Shown here: piece by piece, positions 1-64,000 of the stretch | How positions within the stretch are numbered: position 1 is the first letter of the stretch | Layout of the letters: each line of letters begins with the position of its first letter | Assembly (NCBI GenBank): GCA_045628045.1 | Contig: JAZQOV010000006.1 | Coordinates: 16,116 to 80,115, forward strand | Direction: 5' to 3' | Origin: Bacilli bacterium | GTDB taxonomy: Bacteria; Bacillota_I; Bacilli_A; RFN20; CAG-826 | Length of the DNA: 64,000 nucleotides | The notes under the pieces: generated by a model | Told to the model about the DNA's origin: nothing | Seen by the model: only the letters and a program-made list of their open reading frames with translations | Databases searched by the model: none | Translations under genes and position numbers: made by a program

Positions 1-382
1 AGCAAGCACCAATGCAACGAAGTGCATCTAGTGTAAACATGCCGTCTTCTGTAGTTTCACCTGGTTTAATACCAAGCAATTCGGAAAATTTGTCAATTAC
101 GAGTTGGCTTCCTTTGACATAGCATGCTGTGCCAAGGCAAACACCGATAACATATTTTCCTTTTGGTGTTAAACTGAAGAATGAGTAGAAAGTAACTACG
201 CCATAGATTTCAGCAACAGGTATATTCAATAATGAAGAAACAAGTTCTTGTACTTCTAATGGGATGTAGCCATATTCAGATTGAATTGCTTCAAGAACCA
301 TCATAAGTGGAGTTTCTTCGTTTTTGTAGCGCTCTACAATTTCAGTAATTTGTTTTACTGCATGAGCTTGTAATTTCGCCAT
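1..382 (-). CDS. NuoE/HndA-like thioredoxin-fold [2Fe-2S] subunit (hydrogenase / NADH dehydrogenase 24 kDa type); N-terminal part only, 3' end lies outside the window
   Basis: Hand translation of the minus strand from ATG at 382-380, with GGAGG 6 nt upstream: MAKLQAHAVKQITEIVERYKNEETPLMMVLEAIQSEYGYIPLEVQELVSSLLNIPVAEIYGVVTFYSFFSLTPKGKYVIGVCLGTACYVKGSQ...LRCIGAC. The C-x4-C and C-x3-C pattern and the FYSFF block are typical of the NuoE family. It is absent from the ORF track because it runs off the window. Confidence 0.7.
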   Translation of the reverse strand, partial: MAKLQAHAVKQITEIVERYKNEETPLMMVLEAIQSEYGYIPLEVQELVSSLLNIPVAEIYGVVTFYSFFSLTPKGKYVIGVCLGTACYVKGSQLVIDKFSELLGIKPGETTEDGMFTLDALRCIGAC

Positions 383-538
383 ATATTACCTCCATTTTTG
401 ATTAATACATACATTATTATAATAATGCGAAAATAATAAACAATAATTTATTCAAAAGATTTGAATGTATGCGTTTTCATTTTTCAAGTTTTGAGATTTA
501 AGATACAAATTCTTTAAATGTTTTGATATCATTTTCGT

Positions 539-1435
539 ATGAAAAAATCTTTACCATTAATAATCTCTCTAGCTTGCTTACTTGGATCTTGTGATTTCGA
601 TTTATCCTTTATTAATTTTGGAAATAATCCAACTAATGAAACAAACAACAACGAAGGAAATACTGGTAAACCAGTAACTGGAGGAGATTATACATCGACT
701 TGGCCTACTGATTATCAAAAATACGTTATTACTTATTTAAATGGAATGGTTCCTTGCTTTTTAAATGCAAACAAGAAATGTTTATTCACCAGCTTCGAAA
801 CCGGTGTTAAAGAGGACGAACCAACTATTCCATATTTTAATCCTTATATAAAAAATACAAGCCCAGGTATCAACTACGAACACGATTATGGAGTGATTCT
901 TAGTGACGCCGGTTTTACATCTGATGGTCACGAAATCGATGAAGAAGGAAAAGACATGTATTACTTTCATAAAGGTTGCTGCAATGTCCTTTACTCAAAA
1001 TATAGAGGCGACGACAACATTTATTACTTCGACGTTTATGCTTATTACGATTATACAGCACCACTTGAGCTTCCAAATTCTAAGCTTAGTTTAGATGTCG
1101 AAAACATGAAATTAACCGGAAAATATCAGTCAAATTATTCATTAACAGTGGGTTCTTACACATTATCAGGCGTTGATATAATGAAGAATTCATACGACAT
1201 TCAATTAAAAGCAAATACTGGCAAATTAACAATCCAAGGACCTTCAAAAGGAGTTGCGTTTATTGTTTCTAAAAATGCAGATCATCTCTTTGTAAGATAC
1301 GGCTCATCAAGTAGCAATTTAAAATATGCATTTAATGAAGGCGGTACCTTTAATTTCCCTTCACAAGCAAATTACATAGAAATTACTTCCGGCACAAAAG
1401 TTTTGGATGTAGAAACAATTGATGTTCTTAATTAA
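539..1435 (+). CDS. Putative lipoprotein, function unknown
   Basis: 298-aa ORF. Signal peptide with a lipobox (LACLLGS-C), followed by an Asn/Thr/Gly-rich linker. Confidence 0.6.
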   Translation: MKKSLPLIISLACLLGSCDFDLSFINFGNNPTNETNNNEGNTGKPVTGGDYTSTWPTDYQKYVITYLNGMVPCFLNANKKCLFTSFETGVKEDEPTIPYFNPYIKNTSPGINYEHDYGVILSDAGFTSDGHEIDEEGKDMYYFHKGCCNVLYSKYRGDDNIYYFDVYAYYDYTAPLELPNSKLSLDVENMKLTGKYQSNYSLTVGSYTLSGVDIMKNSYDIQLKANTGKLTIQGPSKGVAFIVSKNADHLFVRYGSSSSNLKYAFNEGGTFNFPSQANYIEITSGTKVLDVETIDVLN

Positions 1436-1454
1436 AAAAGACATAAATGTCTTT

Positions 1455-3401
1455 TTATTTTACTTCAATTTGTTCTAAATTAATGTATTTATATTTTTCA
1501 AATTGAGTTATTTCTTTTGAACGTTTGCACATGCACTCATAGATTTCATTTCTTAATTTTTCTCTTGCCTCTTTTTTGTCTAGGTTTTGATCAGAATAAA
1601 ATGGTCCATCTATGTGAGTGACTAATCTAAATTTATTTCCTTTTTTACCGGCAGGAACAAAAGTGTTAGTCAAGCAAATTGAAGGCTTATTATTTTCCAC
1701 TGGATATCTGAAAGAACCTGCAGAAAATGGGCGAATTTCTGTATAATTTGGCCAAATATGCTCTTCAGGATAAATAGTTATGTGCTGATTTTTTGCCGAT
1801 ATTTTTCTTATAGCTTGAGTGAAATTTATTGTTCCCTCAAGCGTTGAAGGAAGAGGAATTCCGCCAAGCATTTTTACAATTGTTCTAATTCCAAATACCG
1901 AGAAGGCTTCTGGACCAACAATTATGTTATTTCGTCTATGAAAAATTAAATTTGGCGTATAAGCATCACCCATCGAAAGTGTGTGATTTGCGTATATGAA
2001 TGCACCCTTCAAATCACTTTTCTTCTCGGTTAGATGATTTACAAATTTCTGCTTATACGCAATTTTATTAAGCAATCTAATAAGAGGTTTTGCGATTATA
2101 AAATATAAAATAAATTCAAACAATTTATAAACTGGGTCTTTTTTTATATATTTAAATTTAGAAGGAATCTTTTTTGCTTCAATTCCATTGAGTGCAAAAT
2201 CATCATTTAACTCATCTCTAAAATAATAGGTAGTTTTATTTGTATGGTTTTCTTTCTTTGTATAAGTAAGTAACATATTGCGCATTTTTCTCATACATTC
2301 ATCTTGCTCAAAATTATGCCTGAAGTTTTCATACTCTTTTGCGCATTTAGCTTTTTCTTTTGGATGCTCAATCCAGTAATCAATCTTATTAGCAAGATCT
2401 TTTGGAGAATTATATTTGAAAAGATTCTTTTCTCCTAATGCAAAAGCATTAGTTGCACTCCTTTTAGAATCAGAAATAACTGGAACAAGTCCACAGGTAA
2501 TTGCTTCTAAACATGAGATGGCTTCTATTTCTATTTCTGAAGGGTGAACATATAAATCACATGAATTAATAATCTCCACCAATTCAGTTCTTGAGTAGAA
2601 ATCCATTAAAATAGGATTTAATTTGTATCTTTTCTCTAATTTACGGACCATTTTTTCTCTTGGCCCTTGTCCCGCAAAGATAAGTCGAATGTTATCTTTA
2701 TATTTTGATAATTTAACGGCTTTTAATAATAGATAATGTGATTTTTCTCTAGAAATACGACCAATAAACAAAATATTATATTTATCAGAAAGTTCTGGTT
2801 TTCTTTCTTTTATTTCAACTTTTTTATAAATATCATTAACACCATTTGAAATAACATAACCATTTGTTTTGCGTTTAACTGCATTCTCAAAAGTGTCTTT
2901 TATGAATTTAGTTGGATAATGAATTGCGTTTACTCGTTTGTATATTCGATTGTAATGATTCTTGTAAACAAGTTTATTAAATAGTTTACTATTCATTAGG
3001 TTAAATATATGAGCAGAGAAATTTTCGGCTTGGCAATGAAATCCACATGTAACTGGAATTCCTTTAGCTCTAGCAACCTTAGCAGTCTGAGTCCCTAAAG
3101 CAAATGGCATTATTACGTGCACAATATCAACGCCTTCTAATGCTTTTAAAATTACTTTTTTATCAGGTTTTGCTAAAGCAACATTGTTTGCGCGAATCAA
3201 ATAATCAATCAGAAATCCGAATTTCCTTTGTGGCACAACAAAAGTATCTTTTTCTTCTTTTTTATTCTGATCACAACACAAAATATTTACGTGGTCACCT
3301 TGTTTTCTTAAATATCTTATTAAATTCATAGCGGCAATCGTTGTGCCGTTGTTCTCTTGACCGAGATAATCACATACTACTAAAACTTTCATATTTTTCA
3401 C
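1455..3401 (-). CDS. Fusion protein: GT4-family glycosyltransferase (N-terminal ~395 aa) plus LPLAT/PlsC-like acyltransferase domain (C-terminal ~230 aa)
   Basis: 648-aa ORF. The N-terminus MKVLVVCDY..NGTT and the E-x7-E block EIEIEAISCLEAITCGLVPV are GT-B/GT4 hallmarks. The C-terminal blocks ANHTLSMGD, IYPEEH and RYPV resemble acyltransferase motifs I, III and IV. Confidence 0.7.
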   Translation of the reverse strand: MKNMKVLVVCDYLGQENNGTTIAAMNLIRYLRKQGDHVNILCCDQNKKEEKDTFVVPQRKFGFLIDYLIRANNVALAKPDKKVILKALEGVDIVHVIMPFALGTQTAKVARAKGIPVTCGFHCQAENFSAHIFNLMNSKLFNKLVYKNHYNRIYKRVNAIHYPTKFIKDTFENAVKRKTNGYVISNGVNDIYKKVEIKERKPELSDKYNILFIGRISREKSHYLLLKAVKLSKYKDNIRLIFAGQGPREKMVRKLEKRYKLNPILMDFYSRTELVEIINSCDLYVHPSEIEIEAISCLEAITCGLVPVISDSKRSATNAFALGEKNLFKYNSPKDLANKIDYWIEHPKEKAKCAKEYENFRHNFEQDECMRKMRNMLLTYTKKENHTNKTTYYFRDELNDDFALNGIEAKKIPSKFKYIKKDPVYKLFEFILYFIIAKPLIRLLNKIAYKQKFVNHLTEKKSDLKGAFIYANHTLSMGDAYTPNLIFHRRNNIIVGPEAFSVFGIRTIVKMLGGIPLPSTLEGTINFTQAIRKISAKNQHITIYPEEHIWPNYTEIRPFSAGSFRYPVENNKPSICLTNTFVPAGKKGNKFRLVTHIDGPFYSDQNLDKKEAREKLRNEIYECMCKRSKEITQFEKYKYINLEQIEVK

Positions 3402-3490
3402 TTCCGGTTGAGAATTATATTTTTATATTTTAAAATTGTTAAGGGAACTCTACGCTATATATCGTAGAATGTAATTCTACCGTTAGGAGA

Positions 3491-4105
3491 ATGTTAGATT
3501 TTATGGGACAAATTAACGAAAATATTGCAAATAACATAATAAAACTAAGAAAACTCAATAAATTAACGCAACAAGATCTTGCTATCAAAATAAACTACTC
3601 AGATAAAGCAATTTCTAAGTGGGAAAGAGGAGATAGCGTTCCAGACATTGAGATGCTCTGCAAGCTTAGTGAGATTTTTAACGTTGATGTTAATTATTTA
3701 ACAAAAGAACATAGCGACTCAGAAATTCATAATTTGGATAATAATTCTAATTTCTTTGTTCGCAATCTTTTGATTCTTATAATGCTCTGTGTTTCAATGT
3801 TTTTGCTTTCCACTATTGTCTTTACAATTGCTACGTTAAAAAGCACAGAAAATGCGAAAATCTACTGGATTTCCTTCATATTTAGCGTTCCAGTCTGTTC
3901 TTTATTTGCACATATTTACGCAAAGAAGAATAATTATTGGCTTATGAAATTAATAGCTGTTTCTACACTTCTTTGGTCAATAATTACTTCTTTATATTGT
4001 TTAGCAATTGTACTTGGTTATCCTTCTTTCTGGATGCTCTATATTGTCGGAGCTCCTATTCAAGTAGCAATCGGCTTGTTCTACTTCTGGAAGAAAACAT
4101 TCTAA
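3491..4105 (+). CDS. XRE-family HTH regulator fused to a C-terminal multi-TM domain
   Basis: 204-aa ORF. LRKLNKLTQQDLAIKINYSDKAISKWERG is a Cro/C1-type HTH, followed by 4 hydrophobic segments. AGGAG at 3485-3489 fits the second ATG (3503) better than 3491. Confidence 0.75.
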   Translation: MLDFMGQINENIANNIIKLRKLNKLTQQDLAIKINYSDKAISKWERGDSVPDIEMLCKLSEIFNVDVNYLTKEHSDSEIHNLDNNSNFFVRNLLILIMLCVSMFLLSTIVFTIATLKSTENAKIYWISFIFSVPVCSLFAHIYAKKNNYWLMKLIAVSTLLWSIITSLYCLAIVLGYPSFWMLYIVGAPIQVAIGLFYFWKKTF

Positions 4106-4238
4106 AGAATTAATAATGCGTTGATATAATACAAATCCGATTCAAAATTAATCCATTTAAAATTTGTTTTTTCTCTTTTTTCAGCTGGTGAGGTGTCCTG
4201 TCCACGTTGTCGTAAAGATTCATCCCCTGGCCAACATG

Positions 4239-4263
4239 AAAAAAGATGCACCTGAAGTGCATC
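4239..4263 (-). terminator. Rho-independent terminator after the tRNA-Asp/tRNA-Phe pair
   Basis: Minus strand reads GATGCAC-TTCAG-GTGCATC followed by TTTTTT. The stem is palindromic, so it may also stop the convergent plus-strand gene. Confidence 0.6.
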
Positions 4264-4277
4264 TTAATTCTTTTTCA

Positions 4278-4353
4278 TGGTGGTCCAGGCCGGGGATGAT
4301 CCGGCGACACGTGGATTTTCAGTCCACTGCTCTACCAGCTGAGCTACCGGACC
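4278..4353 (-). tRNA. tRNA-Phe (GAA)
   Basis: The reverse complement GGTCCGGTAGCTCAGCTGGTAGAGCAGTGGACTGAAAATCCACGTGTCGCCGGATCATCCCCGGCCTGGACCACCA folds as a cloverleaf. Anticodon loop is CTGAAAA and CCA is encoded. The T-loop reads ATCATCC, which is atypical. Confidence 0.8.
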
Positions 4354-4431
4354 ACGTCGTGTCCGCTAGCCCTATTAGAGAAGTGGACTTATCAACGATT
4401 CCGTAGTTTTCTACAAACCGAGATTAACTAA

Positions 4432-4507
4432 TGGCGGATCCTACGAGAGTCGAACTCGTCTCGCCTCCGTGACAGGGAGGCATCATAAACCGATAGACCA
4501 AGGATCC
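4432..4507 (-). tRNA. tRNA-Asp (GTC)
   Basis: Reverse complement GGATCCTTGGTCTATCGGTTTATGATGCCTCCCTGTCACGGAGGCGAGACGAGTTCGACTCTCGTAGGATCCGCCA. Anticodon stem CCTCC/GGAGG, loop CTGTCAC, T-loop TTCGACT, CCA encoded. Confidence 0.9.
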
Positions 4508-4593
4508 GTAATCAGCGAATAATATTATCTTAAAATTTGTAATAAAAATCAAGAAATATTTATTCGCCAAGTATTTTTAACTATTAATTTAAA

Positions 4594-5133
4594 TTAATAA
4601 TTCTTTGCTCTTAATTCAAAGTATGCTTGAGGGTGTGCACAAACTGGGCAAAGCATTGGAGCTTCTTTACCAACGTGAATATGTCCGCAGTTACGGCATT
4701 TCCAAATAACAACATCCTTTGCAATGAAGACTTTTTTGCCTTCTACTTTTTCAAGTAATTCACGATATCTTTCTTCGTGTTCCTTTTCGATTTTTGCAAC
4801 ACCTTCAAATTTGCATGCGATTTCATCGAAACCTTCTTTACGTGCAACTTCTGCGAATTCTTTGTACATTTCTGTCCATTCAAAGTTTTCGCCGGCTGCT
4901 GCAGCTTTTAAGTTGTCGATTGTCGATTTAACTTCACCGCCTTCAAGGTATTTAAACCATAATTTGGCGTGTTCCTTTTCGTTTTCTGCTGTTTCTAAGA
5001 AGATGGCAGCGATTTGTTCATAACCTTCTTTTTTTGCTTTGCTTGCGAAGTAAGTATATTTATTTCTTGCTTGTGATTCACCAGCAAAAGCGGCTTGTAA
5101 ATTCTTTTCTGTTTGAGATCCTTGTAACTTCAT
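4594..5133 (-). CDS. rbr: Rubrerythrin
   Basis: 179 aa. N-terminal ferritin-like di-iron domain ([36 protein letters not shown]) plus a C-terminal rubredoxin-type CRNCG...CPVC. Confidence 0.9.
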
Positions 5134-5210
5134 TTTAGTTCTCCCTTCAACATAATGTTACACGAAATAAAAAATATATCAATTGATAATATTTAAAATA
5201 AAATTTTAAT

Positions 5211-5858
5211 CTATTTAGATTTTGGTTTTCCAAAAGTAACTTCAGCCAAAGCTAATTGGCCAGAATTATAAATATCAACTCTACGTGTATGGCCTGAGAT
5301 AACGAATGCGTCCATACTTTGCCAAATAAACATCCATGACATAATAAGTGTTAACTCATTAATAACATCTGATCTTGTGGATTCTTTAAATACAAATAGA
5401 GAAAGGAAATGTAAGGCCAACATTAAAACACCAACAGTCATAAGAATTGCAGCAAAAATCATAGATTTTCTATGTTCCATACGTTTATCCTCATACTCTA
5501 AGGTGTAATGACGTTTAACGAATCTTCTGATTTTGTCTTTTAATTCTTCACTGTATTTTCCACCATCATCAAAATTAATAACTACCGGAATGGCGGCGCG
5601 TAAGTAATAAACTTGTGTATCAATGTAATCAAAAATTTCAGGATCCATACGTTTATCGTATGAGAAAACTGAGAATGGAGTTTCAATCTTAGTTAAATCA
5701 ACATTGACGTAAGCCTTTCCATCATCTTCAACTAATGTATCTTCATAATGAAGTGAAGCTAAATACTTTTTAGCATAAAGTGGTTTAAGGCGATTAACGA
5801 ATTCCTTATTTTGAATTGCTATTTCTTTCGCTTTTTCTCTTTTTTCTGATCTTTTCAT
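5211..5858 (-). CDS. Hypothetical membrane protein
   Basis: 215-aa ORF. Charged N-terminus and two hydrophobic segments near the C-terminus. No family recognised. Confidence 0.45.
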   Translation of the reverse strand: MKRSEKREKAKEIAIQNKEFVNRLKPLYAKKYLASLHYEDTLVEDDGKAYVNVDLTKIETPFSVFSYDKRMDPEIFDYIDTQVYYLRAAIPVVINFDDGGKYSEELKDKIRRFVKRHYTLEYEDKRMEHRKSMIFAAILMTVGVLMLALHFLSLFVFKESTRSDVINELTLIMSWMFIWQSMDAFVISGHTRRVDIYNSGQLALAEVTFGKPKSK

Positions 5859-5928
5859 GTCTTTATTATATAAAAAAATTGCATTTTTGGCAAATCAACA
5901 CCATCATCGCAATCTTTAAAATTAAAAC

Positions 5929-6426
5929 TTATTTCTCGATAAAGTCGATATTTTTATGGCTTGGAATCCAAGTAACAAGCAACAACAAAATTCCCGCTAA
6001 AGTAGAAAGCACTGCCGCCATTATTAAACCAAATCCGTTTTTAATAAGTGGAGTGTCTCCGAGATTATTTTTTCTTAAAATTAATTCCTTTGTGAGAAGA
6101 ATAAAAATTGCGCTTATAAAATATAAAATAGCAAGAATAGAATTAACTACGTTAATTGATTTGCTCCAAGATGGCTTAAATGATTCAACGATAAGCACAA
6201 TTGCCATAAGCATTGGTAACACAAACCCAATAATCGGGAGCACAGTTCCTTTATAAACAGGGATATCTTTTGATGATTTGCCAAGATAAGCTTTAAGAGG
6301 ATAATTGTACCAACGGCCTATAACTGAATCATAAATCTTTAAAGGTGATGAGAAAATGCATAAAAAAGCAACTATTCCAAAAAGAGCCGCAATATAAATC
6401 AAAATGTTTTTAACATACCTTTTCAT
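5929..6426 (-). CDS. Hypothetical integral membrane protein
   Basis: 165-aa ORF with 4 hydrophobic segments. No family recognised. Confidence 0.45.
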   Translation of the reverse strand: MKRYVKNILIYIAALFGIVAFLCIFSSPLKIYDSVIGRWYNYPLKAYLGKSSKDIPVYKGTVLPIIGFVLPMLMAIVLIVESFKPSWSKSINVVNSILAILYFISAIFILLTKELILRKNNLGDTPLIKNGFGLIMAAVLSTLAGILLLLVTWIPSHKNIDFIEK

Positions 6427-6605
6427 CGAAGGTATTATAAACTAAAAACAAAATTTCTCATACAATTTATTTACAAAATTGTCTCGCAAGCAAGATTTCA
6501 AGGAAAATTAAGGAAAATTTAATCTGTAACTCTAAGAAAATACCAAAAAAAGATTGAATAATCTTCCAAATGTATTACAATACATACATATACGGAGGGC
6601 TAGTT

Positions 6606-7349
6606 ATGATGACATTAGATCAAAAATTAGTTGAGCTTCTTCAAGAAGCGTTAAGTTCCAATGGATGGCCATGGGGTAATTTTTTACTATCAACAATAGC
6701 TATCTTATTATGCGTCCTTCTTTGCGGACTAGTTGGTTTTGAAAGAGAAAAACGCGGAAGAAGTGCCGGTCTTAGAACTCACTTATTAGTCGGAGTTGGA
6801 TCTTGCCTCATTATGATTTTATCCATTTATGGATTCCCAGGATCACAAGATGGACACAGAGACGTTGCTCGTTTAGCAGCAGGCGTACTTGCTGGTGTCG
6901 GTTTCTTAGGTGCTGGTGCAATTATTCACGACAACGGAAATATTAAAGGTCTTACCACTGCCGGAACTATTTGGTTGGTCATGGCTATTGGCCTTGCATG
7001 TGGTTCATTCAACTTTATTCTTGCTATTTTAGTTACATTAGTTGTTATTGTTGTTTTAACAACATTCCGTAAATTAGAACACAAACTTAATAAACATAGT
7101 CCAATTCTTCTTGTTGTTACAAAATCAAATGTTCCTGTAATGTCAATCATTCTTGAATATGCAAAAGAAAACAAATTGCTTATTACAGACGTTTCATCAA
7201 ATTTAATTAATGAAGCTGAAGAAGATCTAGTTCAAACAATATTCAAAATAACATCTGAAAACAATGCCGAAATCAATGTTGCAAAGGTTGAGGAAGATGT
7301 TAAAAAGATTACAAAAGCAGTATCTGTTCAAAACTTAAATAGACATTAA
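6606..7349 (+). CDS. MgtC/SapB-family membrane protein with a C-terminal soluble (ACT-like) domain
   Basis: GFEREKRGRSAGLRTHLLVGVGS is the MgtC signature. GGAGGG at 6594-6599 precedes the in-frame ATG at 6606; the ORF-track start at 6570 has no RBS. Confidence 0.75.
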   Translation: MMTLDQKLVELLQEALSSNGWPWGNFLLSTIAILLCVLLCGLVGFEREKRGRSAGLRTHLLVGVGSCLIMILSIYGFPGSQDGHRDVARLAAGVLAGVGFLGAGAIIHDNGNIKGLTTAGTIWLVMAIGLACGSFNFILAILVTLVVIVVLTTFRKLEHKLNKHSPILLVVTKSNVPVMSIILEYAKENKLLITDVSSNLINEAEEDLVQTIFKITSENNAEINVAKVEEDVKKITKAVSVQNLNRH

Positions 7350-7387
7350 TTAATCTTTAGATTAAAGGAGCCATTTGGCTCCTTTTT

Positions 7388-8740
7388 TTATTTATCAGAA
7401 TAAATATTTCTCATCCACTTCTTTGAGAAATAATAGATTAAGCACATTGCAAGTGAGAATATCGTGGATAATGGATAAGCAAATCCCACAACAAACATAG
7501 GCATATCAAGTTTGCAGAAAATAATAGCAAGTGGAAGTCTAAAGACAAATGTTGTAAGCAAATTCTGAGTCATTGAGAAAAGACTATGGCCTGTTCCTAA
7601 GAATGTGTTATTAAGCGAGAACACGAATGTACACACAAATAAATCCAAAGATGTAGACATTATGTAGAGTGTTGCAATATCACGAGCATCTAATTTATCG
7701 CCAGCAAATAATCCAGCGAGTCCTTTTGCACAGAAAATATTTACTAAAGTCATTATTAATCCAATGATTACAGAAATCACAATTCCATATTTCATGTATT
7801 TCTTAATATTTTTAATATTACCAGCACCAGCATTTTGCGCTGCGGCAGTAGAAATTGAACATCCAATGGCGCTTAATACAGCAAAGCCAAAACTTGTGAC
7901 ACGATCAGTAATTCCAACAGCAGATGTAAAGTTATCGCCTCTAACGGAAATGAAAGCTAAAATAACTGCAAAACTAAGAATTACAAGTCCGTCTTGGATT
8001 GCAATAGGAACACCAGAGAAGGCAAACCTTTTGAAAGACATCTTATCGTAGATAAGACCTTTTGGGGTTTCGTATGAAAGTTTAATGCGTTTTAGATAAA
8101 GAATAGAGAACAAAGCTCCCACCGCTTCACCAATTGTTGTTGCTAATGCTGCACCAACTGTTCCCATATTAAATTTGATAATAAATAAAGCATCCAAAGC
8201 TACGTTTACAACAATTGTAATGGCAAGGAATAAAAATTCTGCAGTACTATTGCCATTAGCTTTTAATAAAGCACCGATAGAATGATATGTCGTATAAAAA
8301 GGAATTCCAGCAACTAGAATAATTAAGTAAGTTCTTGCAATATCAGCTGTTTCTCCAGTTAATTTCATCCACGTAATTATTGGGTAAAATAATGCTGCTA
8401 ATACAATTGTTGTTGCTATAGCAATAATCCCCATATATGAGAAAAATGCTTTAGTTGTTTTTCCAACATTTTCATCTCTTGCACCAATCAAATTACCAAT
8501 TACGATAGTTCCGCCTTCTGCTAAGCCTAAAATAATGGCGTTTATCGCAAACATTATAGTTGTGCCACTACTAACTGCAGCCATGTTTGCAGCAGTAGAA
8601 AATTGACCAATAAAAAATAAATCAATAGCAGAGTAAAGAGAATTCATTAAATTCCCAAGCAAAAATGGAATTGTAAAAAGAATAAGATTTCTAAATAAAT
8701 TACCTTTTGTTAAATCAATATCTCTTGCAAATCTAGCCAT
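7388..8740 (-). CDS. MATE-family efflux transporter
   Basis: 450 aa with 12 hydrophobic segments. The N-terminus DLTKGNLFRNLILFTIPFLLGNLMNSLYSAIDLFFIG is typical of MATE/NorM. Confidence 0.85.
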   Translation of the reverse strand: MARFARDIDLTKGNLFRNLILFTIPFLLGNLMNSLYSAIDLFFIGQFSTAANMAAVSSGTTIMFAINAIILGLAEGGTIVIGNLIGARDENVGKTTKAFFSYMGIIAIATTIVLAALFYPIITWMKLTGETADIARTYLIILVAGIPFYTTYHSIGALLKANGNSTAEFLFLAITIVVNVALDALFIIKFNMGTVGAALATTIGEAVGALFSILYLKRIKLSYETPKGLIYDKMSFKRFAFSGVPIAIQDGLVILSFAVILAFISVRGDNFTSAVGITDRVTSFGFAVLSAIGCSISTAAAQNAGAGNIKNIKKYMKYGIVISVIIGLIMTLVNIFCAKGLAGLFAGDKLDARDIATLYIMSTSLDLFVCTFVFSLNNTFLGTGHSLFSMTQNLLTTFVFRLPLAIIFCKLDMPMFVVGFAYPLSTIFSLAMCLIYYFSKKWMRNIYSDK

Positions 8741-8743
8741 AAT

Positions 8744-9403
8744 CTATAATGACAACACCTTAATAGTAGACACGTATTTTTCTTTTTCGTTAAAACCTAC
8801 ATTTACGCACCAAGCAATACGATAATTTTCAAATTTCTTTTCATAAAATTGATAATTATCCTTGCCTTCAATAACTATGTTATTGTCCTTTGCGGCAAGG
8901 CTAAAGGAATTAAGCGAAATGCATAAACCTGACCCAATGCATTTAACATAGGATTCTTTTAATGTCCAAAGTCTATAAAAAAGATCGACTTTTTCATTCG
9001 TAACTTCAATATACTCCTTTTCTTGAGGGGTAAAACAACGTTCTGCAACTTTTGCTTTATAGTCTTTAATTTCTTCAATATCAATGCCAACTTCTTTGTC
9101 TGAAATTACACAAATAGCGTATTTTCCTGAATGAGCTGTATTAAAAAAATACTTCGAATTTTTAAAATATGGTTTTCCGTTTTCGTTAAATTCGATTTCT
9201 AAGGAACTATAATCAATTTTAAAATCTTCACATGCTTTTTTAATTAATATTTCGACACCAAGTGAAAGACATTTAGTCTCAAACATTGATAATTTCTCTA
9301 TCTTTTCTTTTCGATAATCCTTGATACCGATAGTTAATTTGTCAAAAACATCCTTATTTATAAAGGATGTATCCAAAATATAAGTTAATATCGGTAAATT
9401 CAT
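8744..9403 (-). CDS. Sfp-type 4'-phosphopantetheinyl transferase
   Basis: 219 aa with the GIDIEEI and WTLKESYVKCIGSG motifs. It ends 3 nt before the MATE start, so the two are probably co-transcribed. Confidence 0.75.
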   Translation of the reverse strand: MNLPILTYILDTSFINKDVFDKLTIGIKDYRKEKIEKLSMFETKCLSLGVEILIKKACEDFKIDYSSLEIEFNENGKPYFKNSKYFFNTAHSGKYAICVISDKEVGIDIEEIKDYKAKVAERCFTPQEKEYIEVTNEKVDLFYRLWTLKESYVKCIGSGLCISLNSFSLAAKDNNIVIEGKDNYQFYEKKFENYRIAWCVNVGFNEKEKYVSTIKVLSL

Positions 9404-9512
9404 AACTTTTATATTATATAACTTTCTAACTTTTGTTTAAACGAAAGTTAATTCTTGATATTTTAAAATAAAAAAACAGATCCCGTTAAGAACCTGTATT
9501 TTTGTTATTTTT

Positions 9513-12011
9513 TTATAGATATGAGTAACTTAGAAGGAAGTTACGCCAATTGGTAAAGTTTGTGTTACTTGTTGTATAGGAACTGCCCATATAATAAGAT
9601 CCGTAATTTGCTTGAACATAAACACAAGCTAAACCATAAGCTTTTCCAGCACCTTTTTGAGCAACTGAATAAGCCACTAAATTACTAAAAGCATTAAGAA
9701 CTGCGTTTGTATAAGTACTTCCAGGATTATATGTTGAATGGGAAGCAATTTTTGTAATCATGTCTTTGACATCAAACAAGCAATAATATTCTTGGCTATC
9801 ATCAGAATCTACAGCAAATTGTTTAACAGATGTGCTCATCCAAGCTGCAAAAGTTGAATATGAAACTGACTTGCTTTTAAGTTGCGTTGACATTGCTGTA
9901 GCAAAGCTTTCAAAGGCAGTTTTATATTCGCTCATATAGCTAAGATCTAAATAAGATAATGTTTGATCACTAAAACTTGAAGAAGCGCCACCATTATCAC
10001 TAATAAATCCGTCAACAATTGCCTTTAAGATTGTTGTGGTTTCTTTTTTGGCATACAAATCATCAATCCAGGTATTGTAATCCCAACCTTCGCCAACTTC
10101 TGATTCTTCAGAAGCAATCATGTAATTAAAGTAGTTTGAATTATATTCAGCAATATCTTGAACTTGCATTAAACAACAATCATAGCCGATAAATTCAAGT
10201 TTTGATGTTGAAGTGGCATTAAATGCATTGGTTAAAGCGGTTTTTGTTTCAGAATTGGTAAGAGAATCATCATTCTTTCTTTGGTCGTAGCAACAACCAA
10301 ACATGCCTCCACCATGATTCCATAAAATGACGCCTGTTTTATCAGCAGGATATTCAGTTAAGCCCCATTGTAAGAAGCTTTGGAATGTTGACGAAGAACC
10401 CATGCTTGCGTAAGTTAAAGTATTATCAAGAACAAGTTTCTTGTTCTCAACATGCCATCTAGAAAGTTTAGAAGCATCAATACTTGTGGCTCCAGAAAGA
10501 TATGAAGAAGATAATGACCAAGAATATGATCCACCTGTCTCAACAATGATATTTACATCATCTGGTTGATTGTTGACAGATAAAATTTCTTTTAAATCTG
10601 AGGTTGCTAAAGAATTTTCATCTTCAAGATCGCTTCCACACATATAAATCATGACGGTCCAAGCGTTTTTGCCTTTTGCTGTGACAGTTACAGTGCATTT
10701 TGCAGTAAATCCACCATCTTCAGTTTTAACCGTAATGTCAGTAGTTCCTTCTGTTAAACCTTTGACAACACCTGATGATACTGAAGCAACAGCAGGTTTG
10801 CTTGATGACCAAGTAACATTTTTGTTTGTTGCGTTAGATGGTGAAATAGTAGGAGTTAAAGTAACTGAGCTTCCTACTTTTACTTCTTGAGTACTTGGAA
10901 GAGTAACACCAGTAACTGCAGTTGGTTTTGATTTAACTTCAATTGTAATTGTGGTTTTTACAGTTTTGTAAGTAATTGTAAGAGTCTTATATCCAACAAG
11001 AGTTGTGTAAATTGTACTAAAAGTACAAGAAGAAGTTACAATAGATGTTGTTTTGTCACTATAAGTAGCTGTAACAACGCCATCAAAAGTATAAGTATCA
11101 CCTTTAAAACACCAGTCTGTATAGCCGCTTGCACTAATGGAAACTAATGTGGCAGCTGGTTGTTCATTTACAGTGATAGTAATTGTAGTAGAAACACCAT
11201 TATAACTAATAGTTAAAGTTTTATTTCCGGCTAAATACGTGCTTATTGAGCCAATTGAGGCAGATGAAGTAACATCAGCAGTCGATCCGTCGCTATAATT
11301 TGCAATAACTTTACCATTAAAAGTATAAGCATCGCCCACATAACAAGTTGATGTGTAATTAGTTGCGGTAATTGAAACAAGATTTACAGGTTTTTTAACA
11401 TTAACTGTACATGTGTCTAACTTTGATCCAACTTTCGCTGTAATAACACCAGTTCCATAACCAACAGCTTTAACTAAACCATCATCAATTGTTACAACGG
11501 AAGAGTTGCTTGTGTACCAAGTGACATAATCTTTAGAAATTGAACTTGGTAAAATTGATACTGATAATGTTGCAGTATCATTTAAATTTAAATCTAAAGA
11601 ATGCTTACTTAATACAACAGATGTAGCTTCTATATTTCTTACAGAAATATTGTATGAAATTGCTTCTGCTTTTTCGTGTGAAATATTAACTTTGTAAGTG
11701 CCAGAAGTTTCAAATGCTTTTGTACCAGAAAAAGATTTTCCTTCTGGAGTAATCAAAGAATAAGTAAATTCGCTTTTATCAATATGGTTTTCTGTAGAAT
11801 TTTTATCGACAAAATAAACAGATAAACCACCATTGTCGATGAATGAATCAAATACATCACCGACAACATAATTATCTTTTTTGCTATCTTGATATTTTAA
11901 AGTGCCGTTTGTATTGGTTTCCTCAATAATGGAGCTTATAAAAGAACATCCGGTTAAACTTAAGGATGTTGAGAGTATAAATAATGATGATAAAAGCTTA
12001 CATTTTTTCAT
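9513..12011 (-). CDS. Surface lipoprotein: Big_2/Ig-like repeats fused to a clostripain-like (C11) cysteine peptidase domain
   Basis: 832 aa with lipobox LSLTG-C. Two Big_2-like segments flank two tandem ~75-aa repeats (VSITATNYTSTCYVGDAYTFNG... and VSISASGYTDWCFKGDTYTFDG...). The C-terminal domain has WTVMIYMCGSDLE, the His block ILWNHGGG and the Cys block GYDCCLMQ. Confidence 0.7.
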   Translation of the reverse strand: MKKCKLLSSLFILSTSLSLTGCSFISSIIEETNTNGTLKYQDSKKDNYVVGDVFDSFIDNGGLSVYFVDKNSTENHIDKSEFTYSLITPEGKSFSGTKAFETSGTYKVNISHEKAEAISYNISVRNIEATSVVLSKHSLDLNLNDTATLSVSILPSSISKDYVTWYTSNSSVVTIDDGLVKAVGYGTGVITAKVGSKLDTCTVNVKKPVNLVSITATNYTSTCYVGDAYTFNGKVIANYSDGSTADVTSSASIGSISTYLAGNKTLTISYNGVSTTITITVNEQPAATLVSISASGYTDWCFKGDTYTFDGVVTATYSDKTTSIVTSSCTFSTIYTTLVGYKTLTITYKTVKTTITIEVKSKPTAVTGVTLPSTQEVKVGSSVTLTPTISPSNATNKNVTWSSSKPAVASVSSGVVKGLTEGTTDITVKTEDGGFTAKCTVTVTAKGKNAWTVMIYMCGSDLEDENSLATSDLKEILSVNNQPDDVNIIVETGGSYSWSLSSSYLSGATSIDASKLSRWHVENKKLVLDNTLTYASMGSSSTFQSFLQWGLTEYPADKTGVILWNHGGGMFGCCYDQRKNDDSLTNSETKTALTNAFNATSTSKLEFIGYDCCLMQVQDIAEYNSNYFNYMIASEESEVGEGWDYNTWIDDLYAKKETTTILKAIVDGFISDNGGASSSFSDQTLSYLDLSYMSEYKTAFESFATAMSTQLKSKSVSYSTFAAWMSTSVKQFAVDSDDSQEYYCLFDVKDMITKIASHSTYNPGSTYTNAVLNAFSNLVAYSVAQKGAGKAYGLACVYVQANYGSYYMGSSYTTSNTNFTNWRNFLLSYSYL

Positions 12012-12050
12012 GTTTTTTATTTTATTCTATTTTATATAATTAATCAAATA

Positions 12051-12839
12051 TTATTTGATTTTAATATAAGCTTCTCTAAATGATTGAACAATTGCGGCTC
12101 TTATGGAATAGCCAAGAGTTGTGAAAGAACCATAATTCTCGACACGACCTAAATCTGTAGCCATGTAAGAAATACCAAGCATTTCAATATTGTATAGATT
12201 TGCAGCGTCAACAAGACGTATTGAATAAGGCATGCTTGCATTATAGTTGTACTTATTTAGTCCATCTCTCGACATTCCACCAATAAATATATTTTGGTTT
12301 ACATTGTTTGCTTTATAATTGATTTCCAATAAAACTTCTTTGTAATGATAAGGCACAAATATCGTTTTTGTGCTATTAGTTGCCTCAATTGGAAGCATTT
12401 TAATTCCTAAGTCTACATCTAATTCAGAAGCGTTTTCTTCCAAAACATAAACATCCATAGGAACAGGCATCCAATTAGCGTAAATTGTTGAATAATTATC
12501 CAAAACAGTTGTTTCTGTTTCACTTAAAAGATGTTCTCCTTTTTGATCAGTGCTAAAACCTTTAAAAATATAACCTTCTCTTTTTGGAACCATTAATGAA
12601 TATCTTGAATAAACATTAACCTCGAGCTTTGTTTCATCAGAATAATCTTTGACTTGTGTTAAACGAGGATTACTTCCGTCATTTAAATCAATGTAAACAT
12701 ATCTTGGCTTTGTGTTTAACATGATGTTATGTTCATCAATATTCAGAAGTGTTTGTTGATTAACAATATCTTCTTTTTTGCAACCTACTAATAATGTAGA
12801 GATTGCAAGAACGGCTGAGAAAATTACTGTTTTTTTCAT
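12051..12839 (-). CDS. Putative lipoprotein, function unknown
   Basis: 262-aa ORF with lipobox LLVG-C. Confidence 0.5.
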   Translation of the reverse strand: MKKTVIFSAVLAISTLLVGCKKEDIVNQQTLLNIDEHNIMLNTKPRYVYIDLNDGSNPRLTQVKDYSDETKLEVNVYSRYSLMVPKREGYIFKGFSTDQKGEHLLSETETTVLDNYSTIYANWMPVPMDVYVLEENASELDVDLGIKMLPIEATNSTKTIFVPYHYKEVLLEINYKANNVNQNIFIGGMSRDGLNKYNYNASMPYSIRLVDAANLYNIEMLGISYMATDLGRVENYGSFTTLGYSIRAAIVQSFREAYIKIK

Positions 12840-12923
12840 ATATTTTCCTCTTTCAACATAAAAAATAACTGCGTTTATATTTTAAACAAAATTTGTTTTA
12901 AATAAAAGATAAAATTATCTTTT

Positions 12924-13556
12924 TCACTTATTATTTTCTTTAATTAAAAAATCTTTTACTTCATCTAAATTTAAATTGGTTAAAACTGGAATAAGTTTAT
13001 TAATTTCATCGACTGGTTTATCCCACCATTTGAAGTTTTCTAATAAATCAATAAGTTCATCATCAAATCTTTTTCTTATAACTTTAGCAGGGTTTCCGCC
13101 AACAATTGTGTATGGTTCAACATCTTTAGTTACTACTGAGCACGCTCCAATAATTGCGCCATCGCCAATATGAACCCCTGGAAGAATTGTAACTTTTTCA
13201 CCGATCCAAACATCATTTCCAACAACAGTATCGCCTTTATAAGGGCAATCCTTATCTGCTGGACGCTTTGCGTCCCATCCTGGAATAGTGAAAAATGGAT
13301 AAGTAGAAACAGCATTTAATTGGTGATTGCATTCATTCATCATAAATTCAACTCCAAATGCGATTTGAACAAACTTTCCAATAATAAGTTTATCTTTACT
13401 CCACGGATAAAAATGAGTCACGTGAGATTCAAAATCTTGATCTGCAAAATATGAGAAATCTCCAACAATAATATTTGGGTTTTTAATTGTTGGTTTTATG
13501 TATGTTTGTTTGTCATATCCTGGTATAGGAAATACTAGGTTTGGATTTGGTTTCAT
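12924..13556 (-). CDS. vat: Vat-family xenobiotic (streptogramin A type) O-acetyltransferase
   Basis: 210 aa. Left-handed beta-helix hexapeptide repeats ([42 protein letters not shown]) and a C-terminal KWWDKP block, with the length and layout of Vat(A-E)/SatA. Confidence 0.85.
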
Positions 13557-13676
13557 GTTTATATGATAACATTTTTATTACAAATAAACACCCATTCAGA
13601 TATCTTAATGTCAATCAGGCCAGCCTAATTAAGGAAACTGCTTATTTGCTTATGTTCAACATATTAAATTTTAAAC

Positions 13677-13760
13677 GGTTACATTATGTAACCACTTCAA
13701 TAAACCATTAAACGGTGACAATTTGTCACCAATTGAATCAGTTGGTTACTTTTTGTAACC
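13677..13760. promoter_or_regulatory. Three 17-bp palindromes GGT(T/G)AC-N5-GT(A/C)ACC (candidate operators) upstream of vat
   Basis: GGTTACATTATGTAACC at 13677-13693, GGTGACAATTTGTCACC at 13714-13730 and GGTTACTTTTTGTAACC at 13744-13760. Each has perfect 6-bp arms. Confidence 0.45.
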
Positions 13761-13772
13761 ATCTCAATATAT

Positions 13773-13799
13773 AAAAAAACAGGCTTGTATCAAACCTGT
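13773..13799 (-). terminator. Rho-independent terminator downstream of the XRE-TM gene
   Basis: Minus strand reads ACAGG-TTTGATACAAG-CCTGT followed by TTTTTTT. Confidence 0.5.
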
Positions 13800-13947
13800 T
13801 GTTTACATCTGGGTTTGTGAACCAATTTTGATACAAAAACTCAAATTGACTCAATTCACGCAATTAAATTTTAGCACATTTTTTATACTTTGTGATTTTG
13901 CACCTTCCTTTTTAAAATAAAGTTTATTTGATAGTCACAAAAAATTG

Positions 13948-14592
13948 TTAGACAAGCTTTGCTTCAAAATCAACTCGACAATCTAAAACAAATGACAAAA
14001 CAGCAAATATTAAAGCAATTGCAGTTATTATCAAAAATGAGATGAAAAGATATCTTTTAATTTTGAATCTAAATAACGACAAAACCCCTAACACTATTGA
14101 TAAAGAAACAAGAGGGATTGCAGCGTATATTAATCCATAACAATGCAGATTAACTATACTTCTAAATCCATATTCAACATGTGAAGTAGGGTAGCAGATT
14201 GTTTCGCCAGTTGGTTCATAATAAGAACAATTATTGCTATGCCAATTAACAACATTTCTCAAAGGCACATAATACATCGGAACGAAAAATAATATTAAAG
14301 TAGTTGCTAAAATTGAGATCAACACAATAGTGAAAACGTAATTGATTCTCTCCTTTTTTATATCTTTGTCATCTCTTAAATCTTTGATGTCTACTCCGAA
14401 GTAGAGTGCTAAAGCTTTAAGAGTATCTTCACTCGGTTTTCCGCCACCATTTTCGTATTTAGCAATTGCGCTTCTAGAAACGTGAACAGCGTCCGCTAAG
14501 GCCTCTTGAGAAAGGCCCTCTTCAATTCTAAGTTTTTTAAGTTTATCTTTGAACTCCATAATTCGACCAACTATATTGTAACTGATTTTCAT
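13948..14592 (-). CDS. XRE-family HTH regulator fused to a C-terminal multi-TM domain
   Basis: 214-aa ORF. LRIEEGLSQEALADAVHVSRSAIAKYENG is the HTH, followed by 4 hydrophobic segments. The in-frame ATG at 14556 (MEFKDKL) is an alternative start. Confidence 0.7.
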   Translation of the reverse strand: MKISYNIVGRIMEFKDKLKKLRIEEGLSQEALADAVHVSRSAIAKYENGGGKPSEDTLKALALYFGVDIKDLRDDKDIKKERINYVFTIVLISILATTLILFFVPMYYVPLRNVVNWHSNNCSYYEPTGETICYPTSHVEYGFRSIVNLHCYGLIYAAIPLVSLSIVLGVLSLFRFKIKRYLFISFLIITAIALIFAVLSFVLDCRVDFEAKLV

Positions 14593-14884
14593 AAAAATAA
14601 TTGTTACTTATTGTTACTTCGGTTAAAGTCATACAATATTGTCTTATAAAAATTCTATTCATCTTTTATATAATCCATTATTAATAAACTGAAACAAGTT
14701 GATATGACTTGATACGCGATTAATTTGATTATTTTAGAATATATTTAAAACCTCATAATTTTTTGCCTTTATAAATAGCTCAAGCATTCCGAAATGTTAA
14801 AAATATAATAAAAAACACCCATTTTTAGGGCATTTTCTATGAATTCCACCTTTGATTCATTGTATCAAAGTATGTCTTCTAATC

Positions 14885-14958
14885 TGGTGCCTCCACGCAG
14901 AATCGAACTACGGATTGATCCTTACCATGGATCCGTTATACCATTTAACTATGGAGGC
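14885..14958 (-). tRNA. tRNA-Thr (GGT)
   Basis: Reverse complement GCCTCCATAGTTAAATGGTATAACGGATCCATGGTAAGGATCAATCCGTAGTTCGATTCTGCGTGGAGGCACCA. Anticodon stem GATCC/GGATC, loop ATGGTAA, T-loop TTCGATT. Confidence 0.85.
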
Positions 14959-14988
14959 AACGCGATAATTATATATATAAATGTTTAG

Positions 14989-16284
14989 TTATTCAACAAA
15001 TTCTCCAAATAAATCATAAATATAAGCATTAGTAATTTTTACTTTAACAATATCGCCAATTTTGTGTTCTTTATTAGAAACAAACGAAATCTTTCCATCG
15101 ATATCATCTGGAGCATTCCAATACGAACGAAGTCCATAGACCTTATTTGTTTTGTTGTATTCCACCACAATTCCTTCCATAACTTTACCAATTCTAGCCT
15201 TGTTATTTTGGTAAGAAATTTTCTTTTGAACATCCATAATTTTACCAAGTCTAGCCTTCTTAAGTGATTCAGGAATTTGATTCTTGTAATCGTAAGCTTT
15301 TGTGCCATCTTCTCTTGAATATGCAAAAGCTCCCATATGATCAAATTTATTCTTTTTTGTAAAGGAAACAAGATTCACAAAATCATCATCACTTTCACCT
15401 GGAAAACCTAGTATGTAGGTTGTTCTTAATATTGCGTGAGGTATTTTTGTTTTGATTTCATCGATCAAATTTTGGTAAGTCTCGTTTGTGCCACGTCTTA
15501 ACATTCCTTTTAAAACTGCGTCACTTGAGTGTTGGAAAGGAATGTCAAAATAAGGTGCGATTCTTGGATTTTCTTTAATTAAATCAATAAGTTCGCTTGT
15601 GATTTCATCTGGGTAAAGATAAAGCAAACGAATCGAATAAAATTCTTTAATTTTTAAGAGTTCTTTTAATAAATCGACGATTGTCTTTTTATCTTTAAAA
15701 TCACTTCCGTATCTTGTTGTGTCTTGAGAAATAAGCACCAATTCCTTAATGTCGTTTTCGGCTAATGATTTAGCTTCTTTTAAAACGTCTTCAAAAGGTC
15801 TAGATCTAAAAGAACCTCTAATTAAAGGAATTGCACAATAGGCACAACAATTATTGCATCCTTCGCTTACGCGAAGATAAGCCATATAACTTGGTGTAGA
15901 AAGCATTCTTACAAAAGGATTAAGCTCCATTACTTTTACTTTTTTGTCAAATAAAGACTCAATCTTTTCAGAAAAATGAGAATATTCTCTAATTGGAATC
16001 CATAAACTTACTTCTGGAATGGATGCTTTAAGTTCATCTAGGTAACGTTCGACAAGGCAACCAGTTACAACAACTTTTTTGCCTGTTTTGCAAACATGTA
16101 AAATGTTAGCAATTGATTCTTCTTTACTTGCTTCAATAAATCCACAAGTATTTACAATAACTACATCACTATCTTCAATTGTATTTACAATCTCAAACTT
16201 TGAATTTGCAAGTGCACCTAAAATAATCTCGCTATCAACGAGGTTTTTGCTACACCCTAAAGAAATAAGTCCGACTTTTATCAT
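14989..16284 (-). CDS. rimO: Ribosomal protein S12 methylthiotransferase RimO (radical SAM)
   Basis: N-terminus MIKVGLISLGCSKNLVDSE, radical-SAM CNNCCAYC, C-terminal TRAM-like domain. The ORF-track start (16314) runs through the upstream terminator hairpin, so ATG 16284 is preferred. Confidence 0.85.
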   Translation of the reverse strand: MIKVGLISLGCSKNLVDSEIILGALANSKFEIVNTIEDSDVVIVNTCGFIEASKEESIANILHVCKTGKKVVVTGCLVERYLDELKASIPEVSLWIPIREYSHFSEKIESLFDKKVKVMELNPFVRMLSTPSYMAYLRVSEGCNNCCAYCAIPLIRGSFRSRPFEDVLKEAKSLAENDIKELVLISQDTTRYGSDFKDKKTIVDLLKELLKIKEFYSIRLLYLYPDEITSELIDLIKENPRIAPYFDIPFQHSSDAVLKGMLRRGTNETYQNLIDEIKTKIPHAILRTTYILGFPGESDDDFVNLVSFTKKNKFDHMGAFAYSREDGTKAYDYKNQIPESLKKARLGKIMDVQKKISYQNNKARIGKVMEGIVVEYNKTNKVYGLRSYWNAPDDIDGKISFVSNKEHKIGDIVKVKITNAYIYDLFGEFVE

Positions 16285-16295
16285 ATAAATAATAA

Positions 16296-16312
16296 GGGCC
16301 TCTATGAGGCCC
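16296..16312 (-). terminator. Terminator hairpin after the endonuclease gene
   Basis: Minus strand reads GGGCCTC-ATA-GAGGCCC followed by TTATTATTT. Confidence 0.55.
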
Positions 16313-16317
16313 ATTAA

Positions 16318-17310
16318 TTAACTTTTAAGTACTCTTTCAACAAGATCTGGATGATCAACGAATGGATTTCTGTTTCCTTGAATCTTTTGAACAGTATCAT
16401 TACGAAGTTTTTCAACTTGGCTAGGTGGATCAAGCTTATTCCAAGCAATTAATACTTCTCTTGCTCTTGTATCGCTATAACCGCCCATAATATCTGAGAA
16501 TTCAAGATTTGCAGTCATGTCTGAATATTTATAAGTCAATGTTCCAGATTTAACTTGTCCTTCTGGTGTTGCACCTCTTTCATTATAGTGAACCCAAACA
16601 TAAAGGAGAATTCTTGCAATATCGCCTTTCATTTCATCAGCAGGTTCACATTTATTTGCGTATTGTGGAACGCCAGCATTAGTGAAGCTATGACCAGAGA
16701 TTTTTATTGAATATTTACCACCTTTTTCAGTGTATGAATAAATATCATTTGCATCTTTTTGTTCTGGATCGTCAAAATCAACAAATTTTGAGTTACCACG
16801 TGCGGTGTTAACATTACTATTTGATGTTCTTACGTGAAATAAATCACTACCACCACCAATATAATTGGTGCCATCAACATAGTTCTTATCAGTATTGGTT
16901 CCATCATGAGACCAAAGGTTATTTGAGTTTGCACATGGCCAAACGTGCTCACGTGTTCCATAACCACCTTGTTCTTTTCCTGTATAGAACCATTGATTTG
17001 TTTTTGAACCTTTTGCAATAGCTTCAACAGAATCATGAGATGAAGTTGTTGTGTAATAACTATTTACTTGGCTATATTTAACCCATTGAGTGTGCTTGTC
17101 GAAACATAATTTTTGAAGTTCGTTTGCAAGACGACCACCTTTTTTGGTTAAATCGTATCCAGAATAATAAGTACCAACTACTTTATCGTCAGTAATATAT
17201 TCTGTATCTTTGGTTCCAATTTTAATAAAACCAAGATCAATATAGCAGCTTGATAAAGCAATGCTGCCAAGTGTTAGCAATGATAACAATGAGAATTTTT
17301 TGAATTTCAT
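16318..17310 (-). CDS. Endonuclease I-family extracellular nuclease, lipoprotein
   Basis: Lipobox ALSS-C. The blocks REHVWPCANSN and GNRNPFVDHPDL are characteristic of Endonuclease_1. AGGAGA lies 7 nt before ATG 17310; the ORF track starts at 17337. Confidence 0.75.
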   Translation of the reverse strand: MKFKKFSLLSLLTLGSIALSSCYIDLGFIKIGTKDTEYITDDKVVGTYYSGYDLTKKGGRLANELQKLCFDKHTQWVKYSQVNSYYTTTSSHDSVEAIAKGSKTNQWFYTGKEQGGYGTREHVWPCANSNNLWSHDGTNTDKNYVDGTNYIGGGSDLFHVRTSNSNVNTARGNSKFVDFDDPEQKDANDIYSYTEKGGKYSIKISGHSFTNAGVPQYANKCEPADEMKGDIARILLYVWVHYNERGATPEGQVKSGTLTYKYSDMTANLEFSDIMGGYSDTRAREVLIAWNKLDPPSQVEKLRNDTVQKIQGNRNPFVDHPDLVERVLKS

Positions 17311-17378
17311 AATTAATCTCCTAATTAAATTATACATATCAGCGGCTTTATTTACAAATAAAGTCTTAAATATATTTT

Positions 17379-18584
17379 TTATTTTAGAATTTGCACGTAA
17401 ATATTTTTGAAATCTCTTCGTGTAAATTCACGAGGAACTGGATAAAGAGGGTTTCCTTCTTTATAAGCATGCTCAAGCATTTCTAAAACATCTTCTTCCT
17501 TATATTCAATATCAAATTTTTCAGGAATGTTCATGTCCTTATTCATTTTTCTAATCCATGCAATAAACGCCTCAGCTTTAGCTTGTTTTGATGCATTTCT
17601 TTCACACAGTGAAAGTTCATCAGATAAAATTGCTAAACGCTTGTAACAAGATGAGCCAAATGCTTCCAACACGTATGGCAAAATAATTGCATTGGCAAGT
17701 CCATGTGGAACATTATATTTTCCACCTAATGAGTGTGCAATCGCATGAACATAACCTACGTATGCTCTTGTGAATGCAACGCCTGCTAAAAATGATGCTT
17801 TTTGCATATTGCTTCGATAAGTTAAATTTGCACCATCTTTATACGAAAGATATAGGTTTTCCTTGATAAGTTTAACTGCTTCAATTGCAGCTTTCTTTGT
17901 ATTCTTAGTATTTGCGTGACCAATAAATGCCTCAACTGCATGAGTTAAAGCATCCATTCCTGTTGTACTTGTAATATGAGGAGGAAGTCCTTTTAAAAGC
18001 GTTGGATCAAGAAGTGCATATTTTGGAATTAAATGTGGATCATTAATCGCATATTTAAATCTAGTTTTTTCATTCACAATAACAGCAGCTAAAGTTGTTT
18101 CACTTCCCGTGCCCGCAGTTGTTGGAACTGCAATCATGAAAGGCAAAGCCTTTCCAACATGCAAAATTCCTTTCATTTGTTCAACTGTTTTCTTTGGTCT
18201 AACAACAAGCGCTCCAACCATTTTTGCAGTGTCCATAGCAGAGCCACCACCCACAGCAATTATTGAATCACAATTATTGTCTTTAAAAACTTTCAAACCT
18301 TTTTTTACATTTTGAATTGTTGGATTGGCGACAACATCATGATAATAACCATATCTAAGTCCAGCATTATCAAGTGCTTCAAATAAAGGTTTTAATAAGC
18401 CTAATGAATGAATTCCATTATCTGTTACAACTAAAGGTCTAGAAAGTCCTTTTTCCTTTAATAATAATGGGGCTTTTTTAATCGCACCTTCTTCGCTTAT
18501 AGTCTTTGGAGATTTTATTCCTAAAAAGTAAGACGCTAAACGAAGTGATTGTTGATAACCTCTATAAAATAAGTTTTTAAACAT
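17379..18584 (-). CDS. Iron-containing (group III) alcohol dehydrogenase
   Basis: 401 aa. GGGSAMDTAK, the VPTTAGTGSE glycine-rich NAD block and the histidines in HAIAHSLGGKYNVPHG are typical of Fe-ADH. Confidence 0.85.
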   Translation of the reverse strand: MFKNLFYRGYQQSLRLASYFLGIKSPKTISEEGAIKKAPLLLKEKGLSRPLVVTDNGIHSLGLLKPLFEALDNAGLRYGYYHDVVANPTIQNVKKGLKVFKDNNCDSIIAVGGGSAMDTAKMVGALVVRPKKTVEQMKGILHVGKALPFMIAVPTTAGTGSETTLAAVIVNEKTRFKYAINDPHLIPKYALLDPTLLKGLPPHITSTTGMDALTHAVEAFIGHANTKNTKKAAIEAVKLIKENLYLSYKDGANLTYRSNMQKASFLAGVAFTRAYVGYVHAIAHSLGGKYNVPHGLANAIILPYVLEAFGSSCYKRLAILSDELSLCERNASKQAKAEAFIAWIRKMNKDMNIPEKFDIEYKEEDVLEMLEHAYKEGNPLYPVPREFTRRDFKNIYVQILK

Positions 18585-18604
18585 ATGTAACTCCTTTGTT
18601 TATG

Positions 18605-18626
18605 AAAAAAAGCACATTAATGTGCT
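18605..18626 (-). terminator. Terminator overlapping the oppF stop codon
   Basis: Minus strand reads AGCACA-TTAA-TGTGCT followed by TTTTTTT. The stem includes the last oppF codons. Confidence 0.6.
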
Positions 18627-21600
18627 TTTTTATTTTTTGCCTTTTTATCAAGCTCTTTAATTTCTTCGCGATATTTTGCCATTTCCTCAGAGTTTGCTAA
18701 GATCCAGTGACCCTTTGTAATTTCTTGAAGGGTTGGCTTTTCTTTAGAATAATCATGAACTTTATTTGGTTCATAAACAATTCTTTTACGTGTTTTCTCT
18801 GTTAATGGATCTGGTTTTGGAATAGCAGAAAGAAGTGCTTTTGCGTATGGATGGAGTGGATGCTTAAAGAGTTCTTCACTTGAAGCAAGTTCCACCATTT
18901 CTCCAAAATACATAACTGCAATTCTATCGCAGAAATATTTAACGACTGAGAGGTCGTGAGCAATAAACATAATTGTTAAGCCCATTTCTTCTTTTAAGTC
19001 ATTAAGAAGATTGATAATTTGAGCTCTAATTGAGACGTCAAGAGCAGAAATTGGTTCGTCACAAATTAAGAATGAAGGATTCATAACAAGTGCACGAGCA
19101 ATGCCAATACGTTGTCTTTGTCCACCTGAGAACTCATGTGGATAACGAGAAGCGAATTCTGGAATAAGTCCGACTTTTGTTAAGACATCTGCAACCTTTT
19201 TGCTATTAGCAAACTTATTGCGTTGACCTTGAATCTTTAAACCTTCTTGAATAATGTCTTCAACAGTCATTCTTGGATCAAGAGAATCAACAGGGTCTTG
19301 GAAAATCATTTGCATCTTGCTAAGAAGCTTCTTGTCAACATGTCTATTATCATAGTTAATTTGTTTAATAATAGCTTTTTGAGTTTTCTTGGTTTCACTA
19401 ATATGATTTTCGATTTCTTTAATTTGTTTTTCGTAACTTGATCTAATTTGATTTTGTCTTTTTGATGATTCTGAAACATATTTCTTGTTATAAACACCTT
19501 TGGTGACAAGATAATCAATAAACTTAATTATAAAGTAAACTGCTGCACCAATAGCAAGATAAGCAACAGGAACGTACTCTGCAAGGAATGCAAAACAGAG
19601 TAATTCAAATAAATAACCGAGAATGCTAGATAAAACAATCTTTGCACGTTTTGCCTTAATAAATGGTGAATTATTTAAAACATCTTTGTTTCCGGTTCTT
19701 AAAAGCATAAGGATTCTAAGTGGAATCATGCAAATAACAACAAATACAATAATTCTTAAAGCTAAAATAATATCGATAATTTCTAATGTGCCTAAGATAA
19801 TTGCACCTAAACATGTTAAGATGCAAATAACTGTAAAAATAAATGCTGCGAGGAAATTTTGTCCTAAATATCTAAAATAATCTCTTAAATAACGGCCATG
19901 TTTCTTAGCATGGGTTTTCTCAATCTTATTTAATTTAGCTTCGCTAACCTTGATTTGTTTACGAAGTGATTTCCTATCTAAACGAAGAGAGCGTTTAAGT
20001 TCTCTATATTTTCTATTACGCATTTTCTTATTCTTAATTTCGTCATATTTAAGAACTTCGCCTTCGAAATTAATCTTTAAATTTGCGTAGTCTTCACGTT
20101 TATTAATAAGTGTGCTATGTGCAAAGAAAAGATTTTTATCTTCTTTTCTATTTTTTGCTACATAATGAGTTTCAAATTTCTTAATTTTTCTAAGAGCTTT
20201 AACGTTGTTATGCCCTTTAATTTTGGCTTCTTTTCTAAGATATTTTGCTTCTTTTATTTGTTTATCATAGAAAGTAGCAATTCTGTTTTTGAAATTCTTA
20301 AATTCAACATCAGCAAATTTCTTGTTATATCTAATTTGAACGATAATAAAATCAAGAATTAAATAAGCAAAATAAATTCCTGCGGATATTGAAATCCATT
20401 TTTGAGAAAGTGCTTTGCAAATAAATGCAATTCCGCAAATCTCAAAAGCAAGTGATAAAACCACGAATAAAGCAACTTTAATAGGTCTTACAATAATAAA
20501 CCCAGAATTGCTTTCTCCTTCAGCTTTACCAACTCTAATGAGAAGTAGTACTCCAAAAGGAATAAGGCAAATAATTGCAAATACAATATAAGTTAATAAT
20601 GAATTAATTGATATTAAGTTAGATAAGCTAAGAAGCAATAAGCCAACACCAATTAGAATTGCACCAATAATTGCAATAATTGATTCAAAACTATATTTTT
20701 TAACGAATTTTGAATAATCTCTTAAGAATGAATGGCTCTTTCTTAGGCGAACCTTTTCAATTGATTTAATACGTTTTTCAATTTCAGCAATTGCTTCAGA
20801 AATCGAGATTTCGCTTAAAGCGAATGCATGATTAATTTCATCTCTTTTAACTGAACGTTGTTTTCTGTTCTTAATAAACTTTAAAGTACGTAATTCAGCT
20901 TGATAATTAATATCTAAATTTGCGTATTCTTCATAGCTACTTGCAAGAGACTTTTGAAGTTCTGATAAAACTTTAATGTCTTGTTTATTAGCTGCAACAT
21001 AACGAAGTTGTTCTTTCTTTACAAATTTAAGAGCTTTAATTCGATTATGTTGTTTGATTCTAGCTTCTTTAATGGCGAATTTAACATCGCTAATTTGATT
21101 TTTATATGAAATTTTTGTTTCTTTAATTCGTTTTGCTAAAGGAGCGTCAAGATGTTTTCTCCTATAAGCTGCTCTAATAAAGAAGAAATCAATAATGTTA
21201 TATAAAATATAAACACATGCTCCACAGAAGAAGTAAATTCTTGGTAAATAGCCAAGTATTACAGCAAATCCAATGAGTTCAATTAGAACTGACAGAATTG
21301 CAAAAATGGCTATTTTTATTGGTTTAATTTTGACAAATGAAACACCACTATCATCATTAGATTTATTAAGTCTAAAGATTTTAACCATTTCAAATTGCAT
21401 GATTAAAAGTAAACCAACAGTTACATATGTTAAGTAAGGATTTAGATCAACAAAATATGAAGCGCTAAGGAAAACTAATCCAAGTGCGATTAAGATTATT
21501 CCAATAATAGAAAGAGCTAATCTAAATGGATGTTTACTTCCTTGTTTAAAGTAATCCTTCAAGAAGTGATTATGTTTTCTTACACGGGTCTTTTCAATTC

Positions 21601-22204
21601 TACGAATATTGGCTTTAGTTTCTTTAATAACTCGTTTATTTTGTTTTTTAGTTACATTGTAACTATGTTTAATCTCAGATTTCTTGTTAGCACGAAGTTC
21701 TAAGTCTTCAATTTCTCTAAGATTAAGACATGCTTCTTCATAATTTGCTTTCAAATTAGCACGTTCTTCAATCTTTTCACCTAATGTTCTTTGGAGTTTA
21801 CGAAGTGGTTCAACATCCTTTTTATTAATGGTTACATAAGTAAGTTCAGAGTTCATTTCTGATCTAAGAGCTTTAATCTTATTTTTACCTTTAATTCTTG
21901 TCCATTTAATTTCTTTTTCATTCCATCTTTTGCCTGCGCTTATACGATGTCCTTCGAAATAAACAGAACCTGATGTAATGTTGTAAAGTCTAATTAAAGA
22001 ACGACCTGTTGTGGTTTTACCACAACCAGATTCACCAACAACACCAAAACATTCACCTTTTTTAATATCAAAAGATACATCGTGAACTGCTTTTGTGGTA
22101 AGTGAATTAGAGCCATGTCCAAACTTAAAATATTGTTTCAAGTGACGGACAGAAACTTCTACATTATTGTCAACAAGTGACTTATCAAAAGTAACCTTAC
22201 GCAT
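18617..22204 (-). CDS. oppF: OppF-type oligopeptide ABC ATPase carrying an ~837-aa insertion (three 279-aa repeats, 12 predicted TM helices) between Walker A and the Q-loop
   Basis: 1195 aa. Walker A GESGCGKTT at aa 57-65 and Q-loop MQMIFQDP at aa 964-971, followed by FSGGQRQR, LICDEPISALD, FIAHDL and the Opp C-terminal tail. The start overlaps oppD by 8 nt. Confidence 0.85.
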   Translation of the reverse strand: MRKVTFDKSLVDNNVEVSVRHLKQYFKFGHGSNSLTTKAVHDVSFDIKKGECFGVVGESGCGKTTTGRSLIRLYNITSGSVYFEGHRISAGKRWNEKEIKWTRIKGKNKIKALRSEMNSELTYVTINKKDVEPLRKLQRTLGEKIEERANLKANYEEACLNLREIEDLELRANKKSEIKHSYNVTKKQNKRVIKETKANIRRIEKTRVRKHNHFLKDYFKQGSKHPFRLALSIIGIILIALGLVFLSASYFVDLNPYLTYVTVGLLLIMQFEMVKIFRLNKSNDDSGVSFVKIKPIKIAIFAILSVLIELIGFAVILGYLPRIYFFCGACVYILYNIIDFFFIRAAYRRKHLDAPLAKRIKETKISYKNQISDVKFAIKEARIKQHNRIKALKFVKKEQLRYVAANKQDIKVLSELQKSLASSYEEYANLDINYQAELRTLKFIKNRKQRSVKRDEINHAFALSEISISEAIAEIEKRIKSIEKVRLRKSHSFLRDYSKFVKKYSFESIIAIIGAILIGVGLLLLSLSNLISINSLLTYIVFAIICLIPFGVLLLIRVGKAEGESNSGFIIVRPIKVALFVVLSLAFEICGIAFICKALSQKWISISAGIYFAYLILDFIIVQIRYNKKFADVEFKNFKNRIATFYDKQIKEAKYLRKEAKIKGHNNVKALRKIKKFETHYVAKNRKEDKNLFFAHSTLINKREDYANLKINFEGEVLKYDEIKNKKMRNRKYRELKRSLRLDRKSLRKQIKVSEAKLNKIEKTHAKKHGRYLRDYFRYLGQNFLAAFIFTVICILTCLGAIILGTLEIIDIILALRIIVFVVICMIPLRILMLLRTGNKDVLNNSPFIKAKRAKIVLSSILGYLFELLCFAFLAEYVPVAYLAIGAAVYFIIKFIDYLVTKGVYNKKYVSESSKRQNQIRSSYEKQIKEIENHISETKKTQKAIIKQINYDNRHVDKKLLSKMQMIFQDPVDSLDPRMTVEDIIQEGLKIQGQRNKFANSKKVADVLTKVGLIPEFASRYPHEFSGGQRQRIGIARALVMNPSFLICDEPISALDVSIRAQIINLLNDLKEEMGLTIMFIAHDLSVVKYFCDRIAVMYFGEMVELASSEELFKHPLHPYAKALLSAIPKPDPLTEKTRKRIVYEPNKVHDYSKEKPTLQEITKGHWILANSEEMAKYREEIKELDKKAKNKKAH

Positions 22205-23990
22205 GTGCTTTATCTCCCTTCTTTGCTTTTAAGGAGTTTGCAATACGAGTTTTAACGATACGTGGCATTGTAACTTTTGGAGCACGTGGATCAAGAAGCC
22301 ATGTTGCTGCATAGTGAGTGTCACTAACTTTAAATAAAGGTGGTTCCTTCTTAAAGTCAATTTCCATAGCATATTTACTACGTAAAGCAAATGCATCACC
22401 CTTTGGAGGGTAAATCATATTTGGAGGAGTTCCTGGAATTGCCTCAAGTTTTTCATTTGAGTCAACATCTGGAATTGAGGAAAGAAGAGCCCAAGTGTAT
22501 GGATGTCTTGGATCATAGAAAATTTCTTCTTCTGTTCCATATTCAACAATCTTGCCTGCATACATAACTGCGACTCTGTCTGCCATGTTAGCGACAACAC
22601 CTAAGTCGTGAGTAATGAAAATACAAGAAAGTTGTCTTTCTTTCTTTAAATTGTTAATAAGTTCAAGAATTTGAGCTTGAATTGTAACGTCAAGAGCTGT
22701 TGTAGGTTCATCACAGATTAAAATGTCTGGATCTGCTGTTAATGCAATAGCAATAACAATACGTTGTCTCATACCACCTGAGAATTCAAATGGATATTGT
22801 CTATAACGTTTTTCTGGATCTTTAATGCCGACTTCTTCCATAATCTTTAAAGCTCTAGCTTTAGCTTCAGCTTTTGTGATTCTTAATTTGCTTAAATATT
22901 CAATGCGAAGAGCTTTGCGTTCTGCTCTTAAACGTCTAAAGAAGAACTTGTGTCCACTACGTCTTACTCTTCTTGGAGCACTTCTGCGTTTGAGTTTATA
23001 TCCATAATGTTCACATTTCTTGTAAATCTTTACTTCACGTTTTGCAACTTTAGTTCTTGCTTTATATTCAGCTTTGAGTTTCTTAATAAGTGGAACATAT
23101 TTTGCCTTCAAAGCATTCTTGTTGTTTTTTGAATTTCCTTGAAGCTCTGCGATTTCAGTGTCAAATTTGATGGTTAATTGCTTAATCTTCTCTTTTGATT
23201 GCTTACTAAGCTCGGATTTTGATGCTCTTACAGCGTGCAAATTATATTTGTATGATTTAGCAAGTTGAGCAAGTTTAAGTTTTTTATTTTTCTTTGCTTG
23301 GGCAATTGCTTTCTTTGAAGCACGTTTGTTCTTCATTTTTTCAGCTGCAGCCACTGCACTTCTAAATTCATCTTCAGCGGCAAACTTAGATGCGCCATAT
23401 TCACGTTTAAGTGAATAAGCACGACCTTCAATGTCGTTTGTCACAAAGTTTCTTGCTTGAGCGATTTGTTTTTTCTTCTCACTCTTTAAGAACTTAATGT
23501 TTTCGCTATATTTAGCAAGTCCACTTCTAAGTTCTGTTTCGGCGTTTTTGTATGCAGAAAGTTCTTTAGAAACTAAATCTTCGTACATTTTCTTTGTGCG
23601 TGAAGCATTAATAAGCATAGCTTCAGTGATTTGTTTCCCAATACGCATGATTGGGTTAAGTGAAGAAAGTGGGTCTTGGAAAATCATTCCAATTTTGTGA
23701 CCTCTGATTCTGTGGAATTCATCCTCAGAAACTTTAGTGAGGTCTTCGCCTTCATACATAATTGAGCCTTCAACGATACGACCGTTTGAGGCTAAAATGC
23801 CCATGATTGCTTTGTTTGTAACTGATTTTCCGGATCCTGATTCACCAACAATACAAAGGGTTTCGCCCTTGTATAAATCAAATGAAACACCACGGACAGC
23901 TTGAACATAACCATGGTCAGTGGAGAAATGAATACGTAAATCTTTTACGCTTAATAATGGAGTTTTCTTTGTTGTAGCCATATTATTCAC
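22197..23990 (-). CDS. oppD: OppD-type oligopeptide ABC ATPase with an ~240-aa Lys/Ala/Glu-rich insertion in the helical subdomain
   Basis: 597 aa. GESGSGKSV, MIFQDPLSSLNP, FSGGMRQR, LICDEPTTALD and FITHDL are present. Residues ~131-369 are low-complexity and charged with no ABC counterpart. It overlaps oppC by 8 nt. Confidence 0.85.
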   Translation of the reverse strand: MNNMATTKKTPLLSVKDLRIHFSTDHGYVQAVRGVSFDLYKGETLCIVGESGSGKSVTNKAIMGILASNGRIVEGSIMYEGEDLTKVSEDEFHRIRGHKIGMIFQDPLSSLNPIMRIGKQITEAMLINASRTKKMYEDLVSKELSAYKNAETELRSGLAKYSENIKFLKSEKKKQIAQARNFVTNDIEGRAYSLKREYGASKFAAEDEFRSAVAAAEKMKNKRASKKAIAQAKKNKKLKLAQLAKSYKYNLHAVRASKSELSKQSKEKIKQLTIKFDTEIAELQGNSKNNKNALKAKYVPLIKKLKAEYKARTKVAKREVKIYKKCEHYGYKLKRRSAPRRVRRSGHKFFFRRLRAERKALRIEYLSKLRITKAEAKARALKIMEEVGIKDPEKRYRQYPFEFSGGMRQRIVIAIALTADPDILICDEPTTALDVTIQAQILELINNLKKERQLSCIFITHDLGVVANMADRVAVMYAGKIVEYGTEEEIFYDPRHPYTWALLSSIPDVDSNEKLEAIPGTPPNMIYPPKGDAFALRSKYAMEIDFKKEPPLFKVSDTHYAATWLLDPRAPKVTMPRIVKTRIANSLKAKKGDKAHA

Positions 23991-26088
23991 CTTCTCCTTT
24001 CAAACTTGGGTTAACAGCATCTCTTAAGCCGTTACCGAACAAGTTAAATGAAATCATAAGTAATGCGATGATAACTGATGGGAAAATTAACAAATATGGA
24101 TGGTTTGTTAACTCGATTTGGTTATCGGAAAGAATAACACCTAAAGAGGCTAAGTTTTTAAATCCTAAACCTAAATAAGAAATTGTAGCTTCGCTAAAGA
24201 TAACACTTGGGACCATTAAGACTGCTGAAGTAATAATTGTACCCATGGCGTTTGGAAGAATGTGGCGAGCAATAAGTCGACCATTCGAAGCACCAAGTGT
24301 TCTAGAGGCCAAAACGTACTCTCGACCCCTAAATCTATAGAACTGAGTACGCGTTGTTGCAGCTGTACCAATCCAACCTGTTAAACAAAGCGCTAAAGCG
24401 AATGTAAAGAAGTTGGATCCAAGTTTAATAATTGTAAGTGTCATAACGACAATCCATGGAACACCAGCAAGAATATCTGTGAAACGTTCCATAATAAGGT
24501 CGACTGCACCGCCAAAGTAACCACAGACAGAACCCCAGATCAAACCAAATAAGAAACAAATTACTGTTGTGGCAAGGCCAAGGAGAAGAGAAGTTCTAAG
24601 TCCTTCAAAAACATAAATAAACATGTCTCTTCCTGTAACATCTGTTCCTAAAATGAATTTTGGCATCTTATCAAGGCCATATTTCATCTTGTAGTAATAA
24701 ACTTCGACTTTAATATGATCAACAAGTCCTGTTGTTTGGTCTAATACGACATCATCTTTTGTAAAGACTTCAACAAATGGACATTTTTCTTTATTTAAAA
24801 TCTCACATTTGCATGAAGTTATTTCATAAAGTCCGGTTTCATCGTTAATTTCAGTCTTAACACTGTAATTGATGTATCCTTTGTTTTTAAGTTCTTTAAG
24901 TTGGGTGTTATACATATCAACAACACGTGCACCCAATACAGCTTCGTATGTGTCATAAGTGAATGAACAAAGAACTGCTCTTATTAAATAAGAGGTATCT
25001 CTAGAATAAGAGGTATTGGAGATATTTTTCCAATAACCTGGTTCTGTTGATAAACGTTTTGCTTCATCATTTCCATCTTTAAATGAATAAGCATTAAATA
25101 CTTCGTTTGCGTCATCGTCATAAGTATCGCACTTAATGTTGATTGATTTAATCAAAGTGCAAGCTTGTTTAACTTCTGGATTATTTTTAACTCTAATTTC
25201 AAGTGTTGGGTTATCAATTTTTGAATCTAAATTAAGAGCTTTTCCGTTTTCGTCTTTCATTTCTAAGAACATGTCACGGATATTAATTGAAGATTCTTGT
25301 CCACCAACATCATGAGACATTGCCCATGAAGTTAATTGGATTTCATAATCAACAAGATTTTGGCTGAATGAGAAGAATAAAGCATTCTCGGCATCTTTAT
25401 AACCTGTTGGGAATTCTTTTGTCTTTTCATCGCTTGCTTCAAGCTTAATAGTGTCATAAGTAACAAAGTTATCTATGATAAAATCACCATCAAGGTCGAA
25501 TTCTTTAAGTTTTGCTTCTGTAGCATAGCTAACGTATTCAACGTCTGCTGGCATTGAGAAATAACCGAATTGGACAAAACCTTCTCTGAAATATTTATTT
25601 GCAGAGGTAACGTATTGTTCTTCACCAATAACTAAATCAGAAACAGCGTTTTTGTTGTATCGATCGTAATCTGGTCCCCATTCATCTTTGTTTGAACTTG
25701 AAGTATCAACAGCAATGTCCACCATTTTCTTAGTTCCATCCCAGAAACCAGTGCCAGAGTTAAATAATTTTGGCTCTAAGTAATAAAGTTCTGGATGTGA
25801 TGAATTTGTTTCGTGAACTTCGCTTGTTTTGCAAACGACTGGAACAAGAACAGACATTACAAGTAAAATGCCTAAAATAACGGTTGCAACAACACTTGAT
25901 TTGTTTTTTGCAAATCTCCTTAAGCAGTCTTTAAAGAATGTGGTTGGCTTAGTCTCAAATTTTTGATCATGAATTTTAGTGTTCGCTTGAACAAGCTTAA
26001 AATCAGACTTAGAAATGCTTGGATCTAAGGCTTCGACTGGGAGATTTTTTAAATTGAATTCATTTTTAGCGTTTTTCATATTATGCAT
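23983..26088 (-). CDS. oppC: OppC-type permease with an ~390-aa extracytoplasmic insertion after TM1
   Basis: The C-terminal ~220 aa is a BPD_transp_1 core (LGTDVTGRDMF..., ...LASRTLGASNGRLIARHILPN). The start is set at ATG 26088, which has GGGGGAG just upstream and an 8-nt overlap with oppB, matching the other junctions. The ORF track extends to 26166. Confidence 0.8.
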   Translation of the reverse strand: MHNMKNAKNEFNLKNLPVEALDPSISKSDFKLVQANTKIHDQKFETKPTTFFKDCLRRFAKNKSSVVATVILGILLVMSVLVPVVCKTSEVHETNSSHPELYYLEPKLFNSGTGFWDGTKKMVDIAVDTSSSNKDEWGPDYDRYNKNAVSDLVIGEEQYVTSANKYFREGFVQFGYFSMPADVEYVSYATEAKLKEFDLDGDFIIDNFVTYDTIKLEASDEKTKEFPTGYKDAENALFFSFSQNLVDYEIQLTSWAMSHDVGGQESSINIRDMFLEMKDENGKALNLDSKIDNPTLEIRVKNNPEVKQACTLIKSINIKCDTYDDDANEVFNAYSFKDGNDEAKRLSTEPGYWKNISNTSYSRDTSYLIRAVLCSFTYDTYEAVLGARVVDMYNTQLKELKNKGYINYSVKTEINDETGLYEITSCKCEILNKEKCPFVEVFTKDDVVLDQTTGLVDHIKVEVYYYKMKYGLDKMPKFILGTDVTGRDMFIYVFEGLRTSLLLGLATTVICFLFGLIWGSVCGYFGGAVDLIMERFTDILAGVPWIVVMTLTIIKLGSNFFTFALALCLTGWIGTAATTRTQFYRFRGREYVLASRTLGASNGRLIARHILPNAMGTIITSAVLMVPSVIFSEATISYLGLGFKNLASLGVILSDNQIELTNHPYLLIFPSVIIALLMISFNLFGNGLRDAVNPSLKGEGE

Positions 26089-27127
26089 TCTTCTCCCCCA
26101 TTCTGATACGTGGGTCAATAAATCCATATGAAAGGTCGAGGACAATACCTGCAAGTAAACCGACAATTGTAAAGATTGCCATGTCTACTAAAAGGACGTT
26201 GTAGTCTGGGTTTGATTGATTTAAAGCCCTAATATAAATATTTCCAATACCTGGAATATCGTAAATTGATTCAAGAATCATACTTCCGGAGAAAACACCG
26301 ATGAATTCTGCCAAAATTGATGGAAGAATTGGAACGAATGCATTTCTTAAAGCATGACGAGTAATGGCTTGGCGTTTTGTTAAGCCTTTTGTGCGCGCGA
26401 GTAATAGATATTCGCTAGACATAACTTCACAAAGTTCAGCTCTAACGAAACGTGTGTAACCACAAACAGAGCCAAAGCTTAGTGACATAACTGGAATAAT
26501 GTAAGCTAAAATTCTTATTTTAAGTTCAGCATCTTTTGTTGGCCACATTGTTGGAAGACCGCCTTTGAATGCTAACAAATAAACTAAGAAAATGATAATG
26601 ACGAATGATGGGATAGAAATAAAAATCATAACAAGAGTTGAAATTGTGTGGTCAACCCAAGTATTTTTCTTAAGTCCTGCAATAATACCAAAAAGAATTC
26701 CTAAAGGAACTGAGATTAAAACAGAAATAATATTAACCGAGAATGAAATTGGGAGTCTATCAAAGATGATTTTGATTGCAGATGCATTTGGTTCAATAAC
26801 TGTAGATCTGCCCCAGTCCCATTTAGTTACAATGTTTTTAAGCCATGTAGTGTATTGTTCAAAAATAGGTTTTGTATAAAAATAGTGCTTAGTACCATTA
26901 AGCTCTGTAAATGATTCAAGAAGTTTACCAAGTTCATCATGAGGAACTGGCATATCAACAACATATCCAAGTTCGACTTGGTCAAGATAGAAAGCGTAAC
27001 GAACACTTTCAGTTGGAGATACAACGCCGGTTGGCGGTAAGGATTTGATTAAGAAAAATGTTAACGTCAAAATAATAAATGCTGTGACAAACGCTAACAA
27101 TATTCTTTTAATAGAGTACTTTAACAT
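26081..27127 (-). CDS. oppB: OppB-type permease
   Basis: 348 aa. N-terminus MLKYSIKRILLAFVTAFIILTLTFFL and the EAA-like block LLARTKGLTKRQAITRHALRNA. Confidence 0.85.
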   Translation of the reverse strand: MLKYSIKRILLAFVTAFIILTLTFFLIKSLPPTGVVSPTESVRYAFYLDQVELGYVVDMPVPHDELGKLLESFTELNGTKHYFYTKPIFEQYTTWLKNIVTKWDWGRSTVIEPNASAIKIIFDRLPISFSVNIISVLISVPLGILFGIIAGLKKNTWVDHTISTLVMIFISIPSFVIIIFLVYLLAFKGGLPTMWPTKDAELKIRILAYIIPVMSLSFGSVCGYTRFVRAELCEVMSSEYLLLARTKGLTKRQAITRHALRNAFVPILPSILAEFIGVFSGSMILESIYDIPGIGNIYIRALNQSNPDYNVLLVDMAIFTIVGLLAGIVLDLSYGFIDPRIRMGEKNA

Positions 27128-27230
27128 TTTATAAAAACCTCGGTTTTTCTATCGTTTCGCAAAACGCTTTTATATTATATAAAAAAGTCAATGGTTATTC
27201 AATGAACATTTAAATTAAAATTTAAGTATG

Positions 27231-27257
27231 AAAAAAAGATGGCCACGAATGACCACC
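27231..27257 (-). terminator. Rho-independent terminator between the lipoprotein gene and oppB
   Basis: Minus strand reads GGTGGTCA-TTCG-TGGCCATC followed by TTTTTTT. Confidence 0.6.
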
Positions 27258-27268
27258 TTTTTTACTCA

Positions 27269-28456
27269 TTATAAATCGTACATTGTGTCGACTAATTTGT
27301 AGCCGTTATCTTTTGGATTTTGAACCTTAACAATTTCAAATTCTTCATCAAATATTTGGCTACGATTGAATGACCTAGTCCAGTGCTTTCCTTCGAGCTC
27401 ATATGACATTGTCATATCAGCTGTTAAAGTTCTGGTTAAATTCTTACTATTTAAGAAGTCTTGTTTATAGACATAATCATAGAGAGTATCTGTTGGAATA
27501 TTGAAGTAATTTATTTCATCATCAGCATCAACAACTTGCTTTGTTCCGCTCTCGCTATAAGAGAGTAAAAGTGATTCTTCATCAACAGAATAAAACTTTG
27601 TGGAGGACATGCCAATAAAGTCACTAAAATCTGTTTTTCCATCAAAATCTTCAAGAGCATCATTGACAATCTTTTCACCACTTACGAAGAAACAATTGAG
27701 AATACCTTTAATAGCTTCATCGTATGTTTCGTAGGCTGATGTATTTAAGTCAAAATAGTTCTTTTCGTTCTCGGTAATGTGGATCATTCTTACATATTGA
27801 CCATAGTTAATTTGGTAGAAAATCCATTTGCCATCTGATACTTCTGGAGCTCCGCCTTCAGTACGATAAGTGATGTAAGGTCCTTCAACAAAGAAGTAGC
27901 CTGCATCCATATCATAACCAATTGCTTCATAGCTCTGACTTCCGTATTGTTGAACTCCTTCACATCCATAGAATTCTTCACTATATTCGTAGCGAACGCA
28001 TTTTCTAACATGTGAATAGCTTTCAGAATTATATTTGTTCTTAATGTTATCAATAACACCTTGAACATCAGCTTTAGCTGATGAAGCAGAAACAATTGCT
28101 CTTACTTTTCTTGAAATTTTCCCATCTTTTGAAGTGATAAGAATGTCTGTGTAGCCTTTCTTGTGGCCAGTTAAAACACCAGTTTCAGAAACGCTAACAA
28201 TTGATTCATCATTTGATGTAAATTCAATTTGGTTAAGAGTGTATTGTTCTGGGAATGACTCGATTTCAATTTGTTTAGTTTCATTAACAGTTAAATTGTA
28301 ACTAAGTCTTTTCGCAGAGAAATAATCATTATCTTGATAACCAATACCAGGAAAATTATAGACATGAGTCTCAATATTCGCTGATTTAGGTCCACATGAA
28401 GCTAAAGCAACAATACCGACAGCACCTGTAAGAAGAGTTAATAATCTTTTATTCAT
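27269..28456 (-). CDS. Lipoprotein with a Big_2-like domain, function unknown
   Basis: 395 aa with lipobox LAS-C. The Big_2-like segment is SNDESIVSVSETGVLTGHKKGYTDILITS. Confidence 0.6.
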   Translation of the reverse strand: MNKRLLTLLTGAVGIVALASCGPKSANIETHVYNFPGIGYQDNDYFSAKRLSYNLTVNETKQIEIESFPEQYTLNQIEFTSNDESIVSVSETGVLTGHKKGYTDILITSKDGKISRKVRAIVSASSAKADVQGVIDNIKNKYNSESYSHVRKCVRYEYSEEFYGCEGVQQYGSQSYEAIGYDMDAGYFFVEGPYITYRTEGGAPEVSDGKWIFYQINYGQYVRMIHITENEKNYFDLNTSAYETYDEAIKGILNCFFVSGEKIVNDALEDFDGKTDFSDFIGMSSTKFYSVDEESLLLSYSESGTKQVVDADDEINYFNIPTDTLYDYVYKQDFLNSKNLTRTLTADMTMSYELEGKHWTRSFNRSQIFDEEFEIVKVQNPKDNGYKLVDTMYDL

Positions 28457-28476
28457 AATAGTGCCTTCCCGACGTA

Positions 28477-31400
28477 TTATTCGTCTGATAAATCAACCGC
28501 GTGATAGTTGATTGATGGAGCACCACCATTAATTGAAAGTTCATAATAGAATTCATAGCAGAATTCAAAATTAAGTCTTGATTCAATAAATGGATTTTTG
28601 TGCCATTCGTCTTTATCTGAATCTTTGAAGCCATTTTGTTCTTTAATTGCTTCATTGACTTCTTGAGCCTTTTCTTTTGTTACAGTAATAATCACTTCGT
28701 GATTATCCTTATCATAAACGATGTTTCCATCGCCTTTTTCAGCAAGGGTAATATTTCCTCTTCCAACAACATAAACATCGAATCTATTAGCGTCAAATTC
28801 AGCTTTCTTACCTTCAACATTGGATTCAGCAAAATCAACATTGAGTTTAATATTAAATCCTTCGTACATGTTTCCTTGAATATCATTTACACCATGAATT
28901 TCAAAGACACCAGGTTTCATTGGTCTAGTTGCTGCACATAAATTAACTGGTTCAATCTTCTTACCATTTTCAACGATTCCGCCGTGGTCTGCAACTTCCC
29001 AAAGGGCATCAAATGACCATTTTTGTCCATCATAAATGATTGGATTCTTTTCGTCGATTTCAGAGGTATCTGGACCCCAGTTAAGTGTAAAGCTTGAAGA
29101 GTTATCGCTCTTTAAAACTTCCATAAAGTTGAGTGGGTTGTAAGTATTTCCGCTAATAGCACCAAAGCCAAGATCGAAACATCCTTGCATCATCCAGACG
29201 TTGTAAACGTCTTCCCAGTTAGTAACTGCGTCTTGTTCAACTTTAAGTTTTACTTTACCACCGCAAACAGCGTCATCGTTAAATGCAGTTTCGAAATATG
29301 ATTTAATATCTTCACCATATTCTTTAATATCTGTTTGATACATCCATCTAATGTGGATTGTAATTGTGGTTGGATCAGCTTTGCTCTTGCCTAAAACAAT
29401 TTTTCCTTCTTTTGAAAGTTGTTGTACTGCATTTCTGAAGCAGTCAACAGCTTTATCATAGTTATAACCGAAGTTTTCGGCATAACCTGCAACAGCGTCT
29501 TTATGAGCTTGATATTCGTTGTAGCTCTTACCACCATCTTTATTTCTCATTTGATATGCATCTGAGAAGTAGTTTGTTGATGGAACAACGCCACGTTTTT
29601 CAGCGAATTGATATCTATCAATTGAGTAGAATAAACCATCAAGGAAGTCTTGATTTGACATCCATGGTTTAATATCCCAAGTTTGGTTTGCTGGCCATTT
29701 GCCTTGTGGGCCAAATGTTTCGTCCCATTGTTTTTGAGTCATTGAGTTAACATTTAATTTAAATGTTGAGTCACCTTTTGTCTCATAAACACCTGGTTTT
29801 CCTCTCCATTCTTGTGTCTTTTTACTTGGAACACCAGCGGAGTCAAGGTTACCAGCTTCAAGTTGTTTCCAGTTCTTTTCTGTGTCTGTTGAAGTATCAA
29901 TAACACGGTAGTCAATACCTGGAATGTGATAACGTTCACCAACTTCGAACCAGTTATCATTTCTTGTGAAAATAATTTCTGAATTCTTCTTCCAATTTGT
30001 AAGTGTAAATGGACCTACACAAAGTGTATAGTCAAGAATTGCATCATCATTTTCGTTATTGAAAGTACCATAAATCTTAATGGAATCTTTCATTGTAGAC
30101 TTAATTGCCTTTTCACCCATGAATAAGTCTTCTGGGAGAGGTGAGGTTAAGCTACTTGAAAGTGTGTACATAGCAGTAAATTCATCAATTGGGTTGATTA
30201 ATTCAATATCCAAATAATCAAGATTATTTGTGTCATCGTGACCTTTTTGAATACCTAATTTAGAATTACCATTTGCGTCAACTTTAGTAAATTCTTCCCA
30301 TTTCTTATTGATTTCTTCTTTAGAAGTCATTGATTTGGTTTCATTAAAGTAACGTTGTGCACCTTTAATACCATAAGAAGAATCGTTAGCCATTTCAGTA
30401 CCACGAATAATGTTATTTGATCCTGTTAAAAGGAGTTTATAAGCAAATTCGTAGTCATCAATTGTAATGCCTCTATTGTTAAAGCCTTGTCCTTGGAGTT
30501 TGCTTGATGCAGTTGTGTATTTTAAATTTGCACCATTAACACCATCGGTTTTAACGTAAATTCTCCATTTTTTATAAAGTTGAGTTGCGGAATATTCCAT
30601 CGGAATAGGTGCGTCATTAACTTTCTTTTCTGAATAACCAGTCATTTCACCTTTTTCGTTAAATTGTGGTGCTTTGACTTCGTCAGCAGCTAAACATGGA
30701 TACCAAACATATGAAGTTTTACCTTCAAGTTTTGTTCCCCAATAAGTTGAAGTAATATAACTTGCAAGATCACTTACTTGTGAACCAGTAGCACTGTATT
30801 GGTTAATCTTAAGTGAGTCTTGAGCAATTGATTCATGTAAGAATGTTGGATTTTTCTTTCCTTCATCTCCGGGAAGAGTTCCGTTTAATTTGCCTTCGGC
30901 AAGTAATCCGAAACCATAGCCTTGAATGTATTCACCATCGGTTGGAAGTTCAACACGATCGCTATATCTAACAAGTCCACCATTATCAAAAAGTGTGATA
31001 CCTGTTAAATGTGTATCCATTGCATATTTTTCAAGCTTTCCTAAGATTTCTGCACGTTTGTTGAGTTCTTCTGTTGTTGTACCACCAGAATAGTTTTGTC
31101 CACCAGTGAACTTTTCAGCATCTTCAACAATCAAAATAGATTTCTTTAAAGCTTTTGTTTCATCTGACTTAGTTTCGGTAACTCTAAAGTTAACTGTACC
31201 AGTTGATTTTGGAGAAATCTTACCGTTTTCATCAATTGTTGCTACTTTTGGATTTGTGGATTCAAAAGTATATGTTCTTCCGGCTGTATCAATACCATTG
31301 TCAAAAACTTGAACACTTTCATTTGTTGAGCTTAATGAAATGATTGATGCGCCTGATTTCATTCCAACTGAAAATGAGAAGTAAACTTTTTCTTCACTTG

Positions 31401-31500
31401 GATTATCTGATGTACCAGGATTACAGCCAACAAGGTTAGTTGCACCAAAAGCAACAAGTGCTAAAGCAACTGAATTAGTAATTAATTTTCTTTTACTCAT
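28477..31500 (-). CDS. oppA: Oversized OppA-like (family 5) substrate-binding lipoprotein with an N-terminal Big_2-like domain
   Basis: 1007 aa with lipobox NLVG-C. Big_2-like segment NPKVATIDENGKISPKSTGTVNFRV. SBP_bac_5-like blocks include FTLTNWKKNSEIIFTRNDNWF. It sits in the opp locus. Confidence 0.75.
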   Translation of the reverse strand: MSKRKLITNSVALALVAFGATNLVGCNPGTSDNPSEEKVYFSFSVGMKSGASIISLSSTNESVQVFDNGIDTAGRTYTFESTNPKVATIDENGKISPKSTGTVNFRVTETKSDETKALKKSILIVEDAEKFTGGQNYSGGTTTEELNKRAEILGKLEKYAMDTHLTGITLFDNGGLVRYSDRVELPTDGEYIQGYGFGLLAEGKLNGTLPGDEGKKNPTFLHESIAQDSLKINQYSATGSQVSDLASYITSTYWGTKLEGKTSYVWYPCLAADEVKAPQFNEKGEMTGYSEKKVNDAPIPMEYSATQLYKKWRIYVKTDGVNGANLKYTTASSKLQGQGFNNRGITIDDYEFAYKLLLTGSNNIIRGTEMANDSSYGIKGAQRYFNETKSMTSKEEINKKWEEFTKVDANGNSKLGIQKGHDDTNNLDYLDIELINPIDEFTAMYTLSSSLTSPLPEDLFMGEKAIKSTMKDSIKIYGTFNNENDDAILDYTLCVGPFTLTNWKKNSEIIFTRNDNWFEVGERYHIPGIDYRVIDTSTDTEKNWKQLEAGNLDSAGVPSKKTQEWRGKPGVYETKGDSTFKLNVNSMTQKQWDETFGPQGKWPANQTWDIKPWMSNQDFLDGLFYSIDRYQFAEKRGVVPSTNYFSDAYQMRNKDGGKSYNEYQAHKDAVAGYAENFGYNYDKAVDCFRNAVQQLSKEGKIVLGKSKADPTTITIHIRWMYQTDIKEYGEDIKSYFETAFNDDAVCGGKVKLKVEQDAVTNWEDVYNVWMMQGCFDLGFGAISGNTYNPLNFMEVLKSDNSSSFTLNWGPDTSEIDEKNPIIYDGQKWSFDALWEVADHGGIVENGKKIEPVNLCAATRPMKPGVFEIHGVNDIQGNMYEGFNIKLNVDFAESNVEGKKAEFDANRFDVYVVGRGNITLAEKGDGNIVYDKDNHEVIITVTKEKAQEVNEAIKEQNGFKDSDKDEWHKNPFIESRLNFEFCYEFYYELSINGGAPSINYHAVDLSDE

Positions 31501-31518
31501 TTTTATTTCCTCCTAACA

Positions 31519-34500
31519 TTAGAATTTAAGCCATGAGAATAAATTCCCAAATATATTCATGAAGAATTCAGCAATTACTACTAATAGGCTCTTCTTCATA
31601 GAAGAAGCTTTTGATTTTTCTTTACCAGTAGTAACTGTAACATCGTACATTGTAGTGAATTCTTTTTCTTCACCATTTTCATCAACTCTGATGTATGTGA
31701 CTTTATTGTTCTCAAACTTAAAGTCATCATTAATGGTGAATTCTGAACCTTGTGCTATTTCAAAGTCACTATAACTTCCATTAAAGTGACAAATTGCTGT
31801 GGTTTCTCCACGTGCGTAATCAACTACTTTAATAAATACACGTGAATCTGAGAATGATGTTTTAGCAGATGAAGAAGCTGCTGCTTCCATGATTGATTTC
31901 TCAAATTCTGAAACATACATCTTTCTTTGTGAATCATACTTAACATCGACCATCGTACTTCCTACAATCGCGTACGCGCATTTAGTTTCCTTATATGTTA
32001 AGCGAATCATATCTTTACCATTTTGGCTAAATTGTTCGATGGTTTCGATAACTGGTGATTCACTATCGATGTGAAGTGTGTATGCTTTTGAAACCCAAGC
32101 ACCTGTGGAGGCTAATTGGTAATTGAACTTAAGTTCGTATTCTCCACTTGGGAAGGCCTCTTTTGTTTTAATATCGTAAAGAGGAATTAAGGCAAGTGCT
32201 CTATGAGCAATATATCCTGCGCCAAGATAATCAGCATCAACATGTGATTTATAAAGTGCATATTTACCAGCAGTGTCACCGAATAAGCTATCTTCGAGAG
32301 CGTTACGGTAAACTTCAATGCCGTTTGCCTTATTTGTGATTGTGAAATAGTTATCTTTAACAGATCTATACACGAATTGTTGAACAATTAATGTATTTGT
32401 TTTTGATGGGTTGCCAAGATAAATATTTTCTTTTGGATTATCTGATAAATCGCTTGAATATGGATCTGGAACTGTTGCAACTTCGTGGAATCCTGCGAAA
32501 TTCTTAATGTTATTATCATTTGTGATAACGCCATTCATATTTACGTTTTGGAGGTTCTTTGCGTAACCTGCAACCATGAGTGAGCCCATGTCAGCGTTAT
32601 CTTTACCAAGAAGTGATTTTGCAATGTCGTTGATGAGGTCACTACCGTAGATAGTGTTTTCTTCTTTCTCAAATGAGAAAGGTTCAACAACTGGAGCACT
32701 TGAATATGAAGCGCCATCAATTCTATCGCTTAATGAGTAGAAACCCATGTAAGGGATGGAAAGATCAATGTAGCCATCAATTGATTCAAGTGAAACATAA
32801 CCTTCAAGATAAGTTCCGCCTTTGTAAAGTTCAGCGATTTTGTCCTTTTGTTCTTTGGTAAGTTCATATGATTTTAAGCTAACAGCTGTTTCGCCATTTG
32901 CTTTTAATGTAACTTGACCACAATCAACTGAGGCGATTTCGATATCTTTAATTGATTGATATTCGCTACTTGGAACTTCTTTCCAAACATATTTTCCAGA
33001 AGTGTTATCACAATAATATAAACCTTCTTTGAGAACACCTTGTGGATCTTCTGCTAAATATTGTGATTCGTTTTCGAAGTATTCAATATCTTTAGATACT
33101 TTGATGACATCTTTATAGTTTGCAGTGCCATCTGCTTCGATAATCTTTTCTTCTTCTGGTGAATAGAATACGAAACCTGGAATTGATTTGACTGAGTCAA
33201 CTTCAACAGGAGTTCCGTAGTCACTTGTAAGAACTTTGTTGCTATAAGCAACAGCTGGTCTCATAACGTTGTATTTAACATTATAAGTTCTAGCAGTGCT
33301 TGATTCGTTATGACCAATAAAGCTTAATGAAATTTTTCCTTTTGAAACATCATCTGAGTTTCTAAGTAAGATTTTGGCTTTATTAAGTCTTGTGCCATCA
33401 ATGTCCATACCTTCAAGATAAACATCTGTGTTATAGGCACCTTCTAAGTTAACAAGACCTGCACCTTGCATACGTGGTGAGGTAAGTGAAACTTCATTAT
33501 TTTCATCATTAGCATTGCTATCATGCATTGGAATAGCAGTTGACATCATCTTCATGTCAATTGTTTTTCTTGCTTCGGCAATAACTTTAGAAGCATTCTT
33601 GTCTGATAAATTTAATTCACTTGTTGTTTTTGATAAAACAAGAGCCATTGCACCTTCAAAGTTTGGTGCAGCCATTGAGGTACCATTAAGGTACTCATAT
33701 GCGCTATATGGTGTTTTCTTTTCTTGTTTATTTTGTGGCCAGACAGCACCTTTAATATTGCTACCTGGAGTTGTAATTTCTGGTTTCAAATCAAGATCAT
33801 AAGTTGCACCATCAGTTGAGAAGTCACTAATTGTACGTGATAAAACGTTTTCAGATGCAGTATTTCTCTTAATTTTGAGTTTTCCTTGTGGTTTTGCTTC
33901 AAACATTGGTTTATCTTTGAAAAGTGCAAGTGCGATTGGGAATCCAATTGATTTTGCACTATCACCAAAGTCACAAGTAAATGTAAAGTCTTGTTCGGTT
34001 GGGTCATTATTAATAATGACTAAAGCTTTAGCACCATGGTTATCAGCCGTTTCGTATTTTTCTGAGAAGTTGATTTTACCACGATTGAGAACAACTATTT
34101 TTCCGGATACATCAAGGTTTTTGTAATCTTTTTCTTCACCGAAACCTTTAACATAGACATAGTCTAATTCAATTTCTTGCTCTTCAGCAGTTGGTTCAAA
34201 TCCTTCTTCATCAGGATCGATAACACCGCCATTAATAAGTTCAAGGAATCTATGTTCGTTATCTGGATAAGTAGCAGCTTGTCCTTCTCTATTGACGATT
34301 TGATCAAGATAAGGAACAACTGCGCCATCTAAATCGAATGAATCAGCATAGAATGTTTTTGTTGGTTGTCCAGCAGCAACTGTCATTGTTGAGGCATTAT
34401 TTGCGAAAGAACCCATAACACCAGTTTCAACAATGTCTTTTGTCCAGTTGGCATAGCCACCTGTAAATGCATAAGACATTTTTCCGCCGTTACCTGCAGC

Positions 34501-35613
34501 AATAGCAGATAAAATACCAGCGTCTGAAATCTTTTGAAGTGTTCTTTGGGAAATTGTGCCTTTTTCAAAGTCTGATAAATCAGAACCAATTGAAACGTTG
34601 ATCGCATCAACACCAATTGTGATACAGTCTTCAAGAGCTTTAATAAATGCAAGTTCACTGAATGATCCATATTCACCAAGGTTGCCAGCTTCGCTGACTG
34701 GGGTTTTATGGACGTCTGTGAAGACTTTCATTAAGACTAATTGTGCTTTTGGAGCGATACCTTTGTATGTTTCAGCATTTCCTGCTGCAATTGATGCAAC
34801 GTGAGATCCGTGAAGATCAACTGTTGATTCAACATTGAAATCACTCGGAACATCAACTGTTACACGGTCATAAGTATCACCAGCGTAGTCATAATAGAAT
34901 GGAACTTTATTGTTGAAATAGAATGATCCTTCCTTTCCAGCGCCATTAACCATTCCACCATTTTTAACTGCTTCCTTATAGGCATTTGTTTTGGTGAGGT
35001 TATTCTTAACATTCAAGTAAGATAATCTTTCCTTTGTGCCTGATGGAAGAGGGCTAAATGTTTCGTGGTTGTAGGCAGGATAGGTAACTCCGTCTTCAAC
35101 GTGTTCGCCTCTTAAATAGAATTCGTTGTCGAGGACTGCAATTAATGTACCTTCGCCTTCAGCAGTTCCGCTTGGCTTATTCATTGTTGTGGCAGAGACG
35201 TTTTCTTCTTCGCCTTGAATTTCACCTTCGCGTTTTTTAAGGTCTAATGAGATCATCTCACCACGAGTTTTCTTAACGATGTGTTGTCCGTTAACTGTAA
35301 CGTACTTAACACCAGGAATTGCTTTGATGGCTTCAACATCTTCTTTGTTTGCAGAGACAACGACTGCGTTATTCAAAAGTGTAAGATTGTCACTTTGGAT
35401 AGCGTTTTTGTTAACACTGTGTTTAATTTTTTCAAATACAGCGTTTTGTTGTTTGATAGCTTTCTCAGTTGAGATAGTGTCAATATCATCTTCAAGCTCA
35501 ATGATGAGTTTTGCATCAATTGGTTTTGATTCAAATGATTTTTGCTTGAGAGAGTTAACACCGCTAACTGACATAGCTGCAATTACACCGCAGAGTAATC
35601 CAACTTTTAGCAT
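31519..35613 (-). CDS. Subtilisin-family (S8) cell-envelope protease with a PA domain and a C-terminal hydrophobic anchor
   Basis: Catalytic triad blocks GTLIAVLDNEF (Asp), DLHGSHVASIAAG (His) and NGTSMAAPNFEG (Ser). PA-like insert KIVVLNRGKINFSEKYETADNHGAKALVIINN. The C-terminus LLVVIAEFFMNIFGNLFSWLKF has no LPXTG motif. The start is set at ATG 35613 (GGAGG 7 nt upstream); the ORF track starts at 35685. Confidence 0.85.
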   Translation of the reverse strand: MLKVGLLCGVIAAMSVSGVNSLKQKSFESKPIDAKLIIELEDDIDTISTEKAIKQQNAVFEKIKHSVNKNAIQSDNLTLLNNAVVVSANKEDVEAIKAIPGVKYVTVNGQHIVKKTRGEMISLDLKKREGEIQGEEENVSATTMNKPSGTAEGEGTLIAVLDNEFYLRGEHVEDGVTYPAYNHETFSPLPSGTKERLSYLNVKNNLTKTNAYKEAVKNGGMVNGAGKEGSFYFNNKVPFYYDYAGDTYDRVTVDVPSDFNVESTVDLHGSHVASIAAGNAETYKGIAPKAQLVLMKVFTDVHKTPVSEAGNLGEYGSFSELAFIKALEDCITIGVDAINVSIGSDLSDFEKGTISQRTLQKISDAGILSAIAAGNGGKMSYAFTGGYANWTKDIVETGVMGSFANNASTMTVAAGQPTKTFYADSFDLDGAVVPYLDQIVNREGQAATYPDNEHRFLELINGGVIDPDEEGFEPTAEEQEIELDYVYVKGFGEEKDYKNLDVSGKIVVLNRGKINFSEKYETADNHGAKALVIINNDPTEQDFTFTCDFGDSAKSIGFPIALALFKDKPMFEAKPQGKLKIKRNTASENVLSRTISDFSTDGATYDLDLKPEITTPGSNIKGAVWPQNKQEKKTPYSAYEYLNGTSMAAPNFEGAMALVLSKTTSELNLSDKNASKVIAEARKTIDMKMMSTAIPMHDSNANDENNEVSLTSPRMQGAGLVNLEGAYNTDVYLEGMDIDGTRLNKAKILLRNSDDVSKGKISLSFIGHNESSTARTYNVKYNVMRPAVAYSNKVLTSDYGTPVEVDSVKSIPGFVFYSPEEEKIIEADGTANYKDVIKVSKDIEYFENESQYLAEDPQGVLKEGLYYCDNTSGKYVWKEVPSSEYQSIKDIEIASVDCGQVTLKANGETAVSLKSYELTKEQKDKIAELYKGGTYLEGYVSLESIDGYIDLSIPYMGFYSLSDRIDGASYSSAPVVEPFSFEKEENTIYGSDLINDIAKSLLGKDNADMGSLMVAGYAKNLQNVNMNGVITNDNNIKNFAGFHEVATVPDPYSSDLSDNPKENIYLGNPSKTNTLIVQQFVYRSVKDNYFTITNKANGIEVYRNALEDSLFGDTAGKYALYKSHVDADYLGAGYIAHRALALIPLYDIKTKEAFPSGEYELKFNYQLASTGAWVSKAYTLHIDSESPVIETIEQFSQNGKDMIRLTYKETKCAYAIVGSTMVDVKYDSQRKMYVSEFEKSIMEAAASSSAKTSFSDSRVFIKVVDYARGETTAICHFNGSYSDFEIAQGSEFTINDDFKFENNKVTYIRVDENGEEKEFTTMYDVTVTTGKEKSKASSMKKSLLVVIAEFFMNIFGNLFSWLKF

Positions 35614-35728
35614 ATCTTGTCCTCCTTTTTTATTTTTCTTTTGAAAAATCGTGTATATATTATACTCGTGTGTGTAGAAATGCAATAATAATTTATTTTT
35701 TTCTTTGAAAAAAGGAAATTATTGCAAT

Positions 35729-35754
35729 AAAAAAGGACTCAAATAATGAGTCCT
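35729..35754 (-). terminator. Terminator after the 600-aa lipoprotein gene
   Basis: Minus strand reads AGGACTC-ATTATTT-GAGTCCT followed by TTTTTT. Confidence 0.6.
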
Positions 35755-35778
35755 TATATTTGTAATAACAAATATGTA

Positions 35779-37581
35779 TTAGTAATTTACAACAACACCG
35801 TTTGGAATTTTAGTAATGCCGAAATTGTTGAATGTGACTGACATAATGTAGTCAACTTCTGCACCGGTTTCAGATTCATCTTCCCAAACAAATGAGAGTG
35901 ATAATTCTGTTAATTTTCCATTTGCATCAACAGTTGCTTTTCCTTCAACGGTTAAATAACGATCTAGTGGAACGGTTCCACCATTTAAAATAAGATCAGC
36001 AGTGTGATAGAAGTTGTTGTATTGAGCAAGATATTCGAGATCATCTTCGATTTCTTCATCAATTGCTTCTGGTGTAGGAAGAGCTTCCATAAATAAGCTT
36101 TGGAATAATCCTTCTGCAGTTGCTGCACAGAAACTGAATGAGTAAACATTCTTTGCGAATGAATATGAGTTAACGAATGCTGATGCAAGAACTGAGTCTT
36201 CGCTTTCGCCAGTAGTCATAAATGCATAGTTAGCTTTTTCGCCACGTAATTCTTCATCAAAAATTGAACTTGCCTCTGATACTTTAAATGCGTCGTGATT
36301 TTCGCCTTCGTAAATGTAAACGCCATCTTTAGAAACTAAGCCATATGAATGTGCTGCGTCTTCATTTTCGACATAAGTTTGTGTTGGGGTAACATATGCT
36401 TTAATTGAACCAATTTTGTTAAGGTAATGATTAATCATTGAACCTAAACCTTCAGCACCTTCATAAACAAATGGATTGCTTCCTAATGCTGTACGTTGTC
36501 CTCTTGAATTAACTGCGAACCAGTCTGCACTATAAGTGACTGTGAAATTGTGTTCACCTAAAGCAGCATCGATAATAGAAATAAGATTACTAATATCTTT
36601 TCCAGAAGGTTTACTTTCTGCGAAATATTCTGCTAATTCTGGTGCAGCATAGCTTTCTTCGCTGAAATCGAAAATAACAAGATCAAATATACCTTCTTCG
36701 AATTCACCTGTTTCATCATTAATAAAATTAATGAATAGATAAGCATCCCAGACAGGATTTTTGTTCCCTGCATCATCGATCAAATAGTCTGTTTCGAATT
36801 CGACTCTTGTTGGGTAGTAGTCATATTGTGCAAGTAAATCTAATGAATAACCAAAAACACCTTCGACAAATTTTTCTACTGATTCTTGGTCATCGCAAAC
36901 AAGGGATTCATATGCAGGATATGTTTTTCCGCTTACAACTTCTTCTGGAACATAAACACATTTAATGTCTTCAGATTTAAACATGAATGGAAGTGAATAT
37001 TCACTTAAATTTTCAGGTTCATAACCAGTGAGTTGATATTCGATTGGGTTTTCTTCATCTTCAGTTAATGCGAATTGGTAAACTTGTCCATCAATATCAA
37101 CATAACCGACTCCTTCGAACCACTCAATAAAGAAATTCTCGGCATAGTTGTAATAAGTCTCTAAATATTGCCAGTTTTGATCAAGCATGTAGGCAGTATA
37201 TTTATAGCCGATATCTTTTGTAGCTTCTGCAAAGTCTACATATTCTTGAGAAACAATGTTAACAGTGCCTTCTTTGGTTAAATCTCCAAAGTGAACTGTA
37301 AACTTAACTTCTCCAGAATGGGAAGCACTAATAGATTGTCTTGATGCATCTGTGTAACTTGCGAAATCTTCTTCAAATGTTACATAGAAACTTTCCTTTC
37401 CGCCTTCGCATGTGACGAATTGTTTAAAATCAACTTTTTCTCCAACTACGAAATTAGGAATTTCTGCAATACTGATGCTTTTTTCAACAGCAGGTGTTTT
37501 TTCACCATTATTGCAACCAATTAGACAACCTGTTAGTAACACGCATGACAACAAAGTTGTTATACCTAATGATTTTTTCAT
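35779..37581 (-). CDS. Acidic lipoprotein, function unknown
   Basis: 600 aa with lipobox LLTG-C. Very Glu/Asp-rich. A TTGACA-N16-TATAAT promoter and a GGAG RBS lie upstream. Confidence 0.6.
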   Translation of the reverse strand: MKKSLGITTLLSCVLLTGCLIGCNNGEKTPAVEKSISIAEIPNFVVGEKVDFKQFVTCEGGKESFYVTFEEDFASYTDASRQSISASHSGEVKFTVHFGDLTKEGTVNIVSQEYVDFAEATKDIGYKYTAYMLDQNWQYLETYYNYAENFFIEWFEGVGYVDIDGQVYQFALTEDEENPIEYQLTGYEPENLSEYSLPFMFKSEDIKCVYVPEEVVSGKTYPAYESLVCDDQESVEKFVEGVFGYSLDLLAQYDYYPTRVEFETDYLIDDAGNKNPVWDAYLFINFINDETGEFEEGIFDLVIFDFSEESYAAPELAEYFAESKPSGKDISNLISIIDAALGEHNFTVTYSADWFAVNSRGQRTALGSNPFVYEGAEGLGSMINHYLNKIGSIKAYVTPTQTYVENEDAAHSYGLVSKDGVYIYEGENHDAFKVSEASSIFDEELRGEKANYAFMTTGESEDSVLASAFVNSYSFAKNVYSFSFCAATAEGLFQSLFMEALPTPEAIDEEIEDDLEYLAQYNNFYHTADLILNGGTVPLDRYLTVEGKATVDANGKLTELSLSFVWEDESETGAEVDYIMSVTFNNFGITKIPNGVVVNY

Positions 37582-37674
37582 ACATTTTCTCCTTTCGTGT
37601 ATAAAAATAATTACGCATATTATACTTGCGTGTGCTCGTGTGTCAAGTTTTAATTTTAGTTAAAAAAACACCAA

Positions 37675-38061
37675 CTACAAGTTGGTGTAAATTGATAAAA
37701 TTATTGTTGCAATCAGGAATAAGCAACCAACAATTGCAATTGCAATGTAATAACGAGATTTAGTTTCTCGTTTCGTGTTTACGTAATTTTTATAGCCTGA
37801 ATAATCATGATACTCGTTAGGTTTTCTACCAAACATTTGACTACCAAGTTGTTTGAAACCATAGGCAAAAATATCAAAGAATCCTTCCCTTGCAATAAAG
37901 ATAAGTAAAGAACTGCTTATCAAGATTATGGCAGCATAACCTGTTCCATCAATTGCTGGACGTTTTAAAATAGGGAAAAATAAACAAAAAATAAGTACAC
38001 CAATAATAATACTTATTATTGATGCAATGATATAAGGTTTCCAGCTAAATCTCTTTTTCAT
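37675..38061 (-). CDS. Small integral membrane protein (possibly DUF3899-like)
   Basis: 128 aa with 3 hydrophobic segments. Shares an ATGA start/stop overlap with the upstream 73-aa ORF. Confidence 0.5.
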   Translation of the reverse strand: MKKRFSWKPYIIASIISIIIGVLIFCLFFPILKRPAIDGTGYAAIILISSSLLIFIAREGFFDIFAYGFKQLGSQMFGRKPNEYHDYSGYKNYVNTKRETKSRYYIAIAIVGCLFLIATIILSIYTNL

Positions 38062-38279
38062 TTATGAATTCTTACCACTTTTTCTTCTTCAATATGAGTG
38101 AAAGTTGTAGGACATTGTCCTGCAATATCAATATCGTAAATTACTTTAGAGTTATCTTCAAGATAAATGTTTGAGATATGACCAAAATAAATGTCGTCTT
38201 TATAGAAAAAATCTACATAGTCATTTATGTGGAATTTCGAATTAATAACAATGTTTGGTTTTCGCTTTTTTAAAAACAT
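38058..38279 (-). CDS. Hypothetical small protein
   Basis: 73-aa ORF packed tightly between the permease and the membrane protein genes. No family recognised. Confidence 0.4.
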   Translation of the reverse strand: MFLKKRKPNIVINSKFHINDYVDFFYKDDIYFGHISNIYLEDNSKVIYDIDIAGQCPTTFTHIEEEKVVRIHK

Positions 38280-38280
38280 A

Positions 38281-39579
38281 TTAGATAAATAATAACAAAC
38301 TTGATAAACAAACTGCTAATGATGGAATTCCGACAATTAATCCATACTTCACAAAATCAACATAAGTAAAGTTAACATCATATTTCTTTAAAATAGAAAG
38401 CCACATAATGCCTGCGAGTGCACCAAAAGGTGACAAAAATGCACCAATATTAGATCCAACAATTGAAGAATAAATTGCACTTAGTTTTATTGAAACTGGA
38501 GCAAACTCACAAATGGATGAATACAAAACAGACATTGGAATATTGTTTATAAAATTTGCAAAGATTGCGGATGAAAATCCATAAACAAATGTTGGACCAC
38601 CATTTTCATAAAATTCTGCAAATGATTTAGTGATTCCAAACTTCTCTAATGTTAGAACCAAAGTGAACATTCCAATAACAAAAGGAATAATTTGATAAGG
38701 AGCTCTTAAAAATGTATTCCCAAGTTCGCGTGGTCTCTCTTTTTTAATTAAATAATAAAGCAGCGCAGACACAACTAATGCGCCAAGAGAAATGGCACTT
38801 ATTAAATACATCGGAATTGAAAAATATCCGGAAATTACCAGGAAAATTGTACAAATTCCTAGGATAATTAGGCCAATCACTGTTAATGGAATATTTTGTT
38901 TTTCAAGAGTAATTTCTTGTGGTTCGAGTTCTTTTTCTAGTTGTTTTTTAAACAAGAAGAATAGAATGAAAAATTCGACAATTCCTGTTAGTAAAGTTGG
39001 TATTGCCATCACCTGAAAATATTCAATAAATGAAATGTTGAAAGATGATGCTAAATAAATGTTTGTTGGGTTTCCGATAATGAAAATCATGCTCCATGTG
39101 TTAGCTGCAATAAACTCACTAACTAGGTAAGGGACAGGATTAATTTTTGCGTTTTTACAGAAGAACAAAATGAATGGAGTTAATGTCAGAATAATGATGT
39201 CGTTTGATGTAAACATTGTTAATACCGAAATAAAAACATAGAGAATAATAAACAATGTTGTTTGTGAGCTTTTAACTCTTTTAAGCGTCCAATTAGCAAG
39301 ATGCGAAAAGAAACCAACTTCGTCCAAAAATATCGATATACAAGACATTGATAAAAATAAAATCAATATCTGAATTGGATTAATTCCATCATCTTTAGTT
39401 AGTGCACTCCACCATTCTTTCAAAGAAAGAGATGTACATAAAAGAATTAACGCACCCAATAAGGAAATAATCCAAAAAAGATCAATCTTATGTCCTTTAA
39501 TATTTAAGGAAGGTTTTAAAACCGAAGTTATTACTATTGATAAACAAGTAAATAAAGAAATTATAATTGCAATAATCAT
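38281..39579 (-). CDS. ArsB/NhaD-superfamily (citrate transporter-like) anion permease
   Basis: About 432 aa with 10 or more TM segments, in a two-halves layout with a central charged loop (KKQLEKELEPQE). The ORF-track start at 39615 is a TTG; ATG 39579 sits 7 nt after a TATAAT box. Confidence 0.65.
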   Translation of the reverse strand: MIIAIIISLFTCLSIVITSVLKPSLNIKGHKIDLFWIISLLGALILLCTSLSLKEWWSALTKDDGINPIQILILFLSMSCISIFLDEVGFFSHLANWTLKRVKSSQTTLFIILYVFISVLTMFTSNDIIILTLTPFILFFCKNAKINPVPYLVSEFIAANTWSMIFIIGNPTNIYLASSFNISFIEYFQVMAIPTLLTGIVEFFILFFLFKKQLEKELEPQEITLEKQNIPLTVIGLIILGICTIFLVISGYFSIPMYLISAISLGALVVSALLYYLIKKERPRELGNTFLRAPYQIIPFVIGMFTLVLTLEKFGITKSFAEFYENGGPTFVYGFSSAIFANFINNIPMSVLYSSICEFAPVSIKLSAIYSSIVGSNIGAFLSPFGALAGIMWLSILKKYDVNFTYVDFVKYGLIVGIPSLAVCLSSLLLFI

Positions 39580-40026
39580 AATTCTAATTATATAACAGTT
39601 GTCTTTAAAAGACAACTGAAATTTATTTCTTTTAAATATTTTGTTGCTAAAGGTGCTAAAAACTTGCGGTGCACAAACACATTTTAATACAATCCAAAAC
39701 CTCCTGATATTACTTTATTAAGTTTATTGCCATTTGACCGACGTAATATTCAACACACCAAATAACAAAAAGCAACCAATATTGGTTGCTAATTTTATAT
39801 TGATGGCAAAGGGCAGCAGAATTAATACAATTTTCCACCCCTAGTTATGATAATAAGACCAAATAATGTTATCTAATCTTGAAACAGTGAGCCCAGATTG
39901 ATATAGCAGAAATTAGTAATCTATAATATGAGTAAGGAAATATTTGAAAAGATATTGATAAATTAGAATTTGCGCCTACAATGATAAAAAACATATAAAT
40001 CTTAACGACAAGGAGGAACAACAGTT

Positions 40027-40416
40027 ATGGATAACAAAGAACTGGTAACTCGCTTTTTTGTGGAAGGATATATCAATCACAATTACGACTTTATCATGGA
40101 ATGTATGGCGGAGAACTACATAGACCACAGTCCTGCCGGAGCAAGAAGTAATGCTGATGCCGTGGGCATCTTGAAAATTGTGGAGGGACAATTCTTTGAC
40201 CTGAAAATTGAGGTGCTTGACGTATTTGGTGAAGATGATATGGTTGCAACCAGAATTCTCTATCAGGGTATTCATGCCGGAACTTGTATGGGAATACCAG
40301 CTACCGGAAAGCATATTAGCTTTGAGGCATTGGAGAACTTTAGGGTTGTGGACGGCAAGATTGTTGAATCATGGGGCTACTGGCCAGATAAAGAAATTGA
40401 AGAAAAACTTCGATAA
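40027..40416 (+). CDS. SnoaL-like / ester cyclase family protein
   Basis: 129 aa. The N-terminus NKELVTRFFVEGYINHNYDFIMECMAENYIDHSP and the C-terminus FRVVDGKIVESWGYWD are typical. AGGAGG RBS; a TTGATA-N18-TATAAT promoter lies at about 39897-39926. Confidence 0.75.
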   Translation: MDNKELVTRFFVEGYINHNYDFIMECMAENYIDHSPAGARSNADAVGILKIVEGQFFDLKIEVLDVFGEDDMVATRILYQGIHAGTCMGIPATGKHISFEALENFRVVDGKIVESWGYWPDKEIEEKLR

Positions 40417-40588
40417 ATTTCAGTTTGTAGAAATAAATAATTCAAACGATAACTGAAGTAGAGTTGCTTCAGTTTTTATTTTAAAATAAAAGACAGATTT
40501 TAAATCTGTCACTACCTTAATTGGTTATTTGGTGCATCAGGCCCCAAATCTCTAAATTGAACCACCAAAAACGGCTTCAAATGCTTTA

Positions 40589-41113
40589 TTAATGAGTATC
40601 TACTTTAACTCTCCACACGTTTTTTACGATTTTCTTTTCTACACCTTGATATAAACCGATCCCTGTAAAGACATTTTCAAAGCCGCATTTTCTCATAACG
40701 GCAAGGGATGCGGTATTCTCCGCCAAACAGATACCGTATATTTCAGATATTCCTGCCCGTTTTGCAATCACCGGCAGAAACGCATTTACCGATTCGGTTG
40801 CATATCCGTTTCCCGTATATTTCTTTGCAATGTGATAGCCAATTTCCCACTTGCTATTTTCAATCTGACACAACTGAACATAGCCGATATTGTCCTTTGT
40901 CTCTTTCACAATGATCGGATACACAAGCGGCCCGTCAAAAGAACCATACTGCGAAATAAGTAGCCTCAAAACTTCTTCTGCTTCTTCAACAGTTTCCCAT
41001 ACTTCATCCGGGACAAATCGCTTATTATCCTCATCCACTGAGTTTTCCTGAACGACCTGTGCCATATCCAAAGTGAATTCGGTGATAATCAATCTTTCGG
41101 TTTCAATCAGCAT
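40589..41113 (-). CDS. GNAT-family N-acetyltransferase (RimJ/RimL-like)
   Basis: 174 aa with TERLIITEF at the N-terminus and the GNGYATES acetyl-CoA block. Its own TTGACA-N17-TAGTAT promoter lies upstream. Confidence 0.8.
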   Translation of the reverse strand: MLIETERLIITEFTLDMAQVVQENSVDEDNKRFVPDEVWETVEEAEEVLRLLISQYGSFDGPLVYPIIVKETKDNIGYVQLCQIENSKWEIGYHIAKKYTGNGYATESVNAFLPVIAKRAGISEIYGICLAENTASLAVMRKCGFENVFTGIGLYQGVEKKIVKNVWRVKVDTH

Positions 41114-41187
41114 TTTTACTTTCCTTTTTGCTTTATGAACATACTAAACTCAACAAAAGTTCCTGTCAACAGCAGAATAGAGCCTAC

Positions 41188-41248
41188 CATCTAACGCTTT
41201 TAATGCTTTTTAGTTTTTTGATAATTTTTCAACTCTAATAATTTCCAT
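41188..41248 (-). pseudogene. Remnant of the first ~20 codons of the ABC ATPase gene (copy of 47030-47090), with an in-frame stop
   Basis: Minus strand reads ATGGAAATTATTAGAGTTGAAAAATTATCAAAAAACTAA..., that is MEIIRVEKLSKN*. The intact gene has MEIIRVEKLSKNYKALKALDE. Confidence 0.8.
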
Positions 41249-41378
41249 GCTCTAGCCTTCACGACACGAGCATACAAAAAACAAATTTATTTGTCATAGA
41301 AATTAACTAAGTGGTCTTTTTTGCTAACTATTCGGTAGAAAAAAGCACTGATTTTTGCATCAATGCTGTTGTTTACTA
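41188..41378. repeat. Copy A of a ~190-bp direct repeat (partner at 47030-47218)
   Basis: Aligned by eye at about 90% identity. It covers the ABC gene 5' end, the leader, the promoter region and the terminator hairpin GCACTGAT...ATCAATGC. Confidence 0.8.
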
Positions 41379-41407
41379 ATGCCTCCGTTTACCCATTTTG
41401 ATACACT

Positions 41408-41460
41408 GCATACCCTAGCCTAGTTTTTGCATACCCTAGGTGTTTTTTGCATACCCCTAT
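41408..41460. repeat. Three phased direct repeats TTTGCATACCC(T)
   Basis: GCATACCC starts at 41408, 41429 and 41449, a 20-21 bp period, just 3' of the kinase gene stop. Confidence 0.7.
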
Positions 41461-41490
41461 TTCTGAACGATAAATAAAAATTTATCAGTA

Positions 41491-41985
41491 TTACAACCTC
41501 TTTATCTCATTGGCAATCGCAGCCACAGCTTTTCCTTTAGTATCAATTTTAATAGTGTCCAATGCTTGATACATAGGTATTCTCGCTATGCTTCTCTCAA
41601 TTACATCTTCAGAACGAATACCTTTTTCTACATCCGCGGACAATCTTTCACGCAGAGTATTTTCATCGGCTGTCAGAGAGATGCATTTCACCTCACAGTT
41701 CTGTATATCCAACTTCTTAAGTATGGAATCGATAATTCTCTGCTCGTGCATCACCCAACAAAAAATAATATTCTCGTATGCATAACATTTCAGAAAATTA
41801 TTGAGTAAGTAACAAATATTATTCGTCACCATTGCTTTTGTTTCATCGGTTACTTGGAATGGATCGGCATCCCAACACCAATCTCCATCAAGAAATACAC
41901 TATTCGGTAAATCCTGTTTGAGCTGTTGGCACACAGTTGTTTTTCCAACTCCCATAGTGCCACCAATCATATATAAAGTTTTCAT
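41491..41985 (-). CDS. P-loop NTPase / small-molecule kinase-like protein (AAA_18/AAA_33-like)
   Basis: 164 aa with Walker A GGTMGVGKTT at the N-terminus and the size of a nucleoside/shikimate/chloramphenicol-kinase-like fold. Confidence 0.65.
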   Translation of the reverse strand: MKTLYMIGGTMGVGKTTVCQQLKQDLPNSVFLDGDWCWDADPFQVTDETKAMVTNNICYLLNNFLKCYAYENIIFCWVMHEQRIIDSILKKLDIQNCEVKCISLTADENTLRERLSADVEKGIRSEDVIERSIARIPMYQALDTIKIDTKGKAVAAIANEIKRL

Positions 41986-42040
41986 ATCTGTTCCTCACAA
42001 ATCCCGATTTATCGATATCCCGACAAATGCGAATTTCTCT

Positions 42041-42508
42041 TTATCTATGCTTTTCTAAGCGTAGAAGACCTTCTTCATCCGGTACACTAATTCCGTTTTT
42101 ATATGTGTATCCCATTTTTATATAAAAGGGAGTTGCAGTGATCGAGGCAGGTATTTCAATTCTCTTCGCGCGAAGAAAATATTCGTCTTTTTCCAAAGTA
42201 TCTATGATCTTTCTTCCGATTCCTTGCCCGTGATACTCTGGTAAAACAAAGATAGTGAATAAACTACTTTCGTCAACTTTACCCCAGTATGGTCCTATTG
42301 CACCGCAGCCCACAATTTTATCCTCATCGCATACTACATAAAAATGAGTCCATTTTGCGCGTTCCAAGATGTCTTTCGGCTGTAATTTTTGAACATCATT
42401 TTCGATATATTCCCTCGAATAATCTTTGGTGTTGACTTCTCTGAGCGTCCTAACAATCAAAGCTGATACATTTACTGCATCTTCAGGCTCGATTCTTCTG
42501 ATAATCAT
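42041..42508 (-). CDS. GNAT-family N-acetyltransferase
   Basis: 155 aa with the HGQGIGRKII acetyl-CoA-binding block. Confidence 0.8.
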   Translation of the reverse strand: MIIRRIEPEDAVNVSALIVRTLREVNTKDYSREYIENDVQKLQPKDILERAKWTHFYVVCDEDKIVGCGAIGPYWGKVDESSLFTIFVLPEYHGQGIGRKIIDTLEKDEYFLRAKRIEIPASITATPFYIKMGYTYKNGISVPDEEGLLRLEKHR

Positions 42509-42826
42509 TGCATCGCATCCTCATGAATCTCGATTTCTCTCCGTTTATTATACCGGCGATGCAGGGACATTTCTATTGATAAAAACAGCTGGGACACCCC
42601 AACTTCCACAACTTACTCCTCGTGAGATGTGTCTTTCCAAAGGATACTTACGTATTTCTAAAGGCTACCTAGCTGAAGCAAGGATTCTATCAAAAGAGCT
42701 GACTAATTATTCCTTATTTATTAGATTTATAAGAAAAAATGCCCATTTCTGAGCATTTTTGCGGTTTTTCGCATATTCCACTTTGTATCAAAGCATGTAT
42801 ACGATTATGTCTTGCTGCAACGAAGT

Positions 42827-42885
42827 TAATAGTTTTTAACCAAGTGCAACGAAGTTAATGGATCGAACACAACGAAGTTAATATG
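42827..42885. repeat. Three direct copies of the box (G/A)CAACGAAGTTAAT
   Basis: Copies start at 42827, 42846 and 42869, giving spacings of 19 and 23 bp. Confidence 0.75.
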
Positions 42886-43014
42886 TGTTTTCAATCAAAT
42901 GGGCCACTTCAACAATGGTTCAAGTAGCAAGTATGAGACTATTGATGGATACGAAGTAGATAAATATAACTACCAAAATCACACAGTTAATAAGATAAAA
43001 ACATTTAAAAAGAT

Positions 43015-43692
43015 TTAATCATTAACAAAGAATATCGTGTTCTTATCAAATGCCCCATAGGCAAATCCGAAATTAAGGAAGCCGGGCATTTTTTCATATG
43101 CTTTAAATGAAGTTCTATTTATAAATTCATCTACACCAATATTTTCAATATATCCATATGGGTTATAGATGGTGACGTTATCGTTAGAAATATCAAGGCT
43201 GGTTACTACTGAATAATGAAGCGTCCATTCATTTTCATATTTGGCGGCCCATTCCACGATAACAGGGTTCTGATCTTTTAAAGATTTGAATATTTCTTTT
43301 AAGAGAATATCGTGTTTTAGATATTCGTGTTTATCAAATGATTTTCCTTCAATAAAATTATTGATTTCTTCTAAGAAACCTTTCGATGTTGAGGTAGTAA
43401 TTCTGCCTTTATTCTTTAGACTTAGTTCGTCTTCAGTGATCTTTTGTCCATAGTAGGAGGATACCATTTCAATTGAGGCGTAGCCACAAGAGATATGTTG
43501 TTCAACAAGCTCTATTCCGCTTACTTCTACCTTTTGAGAATAGATGCTGCTATCTTTTAAATAGGAGTAGTCTGATTTTAAAGATGATGTTCTAATTCCT
43601 AGAATTGAAAAAGGAATCGCAAGCGAAAGAGAAATTGCTCCCAAAAAAACACTAGAAATAATAATTGCTAATGTTTTCTTTTTAAGCTTCAT
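43015..43692 (-). CDS. Membrane-anchored C39-like (papain-fold) cysteine peptidase domain protein
   Basis: 225 aa with an N-terminal TM helix. SCGYASIEMVSSYYGQKITEDEL resembles the Peptidase_C39_2 Cys block and WTLHYSVVTSLD..VTIYNPYG the His block. Confidence 0.6.
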   Translation of the reverse strand: MKLKKKTLAIIISSVFLGAISLSLAIPFSILGIRTSSLKSDYSYLKDSSIYSQKVEVSGIELVEQHISCGYASIEMVSSYYGQKITEDELSLKNKGRITTSTSKGFLEEINNFIEGKSFDKHEYLKHDILLKEIFKSLKDQNPVIVEWAAKYENEWTLHYSVVTSLDISNDNVTIYNPYGYIENIGVDEFINRTSFKAYEKMPGFLNFGFAYGAFDKNTIFFVND

Positions 43693-43888
43693 ATTTATAC
43701 TCCAAAATATCGGCAGGTTGACAATTCAATTCTTTGCACAAAGCATTTAAAGTGGAAAATCGAATTGCTGAAATTTTACCTGTTTTTATGTTGGACAAAT
43801 TCGCGTCCGTCAAGCCGATTTTTACTGCAAGATCTTTCAGTTTTACACCGCGCTCTTTCATTACTTTATCTAATTTTAATACTATCAT
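43682..43888 (-). CDS. YozG-type small XRE-family HTH regulator
   Basis: 68 aa. MIVLKLDKVMKERGVKLKDLAVKIGLTDANLSNIKTGK..RFSTLNALCKELNCQPADILEY matches the YozG-like layout. ATGA overlap with the upstream gene. Confidence 0.8.
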   Translation of the reverse strand: MIVLKLDKVMKERGVKLKDLAVKIGLTDANLSNIKTGKISAIRFSTLNALCKELNCQPADILEYKYEA

Positions 43889-44376
43889 AATGTTTCGTCG
43901 TCATTCTTTTGTAATTCTTTGCCGTATTTGAAAAACAAACCAAAAATAAACATAACAATACCCGATATAACTCCACCAAGAGAAATTGGGAAGATCAATT
44001 CGGTTGTAGGGTAGATAATACGTAAAACTGTTGAGCCGACAAGCGCAGGAACAACCGAAATAAGTATTACGAATATAGCAATCTTTTTCAAATAGTGACT
44101 TACTTTTTCTCCAAACGGGGCTTTTTCTTGTTCTATGCTTTTGAAAAGGCTTTCTAGATTCCAAAGCAACCCGATACATATAAACGCATATAAAGCAAGC
44201 GTACCAAATATGCTTGCAGTTTCCGCAACGGAAAGTTCTTTAATTGCATTTGTACATGACAGCGCAATCGTCAAAGCGATAAAAACCAAACACGCTGCAC
44301 AACTTACAAAATAAAGAACTTTCGTTACTATGTAACACACTTTTGCAGTTTTGATAATTTTGTTTTTTGTTTCCAT
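43885..44376 (-). CDS. DUF2975-like membrane protein
   Basis: 163 aa with 4 TM segments. It lies directly upstream of a YozG-type HTH, as in the B. subtilis yoaS-yozG arrangement. Confidence 0.55.
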   Translation of the reverse strand: METKNKIIKTAKVCYIVTKVLYFVSCAACLVFIALTIALSCTNAIKELSVAETASIFGTLALYAFICIGLLWNLESLFKSIEQEKAPFGEKVSHYLKKIAIFVILISVVPALVGSTVLRIIYPTTELIFPISLGGVISGIVMFIFGLFFKYGKELQKNDDETL

Positions 44377-44625
44377 AATGAAATTTCCTTTGTTTTAATT
44401 ACCAATATATTAGCGCAAAATTATCGTTTATCAATATTTTTTATCGTTTATCAATAATTTTTTGAAAGCAAATAATGCAAAACTTTAAGAAATTATCATT
44501 CTTATGGCATAACGCACTATGTTTTATAAAAGAAACAATAAACTAAATATGCCATAAATAATGAAAAAAGCCTTGATTTTAGTGTTTTCAACTGTATCAA
44601 AGCTTTAGTCTACATTTGTCTTTGT

Positions 44626-44643
44626 GCAAATAAGTTGATATAT
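44626..44643. repeat. Single copy of the GCAA(A/C)(T/G)AAGTTGATATAT box
   Basis: TTTGTCTTTGTGCAAATAAGTTGATATAT aligns with the 47222-47248 and 49474-49499 cores. Confidence 0.6.
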
Positions 44644-44679
44644 AAATTTGAGGTTCTTGACGCTCATTATTATACATCT

Positions 44680-45123
44680 TTATTCTTTATTCATTTCATT
44701 AAGCTTATTGTTCATTTTCTTTACTGTTTTCTTTGAAACAAGATAGATAATTATCCAAATAATGATAAACGCTCCAATAAATGCTGAAGAATAAATGAGA
44801 ATCACAATTGGTTTAAGCGGAATCCAATTGTTAATCAAATATCCAGCTGTATATACAGTGTAAAGTGATACACCTTGAAAAAACGCAGACTTAAATGGCG
44901 ACCATTTTTCAATTTGAGGGAATACACTACTACCAGCATGAACAAACGCAATCACGTATGTTGTAATAATCGCAGAACAAATCTGATATACAGATAATTC
45001 CACTTTTACTCCTGACCACTCTAGAATTAAATAAATAATTGCAAGAATAATTGGACCAAAGCCCGCAAAGATTAATCCGCGGAGCAAATAACTTTTTACA
45101 TATTTGTTCATGTTATAAGCCAA
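44680..45123 (-). CDS. DUF3021-like membrane protein (candidate membrane partner of the LytTR regulator)
   Basis: 147 aa with 4 TM segments. It overlaps the LytTR gene end by 11 nt. Confidence 0.55.
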   Translation of the reverse strand: MAYNMNKYVKSYLLRGLIFAGFGPIILAIIYLILEWSGVKVELSVYQICSAIITTYVIAFVHAGSSVFPQIEKWSPFKSAFFQGVSLYTVYTAGYLINNWIPLKPIVILIYSSAFIGAFIIIWIIIYLVSKKTVKKMNNKLNEMNKE

Positions 45124-45547
45124 TCCTTTCTTTCACGTGTTTTAATTCTCTACGAGAAATATAATCTTTGTATCCATTTTTGAAAATAACCAAAGTGGCG
45201 CCACCAATAGAGGTTTTGAATTCTTTCATTTGTTTAATGTTTGCTAAACAAGATTGATTTAGCTTAACGAAATATTCATTAAAAGGCATATCCTCAAGTT
45301 GATATAGTCTTTCTTTAAGTTGATATTTCTTTTCACCGATTAAAGCGAAGATTTTTCCGCCTTCCACAATGAAACAAGTAACTTCAATTGGATCAATCAA
45401 GATAGTAGTATCTTCATAGGTGCCAGTTAAAGAAACACCTGTTGAAGAAACTAGTTTTTCAATCTCTTCCACTAAAGAAGTTTTTTCCTTCGCGTAGATG
45501 ACTACTTTTTCTTCTTGTTTATCGTCGATAAATGTATAACATTTCAT
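45113..45547 (-). CDS. Stand-alone LytTR-domain DNA-binding protein (no receiver domain)
   Basis: 144 aa. The C-terminal block FVKLNQSCLANIKQMKEF...LVIFKNGYKDYISRRELKHVKERIG has the LytTR layout. Confidence 0.7.
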   Translation of the reverse strand: MKCYTFIDDKQEEKVVIYAKEKTSLVEEIEKLVSSTGVSLTGTYEDTTILIDPIEVTCFIVEGGKIFALIGEKKYQLKERLYQLEDMPFNEYFVKLNQSCLANIKQMKEFKTSIGGATLVIFKNGYKDYISRRELKHVKERIGL

Positions 45548-45561
45548 GTTTTAATTATATA

Positions 45562-46374
45562 TTAGCTGATATCTTTTTTCATTTTATTTGTGAAAACAAA
45601 CAATGACAAACTAACAAGCACTATCATATAGGCAAGCATTAAGACTAAATATAAGGTTCCACGATCACTGAAATTATAAATAACAGGATTAAATGTGGTT
45701 GCTTCATCAATTGAAGTCTGAGTTGCGCCTGTAATACATCTACCTAAATAAGTAGATTCATAGAAAGGCAAGAAACCACAAGCTTTTTCAAAATTTCCCA
45801 TTGTGTCTAATGGAATCCACGCACCACCCAAGATGCCAGATGCAGAAATGAATATTGATGATACTGCAGGTGAGCTTTTGTCATTCAAAATTGTTCCAAA
45901 TATCATGCCTAATGAGATGCAAATAATCATCATTGGAAACATTTCAATAAACAACAAGCATGCATTGCCAAAACCAACAAAACCTCTGCCACTTATTAAT
46001 CCAGATATATACCCAGAAACAATACAAATAACGGTTTGACATAATCCAACAATAATAAAAGGAATTAAATATCCCAATATGAATTGATATGCTTTAAGAG
46101 GCGAAGAAAATAGTCTCTTCAAGAAAGCGCTCTCTCTATCTTTTGATATGAGCAAAGAAGACATCAACATTAATAAGGAATAGCTAAACATAACAACCCC
46201 TGGAATTAAGCTCTTTTCATAGAAGATAGGGCTTTGTCCATCAGGTATATAATGTAAAATTACATTAAACATCAAAATCATAAAGATAGGAAACCCAACA
46301 CAAAAGATATATAAAAGAGGATCTCTAATCATTTCAGTTAGGTTTCTTTTTGTAAACAATATTGCCTTTTTCAT
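45562..46374 (-). CDS. ABC-2 type exporter permease
   Basis: 270 aa with 6 TM segments. Its start overlaps the ATPase stop. Confidence 0.75.
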   Translation of the reverse strand: MKKAILFTKRNLTEMIRDPLLYIFCVGFPIFMILMFNVILHYIPDGQSPIFYEKSLIPGVVMFSYSLLMLMSSLLISKDRESAFLKRLFSSPLKAYQFILGYLIPFIIVGLCQTVICIVSGYISGLISGRGFVGFGNACLLFIEMFPMMIICISLGMIFGTILNDKSSPAVSSIFISASGILGGAWIPLDTMGNFEKACGFLPFYESTYLGRCITGATQTSIDEATTFNPVIYNFSDRGTLYLVLMLAYMIVLVSLSLFVFTNKMKKDIS

Positions 46375-47090
46375 TATTTGATATCTCCTCCTACAATCTT
46401 CACAAACGCTTCTTCAAATGAGTTTTCTTTTGTGTGTTCTTTTATTTCCTCTACAGTGCCTATATCTAATAGATGACCACTACTTAAAATCGCTACTCTA
46501 TCACATAAAGCTTCAATTTCTTCTAAATAGTGAGAAGTTAATACAATCGTCGTCTTTCCTTTCAAGGATTTAATAACTTCCCATAATTCTCTTCTGATGA
46601 GAACATCGAGTCCTAAAGTAGGCTCATCAAGGAAAAGAATCTTTGGTTTAGAAATAAGCGCTACTGCGATTGACAATCTTCTTTGCCAACCGCCTGATAA
46701 AGTCTTTACTCTTTTGTTCAGAATTTCTTTTAAAGAAAAAGAATCCACTATCTTATTAAAATATTCTTCATCGTGACTCCCATATAGGCTCTCAAAGAAG
46801 AACAAGTTCTCTTTCACAGTCAAATTCATTGCCACAGATATTTCTTGCGGAGAAATGTCTATAATCTTCTTTATTTCATCTATTTCGCTTAATGGATGAC
46901 CATCAACCACTGCATCTCCACCACTTTTCTTAGCTAATCCAGATAAAATTCTAATCAATGTTGTTTTTCCGGCACCATTAACGCCTAGTAATCCAAATAA
47001 CTCACCTTCTTTTATAGAAAGAGATACTTCATCTAACGCTTTTAATGCTTTATAGTTCTTTGATAATTTTTCAACTCTAATAATTTCCAT
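46374..47090 (-). CDS. ABC transporter ATP-binding protein (DrrA/CcmA-like exporter ATPase)
   Basis: 238 aa with Walker A GVNGAGKTT, signature LSGGWQRRL and Walker B ILFLDEPT. GGAGG RBS. Confidence 0.9.
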   Translation of the reverse strand: MEIIRVEKLSKNYKALKALDEVSLSIKEGELFGLLGVNGAGKTTLIRILSGLAKKSGGDAVVDGHPLSEIDEIKKIIDISPQEISVAMNLTVKENLFFFESLYGSHDEEYFNKIVDSFSLKEILNKRVKTLSGGWQRRLSIAVALISKPKILFLDEPTLGLDVLIRRELWEVIKSLKGKTTIVLTSHYLEEIEALCDRVAILSSGHLLDIGTVEEIKEHTKENSFEEAFVKIVGGDIK

Positions 47091-47218
47091 GCTCTAGCCT
47101 CCACGACACGAGCATACAAAAAAACAAATTCATTTGTCGCAGAAATTAACTAAGTGGCCTTTTTTGCTCACTATTCGGTAGAAAAAAGCACTGATTTTGT
47201 ATCAATGCTATTGTTTCC
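47030..47218. repeat. Copy B of the ~190-bp direct repeat (partner at 41188-41378)
   Basis: See copy A. This copy is attached to the intact ABC ATPase gene. Confidence 0.8.
47182..47208 (-). terminator. Terminator after the XRE-TM gene
   Basis: Minus strand reads GCATTGAT-ACAAA-ATCAGTGC followed by TTTTTT. Confidence 0.6.
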
Positions 47219-47230
47219 TTATGTGTTTGT

Positions 47231-47270
47231 GCAACGATGTTGATATATCAGTGAAACGAAGTTGATATAT
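47231..47270. repeat. Two direct copies of the G(C/A)AACGA(T/A)GTTGATATAT box
   Basis: Copies at 47231-47248 and 47253-47270, a 22-bp period. The second overlaps the last codons of the XRE-TM ORF. Confidence 0.75.
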
Positions 47271-48279
47271 GTTTTTTACTCTTTTTATAATTTACAATAC
47301 CAAAGATCAATAAAACAAAAGAAGCCATAATGCCTGCAGCAGCAACTATTAAAGCAACATTCCCGTTGCTGTAGTTATTCCAATCAACAAAATTAACTTG
47401 ATAACAATTTGTGACTCCACCCAATAAATAATTTAAAAATCCATTTAATCCAAATGCAAATAGTGTCGAGACAAATACAATAGCACTACCTTTAAAACAT
47501 TTGTTTATCGGAATTAAACTTAATCCACCACTAATCAAAATTGGAAGAACAACATAAGTCGTTATTTCAATTCCTAAAACAAAATCATAGGATGCATATG
47601 AATTTATAACTGCAAGTAATGAAATGATCAATAAATATATAGTTCCAAAATAAATCAAAACAAAGAACTTTTTGAGTTTTTTAAATACCTCATATCGGTA
47701 GAAAATAAATGGAAAGAAAAGCATAAAATATCCAAGAATTACCGCTAATATTGCAAGAAAACACCAATAATTTGAAACATAGATTGAGCATGTCAAAAAC
47801 AAGATAAACATACTTAATAAAGTTAAACTAACAAACCAAAGTAATTTGTGTTTTTTAAATATTTTTGTAACTAATGGAGCATAGAAACTGTCTCCGCATA
47901 AACAAGCTGTTAATACAATCCAGAACCAAGAAAGCGTTTTGTTTACTGCTAGGTTAACAATAAAGCAAATAAGCACTGCTAAGGCCATCAAACCTGAAAC
48001 AATCAGAAAACCTAAAAGATTCCCGTTTTCAATCTTGTTTAATTTCCTTTTTGCGTTCCTATAATCTTGATCTTCGCACGCGGCGAAAAGTTCATGTTCT
48101 GAAATTCCTAATGTTTCGCATAACTTTGTTATTATTGAATTATCGGGAAAAGTTTTGCCTCTTTCCCATTTTGAAACTGTAGTAACATCAACAAATAAAA
48201 TATCAGCAAGTTCTTGTTGAGTTATCTTTTTGTTTATTCTTTTTTGACGAATAAACGAACCAACTTTTTCATAGTCCAT
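47248..48279 (-). CDS. XRE-family HTH regulator fused to an ~8-TM membrane domain
   Basis: HTH KKITQQELADILFVDVTTVSKWERG followed by many hydrophobic segments. AGGAGG precedes ATG 48279 by 7 nt; the ORF track starts at 48297. Confidence 0.75.
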   Translation of the reverse strand: MDYEKVGSFIRQKRINKKITQQELADILFVDVTTVSKWERGKTFPDNSIITKLCETLGISEHELFAACEDQDYRNAKRKLNKIENGNLLGFLIVSGLMALAVLICFIVNLAVNKTLSWFWIVLTACLCGDSFYAPLVTKIFKKHKLLWFVSLTLLSMFILFLTCSIYVSNYWCFLAILAVILGYFMLFFPFIFYRYEVFKKLKKFFVLIYFGTIYLLIISLLAVINSYASYDFVLGIEITTYVVLPILISGGLSLIPINKCFKGSAIVFVSTLFAFGLNGFLNYLLGGVTNCYQVNFVDWNNYSNGNVALIVAAAGIMASFVLLIFGIVNYKKSKKHISTSFH

Positions 48280-48357
48280 ACTAGAACCTCCTAACATAAA
48301 TATAATAAATGCAATAAATTATGGTTATGGCGTGTAATTCAACATACTTGTTGATAA

Positions 48358-49353
48358 TTATATTTTCTTATATCTTTGAATCTTGCTTGTAGGTTTGTCT
48401 GGAAATTCCATTTCAATTAATCCGAGTTTAATAGCAGGATCTAAATAATTCTTTCTAAAGTTTGCTCTATCAGAAAGTTTTAGTAACCGTTGAATTTCCT
48501 TACTTGTGTACCATTTATTTTGAATAAGAGTTTTCAATAATTTGTTCAAATAAACATTGGTATTATTAATTGTTAAAGATGTTTCTGAAATTAATTCTGT
48601 AATTGATAAATCAATCATTTTTAGCATAAATGCTATAAAAACTGTAGAATCACCATTTTTATTAGATTGAGCAATTGCTTCATAATATTCAGCCTGATAT
48701 TTCTTAATTAATGATTCAATTGGAATAAATTCAAATATAGGTTTCCACTTACTTAATATTAAATTCTGCCACAATCTAGCCATTCTTCCGTTTCCATCTC
48801 CAAACGGATGAATAAAAACAAATTCATAATGAAAAACTGAAGACAAAATTAAAGTATTTATAACATTGAAATTTTCTTTAGTCCAAAGAAACAAATTAGA
48901 CATTAATTCTGGAACCATTTTTCCTGGAGGTGCAATAAAAATTACATTTCCGCTTCCATCAACTATGCCTTCACCACCTGTTCTATATTTTCCAGGATTT
49001 TTTACAACATCTTTTGTCATCACCAAATGAACAGATTTTAAATCAACTTCAGAAAATGGATTTTTATCAAATGCTACATCATAAGCTTTAATAGCATTTT
49101 TGATTTCTAAAATGTCTTTGCTAGGTCCAACTACTTTATGACCATTTATTACATCCTCTACTTGGCCTAAGGATAATGAATTCGCTTCAATTGCACAGCT
49201 AGACTGGATTGATTTAATTCTATTTTGCTTTCTTAGCATCGGAAACTTTGAAAGATTACTAAAAGAAGAAATACTTCCCATCTTTTCCATAATAGAAGAA
49301 ACATATTCTAGTATTTCATTTGTCAAAACAAATGGCGGTGCATATTTTTCCAT
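48358..49353 (-). CDS. Fic-family protein (AMPylase-type) with an N-terminal Fic_N region and a C-terminal winged-helix-like tail
   Basis: 331 aa. Active-site motif HPFGDGNGRMARL. The putative inhibitory-helix block SSCAIEAN is related to S-x-x-I-E-G-N. Confidence 0.85.
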   Translation of the reverse strand: MEKYAPPFVLTNEILEYVSSIMEKMGSISSFSNLSKFPMLRKQNRIKSIQSSCAIEANSLSLGQVEDVINGHKVVGPSKDILEIKNAIKAYDVAFDKNPFSEVDLKSVHLVMTKDVVKNPGKYRTGGEGIVDGSGNVIFIAPPGKMVPELMSNLFLWTKENFNVINTLILSSVFHYEFVFIHPFGDGNGRMARLWQNLILSKWKPIFEFIPIESLIKKYQAEYYEAIAQSNKNGDSTVFIAFMLKMIDLSITELISETSLTINNTNVYLNKLLKTLIQNKWYTSKEIQRLLKLSDRANFRKNYLDPAIKLGLIEMEFPDKPTSKIQRYKKI

Positions 49354-49390
49354 AAGAACATTATACCATTATTTCTTCATATTGCAACAT

Positions 49391-49425
49391 TATCTTGTAG
49401 GGTATCTTGTAGGGTATCTTGTAGG
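49391..49425. repeat. Tandem 12-bp repeat TATCTTGTAGGG, about 2.9 units, just upstream of the fic promoter
   Basis: Units at 49391-49402, 49403-49414 and 49415-49425. The last is truncated. Confidence 0.85.
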
Positions 49426-49429
49426 AAAT

Positions 49430-49459
49430 AAAAAAATAGTTAATACTAAGTATTAACTA
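49430..49459 (-). terminator. Terminator after the YwaF-like gene
   Basis: Minus strand reads TAGTTAATACT-T-AGTATTAACTA (11-bp arms) followed by TTTTTTT. Confidence 0.6.
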
Positions 49460-49482
49460 CTAATCTAACTAAGTGTGTTTGC

Positions 49483-49532
49483 GCAACGAAGTTGATATGC
49501 GCTGCATGTCAGTGAAAGGAAGTTGATATATG
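49483..49532. repeat. Two direct copies of the GCAACGAAGTTGATAT / GAAAGGAAGTTGATATAT box
   Basis: Copies start at 49483 and 49514. The flank GTGTGTTTGCGCAACGAAGTTGATAT aligns with 47225-47248. Confidence 0.75.
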
Positions 49533-49590
49533 ATTTTCGTGTTTTCTGACACTAAAATAATACAATTATAACTTATTATTTTAAAAAAGT

Positions 49591-50373
49591 TTAAACTTTT
49601 TTAATTATTTTGTTGCGAATAATCTTGTAGACATAGAATGCAACTATTAACACGACAAATATTAAAATTACAACTACACTATAAAGAGGTTTTATTCCAC
49701 CAACCATATTCCAAAATATGCTATAAGGCGTTCCATCATGTCTTTCTAAGAACATGTAGTTTGTGGTTTGAGAGAACATGTTTGTAATGTGTGCTAGTAA
49801 AGCAATAATAAATAACATAACTAAGGTTTTCCATATATTTTTTAGCTTTAGTTTTGCCATACCAGTAATGCCTATAAATAACGAAGCAAAACAAGAAATG
49901 CAATGCGTTATAGCACTTACGACATTATCGAAAGCTAGAACCGGATAGACAGAATAGTTTTGCGCTGCCCCAATTGTGCCTAAAACACCAGCGATAAAGC
50001 CAAATATAAGGATGAAATCTAATGATGCTTCTTTAATCCTACCTTTGGTAAAAGCTGCTAAAGGTAAGGCTATAAGCATCATTGAACATAAATATAGAGG
50101 CAATACATTTAATAATGTATGAGGTACATCATCGCTACGTAAACAGAAAATAATTATTTTAAAAATCTCAAAAGAATCGATAGCAATTGCAGATATAATT
50201 ATTACTCTATTTTGAATCTTTTCATTCTTTTTATATTTAATTCCAAGGAATATTCCTAAAAAGAGGGCAATAGACACCATGATTGATGTAAACAAAATAT
50301 GCTGCCAACTCCAAGCACCTTCTGCTTCCTTCCAGAAACCACCAAAGCCAAAGAAATCACCAAATATTTTCAT
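49591..50373 (-). CDS. YwaF/TIGR02206-like integral membrane protein
   Basis: 260 aa with about 7 TM segments, including an LPLYLCSM block. Confidence 0.5.
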   Translation of the reverse strand: MKIFGDFFGFGGFWKEAEGAWSWQHILFTSIMVSIALFLGIFLGIKYKKNEKIQNRVIIISAIAIDSFEIFKIIIFCLRSDDVPHTLLNVLPLYLCSMMLIALPLAAFTKGRIKEASLDFILIFGFIAGVLGTIGAAQNYSVYPVLAFDNVVSAITHCISCFASLFIGITGMAKLKLKNIWKTLVMLFIIALLAHITNMFSQTTNYMFLERHDGTPYSIFWNMVGGIKPLYSVVVILIFVVLIVAFYVYKIIRNKIIKKV

Positions 50374-50397
50374 AATTGAATATTATAGACTCAATTA

Positions 50398-50434
50398 AGA
50401 AAAAAAGAAAAACAGGATTATTGATAACCCTGTT
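50398..50434 (-). terminator. Terminator after tRNA-Arg
   Basis: Minus strand reads AACAGG-(12-nt loop)-CCTGTT followed by TTTCTTTTTT. Confidence 0.45.
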
Positions 50435-50444
50435 ATATTTGTGA

Positions 50445-50521
<77 letters not shown>

Positions 50522-50670
50522 AGCGCTTAATAATATAGAGCAAAAGCCTCTTATTTTCAACCTTATTTAATTAAATCTTTCAAAGAACAATCCCATTTTA
50601 TTTTGTAAAAAGTACTTTTTTATATTTATTTCGTACTAATCTTAAATTATAATGTACCAGAGGTAAAAAT

Positions 50671-50898
50671 ATGCGTACAATTTCAATTACAGAACTTAAG
50701 CAAAATCTACATAAATATGTAGCTATTTCAGCAGACGAACAAGTTATTGTTACTTCTCATGGTCAAATTGTGACTATGTTAAGTAACCCAAAAGGCGATA
50801 AATTCGATAATTTTTTGGCTTTAGAAGGGTGTTTAAAAGGAAAAATTCCTAATGATGACTGGGAAAAAGTGCTCGATGAAAGGGAAATGAATAGATGA
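50671..50898 (+). CDS. Phd/YefM-like type II antitoxin
   Basis: 75 aa. The N-terminus MRTISITELKQNLHKYV...VIVTSHGQIV is typical of Phd/YefM. It overlaps the PIN gene by 4 nt. Confidence 0.7.
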   Translation: MRTISITELKQNLHKYVAISADEQVIVTSHGQIVTMLSNPKGDKFDNFLALEGCLKGKIPNDDWEKVLDEREMNR

Positions 50899-51320
50899 AA
50901 ATTTTAGTCGACACAAATGTAATATTAGACGTTCTATTTCAAAGAGAAGGACAAGTTGAATTTTCTAGGAATTTTATTAAACTATGCAAGTCAAAAAGAC
51001 ACCAAATTTATATGACCTCAATGCAAATTCGAGATATCGAATACATAGCGCATAAATATTTTCATAATAAAAAAGACGCACAAAATCTAATTAACACAAC
51101 TTACTCTTTAATAACAAAATTACTTCCTTTATCAGCCGATTCAGCTATTAATGGTATTTTTTCAAATTATACTGACTTTGAAGATCAATTATTAATAAAT
51201 GCAGCAGAAGAATCTATGTTAGATTGTATCGTTACAGACAATATAAAAGATTTCATTAAAAATGAAGGTTCTATTGCATTATTTACACCAAAAACCTTTA
51301 TTGAATCTTGTTCAAATTAA
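50895..51320 (+). CDS. vapC: PIN-domain toxin (VapC-like)
   Basis: 141 aa. MKILVDTNVILDVL supplies the first PIN acidic residue, with further acidic residues downstream (DFEDQ, VTDN). Confidence 0.7.
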   Translation: MKILVDTNVILDVLFQREGQVEFSRNFIKLCKSKRHQIYMTSMQIRDIEYIAHKYFHNKKDAQNLINTTYSLITKLLPLSADSAINGIFSNYTDFEDQLLINAAEESMLDCIVTDNIKDFIKNEGSIALFTPKTFIESCSN

Positions 51321-53068
51321 TTTAGTTTTTTCAAAATTCTTTCTGCTACTTCTTTAGGTATATATTGAGACAGTTCTTCTGCTGTCGCTTTTTTTAACAT
51401 ATCAATATCAGTATAATGATCTAAAATTAATTGTTTTCTTTTTAAACCTAGACCCTCAATATCATCTAAGATTGATTTAGTGAAATTCTTACTACGTTTT
51501 TGATGATGGAAAGTAATTGCAAAACGATGAACTTCATCTTGCATTCTTACAAGTAAGAAAAATAAAGATTTATTGTCATCAAGAGAAATAACGTTGCCAT
51601 CTTTATCCATCAACCCTTTTGTTTGGTGTTTATCGTTTTTAAATAATCCAAAAACAGGTATTTTTAATCCTAGTTCTTCAATGACTTCGTTTCCAGCGTG
51701 AATTTGACCAAGACCACCATCAGTTAATATTAAATCAGGCATTTCTGATTTTTCTTCAATAAGTCTCATGTATCTTCTCTTCATTACTTCTTTCATTGAA
51801 GCATAATCATCACGTTTTTCTTTACCTTCAATGTTGAATTTGCGATACATCTTTTTAACAGGTTCACCATTAATGAACACAACCATTGCTCCAACGGGTG
51901 CATCACCTTGAATATGAGAATTATCAAATAGCTCAATTCTGTAAGGAGTCTTTATACTTAGTTTTTCGCCTAATTCATCAAGGAGTTTTGAAGCATCATC
52001 AGTGAGTCTTGCGCTCATAAAATGTGAGTCTAAAGATTGCACTGCGTTTAGGTTTGCCATCTCGATTTGTTCGATAAGTTTACCTTTGGTAACTGATACA
52101 AATTTGGCATCAATTATATCTTTTAGAATTTCAGAAACTCCATCAATATTCATAACAATTTCTTTTGGAACTGAATGCGTTTCGTAGTACTGAAAAATAA
52201 GGTCAGAAATTTGTTCAATATTATCTCCGAATTCTTCCACAATATAAGACTCTTTTCCGAGAAGTAAACCGCGTCTATAAGTTAAAATTGCAAGAGATAA
52301 ATAACCGTCTCTAGTTGTGTATGCAAAGACATCACGATTAACGTGGTCACCACTTTCAACACCTTGTTTAGATAAAACATGTTCAATGGCATCTAAAGTT
52401 TTTTTAAGATCGTTAGCTTTTTCAAACTCCATATTTTGGCTTGCTAAAAGCATTTTTTCTTTAATATCTTTTGCGATGTCTGGATTATTTCCCTCAAGGA
52501 AAGATTTAATTTGATTAAATAATTTGTCGTTTTCTTCTTGAGAAATCTTGTTAACGCAAGGTCCAAGGCACATTCCCATATGGTAATAAAGACATGTTTC
52601 GTGTGGAATGTTATGGCATTTTCTTGTTGGGAATAATTTATTTAGCAAATCAATCACTTCGTAAGCATAACCAGAAGTTGGAAATGGCCCAAAATAATAG
52701 TAATTCTTATCTGAATCATTTCTTGCTATTTTTAAGATTGGATCATTCTTCTTTTTAAGTGCAATATAAGGATAATGTTTTGAATCTTTTAAAAGGATAT
52801 TATAGCGAGGATAATACTTATGTATTAAGTTCATCTCTAAAATAAAGGATTCTTTCTCAGATTTTACAACAATGGTTTCAAAATGATCAACATGTGAAAC
52901 CATGGCTGCTACTTTCCCAACTTGCGGTCTTAAAAAATATTGTGAAACACGGTTATATAAATTTTTAGCTTTTCCAACATAAATAACTTTGTCGTCCTTA
53001 TCTTTCATTAAATAACAGCCAGGACGTCTTGGAAGTAATGGAATTGCTATTTTAACTTTATCCGTCAT
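51317..53068 (-). CDS. uvrC: Excinuclease ABC subunit C
   Basis: 583 aa. N-terminal GIY-YIG (GCYLMKDKDDKVIYVGKAKNL), UvrBC-interaction region, RNase H-like endonuclease domain and C-terminal HhH. ATGA overlap with mutS2. Confidence 0.9.
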   Translation of the reverse strand: MTDKVKIAIPLLPRRPGCYLMKDKDDKVIYVGKAKNLYNRVSQYFLRPQVGKVAAMVSHVDHFETIVVKSEKESFILEMNLIHKYYPRYNILLKDSKHYPYIALKKKNDPILKIARNDSDKNYYYFGPFPTSGYAYEVIDLLNKLFPTRKCHNIPHETCLYYHMGMCLGPCVNKISQEENDKLFNQIKSFLEGNNPDIAKDIKEKMLLASQNMEFEKANDLKKTLDAIEHVLSKQGVESGDHVNRDVFAYTTRDGYLSLAILTYRRGLLLGKESYIVEEFGDNIEQISDLIFQYYETHSVPKEIVMNIDGVSEILKDIIDAKFVSVTKGKLIEQIEMANLNAVQSLDSHFMSARLTDDASKLLDELGEKLSIKTPYRIELFDNSHIQGDAPVGAMVVFINGEPVKKMYRKFNIEGKEKRDDYASMKEVMKRRYMRLIEEKSEMPDLILTDGGLGQIHAGNEVIEELGLKIPVFGLFKNDKHQTKGLMDKDGNVISLDDNKSLFFLLVRMQDEVHRFAITFHHQKRSKNFTKSILDDIEGLGLKRKQLILDHYTDIDMLKKATAEELSQYIPKEVAERILKKLN

Positions 53069-55377
53069 TTTAAATTTACCACCGTCGCTCCAGTTGAGCC
53101 CTCAAATGATTCGCCATAACGATAAGAATCAACAAAACTACAGCTGTCTAAATAATCGTGAACTGCATCACGTAAAGCACCTGTTCCCATGCCATGAATT
53201 ATGCGAACTTGTTTGAAGTGTTTGACAAGACAATCATCGAGATATTTTTTAACTTCCTCCATTGCCTCATCAACATGCTTTCCAATTATGTTAAGTTCAA
53301 GTTTTATATTGGTTTTTGAAAATACAATATCATCGGGATTTCTGGCACTTTTTCTGGATTTCTCCGGTAAAACCGCCACTTTTTTTACTTTGTTAAGAGT
53401 TGATTTTACAGTCATTCCATCAATTGAAATAAGTTCAATTTTTCCTTTATTAATTTTGGTTATTTTGCCAACCAATTCAAGGCCTGCAACTTCAACGTAA
53501 TCTCCCAATTTTATTTCTTCATCTTCCTCAAAATCTTCACCATTTTCTTCAAGCTTTTTAAGTTTAGTTTTTGCCTCAATTAATTCATGAGCTTTTGCGT
53601 TTGGATTGTTCAAAACTTTTAAGATGTCATTGATTTGTTTTTTGGCATCTTCGATCATCTTTGCCTTAGTAATTTCTACATCAGTAAGTAAGTTTTCTTT
53701 CTTACTAGATAAAACCTTATTTTGATAATTTATATCTTTAGTTTTGCTTTCAAGAATTCGTTTATCTTCTTTAAGTTTTTTATTAATCTCTTCATTTTCA
53801 TGAAGAACATTATTTAATTTATCAATAACATCACTTATTGATTTATCTCCAGTTTTTTGGAGATTCTTTCTTGCAAGATCCACCACTTCTTTATCAAGAT
53901 GATATCTATTTGCCATCTCAAGCCCATAAGATCTACCCGGATAGCCAATTTTTAATAAATAAGTTGGCAAGAGTTTCTTCTCATCAAAGACCATCATGGC
54001 GTTTTTAACGCCTTCTCTTCGATAAGCGTATTCTTTCATTTTCTCAAAATGTGACGAAATAAATGCGAAGCATTTCTTCTTTAGTAAGAAATCGCTAACC
54101 GCTAAAGCTAAAGCTTCTCCTTCGTTAGGAGAGGTGCCTGTACCAAGCTCATCAAGCAAAACTAAATCTTTATTTGTCACAAAGTGAGTTATTGTAGAAA
54201 GATTGCTTACGTGTGCAGCAAACGTTGAAAGATTATCTGAAAGTGATTGGTTATCACCAATATCAGCGTAAATTCTCGGGAAATATGAAATAACTCCTCT
54301 TTCCCTTGTTGGAATAGGAAGTCCCATTTGAGACATCATAATCATTAAACCGAGCGTTTTTAGCGCAACTGTTTTACCGCCAGCATTTGGTCCTGAAATA
54401 ACAATCATTCTTTGATTTTCGTCAAAGTTAAAATCATTTGCGATAACTTTGTTTTCTTCAATTAATGGATGTTTTGCGCCTTTGAGGTTGATAACTCTTT
54501 CCTTAACAAATAAGGCTGAGTAACAATTATGTTTATTCCCATATTCAGCCTTAGCTGAAATGAAATCTAATTTACCAAGAATTTTATTATTTGATGAAAT
54601 TTGCGATGATGATTTTGCTACTTCTTCAGTTAACATTTTAAGAAGTTTGTAAATTTCCTCTTTTTCTTCAATTCGTAAAACACAAATTTCATTTGATAAC
54701 TGCACCAATGCATCTGGTTCAATAAAAGTTGTTTGGCCCGAATCAGAAATATCATGAATTACTCCAGGAACTTTGTTTTTGTTTGCAGTTTCAACTGGCA
54801 AAACATAATGATCATTTCTTATTGTAAGCGTGTCTTCTGTCAAAACATCATGATATTTACGAATTAAGGCAGAAACAATAGCTCTTACGCTTCCTTCTTT
54901 TTTATGTATCTCATTTCTAATTGATTTTAATTTACTAGAAGCATCATCCTTAATAGATAAATTAGGTGCGACAACATTGTGAATCTTTGATTCAAGTTCA
55001 CTAATATCAAAAAGTTTACCAGCTAATTGAAGGAGCTCAAAATAAACACTTTTGTCACCTCTTTTAAAATAATTGCTTACTTTTGCAGCGGTTAAAATAT
55101 CACTCGCTATATGGTCTAAATCAAGAGGAGTTAAGACTCCACCCTTTAAAGCAATTTCAATAAATTTTTCGAGTTCAAAAGATGAAGTCACAGGAAGAGA
55201 ACCGTACTTTAAGATGAAATCAGACATTTGTTCAACTAGTTTTAATTCACTAGAGGCTTCATCTTCAGAAAGCATTCTCAAATCTTTGAGGGTTTTCTTG
55301 CCAATTTCCGTATTTGAAAAAAGAGATACTTCTTCTAATACTTTTTGAATTTCAAGCGTTTGATATATATCGAGCAT
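53065..55377 (-). CDS. mutS2: Endonuclease MutS2 (MutS domains plus C-terminal Smr)
   Basis: Walker A GPNAGGKT, DELGTGT, and a C-terminal Smr domain (LNIIGKHVDEAMEEV...IIHGMGTGALR). ATG 55377 is preferred over the TTG at 55419 used by the ORF track. Confidence 0.9.
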   Translation of the reverse strand: MLDIYQTLEIQKVLEEVSLFSNTEIGKKTLKDLRMLSEDEASSELKLVEQMSDFILKYGSLPVTSSFELEKFIEIALKGGVLTPLDLDHIASDILTAAKVSNYFKRGDKSVYFELLQLAGKLFDISELESKIHNVVAPNLSIKDDASSKLKSIRNEIHKKEGSVRAIVSALIRKYHDVLTEDTLTIRNDHYVLPVETANKNKVPGVIHDISDSGQTTFIEPDALVQLSNEICVLRIEEKEEIYKLLKMLTEEVAKSSSQISSNNKILGKLDFISAKAEYGNKHNCYSALFVKERVINLKGAKHPLIEENKVIANDFNFDENQRMIVISGPNAGGKTVALKTLGLMIMMSQMGLPIPTRERGVISYFPRIYADIGDNQSLSDNLSTFAAHVSNLSTITHFVTNKDLVLLDELGTGTSPNEGEALALAVSDFLLKKKCFAFISSHFEKMKEYAYRREGVKNAMMVFDEKKLLPTYLLKIGYPGRSYGLEMANRYHLDKEVVDLARKNLQKTGDKSISDVIDKLNNVLHENEEINKKLKEDKRILESKTKDINYQNKVLSSKKENLLTDVEITKAKMIEDAKKQINDILKVLNNPNAKAHELIEAKTKLKKLEENGEDFEEDEEIKLGDYVEVAGLELVGKITKINKGKIELISIDGMTVKSTLNKVKKVAVLPEKSRKSARNPDDIVFSKTNIKLELNIIGKHVDEAMEEVKKYLDDCLVKHFKQVRIIHGMGTGALRDAVHDYLDSCSFVDSYRYGESFEGSTGATVVNLK

Positions 55378-55599
55378 ATCATAAATGATACCACATTTAT
55401 ATTCGACAAGTAGAGACAAAAAGATGCGAATTTAAAAAGTGCAAAAAAGTGATTTACTTTGTAAATCAAAAAAATAAATTAACACATTTGCCTAAAAAAC
55501 ACCTATCTAGTATTAGGAGGACACATTTAAACAAAAGGATTATTAAAAAATTTTAATTTTTTAATTTATTATTCCTAAATGATGTGGTAAAATAAAACT

Positions 55600-56523
55600 A
55601 TGATTCAAAGAGTTACAATCGAAATTGATTCGTCTTCAAAGAATGAACTTGTAAAATATTACAAATCTATTCAAAAAGACAACAAAGGTGAATACATTTT
55701 ATTTTTTGGACGTGATAACAAACTTACAGTTACTGTTTACACCTCTAAGAAATCTGATACATTCAAAGTTGTTTTCTTAGGCGAAAATGCCTTAATTGAG
55801 GCAAGGCATTGGGACAAAAATGCTGAGCTCAACGAACCGAAAGAAAAAACTGCTCCAAAGAAAGCCTGTTGGGAAGTTCTCACAAACCAAATTGGTTCTG
55901 ATGAAGTTGGAACAGGCGACTTTTTCGGACCTATTTGTGTATGCGCAGCTTACGTTAAAGAAAAAGATATTAAAAGATTACGTGAATTAGGTGTTGATGA
56001 TTCAAAACGTTTAACCGATGTTCAAATTAGGAAACTAGGCAAAATCTTAATCAAGGAGTTTGAATATTCACAACTTTCATTAAATAATGAAAAATATAAT
56101 GAACTTGTTGATAAAAATATGAACATGAATGAGATGAAAGCAAAAATGCATAACCGTGTTTTGCTTAATCTTCACAAGAAACATTGCGCAGTTAAAAACA
56201 TCTTAATTGATGAATTCCTTGCAGAAAAAAGCTACTACAAATACCTTAAAGATGAATCAGAAATTGTTCGTGGTATTGAATTCAAAACAAAAGGCGAATC
56301 TTATTTCCCATCCGTTGCTGTCGGCAGCATAATTGCAAGATATTCATTTATCCAACACATGGATTTATTATCAAAGAAATACGGAATGGAAATTCCTTAT
56401 GGTGCTTCTAAAAAAGTAACCGAATTTGCAAAGCAGTTCGTCGAAAAATTTGGAATTAAAGAACTTGAGAAAATCTCAAAGAAAAACTTCGTCAATTTTT
56501 CAGATTTAACGAAGTTGTTCTAA
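55600..56523 (+). CDS. rnhC: Ribonuclease HIII
   Basis: 307 aa. An N-terminal DUF3378-like domain followed by the RNase HII/HIII core GSDEVGTGDFFGP. Confidence 0.85.
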   Translation: MIQRVTIEIDSSSKNELVKYYKSIQKDNKGEYILFFGRDNKLTVTVYTSKKSDTFKVVFLGENALIEARHWDKNAELNEPKEKTAPKKACWEVLTNQIGSDEVGTGDFFGPICVCAAYVKEKDIKRLRELGVDDSKRLTDVQIRKLGKILIKEFEYSQLSLNNEKYNELVDKNMNMNEMKAKMHNRVLLNLHKKHCAVKNILIDEFLAEKSYYKYLKDESEIVRGIEFKTKGESYFPSVAVGSIIARYSFIQHMDLLSKKYGMEIPYGASKKVTEFAKQFVEKFGIKELEKISKKNFVNFSDLTKLF

Positions 56524-57408
56524 TACTTTTTTAAAATATTCAGGGAGATCGACTGAGAATGTCATCTCCTTTTTTGTTTTCGGATGAATAAAATGAATTT
56601 CATGAGCAAATAGGAGCTGGCCATCGTCATAAATGGATCGATTTCCTTTGCCATAAATTGGATCTCCGATTACTGGATGTCCAATGTAATTCATGTGAAC
56701 TCTAATTTGATGAGTTCTTCCAGTTTTTAAGGAACATTCTACTAATGTAGAATTACTAAATCTTTCAAGCACTATAAAACTTGTTTCGGCTTCTTTCCCA
56801 CGCATTAGATCTACCGCCATTTTTTGGCGATACTTTTGATCGCGTCCAATAGGGGCAATAATCTTACCAGAATTCTCTGAAATATTTCCTAAAACAAGAG
56901 CGTAATACTTTCTTGCAAGGCTATGATCTTGAAGCTGACTTGATAAAAAGGCGTGTGCAGTATCATTTTTAGCAACCACAAGAAGTCCAGCTGTATCTTT
57001 ATCAATTCTATGTACAATTCCTGGTCTAAAATCACCATTTAAAGTTGATAATTTATCACTATGAAATTTAAGTGCATTTGCAAGTGTATGTTCTGTATTG
57101 CCTGCACCAGGATGGACAACTAAACCTTTTGGTTTATTCACGACCATTAAATCATCATCTTCATAAACGATATCTAAAGGAATATTCTCAGGATTTAAAT
57201 CCGATGTTTCATTAGGAAAATCACTAACGAAAATAACATCATTTTCTTTTAATTTGTATGATGCTTTTTCTTTAACACCGTTAACTAAAATTAAACCATT
57301 ATCAAGATGGTTTTGAATTTTGCTTCTTGATACATTACTTACTAACGAGGAAAGTGCTTTATCAAGACGAGCATTTTCATATTCTTTAGTTACCTTTATT
57401 TCTTGCAT
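56506..57408 (-). CDS. rluD: RluA-family 23S rRNA pseudouridine synthase (RluD-like)
   Basis: 300 aa. N-terminal S4 domain, catalytic HRIDKDTAGLL, and GRTHQIRVH. Confidence 0.85.
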   Translation of the reverse strand: MQEIKVTKEYENARLDKALSSLVSNVSRSKIQNHLDNGLILVNGVKEKASYKLKENDVIFVSDFPNETSDLNPENIPLDIVYEDDDLMVVNKPKGLVVHPGAGNTEHTLANALKFHSDKLSTLNGDFRPGIVHRIDKDTAGLLVVAKNDTAHAFLSSQLQDHSLARKYYALVLGNISENSGKIIAPIGRDQKYRQKMAVDLMRGKEAETSFIVLERFSNSTLVECSLKTGRTHQIRVHMNYIGHPVIGDPIYGKGNRSIYDDGQLLFAHEIHFIHPKTKKEMTFSVDLPEYFKKVLEQLR

Positions 57409-58036
57409 TTTTCTTTTCTTCTAATTCTTTTGGAGAATATTTATATTCTCCTTCTTTGCCTTTTTTCATTGCTTCTTTAATTTCGTCAATGATGAGAACA
57501 ATGACTAAAATTATGATGCCTATTACAAGGCAAGCATCAGCAATATTAAACGATCCAAAAATCTGGACACCACCTACATAAAATTGAATCCAGTCAATAA
57601 CGCCAGAAAATCCAACTGTCTTGTCCCAATAGAAACATCTATCGATAAGGTTACCAATTCCGCCAGAAATCATAAGAATTAATGAAACTTTGACCCAAGT
57701 TCCTAATTTTTTATAGTTCTTAACGTAATACCAAATAAAACAGCCAGATAAAATTACTGAAATTGATGCAAAGAAGATTCTATTTCCTATATCTTTTGAA
57801 AAAAGATGGAATGAATAAGCTGCATTTGGATTAATTGCTCCACCAATATAGATAAAGTTTTTAATGATTTGGATTGCTCCATTTTCTTTATAAACACCAT
57901 TACTCATACGAGTTAATCCAAAATGATTAAAGACAACCCATTTTGTAACAATATCAATAACGAAAAGTAAAACACCAAGCCAAATATAAGTTCTAAAGAA
58001 CTTCTTCATGTTTTCTTTAGTGAAAATCTTTTTCAT
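57386..58036 (-). CDS. lspA: Lipoprotein signal peptidase II
   Basis: 216 aa. GGAINPNAAYSF, GNLIDR and FNIADACLVIG blocks. The C-terminus carries a charged extension. Confidence 0.8.
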   Translation of the reverse strand: MKKIFTKENMKKFFRTYIWLGVLLFVIDIVTKWVVFNHFGLTRMSNGVYKENGAIQIIKNFIYIGGAINPNAAYSFHLFSKDIGNRIFFASISVILSGCFIWYYVKNYKKLGTWVKVSLILMISGGIGNLIDRCFYWDKTVGFSGVIDWIQFYVGGVQIFGSFNIADACLVIGIIILVIVLIIDEIKEAMKKGKEGEYKYSPKELEEKKNARNKGN

Positions 58037-58038
58037 TT

Positions 58039-60747
58039 TTACTTACCTAAAACGTGAGCACAACGTTCACATACTTCAGTTTCATCATCAATCTTGACGA
58101 GCTTATCAACATAGTTCCAGCATCTTGGACATTTTTTAGCATCAATGTGATGTGCTTCAGCTTCCTTAACATTGCTAAATTCAACCTTGGAAACGATGAG
58201 TAATTTTTCAACATTCTTTTCGCCTAAAATTGTTTTGTATGATTCTGGTAAAACGACTAAAGCTTCTTGGCTAGAACCAATGATTTCTGAATTACGTGCT
58301 TCCTCAAGTTTCTTATTTACTTCATCACGAATATCCATGAATTTCTTGTAGTTTTCTAGGACTTTCTTATCAAAATCCCCGGTTTTTTCCGGATAATTTA
58401 ATAATTGAGCAGATTTGCCATTATAGTCTGGCATGTTAGCATGAACCTCTTCCATAGTGAATGGAATTACAGGTGTTAAAAGTCTAAGAAGTGTATCAGT
58501 AACTTTATAAATTACAGATTGCATTTGTCTTCTTCTTAATGAGTTAACAGCCTCACAATAAAGGATGTCTTTTCCAATATCGAGATAGAAGCTAGATAAG
58601 TCACTTGACATAAATGCCATAATCTTCATCATTGCTGTTGAGAAATCATATTTATCAAATGATTCAATAACTTCGTTTTTAACTTCTTCAAGTCTTGCAA
58701 GAATATAAGTATCAACTGGTTCAAATTCCTTAACCATGTCTTTCTTTGGATCAAATGATGCAGTTTCACCATCACTTAAGTTTCCTAAAAGGAACTTAAA
58801 TGTGTTACGAATCTTACGATATTGATCAGCAACTTGTCTAAGTAAATTCTCAGAAATTCTAACATCTTGTTGATAGTTAACTGTTGCAACCCAAAGTCTT
58901 AAAATATCGGCACCAAAAATGTTGCACATCTTGAGTGGGTCAACTCCATTTCCTTTGGATTTGTGCATTTGTTCACCGTGTTCATCTAAAACCCAACCAT
59001 GTGAAACAACTGCTTTATAAGGAGCCTTTCCTTGAATTGCGGTAGAAATTGTAAGTGATGAGTTGAACCATCCACGATATTGATCGCTACCTTCAAGATA
59101 AAGTTCTGATTGGTCATAACCTAAACGTTTTCTTAAGACAGCATCAAAAGATGATCCTGAGTCAAACCAAACATCCATGATGTCTTTTTCTTTTGTAAAT
59201 TTGCCATTTGGTGAATGCGAATTCTTATAACCTTTTGGAAGGAAGAATTCGGCGTCTTTTTCATACCAAATATCACTTCCATATTCTTTGAATATGGAGA
59301 CGATATGATCAAATACTTCTTTTTCAATAATTGGAGTTTCATCTTCACAATAAATAATTGGAATTGGAACGCCCCAAACTCTTTGACGAGAAATGCACCA
59401 ATCGTTACGATCTTTGATCATGTTGGTCATTCTGTCTTTACCCCAAGCAGGGATCCAATTAACTTTATTAACTTGTTCTAAAAGTTGATCTTTAATTTTG
59501 CCAATTGAGCAGAACCATTGTGGAGTAGATCTAAAGATAACTGGTTTTCCAGTTCTCCAGTCATGTGGATAGCTATGAAGAATTTCGCCTTCTTTAATTA
59601 AAGCATTATTTTCTCTAAGCATATCTAAAATGACTTTATTAGCATCTTCATAGAATAAACCATTAAGTCTTTCGCCACATTCAGCAGTTAATCTACCATA
59701 GTTATCAATTGGACAATATGGCATAATGCCATATTTTGCACAAACGTTGTAGTCATCAACACCAAGTCCTGGAGCTGTATGAACTAAACCTGTACCTGAA
59801 TCATTTGTAACGTGATCACCAAGAAGAAAAACTGATTCTCTTTCATAGAAAGGATGTTTAGCTTTAAGTCCCTCAAGTTCTTTTCCTTTAACAACCTTGA
59901 TTTGTTTAAATGTTTCAAAACCAAGTTCTTCTTTTAAAGATTCTGCGTTCTCTTCAAGAAGGATAAAATCACCTTTTTCAGTATGATAAACACCATAATT
60001 AAATCTTGGGTTTATACTGATGGCAAGGTTGGATGGAAGTGAGTAAGGAGTTGTTGTCCAAATAACAGCTTTAACACCATTATCAACAACACCTTTTCCA
60101 TCAATAATATCGAATGCAACGTAAATTGCATATGATTTGACATCTTTGTACTCGATTTCAGCTTCTGCTAAAGCAGACTCTGAGCTCCATGACCAATAAA
60201 CTGGCTTAAGTCCTTTGTAAATAAGTCCTTGTAAAGCCATGTTGGCAAATACTTCGATTTGATTTGATTCAAATTGTTTTTCAAGAGTCTTGTATGCGCC
60301 TTTATAATCACCCATAATTCCAAGACGAACGATTTGATCTTGTTGTCTTTTAACTTGAGTTAAAGCATATTCTCTACATTTTTGTCTAAATTCTGCAGTT
60401 GGAGTTGTTTTACGATTAACGCCAGATTTAATAACTTGGTTTTCAATTGGAAGACCATGTGTATCAAAACCAAACACAAAAGGAACATAATAACCTTGCA
60501 TTGCCTTTTGTCTAACAATCATATCTTTTAAAATACGGTTAAGCATGTGACCACAATGCATATCGCCATTAGCGTATGGAGGACCATCATGAAATGCGAA
60601 AGGTTTTGCGCCTTCTCTATTTTTAAGCATCTCGCCATATAAATTTTCATCTTGCCATTTCTTCACTAAAACTGGTTCTTTGGTTGGAAGATTTCCTCTC
60701 ATTTCAAAGTTAGTTCTTGGCATGAGTAATGTTGTTTTTAGTTCCAT
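58039..60747 (-). CDS. ileS: Isoleucine--tRNA ligase
   Basis: 902 aa. HIGH-type PYANGDMHCGH, KMSKS-type MHKSKGN and a C-terminal zinc-finger CPRCW...CERC. Confidence 0.95.
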   Translation of the reverse strand: MELKTTLLMPRTNFEMRGNLPTKEPVLVKKWQDENLYGEMLKNREGAKPFAFHDGPPYANGDMHCGHMLNRILKDMIVRQKAMQGYYVPFVFGFDTHGLPIENQVIKSGVNRKTTPTAEFRQKCREYALTQVKRQQDQIVRLGIMGDYKGAYKTLEKQFESNQIEVFANMALQGLIYKGLKPVYWSWSSESALAEAEIEYKDVKSYAIYVAFDIIDGKGVVDNGVKAVIWTTTPYSLPSNLAISINPRFNYGVYHTEKGDFILLEENAESLKEELGFETFKQIKVVKGKELEGLKAKHPFYERESVFLLGDHVTNDSGTGLVHTAPGLGVDDYNVCAKYGIMPYCPIDNYGRLTAECGERLNGLFYEDANKVILDMLRENNALIKEGEILHSYPHDWRTGKPVIFRSTPQWFCSIGKIKDQLLEQVNKVNWIPAWGKDRMTNMIKDRNDWCISRQRVWGVPIPIIYCEDETPIIEKEVFDHIVSIFKEYGSDIWYEKDAEFFLPKGYKNSHSPNGKFTKEKDIMDVWFDSGSSFDAVLRKRLGYDQSELYLEGSDQYRGWFNSSLTISTAIQGKAPYKAVVSHGWVLDEHGEQMHKSKGNGVDPLKMCNIFGADILRLWVATVNYQQDVRISENLLRQVADQYRKIRNTFKFLLGNLSDGETASFDPKKDMVKEFEPVDTYILARLEEVKNEVIESFDKYDFSTAMMKIMAFMSSDLSSFYLDIGKDILYCEAVNSLRRRQMQSVIYKVTDTLLRLLTPVIPFTMEEVHANMPDYNGKSAQLLNYPEKTGDFDKKVLENYKKFMDIRDEVNKKLEEARNSEIIGSSQEALVVLPESYKTILGEKNVEKLLIVSKVEFSNVKEAEAHHIDAKKCPRCWNYVDKLVKIDDETEVCERCAHVLGK

Positions 60748-60751
60748 TTTT

Positions 60752-60980
60752 TTACTCCTTTTTCGTAAATAAAAGCATCCCTTATTTAAGGACGCTTTAA
60801 CGTGGTACCACCTTAATTCTCTTACTTAGTAAGAGCACTTAATTAGTCTATAACGGAGACATCCGGGATTCTTACTATTTTCAGAACCCATACAAAGAAG
60901 TGATATTGCTTAATAGATATTGCTAATCTTCCACCATCATTAGCTCGCTATTAATAGAGCTATCAAGTAACTTGTCTTCT
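60752..60980 (-). promoter_or_regulatory. T-box leader (tRNA-sensing riboswitch) of ileS
   Basis: The minus strand contains the T-box sequence AAGGTGGTACCACG, followed by the terminator GCGTCCTT-AAAT-AAGGGATGC and TTTTATTT, then the GGAG RBS. Stem I-like GCGA and GGTGGAA elements lie upstream. Candidate AUC triplets (AATATCT, AATATCA) are present. Confidence 0.75.
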
Positions 60981-60991
60981 AGGATAATTGA

Positions 60992-62110
60992 TTAAAGATT
61001 TTTGCCTTTTAAGAAGTTTGGAAGGAATGATTCTTTCTCATCTTCTTCAACGACTTTTTCCTCGCCTTCTTGCTCGGTTTGTTCTGTTTCTTCAACATTT
61101 TCATCTTCTTTAGGAAGAGGACGTTGTTCATAGGTAGGAACATGAGTGAAGTCGAATTCTTCTGTAAAGTCTGATGCGATAACAGAAACAAGAATTTGGT
61201 CAGAAAGTTCTTCGTTAATTGAGACACCAAACTTAATATCTACTGAACTACCAGCAGCTTCAATGATTCTATTAACTGTTTCTTGCGCTTCATAAAGTGA
61301 AACTTCACGACCGCATGTAACAGCACATATTGCACGACGTGCGCCATTAATACTTGCTTCAAGAAGAGGTGAATTAATTGCGTTATTGGCTGCTTCTTGT
61401 GAACGATGTGGTCCACTTCCCATACCAAATCCAATTAATGAAATACCTGAATCTTTAAGAGTATTCTTAACATCAGCAAAGTCTAAGTTAATGAAACTTG
61501 GGCAAAGGATTAAATCAGTAACTGTTTTAACGCTTTGTGCAAGAACTCCATCACTCTCTGCGAATGCTTGAGAAATTGGAGCGGTTCCACTAACCATCAA
61601 TAATTTATCGTTAGAAACGATAATAATTGCATCAACTGCGTCTTTAAGGTTATTAAGACCTTCGACAGAGTTTGCAATACGTTTCTTACCTTCAAATGTA
61701 AACGGACGAGTAACAATTGCGACTGTAAGAGCGCCTGCTTCCCTGGCTGCTTGTGCGATTATTGGGGCTGCACCTGTACCAGTACCTCCGCCCATACCTG
61801 CTGCGATGAAGACCAAGTTTGCGCCTTCAACAATTGAACGAATCTTATCAATTGATTCTTCGGCAGCTTGGCGACCAACTTCAGGATTACCGCCAGCACC
61901 TAATCCGCCTGTAGATTTTTCACCTAAAATAATTCTATTTTTTGCTTTTGATCTTGAAAGAGCTTGTTGATCAGTATTGGCAACATAAAACTCAACTGAT
62001 GATATATTATCATCAATCATTCTATTAACAGCATTATTACCGGCGCCACCAACACCGATGACAACGATTCTAGCAAATGCTTCATAGTTATCTAAATCTT
62101 TTTCTTCCAT
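60992..62110 (-). CDS. ftsZ: Cell division protein FtsZ
   Basis: 372 aa. GVGGAGNNAV, the tubulin signature GGGTGTGAAP, and an acidic C-terminal tail. Confidence 0.95.
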   Translation of the reverse strand: MEEKDLDNYEAFARIVVIGVGGAGNNAVNRMIDDNISSVEFYVANTDQQALSRSKAKNRIILGEKSTGGLGAGGNPEVGRQAAEESIDKIRSIVEGANLVFIAAGMGGGTGTGAAPIIAQAAREAGALTVAIVTRPFTFEGKKRIANSVEGLNNLKDAVDAIIIVSNDKLLMVSGTAPISQAFAESDGVLAQSVKTVTDLILCPSFINLDFADVKNTLKDSGISLIGFGMGSGPHRSQEAANNAINSPLLEASINGARRAICAVTCGREVSLYEAQETVNRIIEAAGSSVDIKFGVSINEELSDQILVSVIASDFTEEFDFTHVPTYEQRPLPKEDENVEETEQTEQEGEEKVVEEDEKESFLPNFLKGKNL

Positions 62111-62127
62111 TTTCTTGCTCCTTCCAT

Positions 62128-63339
62128 TTATTCTTGCTTTTCACGAACTCTTTGTAATTGAGTTGTTTTAATTCTTGTATCACTTAATGTTCCTTTGTAC
62201 TTGCTTGATGCATACATCGCACCTATTAAAGCACAGAATTTTGCATCTCTTGCACCCAAAGCCTTAGGCTCCAAATAATGAATCGATGCATTAGCTGAGA
62301 ATTTCTCTTTAACAAGTCCTTCGAATCCAAACATTTTTGTAATTCCACCAGTGAATACGATTGGTAATGTTTTAACATTATCCGGATAATCTTTCATGAT
62401 TGTCTCGTATGCATAGTCAAATTTATCGAAGTATTCTTCTTTGAAGAATTCATTAATGATGAAGTTTAATGACGCTGGATCATGATTTGTTTCCATCCCA
62501 GCAATCATTGATGTTGCAATTGTTGGCTTGAATGTTAATGGTCTTTCATCAAGTCCATATCTCATAAGTAATTCAAATGCGTCATCATGGCTAAGATTCA
62601 TACGATCAGCAATTTTCTTAACCAAATCGTTCGAACCGGTTTGGAAACTTACAGTTGCAAACGGAGATGAATTACCAACTAATGTAATATTCGTAACACC
62701 TGCACCAATATCAGCAAGAACAAATGAATCTGGAATATCTGGATCATTCTTAGCAAGTTCTGAAAGTGCATAACAGCTTACACACAATCTACGAATTTTA
62801 ATACGTGCAGAATCAAATATTCTCTTATAATCAGAAACTACTCTACTTGGTAAAGTATGAATTTTTGCTTTAATTGTAATGTTGTTTGATTTTTCATTAA
62901 TTGGAGGATTAGCGAATGATCTTCCCATTTCAAGAATGAATGAATCTGGAATAATATCGACAATATCATTTCCTGCCGGGATTGCTTCCTTTTGAACTAA
63001 TGAAACAACGTTTTCAATATCGATAGTTGCAATTAATGAATAAGGTGAAACAACATTAGTTGTTTTGCTGCTTTGATAAACATTTAATCCAAATGATGGG
63101 AGAATAACAGTTGCTTCACTAATTGAGATTTTCTCTTTAGTTGTTTCATCTTTAAATTCTTTCATTGAAGCCAAGATTGATGAAAGCGTTTGGAAGTCAA
63201 CAATTTCTCCACGAGAGACAAGACCAAAAATAGGTCTTTCTGCGACATGAATTAAATTAATGTTTCCGTCTTTTTCGTAACCGACAGCCATTCTAAGCTG
63301 TGTATCGGATATTTCTATAGTTGTAATATACTTTTCCAT
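62128..63339 (-). CDS. ftsA: Cell division protein FtsA (actin-like ATPase)
   Basis: 403 aa. ADIGAGVTNI and FTGGITKM are actin-fold phosphate-binding blocks. It lies immediately upstream of ftsZ. Confidence 0.8.
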   Translation of the reverse strand: MEKYITTIEISDTQLRMAVGYEKDGNINLIHVAERPIFGLVSRGEIVDFQTLSSILASMKEFKDETTKEKISISEATVILPSFGLNVYQSSKTTNVVSPYSLIATIDIENVVSLVQKEAIPAGNDIVDIIPDSFILEMGRSFANPPINEKSNNITIKAKIHTLPSRVVSDYKRIFDSARIKIRRLCVSCYALSELAKNDPDIPDSFVLADIGAGVTNITLVGNSSPFATVSFQTGSNDLVKKIADRMNLSHDDAFELLMRYGLDERPLTFKPTIATSMIAGMETNHDPASLNFIINEFFKEEYFDKFDYAYETIMKDYPDNVKTLPIVFTGGITKMFGFEGLVKEKFSANASIHYLEPKALGARDAKFCALIGAMYASSKYKGTLSDTRIKTTQLQRVREKQE

Positions 63340-63433
63340 ATTAATAACGAATATATTTTATATATTTACTCCTAATATAGCAAGTAATATAAAAATTGAT
63401 AGTAAAAAAAAGAAGTAGTTTATTCCGCTACTT

Positions 63434-64000
63434 CTATTTTACTTTTTCAATAATTCTTAACTTTGCAGATTTGCTTCTCGGATTATTTTCTAACTCAGAA
63501 TCGCTCGCTGTAATAACTTTGTTATTAACTAGTATAAAATCTGGATTATCTTTTTCGCTTGGAAGGGTGAATACGTTATGCCTTGTGCCCTCAACTTTTG
63601 AAACTTCATTAAATGCATTTTTAACCATTCTATCTTCAAGTGAATGGAAGGTAATAAAACATGCTCTACCACCAATTTTTAATGAACTTAGCGCATCCTT
63701 TAAGGCATCACTTAATGCTCCAAGTTCATCATTAACTTCAATACGAATTGCTTGGAAGATCTGCTTTGCAGGATGACCTTTTTTTATTAATTCTTTTTGA
63801 GGTTTACAAGATTTTATTATTTCCACTAATTCAGTTGTAGTTTCGATAGGTTTACTCTCACGCTCTTTAACAATTTTTAAAGCTATTTGATAAGAATATT
63901 TTTCCTCTCCATACTCCCTAAATATTCTTGTTAAGTCATTAAGAGAATAACTGTTAATTACTTCATATGCGGATAAAGATTGGCGTTTATCCATGCGCAT
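63434..64000 (-). CDS. rsmH: 16S rRNA (cytosine1402-N4)-methyltransferase RsmH; C-terminal part only, 5' end lies outside the window
   Basis: HPAKQIFQAIRIEVNDELG...ITFHSLEDRMVKNAF...SAKLRI matches the conserved RsmH/MraW C-terminal half. Confidence 0.9.
   Translation of the reverse strand: MRMDKRQSLSAYEVINSYSLNDLTRIFREYGEEKYSYQIALKIVKERESKPIETTTELVEIIKSCKPQKELIKKGHPAKQIFQAIRIEVNDELGALSDALKDALSSLKIGGRACFITFHSLEDRMVKNAFNEVSKVEGTRHNVFTLPSEKDNPDFILVNNKVITASDSELENNPRSKSAKLRIIEKVK

Follow-up and report, generated by a model that had tools for sequence, protein, structure and literature searches.

A predicted membrane-type module, present in three tandem units, inside the nucleotide-binding domain of an OppF ATPase from an uncultured Acholeplasma-like bacterium

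The nucleotide-binding domains (NBDs) of ABC transporters are regarded as soluble cassettes for which separate membrane domains provide the docking site. Where membrane domains are fused to ABC NBDs, the fusion is, to our knowledge, at a terminus. Canonical OppF/DppF systems share the partners OppA, OppB, OppC and OppD. Solved ATPase chains of this type (E. coli OppF 8z21_D and DppF 8z1v_D, M. tuberculosis OppD Rv1281c 8j5q_D) contain the same NBD motifs and C-terminal oligo_HPY domain as the OppF protein described here (E values 9e-99 to 5e-63).

A basic helical element in the NBD of an importer has been reported for OpuA, in which a cationic helix-turn-helix close to the membrane binds anionic lipids (PMC7673798). 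OpuA/ProV resembles our case as a type I importer whose NBD has a membrane-proximal basic helical insertion, but the OpuA motif consists of two short helices that are peripheral and not membrane-spanning, and it has no sequence relationship to the OppF module. It is also located before Walker A, not after it. Another likeness is found in proteins of the SMC/Rad50 type, where an ABC ATPase fold is split by a very long helical excursion and the two halves reassemble. Their excursion is an antiparallel coiled coil that leaves after the Q-loop and is capped by a hinge or zinc hook, whereas that of our OppF leaves before the Q-loop, has arms without heptad signal and is capped by transmembrane (TM) hairpins. 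No SMC_N match was detected in OppF, and that in the neighboring OppD was sub-threshold (24.5 vs 40 bits).

The closest described proteins are the long OppF forms of Mollicutes (NF043078), which, together with OppF of Acholeplasma-like metagenome-assembled genomes (MAGs), have in common with our protein a large insertion inside the NBD. Unlike in our OppF, a hydrophobic segment was present in the insertion at none of 80 reference-genome loci and none of 80 metagenome loci. Our literature searches turned up no account of an ABC NBD with TM helices nested in it, and none of the insertion in Mollicutes OppF.

The opp operon and its split OppF

We analyzed a stretch of 64,000 nucleotides (hereafter the window) from an uncultured Acholeplasma-like gut bacterium. 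It contains, all on the minus strand, a locus of the order S8 protease-oppA-lipoprotein-oppBCDF. The S8 subtilase (1388 aa, 31519..35685), which has PA and Fn3-like domains, probably supplies the importer with peptides. It is followed by an oppA-type family-5 solute-binding lipoprotein (1007 aa, lipobox LVGC, 28477..31500), a Big_2-domain lipoprotein (lipobox LASC, 27269..28456) whose position is conserved in the ortholog locus, the permease genes oppB (348 aa with six hydrophobic peaks, 26081..27127) and oppC (727 aa with a ~410-aa loop between TM1 and TM2, 23983..26166), and oppD (597 aa, 22197..23990). OppD also has a basic helical insertion of ~270 aa, which follows the Q-loop (aa 105), precedes the signature (aa 404) and lacks any TM segment. 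The oppA, oppB, oppC and oppD genes are directly upstream of oppF on the same strand, and their order is identical in the ortholog locus L001. The oppF gene itself (1195 aa, 18617..22204) starts with ATG and stops with TAA; its 5' end shares 8 nt with the 3' end of oppD, and GAAGGGAG serves as ribosome-binding site upstream of the ATG. The opp operon is thus complete, with translational coupling of oppF to oppD.

Pfam models recognized both ABC_tran (PF00005; 1.2e-29, 104 bits against a cut-off of 25) and, C-terminal to the NBD, oligo_HPY (PF08352; aa 1104-1144, 3.6e-08, 34.1 bits against a cut-off of 27.1). The NBD is encoded in two separate parts, both on the minus strand. The N-terminal part (aa 1-100, 21905..22204) is 96% identical to the ortholog P0121 and carries Walker A (GESGCGKTT, aa 57-65, nt 22010-22036), with the conserved arm base RWNEKEIKW at nt 21902-21928. 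The C-terminal part (aa 938-1195, 18617..19393) aligns to the solved chains 8j5q_D, 8z21_D and 8z1v_D and comprises the return-helix base INYDNRHVDKKL (nt 19325-19360), the Q-loop (MQMIFQDP, aa 964-971, nt 19292-19315), the signature (FSGGQ, aa 1025, nt 19118-19132), Walker B (FLICDEP, aa 1045, nt 19052-19072), the D-loop (SALD, aa 1053, nt 19037-19048) and the H-switch (IAHDL, aa 1081, nt 18950-18964). All of these catalytic motifs are intact, including the catalytic Glu of Walker B. On sequence grounds the protein is an ABC ATPase of the OppD/OppF (peptide/nickel importer) subfamily and the putative functional ATPase of an Opp peptide importer. Its best NCBIfam match was NF043078 (MMSYN1_0168 equivalog, 649 profile positions; 1.1e-113), although the score of 381.1 bits, spread over three separate stretches, was far below the 800-bit cut-off of that family; the enterobacterial OppF equivalog NF011659 likewise gave 305.4 bits against 540.

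From Walker A (aa 57) to the Q-loop (aa 964) the distance is 907 residues instead of the normal ~40, and the motif positions given in an initial sequence-only reading of this DNA, which had put the two about 900 residues apart, were reproduced exactly. Among 109 related OppD/OppF domains from 80 reference genomes, 66 had a distance of 40-59 residues. The insertion site lies between the strand after the Walker A helix and the strand leading into the Q-loop; its flanks are ~12-25 residues apart in solved OppF, DppF and OppD structures but ~870 in the window OppF, with 12 TM-type helices between them.

Repeat units and membrane-type helices

The inserted segment consists of three tandem units of 279 aa, as the same reading had proposed: unit 1 at aa 101-379 (21068..21904), unit 2 at aa 380-658 (20231..21067) and unit 3 at aa 659-937 (19394..20230), all on the minus strand. 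In each, a basic helical arm is followed by four TM-type helices and a return helix. The anchors KALR/KALK/KALR occur at aa 111/390/669 and FLKDY/FLRDY/YLRDY at aa 214/493/772. When the protein was compared with itself, identity was 30.8% at an offset of 279 and 25.3% at 558, against ~11% at all other offsets, and units 1 and 2 shared 94 identical residues compared with 21 +/- 4.4 for shuffled sequences (Z=16.8). The period of 279 aa holds, but the claim that it is free of indels needs one correction, a 1-residue deletion in the tail of unit 3. Pairwise identity between units was 28-34% for protein and 51-52% for DNA, and the insert DNA showed only faint traces at 837-nt spacing and no long identical repeat.

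In the 837 codons of the insert there is no in-frame stop codon, while the two alternative frames contain 49 and 135 (P ~1e-33 from base composition). The triplication had been described as old and maintained, which is half right. An old age is suggested by between-unit dS values of 1.2-1.6, which exceed the NBD dS of 0.5-0.8 between the window protein and the single-unit ortholog but are too near saturation to date the triplication against the species split; its maintenance applies in a limited sense, as dN/dS between units (0.40-0.55, vs 0.05 in the NBD) indicates weak constraint. Thus, the insert evolves ~10x faster than the ATPase, yet remains open and retains its pattern. The TM4 Asp is invariant in all four known units (three in the window, one in the ortholog), the TM3 Glu is found in all four but is displaced by one helical turn in the ortholog, and the hydrophobic/charged pattern and several arm motifs are kept throughout, although these conservation statistics are thin because just two sequences carry the module.

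The four-helix cassettes, again on the minus strand, were located at 21176..21520 in unit 1 (TM1 aa 229-247, TM2 256-276, TM3 298-317 with Glu310, TM4 325-343 with Asp339), 20339..20680 in unit 2 (aa 509-527, 536-556, 577-596 and 604-622) and 19517..19855 in unit 3 (aa 784-804, 812-835, 856-874 and 878-896). Summed Hessa free energies of these 12 hydrophobic segments ranged from -4.6 to +3.3 kcal/mol, while elsewhere in OppF they were at least +7.3 in the ATPase and at least +11 in the arms. Eight segments were at or below 0 kcal/mol, and the other four (unit 1 TM2 and all three TM4) were marginal (+1.0 to +3.3). Helices of 17-24 hydrophobic residues with favorable insertion energy, as in polytopic membrane proteins, are therefore predicted, with the reservation that 4 of the 12 are marginal. 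The loops between TM1 and TM2 and between TM3 and TM4 have 3-8 residues with 0-2 Lys/Arg, the TM2-3 loops 20 residues with 4-6 Lys/Arg, and the arms between units 41-49 Lys/Arg and a net charge of +9 to +20. These charges obey the positive-inside rule and fit an in/in topology of each cassette. The earlier proposal of four TM-type helices per unit, with the chain returning to the cytoplasm, is thus supported by hydrophobicity, by loop charges and by the even helix count, which would itself bring the chain back to that side. Since the outside loops have just 3-8 residues, the module would be without an extracellular domain.

AlphaFold2 modeled all hydrophobic segments as helices and the insert as all-helical (arm pLDDT 83-92); the full-length OppF model was poor (pLDDT 61, pTM 0.36), and domain geometry is not readable from it. 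The arms had been called coiled-coil-like, a description that did not hold up: a crude heptad test gave z of at most 1 in the three arms, which speaks against a coiled coil there, and heptad signal was found only in the last return helix (z=3.1). Internal duplication of the cassette (TM1-2 vs TM3-4) was not significant (hhalign probability ~1%).

Relatives at the insertion site

In OppF of Acholeplasma-like Bacilli, this site holds a basic helical insertion of variable length. Walker A and the Q-loop were 120-340 aa apart in reference genomes (Acholeplasma oculi and related organisms) and 125-272 aa apart in metagenomes. Close relatives of the window protein, with NBD parts 88-97% identical, form a nested series at this one site: an 85-aa helical hairpin, a 170-aa soluble arm, the arm plus one 4-TM cassette, and three units, with Walker A-Q-loop gaps of 125-128, 210-216, 355 and 907 aa, respectively. 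The ~150-aa cassette of four hydrophobic helices at the arm tip occurs in one small lineage, and the three-unit form in this window only. The arm of unit 1 was 58-67% identical to the soluble arms of close relatives over query residues 1-206. Hence the view of a textbook NBD split by three units stands as far as the split is concerned, but it is not a fresh interruption; helical insertions of variable size are found at this site across the clade, the window protein has the most extreme of them, and its arm has soluble homologs in close relatives.

The single-unit ortholog P0121 (638 aa; ENA ERZ1767598, NODE_1000, locus L001) is encoded in a syntenic metagenomic opp operon. It has the same arm and 4-TM unit at the same site, in one copy versus three. 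Its NBD is 96% (N-terminal part) and 90-92% (C-terminal part) identical to that of the window protein, whereas its unit shares 24-34% identity with each window unit and is as distant from them as they are from one another. Among the matches listed, MAGs of Bacilli and Acholeplasmataceae sampled from horse faeces and rumen were the neighbors on which the placement of the window's bacterium rests.

An exhaustive profile (HMM) search of 1.84 billion representative proteins, a library clustered at 50% identity in which further variants could hide within one cluster, returned 2 matches, P0121 and one chimeric fragment, both OppF relatives. Word-indexed searches of 5.8e9 proteins gave nothing for the three-unit profile and, for aa 101-937, only the protein itself, but these negatives are weak because P0121 was missed as well. 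No match was obtained in a metagenome scan with the four-unit alignment or for the 279-aa unit in NCBIfam. Pfam DUF2157 was considered for TM1-2 of units 1 and 2 (E 0.009 and 0.025) and rejected as sub-threshold and composition-driven (16 bits vs a cut-off of 32). Foldseek comparison of the unit model with the PDB yielded noise only, such as alpha-pore-forming toxins (E 0.36, TM-score 0.19). A mobile element or intein was also rejected, because the units are diverged and in frame and the insert matched neither nuclease nor intein domains of Pfam and NCBIfam. In these sequence and fold comparisons, the 279-aa module matched no described family; large insertions as such also occur in the long OppF of Mollicutes.

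Possible roles of the module

Most likely, the OppF insert serves as an integral-membrane tether that developed out of a cationic arm lying near the membrane. A clade-specific helical arm of OppF would have become an integral-membrane anchor and would then have been triplicated in tandem within a functional Opp ATPase, and we give this reading a probability of about 0.5. The 12 helices would insert as six hairpins. Each cassette would then begin and end on the cytoplasmic side, so that the two ATPase halves could be rejoined by the first arm and the last return helix. Like staples, the cassettes may fasten OppF, and via OppF also OppD, to the membrane beside OppB/OppC, turning a peripheral electrostatic contact of the cationic arm into a permanent anchor. 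The insert could change fast because its exact sequence would matter little; helix length, hydrophobicity, the TM4 Asp, the TM3 Glu and the motifs ANL.xNY, IEK and FLRDY would be what is kept.

Such a tether is favored by the intact ORF and motifs, the operon synteny, the nested series, the soluble-arm match, the hydrophobicity of the segments and their positive-inside pattern, the all-helical AlphaFold2 insert, the dN/dS pattern, the stop-free 837 codons, the conserved TM4 Asp and TM3 Glu, the lack of an extracellular domain and the OpuA precedent. On the other hand, 4 of the 12 segments are marginal, and the full-length model is too poor to show the geometry, including the orientation of the insertion site relative to the membrane. 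A tether has no obvious advantage, because OppB and OppC already hold OppF and relatives do without one. The acidic residues conserved inside TM helices give a hint of something beyond a plain anchor.

Among the competing explanations, tolerated neutral growth is unlikely, yet marginally the most probable. In this view a hydrophobic stretch that arose at a permissive arm tip was copied through unequal crossing-over, performs no function and persists only because frame disruption would kill OppF. The wide variation of insert length in the clade (120-340 aa in reference genomes, 125-272 aa in metagenomes), an insert dN/dS ~10x the NBD value, the presence of the module in two lineages only and the large lineage-specific insertions in OppD and OppC of the same operon are all in line with it. 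However, dN/dS of 0.40-0.55 is still below 1, unit length has stayed within one residue over three copies with saturated synonymous sites, and all four units retain the TM4 Asp as well as the hydrophobic/charged pattern and several motifs of the arm; in addition, carrying 12 hydrophobic helices that neither insert nor serve a purpose would be costly.

About as unlikely is a membrane-state sensor formed by the cassettes and basic arms, an integral-membrane version of the OpuA cationic sensor (PMC7673798), which would relay lipid charge, ionic strength, tension or membrane potential to the beta-subdomain by the ATP site and gate hydrolysis. This OpuA precedent, the arm net charges of +9 to +20, the conserved acidic residues of TM3 and TM4 and the location of the insertion, flanked by the Walker A and Q-loop elements that contact ATP and communicate with the permease, would suit such a device, but not the very fast turnover (units 24-34% identical between orthologs whose NBDs are 92-96% identical), the copy number of 1 vs 3 among close relatives, the lack of a recognizable sensor domain in Foldseek, NCBIfam and Pfam searches or the position of units 2 and 3, which have no direct NBD contact. 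More speculative still, the 4-TM cassette with its intramembrane Asp/Glu and basic arm might be an NBD-embedded integral-membrane regulator responding to lipid charge, voltage, protons or tension, or a proton-/ion-coupled element gating peptide uptake, with copy number (1 or 3) tuning the response. If true, a wall-less gut bacterium would have a new class of regulator, directly connected to the ATP-binding core of its ABC importer.

An extra translocation path, in which OppF would drive or gate a separate channel or transporter built from the three 4-helix bundles (e.g. for protons or ions), appears very improbable. The 12 TM helices and the conserved Asp and Glu inside the bilayer would allow it, but in profile, Foldseek and Pfam searches the module resembled no channel or transporter in fold or sequence, just a single unit is present in a close relative, the residues change too quickly for a tightly packed pore, and the cassette hairpins are not detectably related (hhalign probability ~1%). 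Of the roles suggested in the initial reading (tether, channel or sensor), a channel or an external sensor is disfavored because the outside loops are very short and the sequence changes fast. Mis-assembly, a chimeric contig or a decaying pseudogene, which could be suspected because the three-unit form is on one NCBI contig with no exact duplicate on record and the related metagenomic ORF P0122 is clearly chimeric, is the least probable explanation and was discarded in view of the diverged, in-frame units: the junctions are in frame with 0 stops in 837 codons (P ~1e-33), an independent assembly has the arm-plus-cassette module in the same operon, and units ~52% identical in DNA with no long exact repeat could therefore be neither expanded nor tandem-joined by an assembler.

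What is predicted here is a membrane-type module nested inside the ATPase fold of OppF and not at a terminus. Its reach is limited to two uncultured lineages, and their close relatives provide a stepwise record of growth, from hairpin through soluble arm and arm plus one 4-TM cassette to three units. If the helices insert, this would be a natural case of a soluble segment becoming transmembrane hairpins, it would imply that an ABC ATPase can fold around a ~870-residue excursion with 12 membrane crossings, and it may represent a new mode of anchoring or regulation for importers in wall-less bacteria.

The oppF gene and its operon

The oppF reading frame (18617-22204, minus strand) comprises 1195 codons with an ATG start and a TAA stop; its first 8 nt are shared with the end of oppD, the ATPase gene before it, and GAAGGGAG precedes the start. 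Genetic code 11 gives a clean reading of the window, whose long ORFs are densely packed and whose G+C content is 28-38%. The product is a true OppF-subfamily ABC ATPase: it matches Pfam ABC_tran in two stretches (1.2e-29) and the C-terminal oligo_HPY domain, which is specific to OppD/OppF. Walker A (GESGCGKTT, aa 57) and the Q-loop (MQMIFQDP, aa 964) were found where the sequence-only reading had placed them, and the other catalytic motifs are intact (FSGGQ 1025, FLICDEP 1045, SALD 1053 and IAHDL 1081). Among NCBIfam models, the one that fits the whole protein best is the Mollicutes long-OppF equivalog NF043078 (649 profile positions); it scored 381 bits, far below its cut-off of 800 bits, and the curated cut-off was reached for neither of the OppF equivalog models tested.

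The gene is the last of a co-directional minus-strand block in the order S8 subtilase, OppA, Big_2 lipoprotein, OppB, OppC, OppD and OppF. Directly upstream of oppBCDF, at 27269-35685, are the subtilase with PA and Fn3-like domains (1388 aa, 31519-35685), the family-5 binding lipoprotein OppA (1007 aa) and, between OppA and OppB, the Big_2 lipoprotein (395 aa). Judged from their sequences, these genes and oppBCDF look like a combined surface proteolysis and peptide-uptake unit. The OppA-Big_2 pair is kept in metagenomic locus L001 (ENA ERZ1767598).

OppD (597 aa, 22197-23990, minus strand) contains a very Lys/Arg/Ala-rich helical insertion of ~270 aa at a site different from that of OppF, after the Q-loop (aa 105) and before the signature (aa 404). 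This insertion has no transmembrane (TM) segment and gave sub-threshold matches to SMC_N and AAA_21; the best NCBIfam match of OppD was the Mollicutes model NF043079 (481 bits against a 740-bit cut-off). Thus, both importer ATPases have long basic arms. In OppC (727 aa, 23983-26166, minus strand), a hydrophilic stretch of ~410 aa, presumably a large extracellular domain, runs from the first TM helix (~aa 92) to the permease core (from ~aa 527); OppC of L001 has 701 aa and is 78% identical.

Elsewhere in the window, a C11 (clostripain-family) peptidase that carries Big_2 and Big_3 domains (9513-12011, minus strand) and an Endonuclease I homolog (16318-17337, minus strand) are candidate secreted or surface degradative enzymes. 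A T-box leader (60785-60993, minus strand, 114.5 bits) precedes a 902-aa ORF (58039-60747) that is probably an aminoacyl-tRNA synthetase. Four tRNA genes were located at 4281-4507, 14888-14958 and 50448-50521 (-). Two minus-strand ORFs, of 600 aa (35779-37581) and 262 aa (12051-12839), matched nothing in Pfam at E up to 0.001.

Three units of basic arm and hydrophobic cassette

The OppF insert consists of three tandem units (aa 101-379, 380-658 and 659-937). Ungapped self-comparison of aa 91-960 gave 30.8% identity at offset 279, 25.3% at offset 558 and ~11% at all others. Over 279-280 aligned columns the units are 28-34% identical in protein and 51-52% in DNA, and 94 positions are identical between units 1 and 2, versus 21 +/- 4.4 in shuffles (Z=16.8). 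The triplication with a 279-aa period proposed earlier, with KALR/KALK/KALR at 111/390/669 and FLKDY/FLRDY/YLRDY at 214/493/772, therefore stands, except that it is not free of indels: the unit alignment has one, of one residue. The insert frame contains no stop in 837 codons (P ~1e-33 from base composition), and the other two frames contain 49 and 135.

Summed Hessa insertion energies bear out the four hydrophobic segments per unit (12 in total) that had been read by eye. TM1 ranges from -4.2 to -4.6 kcal/mol, TM2 from -3.5 to +3.3 (the weak one being that of unit 1), TM3 from -2.5 to 0, and TM4, which has an Asp inside, from +1.0 to +2.6; elsewhere, no 19-residue stretch of the ATPase falls below +7.3, and the arms stay at +11 or above. 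The TM1-2 loops (7-8 residues) contain no Lys/Arg and the TM3-4 loops (3-7 residues) 0-2, the TM2-3 loops (20 residues) contain 4-6, and the arms between cassettes (161-165 residues) contain 41-49. Such charges are consistent with each predicted four-helix cassette beginning and ending in the cytoplasm. Because the predicted outside loops (aa 248-255, 318-324, 528-535, 597-603, 805-811 and 875-877) have only 3-8 residues, an extracellular ligand-binding role is ruled out.

In AlphaFold2, unit 1 is all-helical (pLDDT 71.7), with a confident arm (83-92) and an uncertain cassette (about 45-68); the full-length model is too poor for geometry (pLDDT 61, pTM 0.36). The arms are strongly basic (net charge +9 to +20). 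They had been called coiled-coil-like; the heptad test gave z of at most 1 in the arms, so we describe them as basic and helical, and heptad periodicity is confined to the last return helix (z=3.1).

A nested series of insertions at one site

Normal Walker A to Q-loop spacing is indeed about 40 residues: among the matches listed, 66 of the 109 OppD/OppF domains surveyed (80 reference-genome loci) had 40-59, and the flanks of the insertion site are ~12-25 residues apart in solved structures. The gene had been taken for a break in a textbook nucleotide-binding domain (NBD). Relatives with insertions at the same site place it instead at the extreme of a clade-wide insertion. Among the matches listed, Acholeplasma-like OppF proteins have 120-340 residues in this gap; their carriers are MAGs labelled Bacilli, Acholeplasmataceae, Mollicutes and Izimaplasma, together with Acholeplasma oculi and Liberiplasma. 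No hydrophobic segment was found in their insertions at the reference-genome loci among these matches.

Insertions in the closest relatives can be ordered into a nested series, traceable residue by residue (alignment A4). An 85-aa hairpin (gap 120-128) is present in P0057 (gap 120; NBD 80% identical) and L102-L110, and a ~170-aa soluble arm (gap 210-216) in the JGI metagenome loci L083-L091 (NBD 88-93% identical), whose arm matches query residues 1-206 at 58-67%. P0121, the 638-aa OppF of L001, has an arm with one 4-TM cassette of ~150 aa at the arm's turn (gap 355), and the window has three arm-plus-cassette units (gap 907). The arm base RWNEKEIKW ... INYDNRHVDKKL is kept across the whole series. 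The operon of P0121 is that of the window (identity: OppB 94.5%, OppD 80%, OppC 78%, OppA 76% and Big_2 protein 61%).

Several other features were observed among the relatives. In L083 (gene from 250) and L086 (gene from 2687), the DNA of the C-terminal 229 codons is 100% identical, but the N-terminal NBD is only 89% identical and the arm 55% (protein), which fits a recombination mosaic or, alternatively, a chimeric contig. Among the relatives P0002-P0056 and P0058-P0120, fusions of OppD with OppF (1090-1380 aa) are frequent. Long low-complexity C-terminal extensions ending in DUF2188 (PF09954) are also common in OppF proteins of the clade, and a SHOCT domain (PF09851) occurs in one; none of these features is present in the window OppF.

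Mapping the spread of the repeat with a profile of the three units returned two matches at E up to 0.001 from all 1.84 billion representative proteins, a library clustered at 50% identity in which variants could hide inside one cluster: P0121 (E 8e-32, full unit aligned) and P0122 (E 1e-5, aligned over just the first 70 residues of the arm). P0122, a 356-aa ORF (L002, 99-1169), joins an OppF N-terminus and ~70 arm residues to a PD-(D/E)XK nuclease-like C-terminus on a 1366-bp contig of 3.5x coverage; it is most likely an assembly chimera, and hints at a third lineage with a long arm. No TM-bearing variant was found among the matches listed from 185,579 species-representative genomes or in JGI metagenome contigs; word-indexed searches had little sensitivity for this sequence. 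Comparison with Pfam, NCBIfam and PDB folds gave no match for the unit, and no description of such an architecture was found in the literature. The nested 4-TM module is undescribed and known from two uncultured lineages only.

A possible membrane anchor and its alternatives

The observation behind the sequence-only reading holds, and so does part of its interpretation, namely an OppF-subfamily ATPase with a nested 4-TM module. The ATPase is intact and the operon complete. From a conserved base in the beta-subdomain, a helical excursion runs out through three cassettes, each of four TM-type helices, and returns to the subdomain. We propose that the cassettes may enter the membrane as hairpins whose outside loops are very short. 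This would turn OppF into an integral-membrane protein fixed next to OppB and OppC, and the NBD halves would be brought together again by the arm of unit 1 and the final return helix. A membrane-proximal cationic arm might have become a permanent anchor, later duplicated by unequal crossing-over. On our analysis, the cassettes would act as such a tether with a probability of about 0.5. We take the insertion site to lie in the same beta-subdomain as the cationic motif of OpuA. In OpuA, a cationic helix-turn-helix in the NBD, near the membrane, binds anionic lipids to gate transport, a precedent for a membrane-near cationic helical insertion in this domain (PMC7673798).

The NBDs of the window and L001 differ with dS 0.52-0.77 and dN/dS of about 0.05, whereas the window units differ from each other with dS 1.2-1.6 (near saturation) and dN/dS 0.40-0.55. 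In most pairs of soluble-arm orthologs with NBDs 92-97% identical, the arms are 50-70% identical, with equal third-position identity. The insert is therefore, on these sequence comparisons, a weakly constrained, fast-changing region. The L001 unit and any one window unit are about as distant (24-34% identity) as the window units are from one another, the arm of unit 1 alone being a little closer (43%, dS 0.92); the triplication probably predates the split from the L001 lineage. The fast turnover, the differing copy number and the large insertions in OppD (~270 aa, Q-loop to signature) and OppC (~410-aa loop) all favor tolerated neutral growth of the insert, an explanation that we consider unlikely but worth keeping in view. 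All units keep the same length, with at most one residue of difference, and share the charged/hydrophobic pattern and the arm motifs ANL.xNY, IEK and FLRDY.

The Asp in TM4 (D339, D618 and D899 in the three window units) is also invariant across units, and the Glu in TM3 is kept, one helical turn away in L001. Such conserved intramembrane acids, at a position that adjoins the ATP site, are points for a sensor of the membrane state, which we regard as slightly less probable still. That the cassettes form a separate channel is very improbable. Least credible is an artefact, since DNA traces of the repeat, 837 nt apart, are faint (one 47-nt stretch; 64-77% identical) and no long exact repeat exists among the units, so that an assembler could neither create nor collapse the array.

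The module is rare and fast-evolving, and the tethering role is proposed from sequence. A TM module nested in this way would surprise ABC-transporter specialists, and its relatives provide a clean natural series from a soluble segment to a transmembrane one.

Follow-up and report, generated by a model that had tools for sequence, protein, structure and literature searches.

Phased box repeats in the accessory gene block of a Bacilli bacterium genome as probable ends of tRNA-associated gene cassettes

The stretch of DNA analysed here (the window, 64,000 nucleotides) covers positions 16116-80115 of contig C6 in a Bacilli bacterium genome of 1.07 Mb, which has 33% G+C and is assembled in 14 contigs. 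This genome is designated below as the present one or G000, while other genomes, loci and contigs carry G, L and C numbers, respectively. All genes of the accessory block (region 42000-50500) are encoded on the minus strand and follow each other in the order TMEM164; Fic and XRE-TM; ABC ATPase, ABC-2 permease, LytTR and DUF3021; DUF2975, HTH_26 and C39-like peptidase; GNAT and a kinase-like gene. The original prediction placed four composite loci, each made of a hairpin and copies of a short box, in this block, and all four are present at the coordinates given there. The features required for further consideration are listed below, with the word "cassette" used for gene groups in the sense proposed later in the text.

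14806..14884, minus strand: copy of a module of the M_GNAT type, immediately adjoining the CCA end of tRNA-Thr (14885-14958)
41188..41379, minus strand: duplicate of module M_ABC, extending through the leader into the ABC ATPase gene (its first 20 codons), as aligned to 47030-47221
41380..41457, minus strand: cassette end of the second repeat family, TGCCTCCGTTTACCCATTTTGATACACT and then three GCATACCC at 21 and 20 bp, closing the GNAT and kinase cassette
42733..42807, minus strand: module M_GNAT, opening the GNAT cassette
42808..42885, minus strand: box unit C6a, which closes cassette 4 distally and has three boxes spaced by 29 and 23 bp
44570..44616, minus strand: terminator module opening cassette 4 (DUF2975, HTH_26, C39-like peptidase)
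44617..44643, minus strand: box unit C6b, one degenerate box, distal end of cassette 3
47182..47221, minus strand: terminator module M_ABC (^TAAGGAAACAATAGCATTGATACAAAATCAGTGCTTTTTT), opening cassette 3 (ABC-2 exporter, LytTR, DUF3021)
47222..47270, minus strand: box unit C6c, two boxes, distal end of cassette 2 (Fic and XRE-TM)
47222-47227, 47229-47246 and 47251-47268, minus strand: TGTGTT, box 1 and box 2 of C6c, reading ...TATCAACATCGTTGCACAAACACA^ in gene sense
49430..49473, minus strand: terminator module (^CTTAGTTAGATTAGTAGTTAATACTTAGTATTAACTATTTTTTT) opening cassette 2
49474..49532, minus strand: box unit C6d, which closes cassette 1 (TMEM164-family gene) distally and has two boxes with a spacing of 31 bp
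50445..50521, minus strand: tRNA-Arg(tct), to which the array is anchored and whose CCA end is immediately followed by cassette 1

A pattern scan of both strands of the window revealed nine copies of ACGAAGTTRATA with no more than one mismatch, all of them on the plus strand between 42820 and 49528. If two mismatches were allowed, 46 matches were registered in the whole window against 16.9 expected, and none of 100 shuffled sequences reached 46. Alignment of the repeats brought into register six copies of the 25-nt unit TGT(C/G)TT-NNN-GCAACGAAGTTRATAT, which start at positions 42808, 44617, 47222, 47244, 49474 and 49505. The observation of repeated boxes is real and confirmed. The outer end of box units is sharp at TGT(C/G)TT, 9 nt before box 1; in gene sense (minus strand) all units end with ...(A/C)(A/G)ACA, and the following base opens a module composed of a spacer and a terminator. 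The hairpins, initially recognized as terminators by their sequence, proved to be minus-strand terminators in a terminator scan (47209-47187, 41367-41344 and 50434-50411). The XRE-TM reading frame (47248-48297), which was expected to run into the box, does terminate there as ...HISTSFH, with its stop codon inside unit C6c. This unit is a two-box derivative of the three-box form, and its three-box homologue lies at G361:C35 (L158). As for the spacings of 19 and 23 bp originally ascribed to the three-box locus 1, the latter value held and the former did not, the start-to-start distances being 29 and 23 bp.

The element was predicted for four loci of the accessory block, where it is certainly present, but it is not confined to this block. 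Three further three-box arrays of the present genome (C3:93395, C3:94143 and C3:96131, with spacings of 30 and 22-24 bp) have the same TTGTCTTGCTGC lead-in and ATATGTTTTT tail as the copies in the window, and the genome contains seven box units in total, four of which are inside the window. A search with a model for additional copies, suggested as a check along with the prediction, gave positive results: the unit of ~90 bp, which comprises TGTCTT, three boxes (spaced by ~30 and ~23 bp) and ATAT, was found in 10 of 401 genomes of the order, distributed among seven genera of one family, and the sequence-only model R1 detected it in 2 of 24 genomes of the same genus. Exact-pattern scans registered the unit in several uncultured gut "Bacilli bacterium" genomes and in a few metagenome contigs. 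The number of copies per genome varies from one to seven, with mostly one to three in genomes other than the present one. In divergent variants the box is altered (GTAATGAAGTTAATA in G397 and GTAACGGAGTTAATA in G347), but its number (three), the 30/23 spacing, the TGTGTT end and the following hairpin are retained. Box 1 stays at the fixed distance of 9 nt from the end, and the spacings remain 22-24 and 29-31 bp, while the sequence of the box changes. The 112-bp unit 42810-42920 at C6a is 94.6% identical to its copy in G247 belonging to another genus, and the plus-strand ORF of 38 aa located after locus 1 is not conserved in this genome. Copies of whole cassettes, comprising module, cargo and box array, lie behind different tRNAs and are 92-98% identical across genera, compared with 73-78% for uvrC within the genus. 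The 181-bp unit gave no match when BLASTed against phage and plasmid collections.

Three functional readings were initially offered for these repeats, and the one considering them as recombination sites or cassette boundaries is supported by the data: the breakpoints of homology coincide exactly with the outer end of box units, and in relatives such a unit forms one terminus of elements with large serine recombinase (LSR) genes. In G041, for instance, a segment of 742 bp is 94.9% identical to the present genome, beginning at TGTCTT of unit C3a and stopping after the next hairpin, 6 nt before the next unit. Apart from the boxes and this hairpin, it includes the gene of a PBECR4 nuclease together with the promoter of this gene; both flanks are unrelated. 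A unit of 156 bp is common to L080, L099 and L103, the adjoining hairpins being unrelated. Inside the window the segment 41188-41379 duplicates 47030-47221, with the homology stopping exactly at the start of boxes, where the duplicate has an array of three GCATACCC. Module M_ABC is found after three different left partners, which are tRNA-Arg in G024 (locus L139, CCA^TAAGGAAATAACAGCATTGATAA...), the boxes of C6c and the GCATACCC array (copy 41340-41379). Module S is preceded by boxes in G007 and G043 and by tRNA-Pro in G042; for module H2 the left partners are tRNA-Trp in G007, tRNA-Pro in G043 and boxes in G042. Both modules are identical up to the junction base. M_GNAT is placed directly after tRNA-Arg(cct) in G020, after tRNA-Arg(tct) in G049 and G017 and after the C6a boxes in the window; the copy of this type behind the tRNA-Thr of the window has ~70% identity. 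All left partners, whether CCA ends of tRNAs, box units or GCATACCC units, end in CA, and a target-site duplication was found at none of the junctions inspected. Since the modules recur after tRNAs and the breakpoints fall at the ends of units, what is inherited together is the module, the cargo and the box unit. As the box unit abuts the terminator module of an older cassette, the hairpin and the boxes of each composite locus belong to different cassettes.

Transfer between genera is shown, in particular, by G007 and G043, which belong to different genera: a 4.9-kb segment, placed behind different tRNAs that are both intact, is 97.7% identical in the two genomes. Each of the 37 genomes of the genus has its own flank downstream of tRNA-Arg(tct), with homology invariably stopping at CCA. 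A complete small cassette resides directly behind tRNA-Arg(cct) in G020, where the M_GNAT module is followed by a gene of the same orientation and a GCATACCC end; at the DNA level only its module (98.6% identical) and the repeat end match the window. In G126 the GNAT gene of the window is joined to the GCATACCC end, with 92% identity over 742 bp. Both arrays of the present genome begin at a tRNA, which is Arg(tct) on C6 and Met on C3, and the same is true for L103 and L104. Contig C3 also harbors a classical partial-tRNA island with partial copies of the tRNA-Met 3' end, and such a copy occurs in module S as well.

LSR genes were found in nine of 12 box-positive genomes, and none was detected in the present genome or in two other box-positive ones. 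The 47.4-kb contig G003:C21 opens with the 3' half of tRNA-Met, which is continued by CCA^TTTAAAA-GAAACGAAGATGATA-hairpin, a converging pair of LSR genes (544 and 571 aa) and ~43 kb of other DNA, and it closes with a three-box unit ...AAGACA^. On G007:C26 the same inverted-box end and an LSR pair of the same lengths (544 + 571 aa) directly follow tRNA-Arg(tct), that is, the site occupied in the window. In both contigs the LSR pair is ~190 nt away from the inverted-box end. The single tRNA-proximal box is inverted relative to the three distal ones and is separated from the junction by 9 nt, just as box 1. If the two ends are joined with zero offset around CA, 15 (G003) or 14 (G007) of 22 positions match, which was reached by none of 500 shuffles. 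The dyad symmetry of window modules with box 1 was not significant (9-11 of 22, P from 0.08 to 0.5), including the module 49430..49473, which has a AGTTAATA half-box at the inverted-end distance (11/22, P=0.08). Such a lack of symmetry would fit an origin of these modules from former tRNA trailers, but it adds nothing in favour of the recombination-site reading. The first five nucleotides after CCA differ between the two contigs (TTTAA in G003 and TTCGA in G007), so that the exact position of crossover is uncertain and may be a few bases further in. Linkage of this box family to LSR genes is an observation that rests on these two contigs of relatives. In L080 and L104 an inverted box is found ~85 nt from box 3, and two-ended units of ~180 bp are formed.

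The same association was registered for repeats of other sequence. The second family, which is GCATACCC repeated two to four times (TGCATACCC pairs), is present in three bacterial families (19 of 401 genomes) and gave no matches in controls. Its layout is constant and includes an A-run, a hairpin, ~12 nt, a 26-nt terminal segment starting with TG and two to four repeats at 20-24 bp. In G274 the GCATACCC array is 50 nt away from the end of two tandem LSR genes, whose products of 447 and 527 aa have Resolvase, Recombinase and Zn-ribbon domains. The third family (GCAACCCCC; TGCAACCCCC in three copies) adjoins a nearly identical LSR pair of 448 and 517 aa on short contigs from five genera. Overall, the distance between LSR pairs and these other repeat families is 50-60 nt in G274 and G044. 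The present genome has only three genes for tyrosine recombinases, two of which are Xer-like, and all of them are distant from the arrays. The third one (C6:205970-206872) has close orthologues only in G017 and G003 and was rejected as not associated with the element. A small resolvase encoded in the array of G043 is without a homologue in G000 and was also discarded.

We consider it probable that box units represent attR-side ends of cassettes resembling the staphylococcal and enterococcal cassette chromosomes (SCC and ECC), which are moved by serine recombinases and stacked behind tRNA genes, with the recombinase itself being absent here. Each composite locus would then be a junction of two horizontally acquired cassettes behind a tRNA gene. 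Read in gene sense, a cassette would start with the spacer-plus-terminator module, continue with cargo genes transcribed from their own promoters and finish with the box unit, where box 3, box 2 and box 1, placed at ~23 and ~30 bp, are followed by 9 nt and the ...ACA end. Newcomers would enter right after the CCA end of the tRNA, displacing older cassettes outward, and autonomous relatives would be those having two tandem LSR genes and a single inverted box at the tRNA-proximal end. When joined, the two ends would give box - 9 nt - CA - 9 nt - inverted box, which in size and symmetry suggests an attP site of serine integrases with CA as a crossover dinucleotide; the predicted circular joint is a three-box unit ...AAGACA connected to (T)TTNNAAAGAAACGAAGATGATA. 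Judging from this arrangement, LSRs may bind to the boxes and exchange strands at CA, while boxes 2 and 3 are putative accessory binding sites. To our knowledge, the attP sites characterised so far for serine integrases need no phased accessory repeats, so that boxes 2 and 3 have no counterpart in them, which speaks against the proposal. Stacking of cassettes implies integration into the tRNA^element junction, i.e. an attL-like site, and canonical serine integrases, as far as we know, avoid such junctions. Since there is no LSR gene in the present genome, its seven box units are either immobile remnants or dependent on a recombinase supplied in trans.

Two other readings that accompanied the original prediction fared worse. 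According to one of them, boxes serve as operators through which the stand-alone LytTR protein (45113-45547) would control the adjacent cassettes, using repeats phased at ~21 bp. The half-sites recognized by LytTR regulators are ACAGTTAAG for AgrA and TACGTTAAT for PlnC/D, and AAGTTAAT of the boxes resembles them; the phasing of 22-23 bp is also suitable, and the only LytTR gene of the genome is situated within the array. However, the PF04397 domain scored above the cut-off in only three of eight element-bearing genomes, with none in G007, which is 95% complete. Homologues of the window's protein were found in only three of 40 relatives, including the element-free G037 with a close homologue, but not the element-bearing G007. 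The C3 arrays are far from any LytTR gene, the unit is always at the 3' end of operons, and there are neither conserved -35/-10 elements at a fixed distance on either strand nor an enrichment of promoter-like sites over shuffles. As far as computation allows, this reading is largely refuted, and we regard it as highly improbable. The other reading, i.e. a mobile element of MITE or REP type, is in line with the two-ended copies of ~180 bp having an inverted box (L080 and L104), but not with the low copy number (1-7 per genome), the absence of target duplication and the mostly one-ended structure. The inverted box is present in only two of ~20 copies, and the copies are clustered behind tRNA genes, which is not what MITE or REP sequences should look like.

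The main rival to the cassette-end reading is a small RNA. In this case the unit would be a gene for such RNA, or a source of 3'-UTR-derived RNA, on the minus strand, composed of a promoter, ~25 nt, three UAUUAACUUCGUUGC and a terminator, with repeats that titrate a protein or pair with targets and with sharp ends corresponding to the ends of RNA. Promoter-like sites do occur on the minus strand directly upstream of box 3 (TTGACT-17-TAGAAT in L080, kept in L099 and L103; TTGAAA-17-TATCAT at C3b; TTGCAA-17-TATCAT in L104), and in several copies a good sigma-70 promoter reads through the boxes into the terminator, which always follows them. The common G/A variation in boxes is compatible with U-G wobble only in the minus-strand RNA. 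Nevertheless, promoter-like sites are not enriched over shuffles, equally good ones are found on the plus strand (47262-47291, 11/12; L031 6226-6253, 11/12), and in two copies an upstream ORF enters box 3, leaving no room for a promoter. Terminators are not co-inherited with the boxes, since hairpins are unrelated between units with 91-94% identity and are common to tRNA genes instead. Rfam scans of the window (gathering threshold) and of the C3 region (E-value) returned only tRNAs, a T-box and a fluoride riboswitch, with no match on the boxes, and minimum-free-energy folds of four minus-strand copies have no shared structure. Preservation of helical phasing in spite of the drift in box sequence, as well as the location of inverted single boxes next to LSR genes, also argues against the RNA, which we find unlikely. 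About equally improbable is that the unit marks the end of an element moved by some other enzyme, which may be either a DDE transposase of the Tn7/Mu/Tn552 kind or a tyrosine integrase, possibly host Xer, using boxes as arm-type sites. Elements of the Tn7/Mu/Tn552 kind have 5'-TG...CA-3' ends with several phased binding sites, and the units studied here have a TGT...ACA outer end, with several phased sites at one terminus and a single site at the opposite one. Many box-positive genomes possess only two Xer-like tyrosine recombinases, 10 of the 11 positions in the XerD arm of the dif candidate at C3:11509 agree with box 3 read in gene sense (aTATGTTAACT), and partial tRNA-Met 3' copies in the C3 island and module S are of the classical integrase type. 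On the other hand, target-site duplications were not seen at the junctions, neither a DDE transposase nor a dedicated integrase is encoded beside any array, the third tyrosine recombinase is not element-associated, and the recombinases that do adjoin the ends of elements are LSRs. A dif-like site across the junction was discarded because, in an alignment made by eye, the XerC arm and the central region could not be fitted to the junction together with the XerD arm. Single-strand transposition of the IS200/IS605 type was rejected as well: G000 has no Y1 transposase, and the only IS200-type copy in G007 has ends unrelated to the boxes. Type III toxin-antitoxin modules (ToxIN-like) and a leader or attenuator were abandoned because the downstream genes (GNAT, Fic, ABC transporter, PBECR4, riboswitch-controlled antiporter) are mutually unrelated. 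Finally, attC sites of integrons do not correspond to direct repeats lacking an imperfect palindrome; GTTAATA and GTTGATA do not fit GTTRRRY, and the available tyrosine recombinases are Xer-like and distant.

Going back to serine-recombinase cassettes, their closest analogues are SCCmec and ECC, which are moved by a pair of large serine recombinases, CcrA and CcrB (PMC6222049). The likeness includes two tandem LSR genes (~450 and 520-580 aa; here in relatives), a conserved gene whose 3' end receives insertions in a single orientation, tandem composite arrays with some cassettes devoid of recombinases, a variable cargo of accessory and defence genes, putative att sites of ~50 bp showing dyad symmetry, and even the tendency of recombinase genes to fall on short contigs or at contig ends when genomes are assembled from short reads. 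Unlike SCCmec and ECC, which use rlmH, the elements described here target different tRNA genes (Arg, Met, Pro, Trp, Glu) at their CCA end, and their distal end has two to four phased direct repeats beyond the core site, which belong to at least three sequence families. Their hosts are uncultured gut Bacilli with genomes of ~1 Mb, and a sequence relation to the TATCATAA core is not established. Another analogy is provided by tycheposons, i.e. tRNA-linked islands in which newcomers push older elements outward (bioRxiv 10.1101/2020.12.28.424599). Common features are seeding of islands at tRNA genes, outward displacement by newcomers and the abundance of degenerate recombinase-less remnants with adaptive or defence cargo. 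Tycheposons, however, employ tyrosine recombinases and partial tRNA copies of ~40 nt as att repeats, whereas the elements considered here are joined to the tRNA at its last base, and their boundary is marked by a repeat array of non-tRNA origin.

Integron attC cassettes, including superintegrons with their uniform repeats, are similar in having co-oriented arrays with the newest cassette beside the entry site and a conserved 3'-end site that closes each cassette and may overlap a stop codon. They differ by the attC-type imperfect palindrome, the GTTRRRY core and IntI, all of which are missing here, and the cassettes considered here have their own promoters and terminators and enter at a tRNA gene. 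With phage attP sites of the phiC31, Bxb1 and A118 type the joined ends share a length of ~48 bp, two inverted half-sites, a non-palindromic central dinucleotide and the absence of target duplication. Phage sites, in contrast, are served by a single integrase, have no accessory repeats and normally do not allow integration into attL-like junctions. The variable number of a short box module, the intergenic location and occasional two-ended copies of ~180 bp are reminiscent of pneumococcal BOX elements and MITEs; the low copy number, strict orientation, tRNA-anchored arrays with recombinase genes and the absence of target duplication are not. From SCCmec, ECC and tycheposons, whose layout is otherwise parallel, the elements are set apart by the use of CCA ends of several tRNAs as a target, the phased direct-repeat arrays at the distal end and the existence of at least three families of such arrays. 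The box sites of the present genome are best read as fossilised cassette boundaries of SCC-like, tRNA-targeting elements.

A broader proposal can be made only tentatively. Gut Bacilli may host a serine-recombinase counterpart of the integron, in which paired LSRs recognise the generic 3' end of many tRNAs and insert cassettes exactly at CCA. Arrays of two to four phased accessory repeats, belonging to at least three interchangeable families, would then mark the cassette end and control which junctions recombine, allowing both stacking and mobilisation in trans between genera. Irrespective of this proposal, the stacking of discrete cassettes behind tRNAs would explain how very small genomes of uncultured gut Bacilli gain and exchange genes for defence, toxins and transport without resident integrases. 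If the putative recombinases indeed use the CCA ends of several tRNAs and need the phased repeats, this would be an unusual class of serine integrases with a broad but precise target and built-in cassette logic, which may be of interest both for the biology of mobile elements and for genome-engineering toolkits. From the practical point of view, box arrays may serve as a marker to delimit cassettes in metagenome-assembled genomes, where arrays coincide with contig breaks.

The terminator found after each unit would also end the operon located upstream. A short motif, AACAG, which did not lead to any definable site, is conserved before the hairpins and is rare in generic terminators (15 of 641).

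Around the Fic and XRE-TM genes of the window, two features were read in the sequence next to or within promoter-like elements:
Window 49387-49425, minus strand: three tandem copies of the 12-bp unit CCTACAAGATAC.
Window 47262-47291, plus strand: promoter-like site TTGATA-18-TATAAT, matching at 11 of 12 positions.
The 12-bp triplet directly adjoins the -35 element of the promoter upstream of the Fic gene, which is near-consensus (TTGCAA-16-TATAAT, with TG preceding the second hexamer), and the gene itself has no Shine-Dalgarno sequence. The plus-strand site is the top-scoring promoter-like site of the block and takes its -35 element from box 2. Transcription from it would run into the XRE-TM gene in the antisense direction. 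The three-box homologue of this box unit (L158) does not share the site.

Cassettes on another contig of the source genome, C3, carry leader-like elements, both located in the stretch L031:
L031 5967-6100 (C3 93966-94099): leader, about 110 nt long, that separates the PBECR4 nuclease gene from an extended -10 promoter.
L031 7799-7868: fluoride riboswitch, 33 bits, slightly below the gathering score of 34.
The first of them has no match in Rfam, is kept together with its cassette in genome G041 and precedes a gene devoid of a Shine-Dalgarno sequence; it possibly represents a cis-regulatory RNA not described so far. The riboswitch precedes the gene for a 419-aa membrane transporter, and the two make up a single cassette with a box unit on either side.

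The same contig contains partial copies of a tRNA gene and a candidate dif site:
C3 96285-96306 and 100230-100255: 3' end of tRNA-Met, present as two partial copies, TTCAAATCCTACCTCCGCA.
C3 11509-11536: candidate dif site, ACTTCGCATAA-TGTCTA-TTATGTTAACT.
The two tRNA-Met copies flank a Tsp45I-type restriction-modification islet, an island of the classical integrase style that lies nested within the C3 array. The CCA end of tRNA-Met is followed by a degenerate inverted box, GAAAACGAGACGATC. Of 11 positions in the XerD arm of the candidate dif site, 10 are identical to element box 3; the centre of the site, TGTCTA, is similar to the TGTCTT end of the box unit.

Several cassettes have as their first gene one for a protein of 184-213 aa whose C-terminal part is an XRE-type HTH and whose N-terminal domain is unknown. 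Three copies were read:
L104 4634-5269.
L100 (reverse-complemented) 1851-2492.
L031 10972-11526.
Two of the three adjoin restriction-modification genes. The product may be a controller protein or act in cassette mobility.
Two cassettes have very short hydrophobic ORFs just inside their box units, encoded on the opposite strand to the cargo:
L081 497-562 and L031 6350-6392: MATNSFIIFCFYIFLIIFFLF and MITCLIFIAIMIF.

Box units were also registered on further contigs. A full type-B unit is present on the 3.4-kb contig JAZLGV010000140.1 (L099), binned in a 'Candidatus Gastranaerophilaceae' genome, which could reflect either a binning error or cross-phylum transfer. In a metagenome contig (L102) and an IMG/VR contig (L105) a two-box unit has the end of an IS3-family transposase gene immediately on its left, where the gene seems to have replaced box 1; this 8.5-kb sequence is also filed as a viral contig.

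Finally, at least five genera share a near-identical pair of large serine recombinase genes (448 and 517 aa), which in most cases lies on a contig of 2-5 kb:
L186-L191: G397 C20, G044 C21 and C9, G247 C33, G417 C34, G361 C45.
On the G044 contigs the pair adjoins a third repeat family, three copies of TGCAACCCCC, which has the terminal ...TGATACAAT motif in common with the GCATACCC family.
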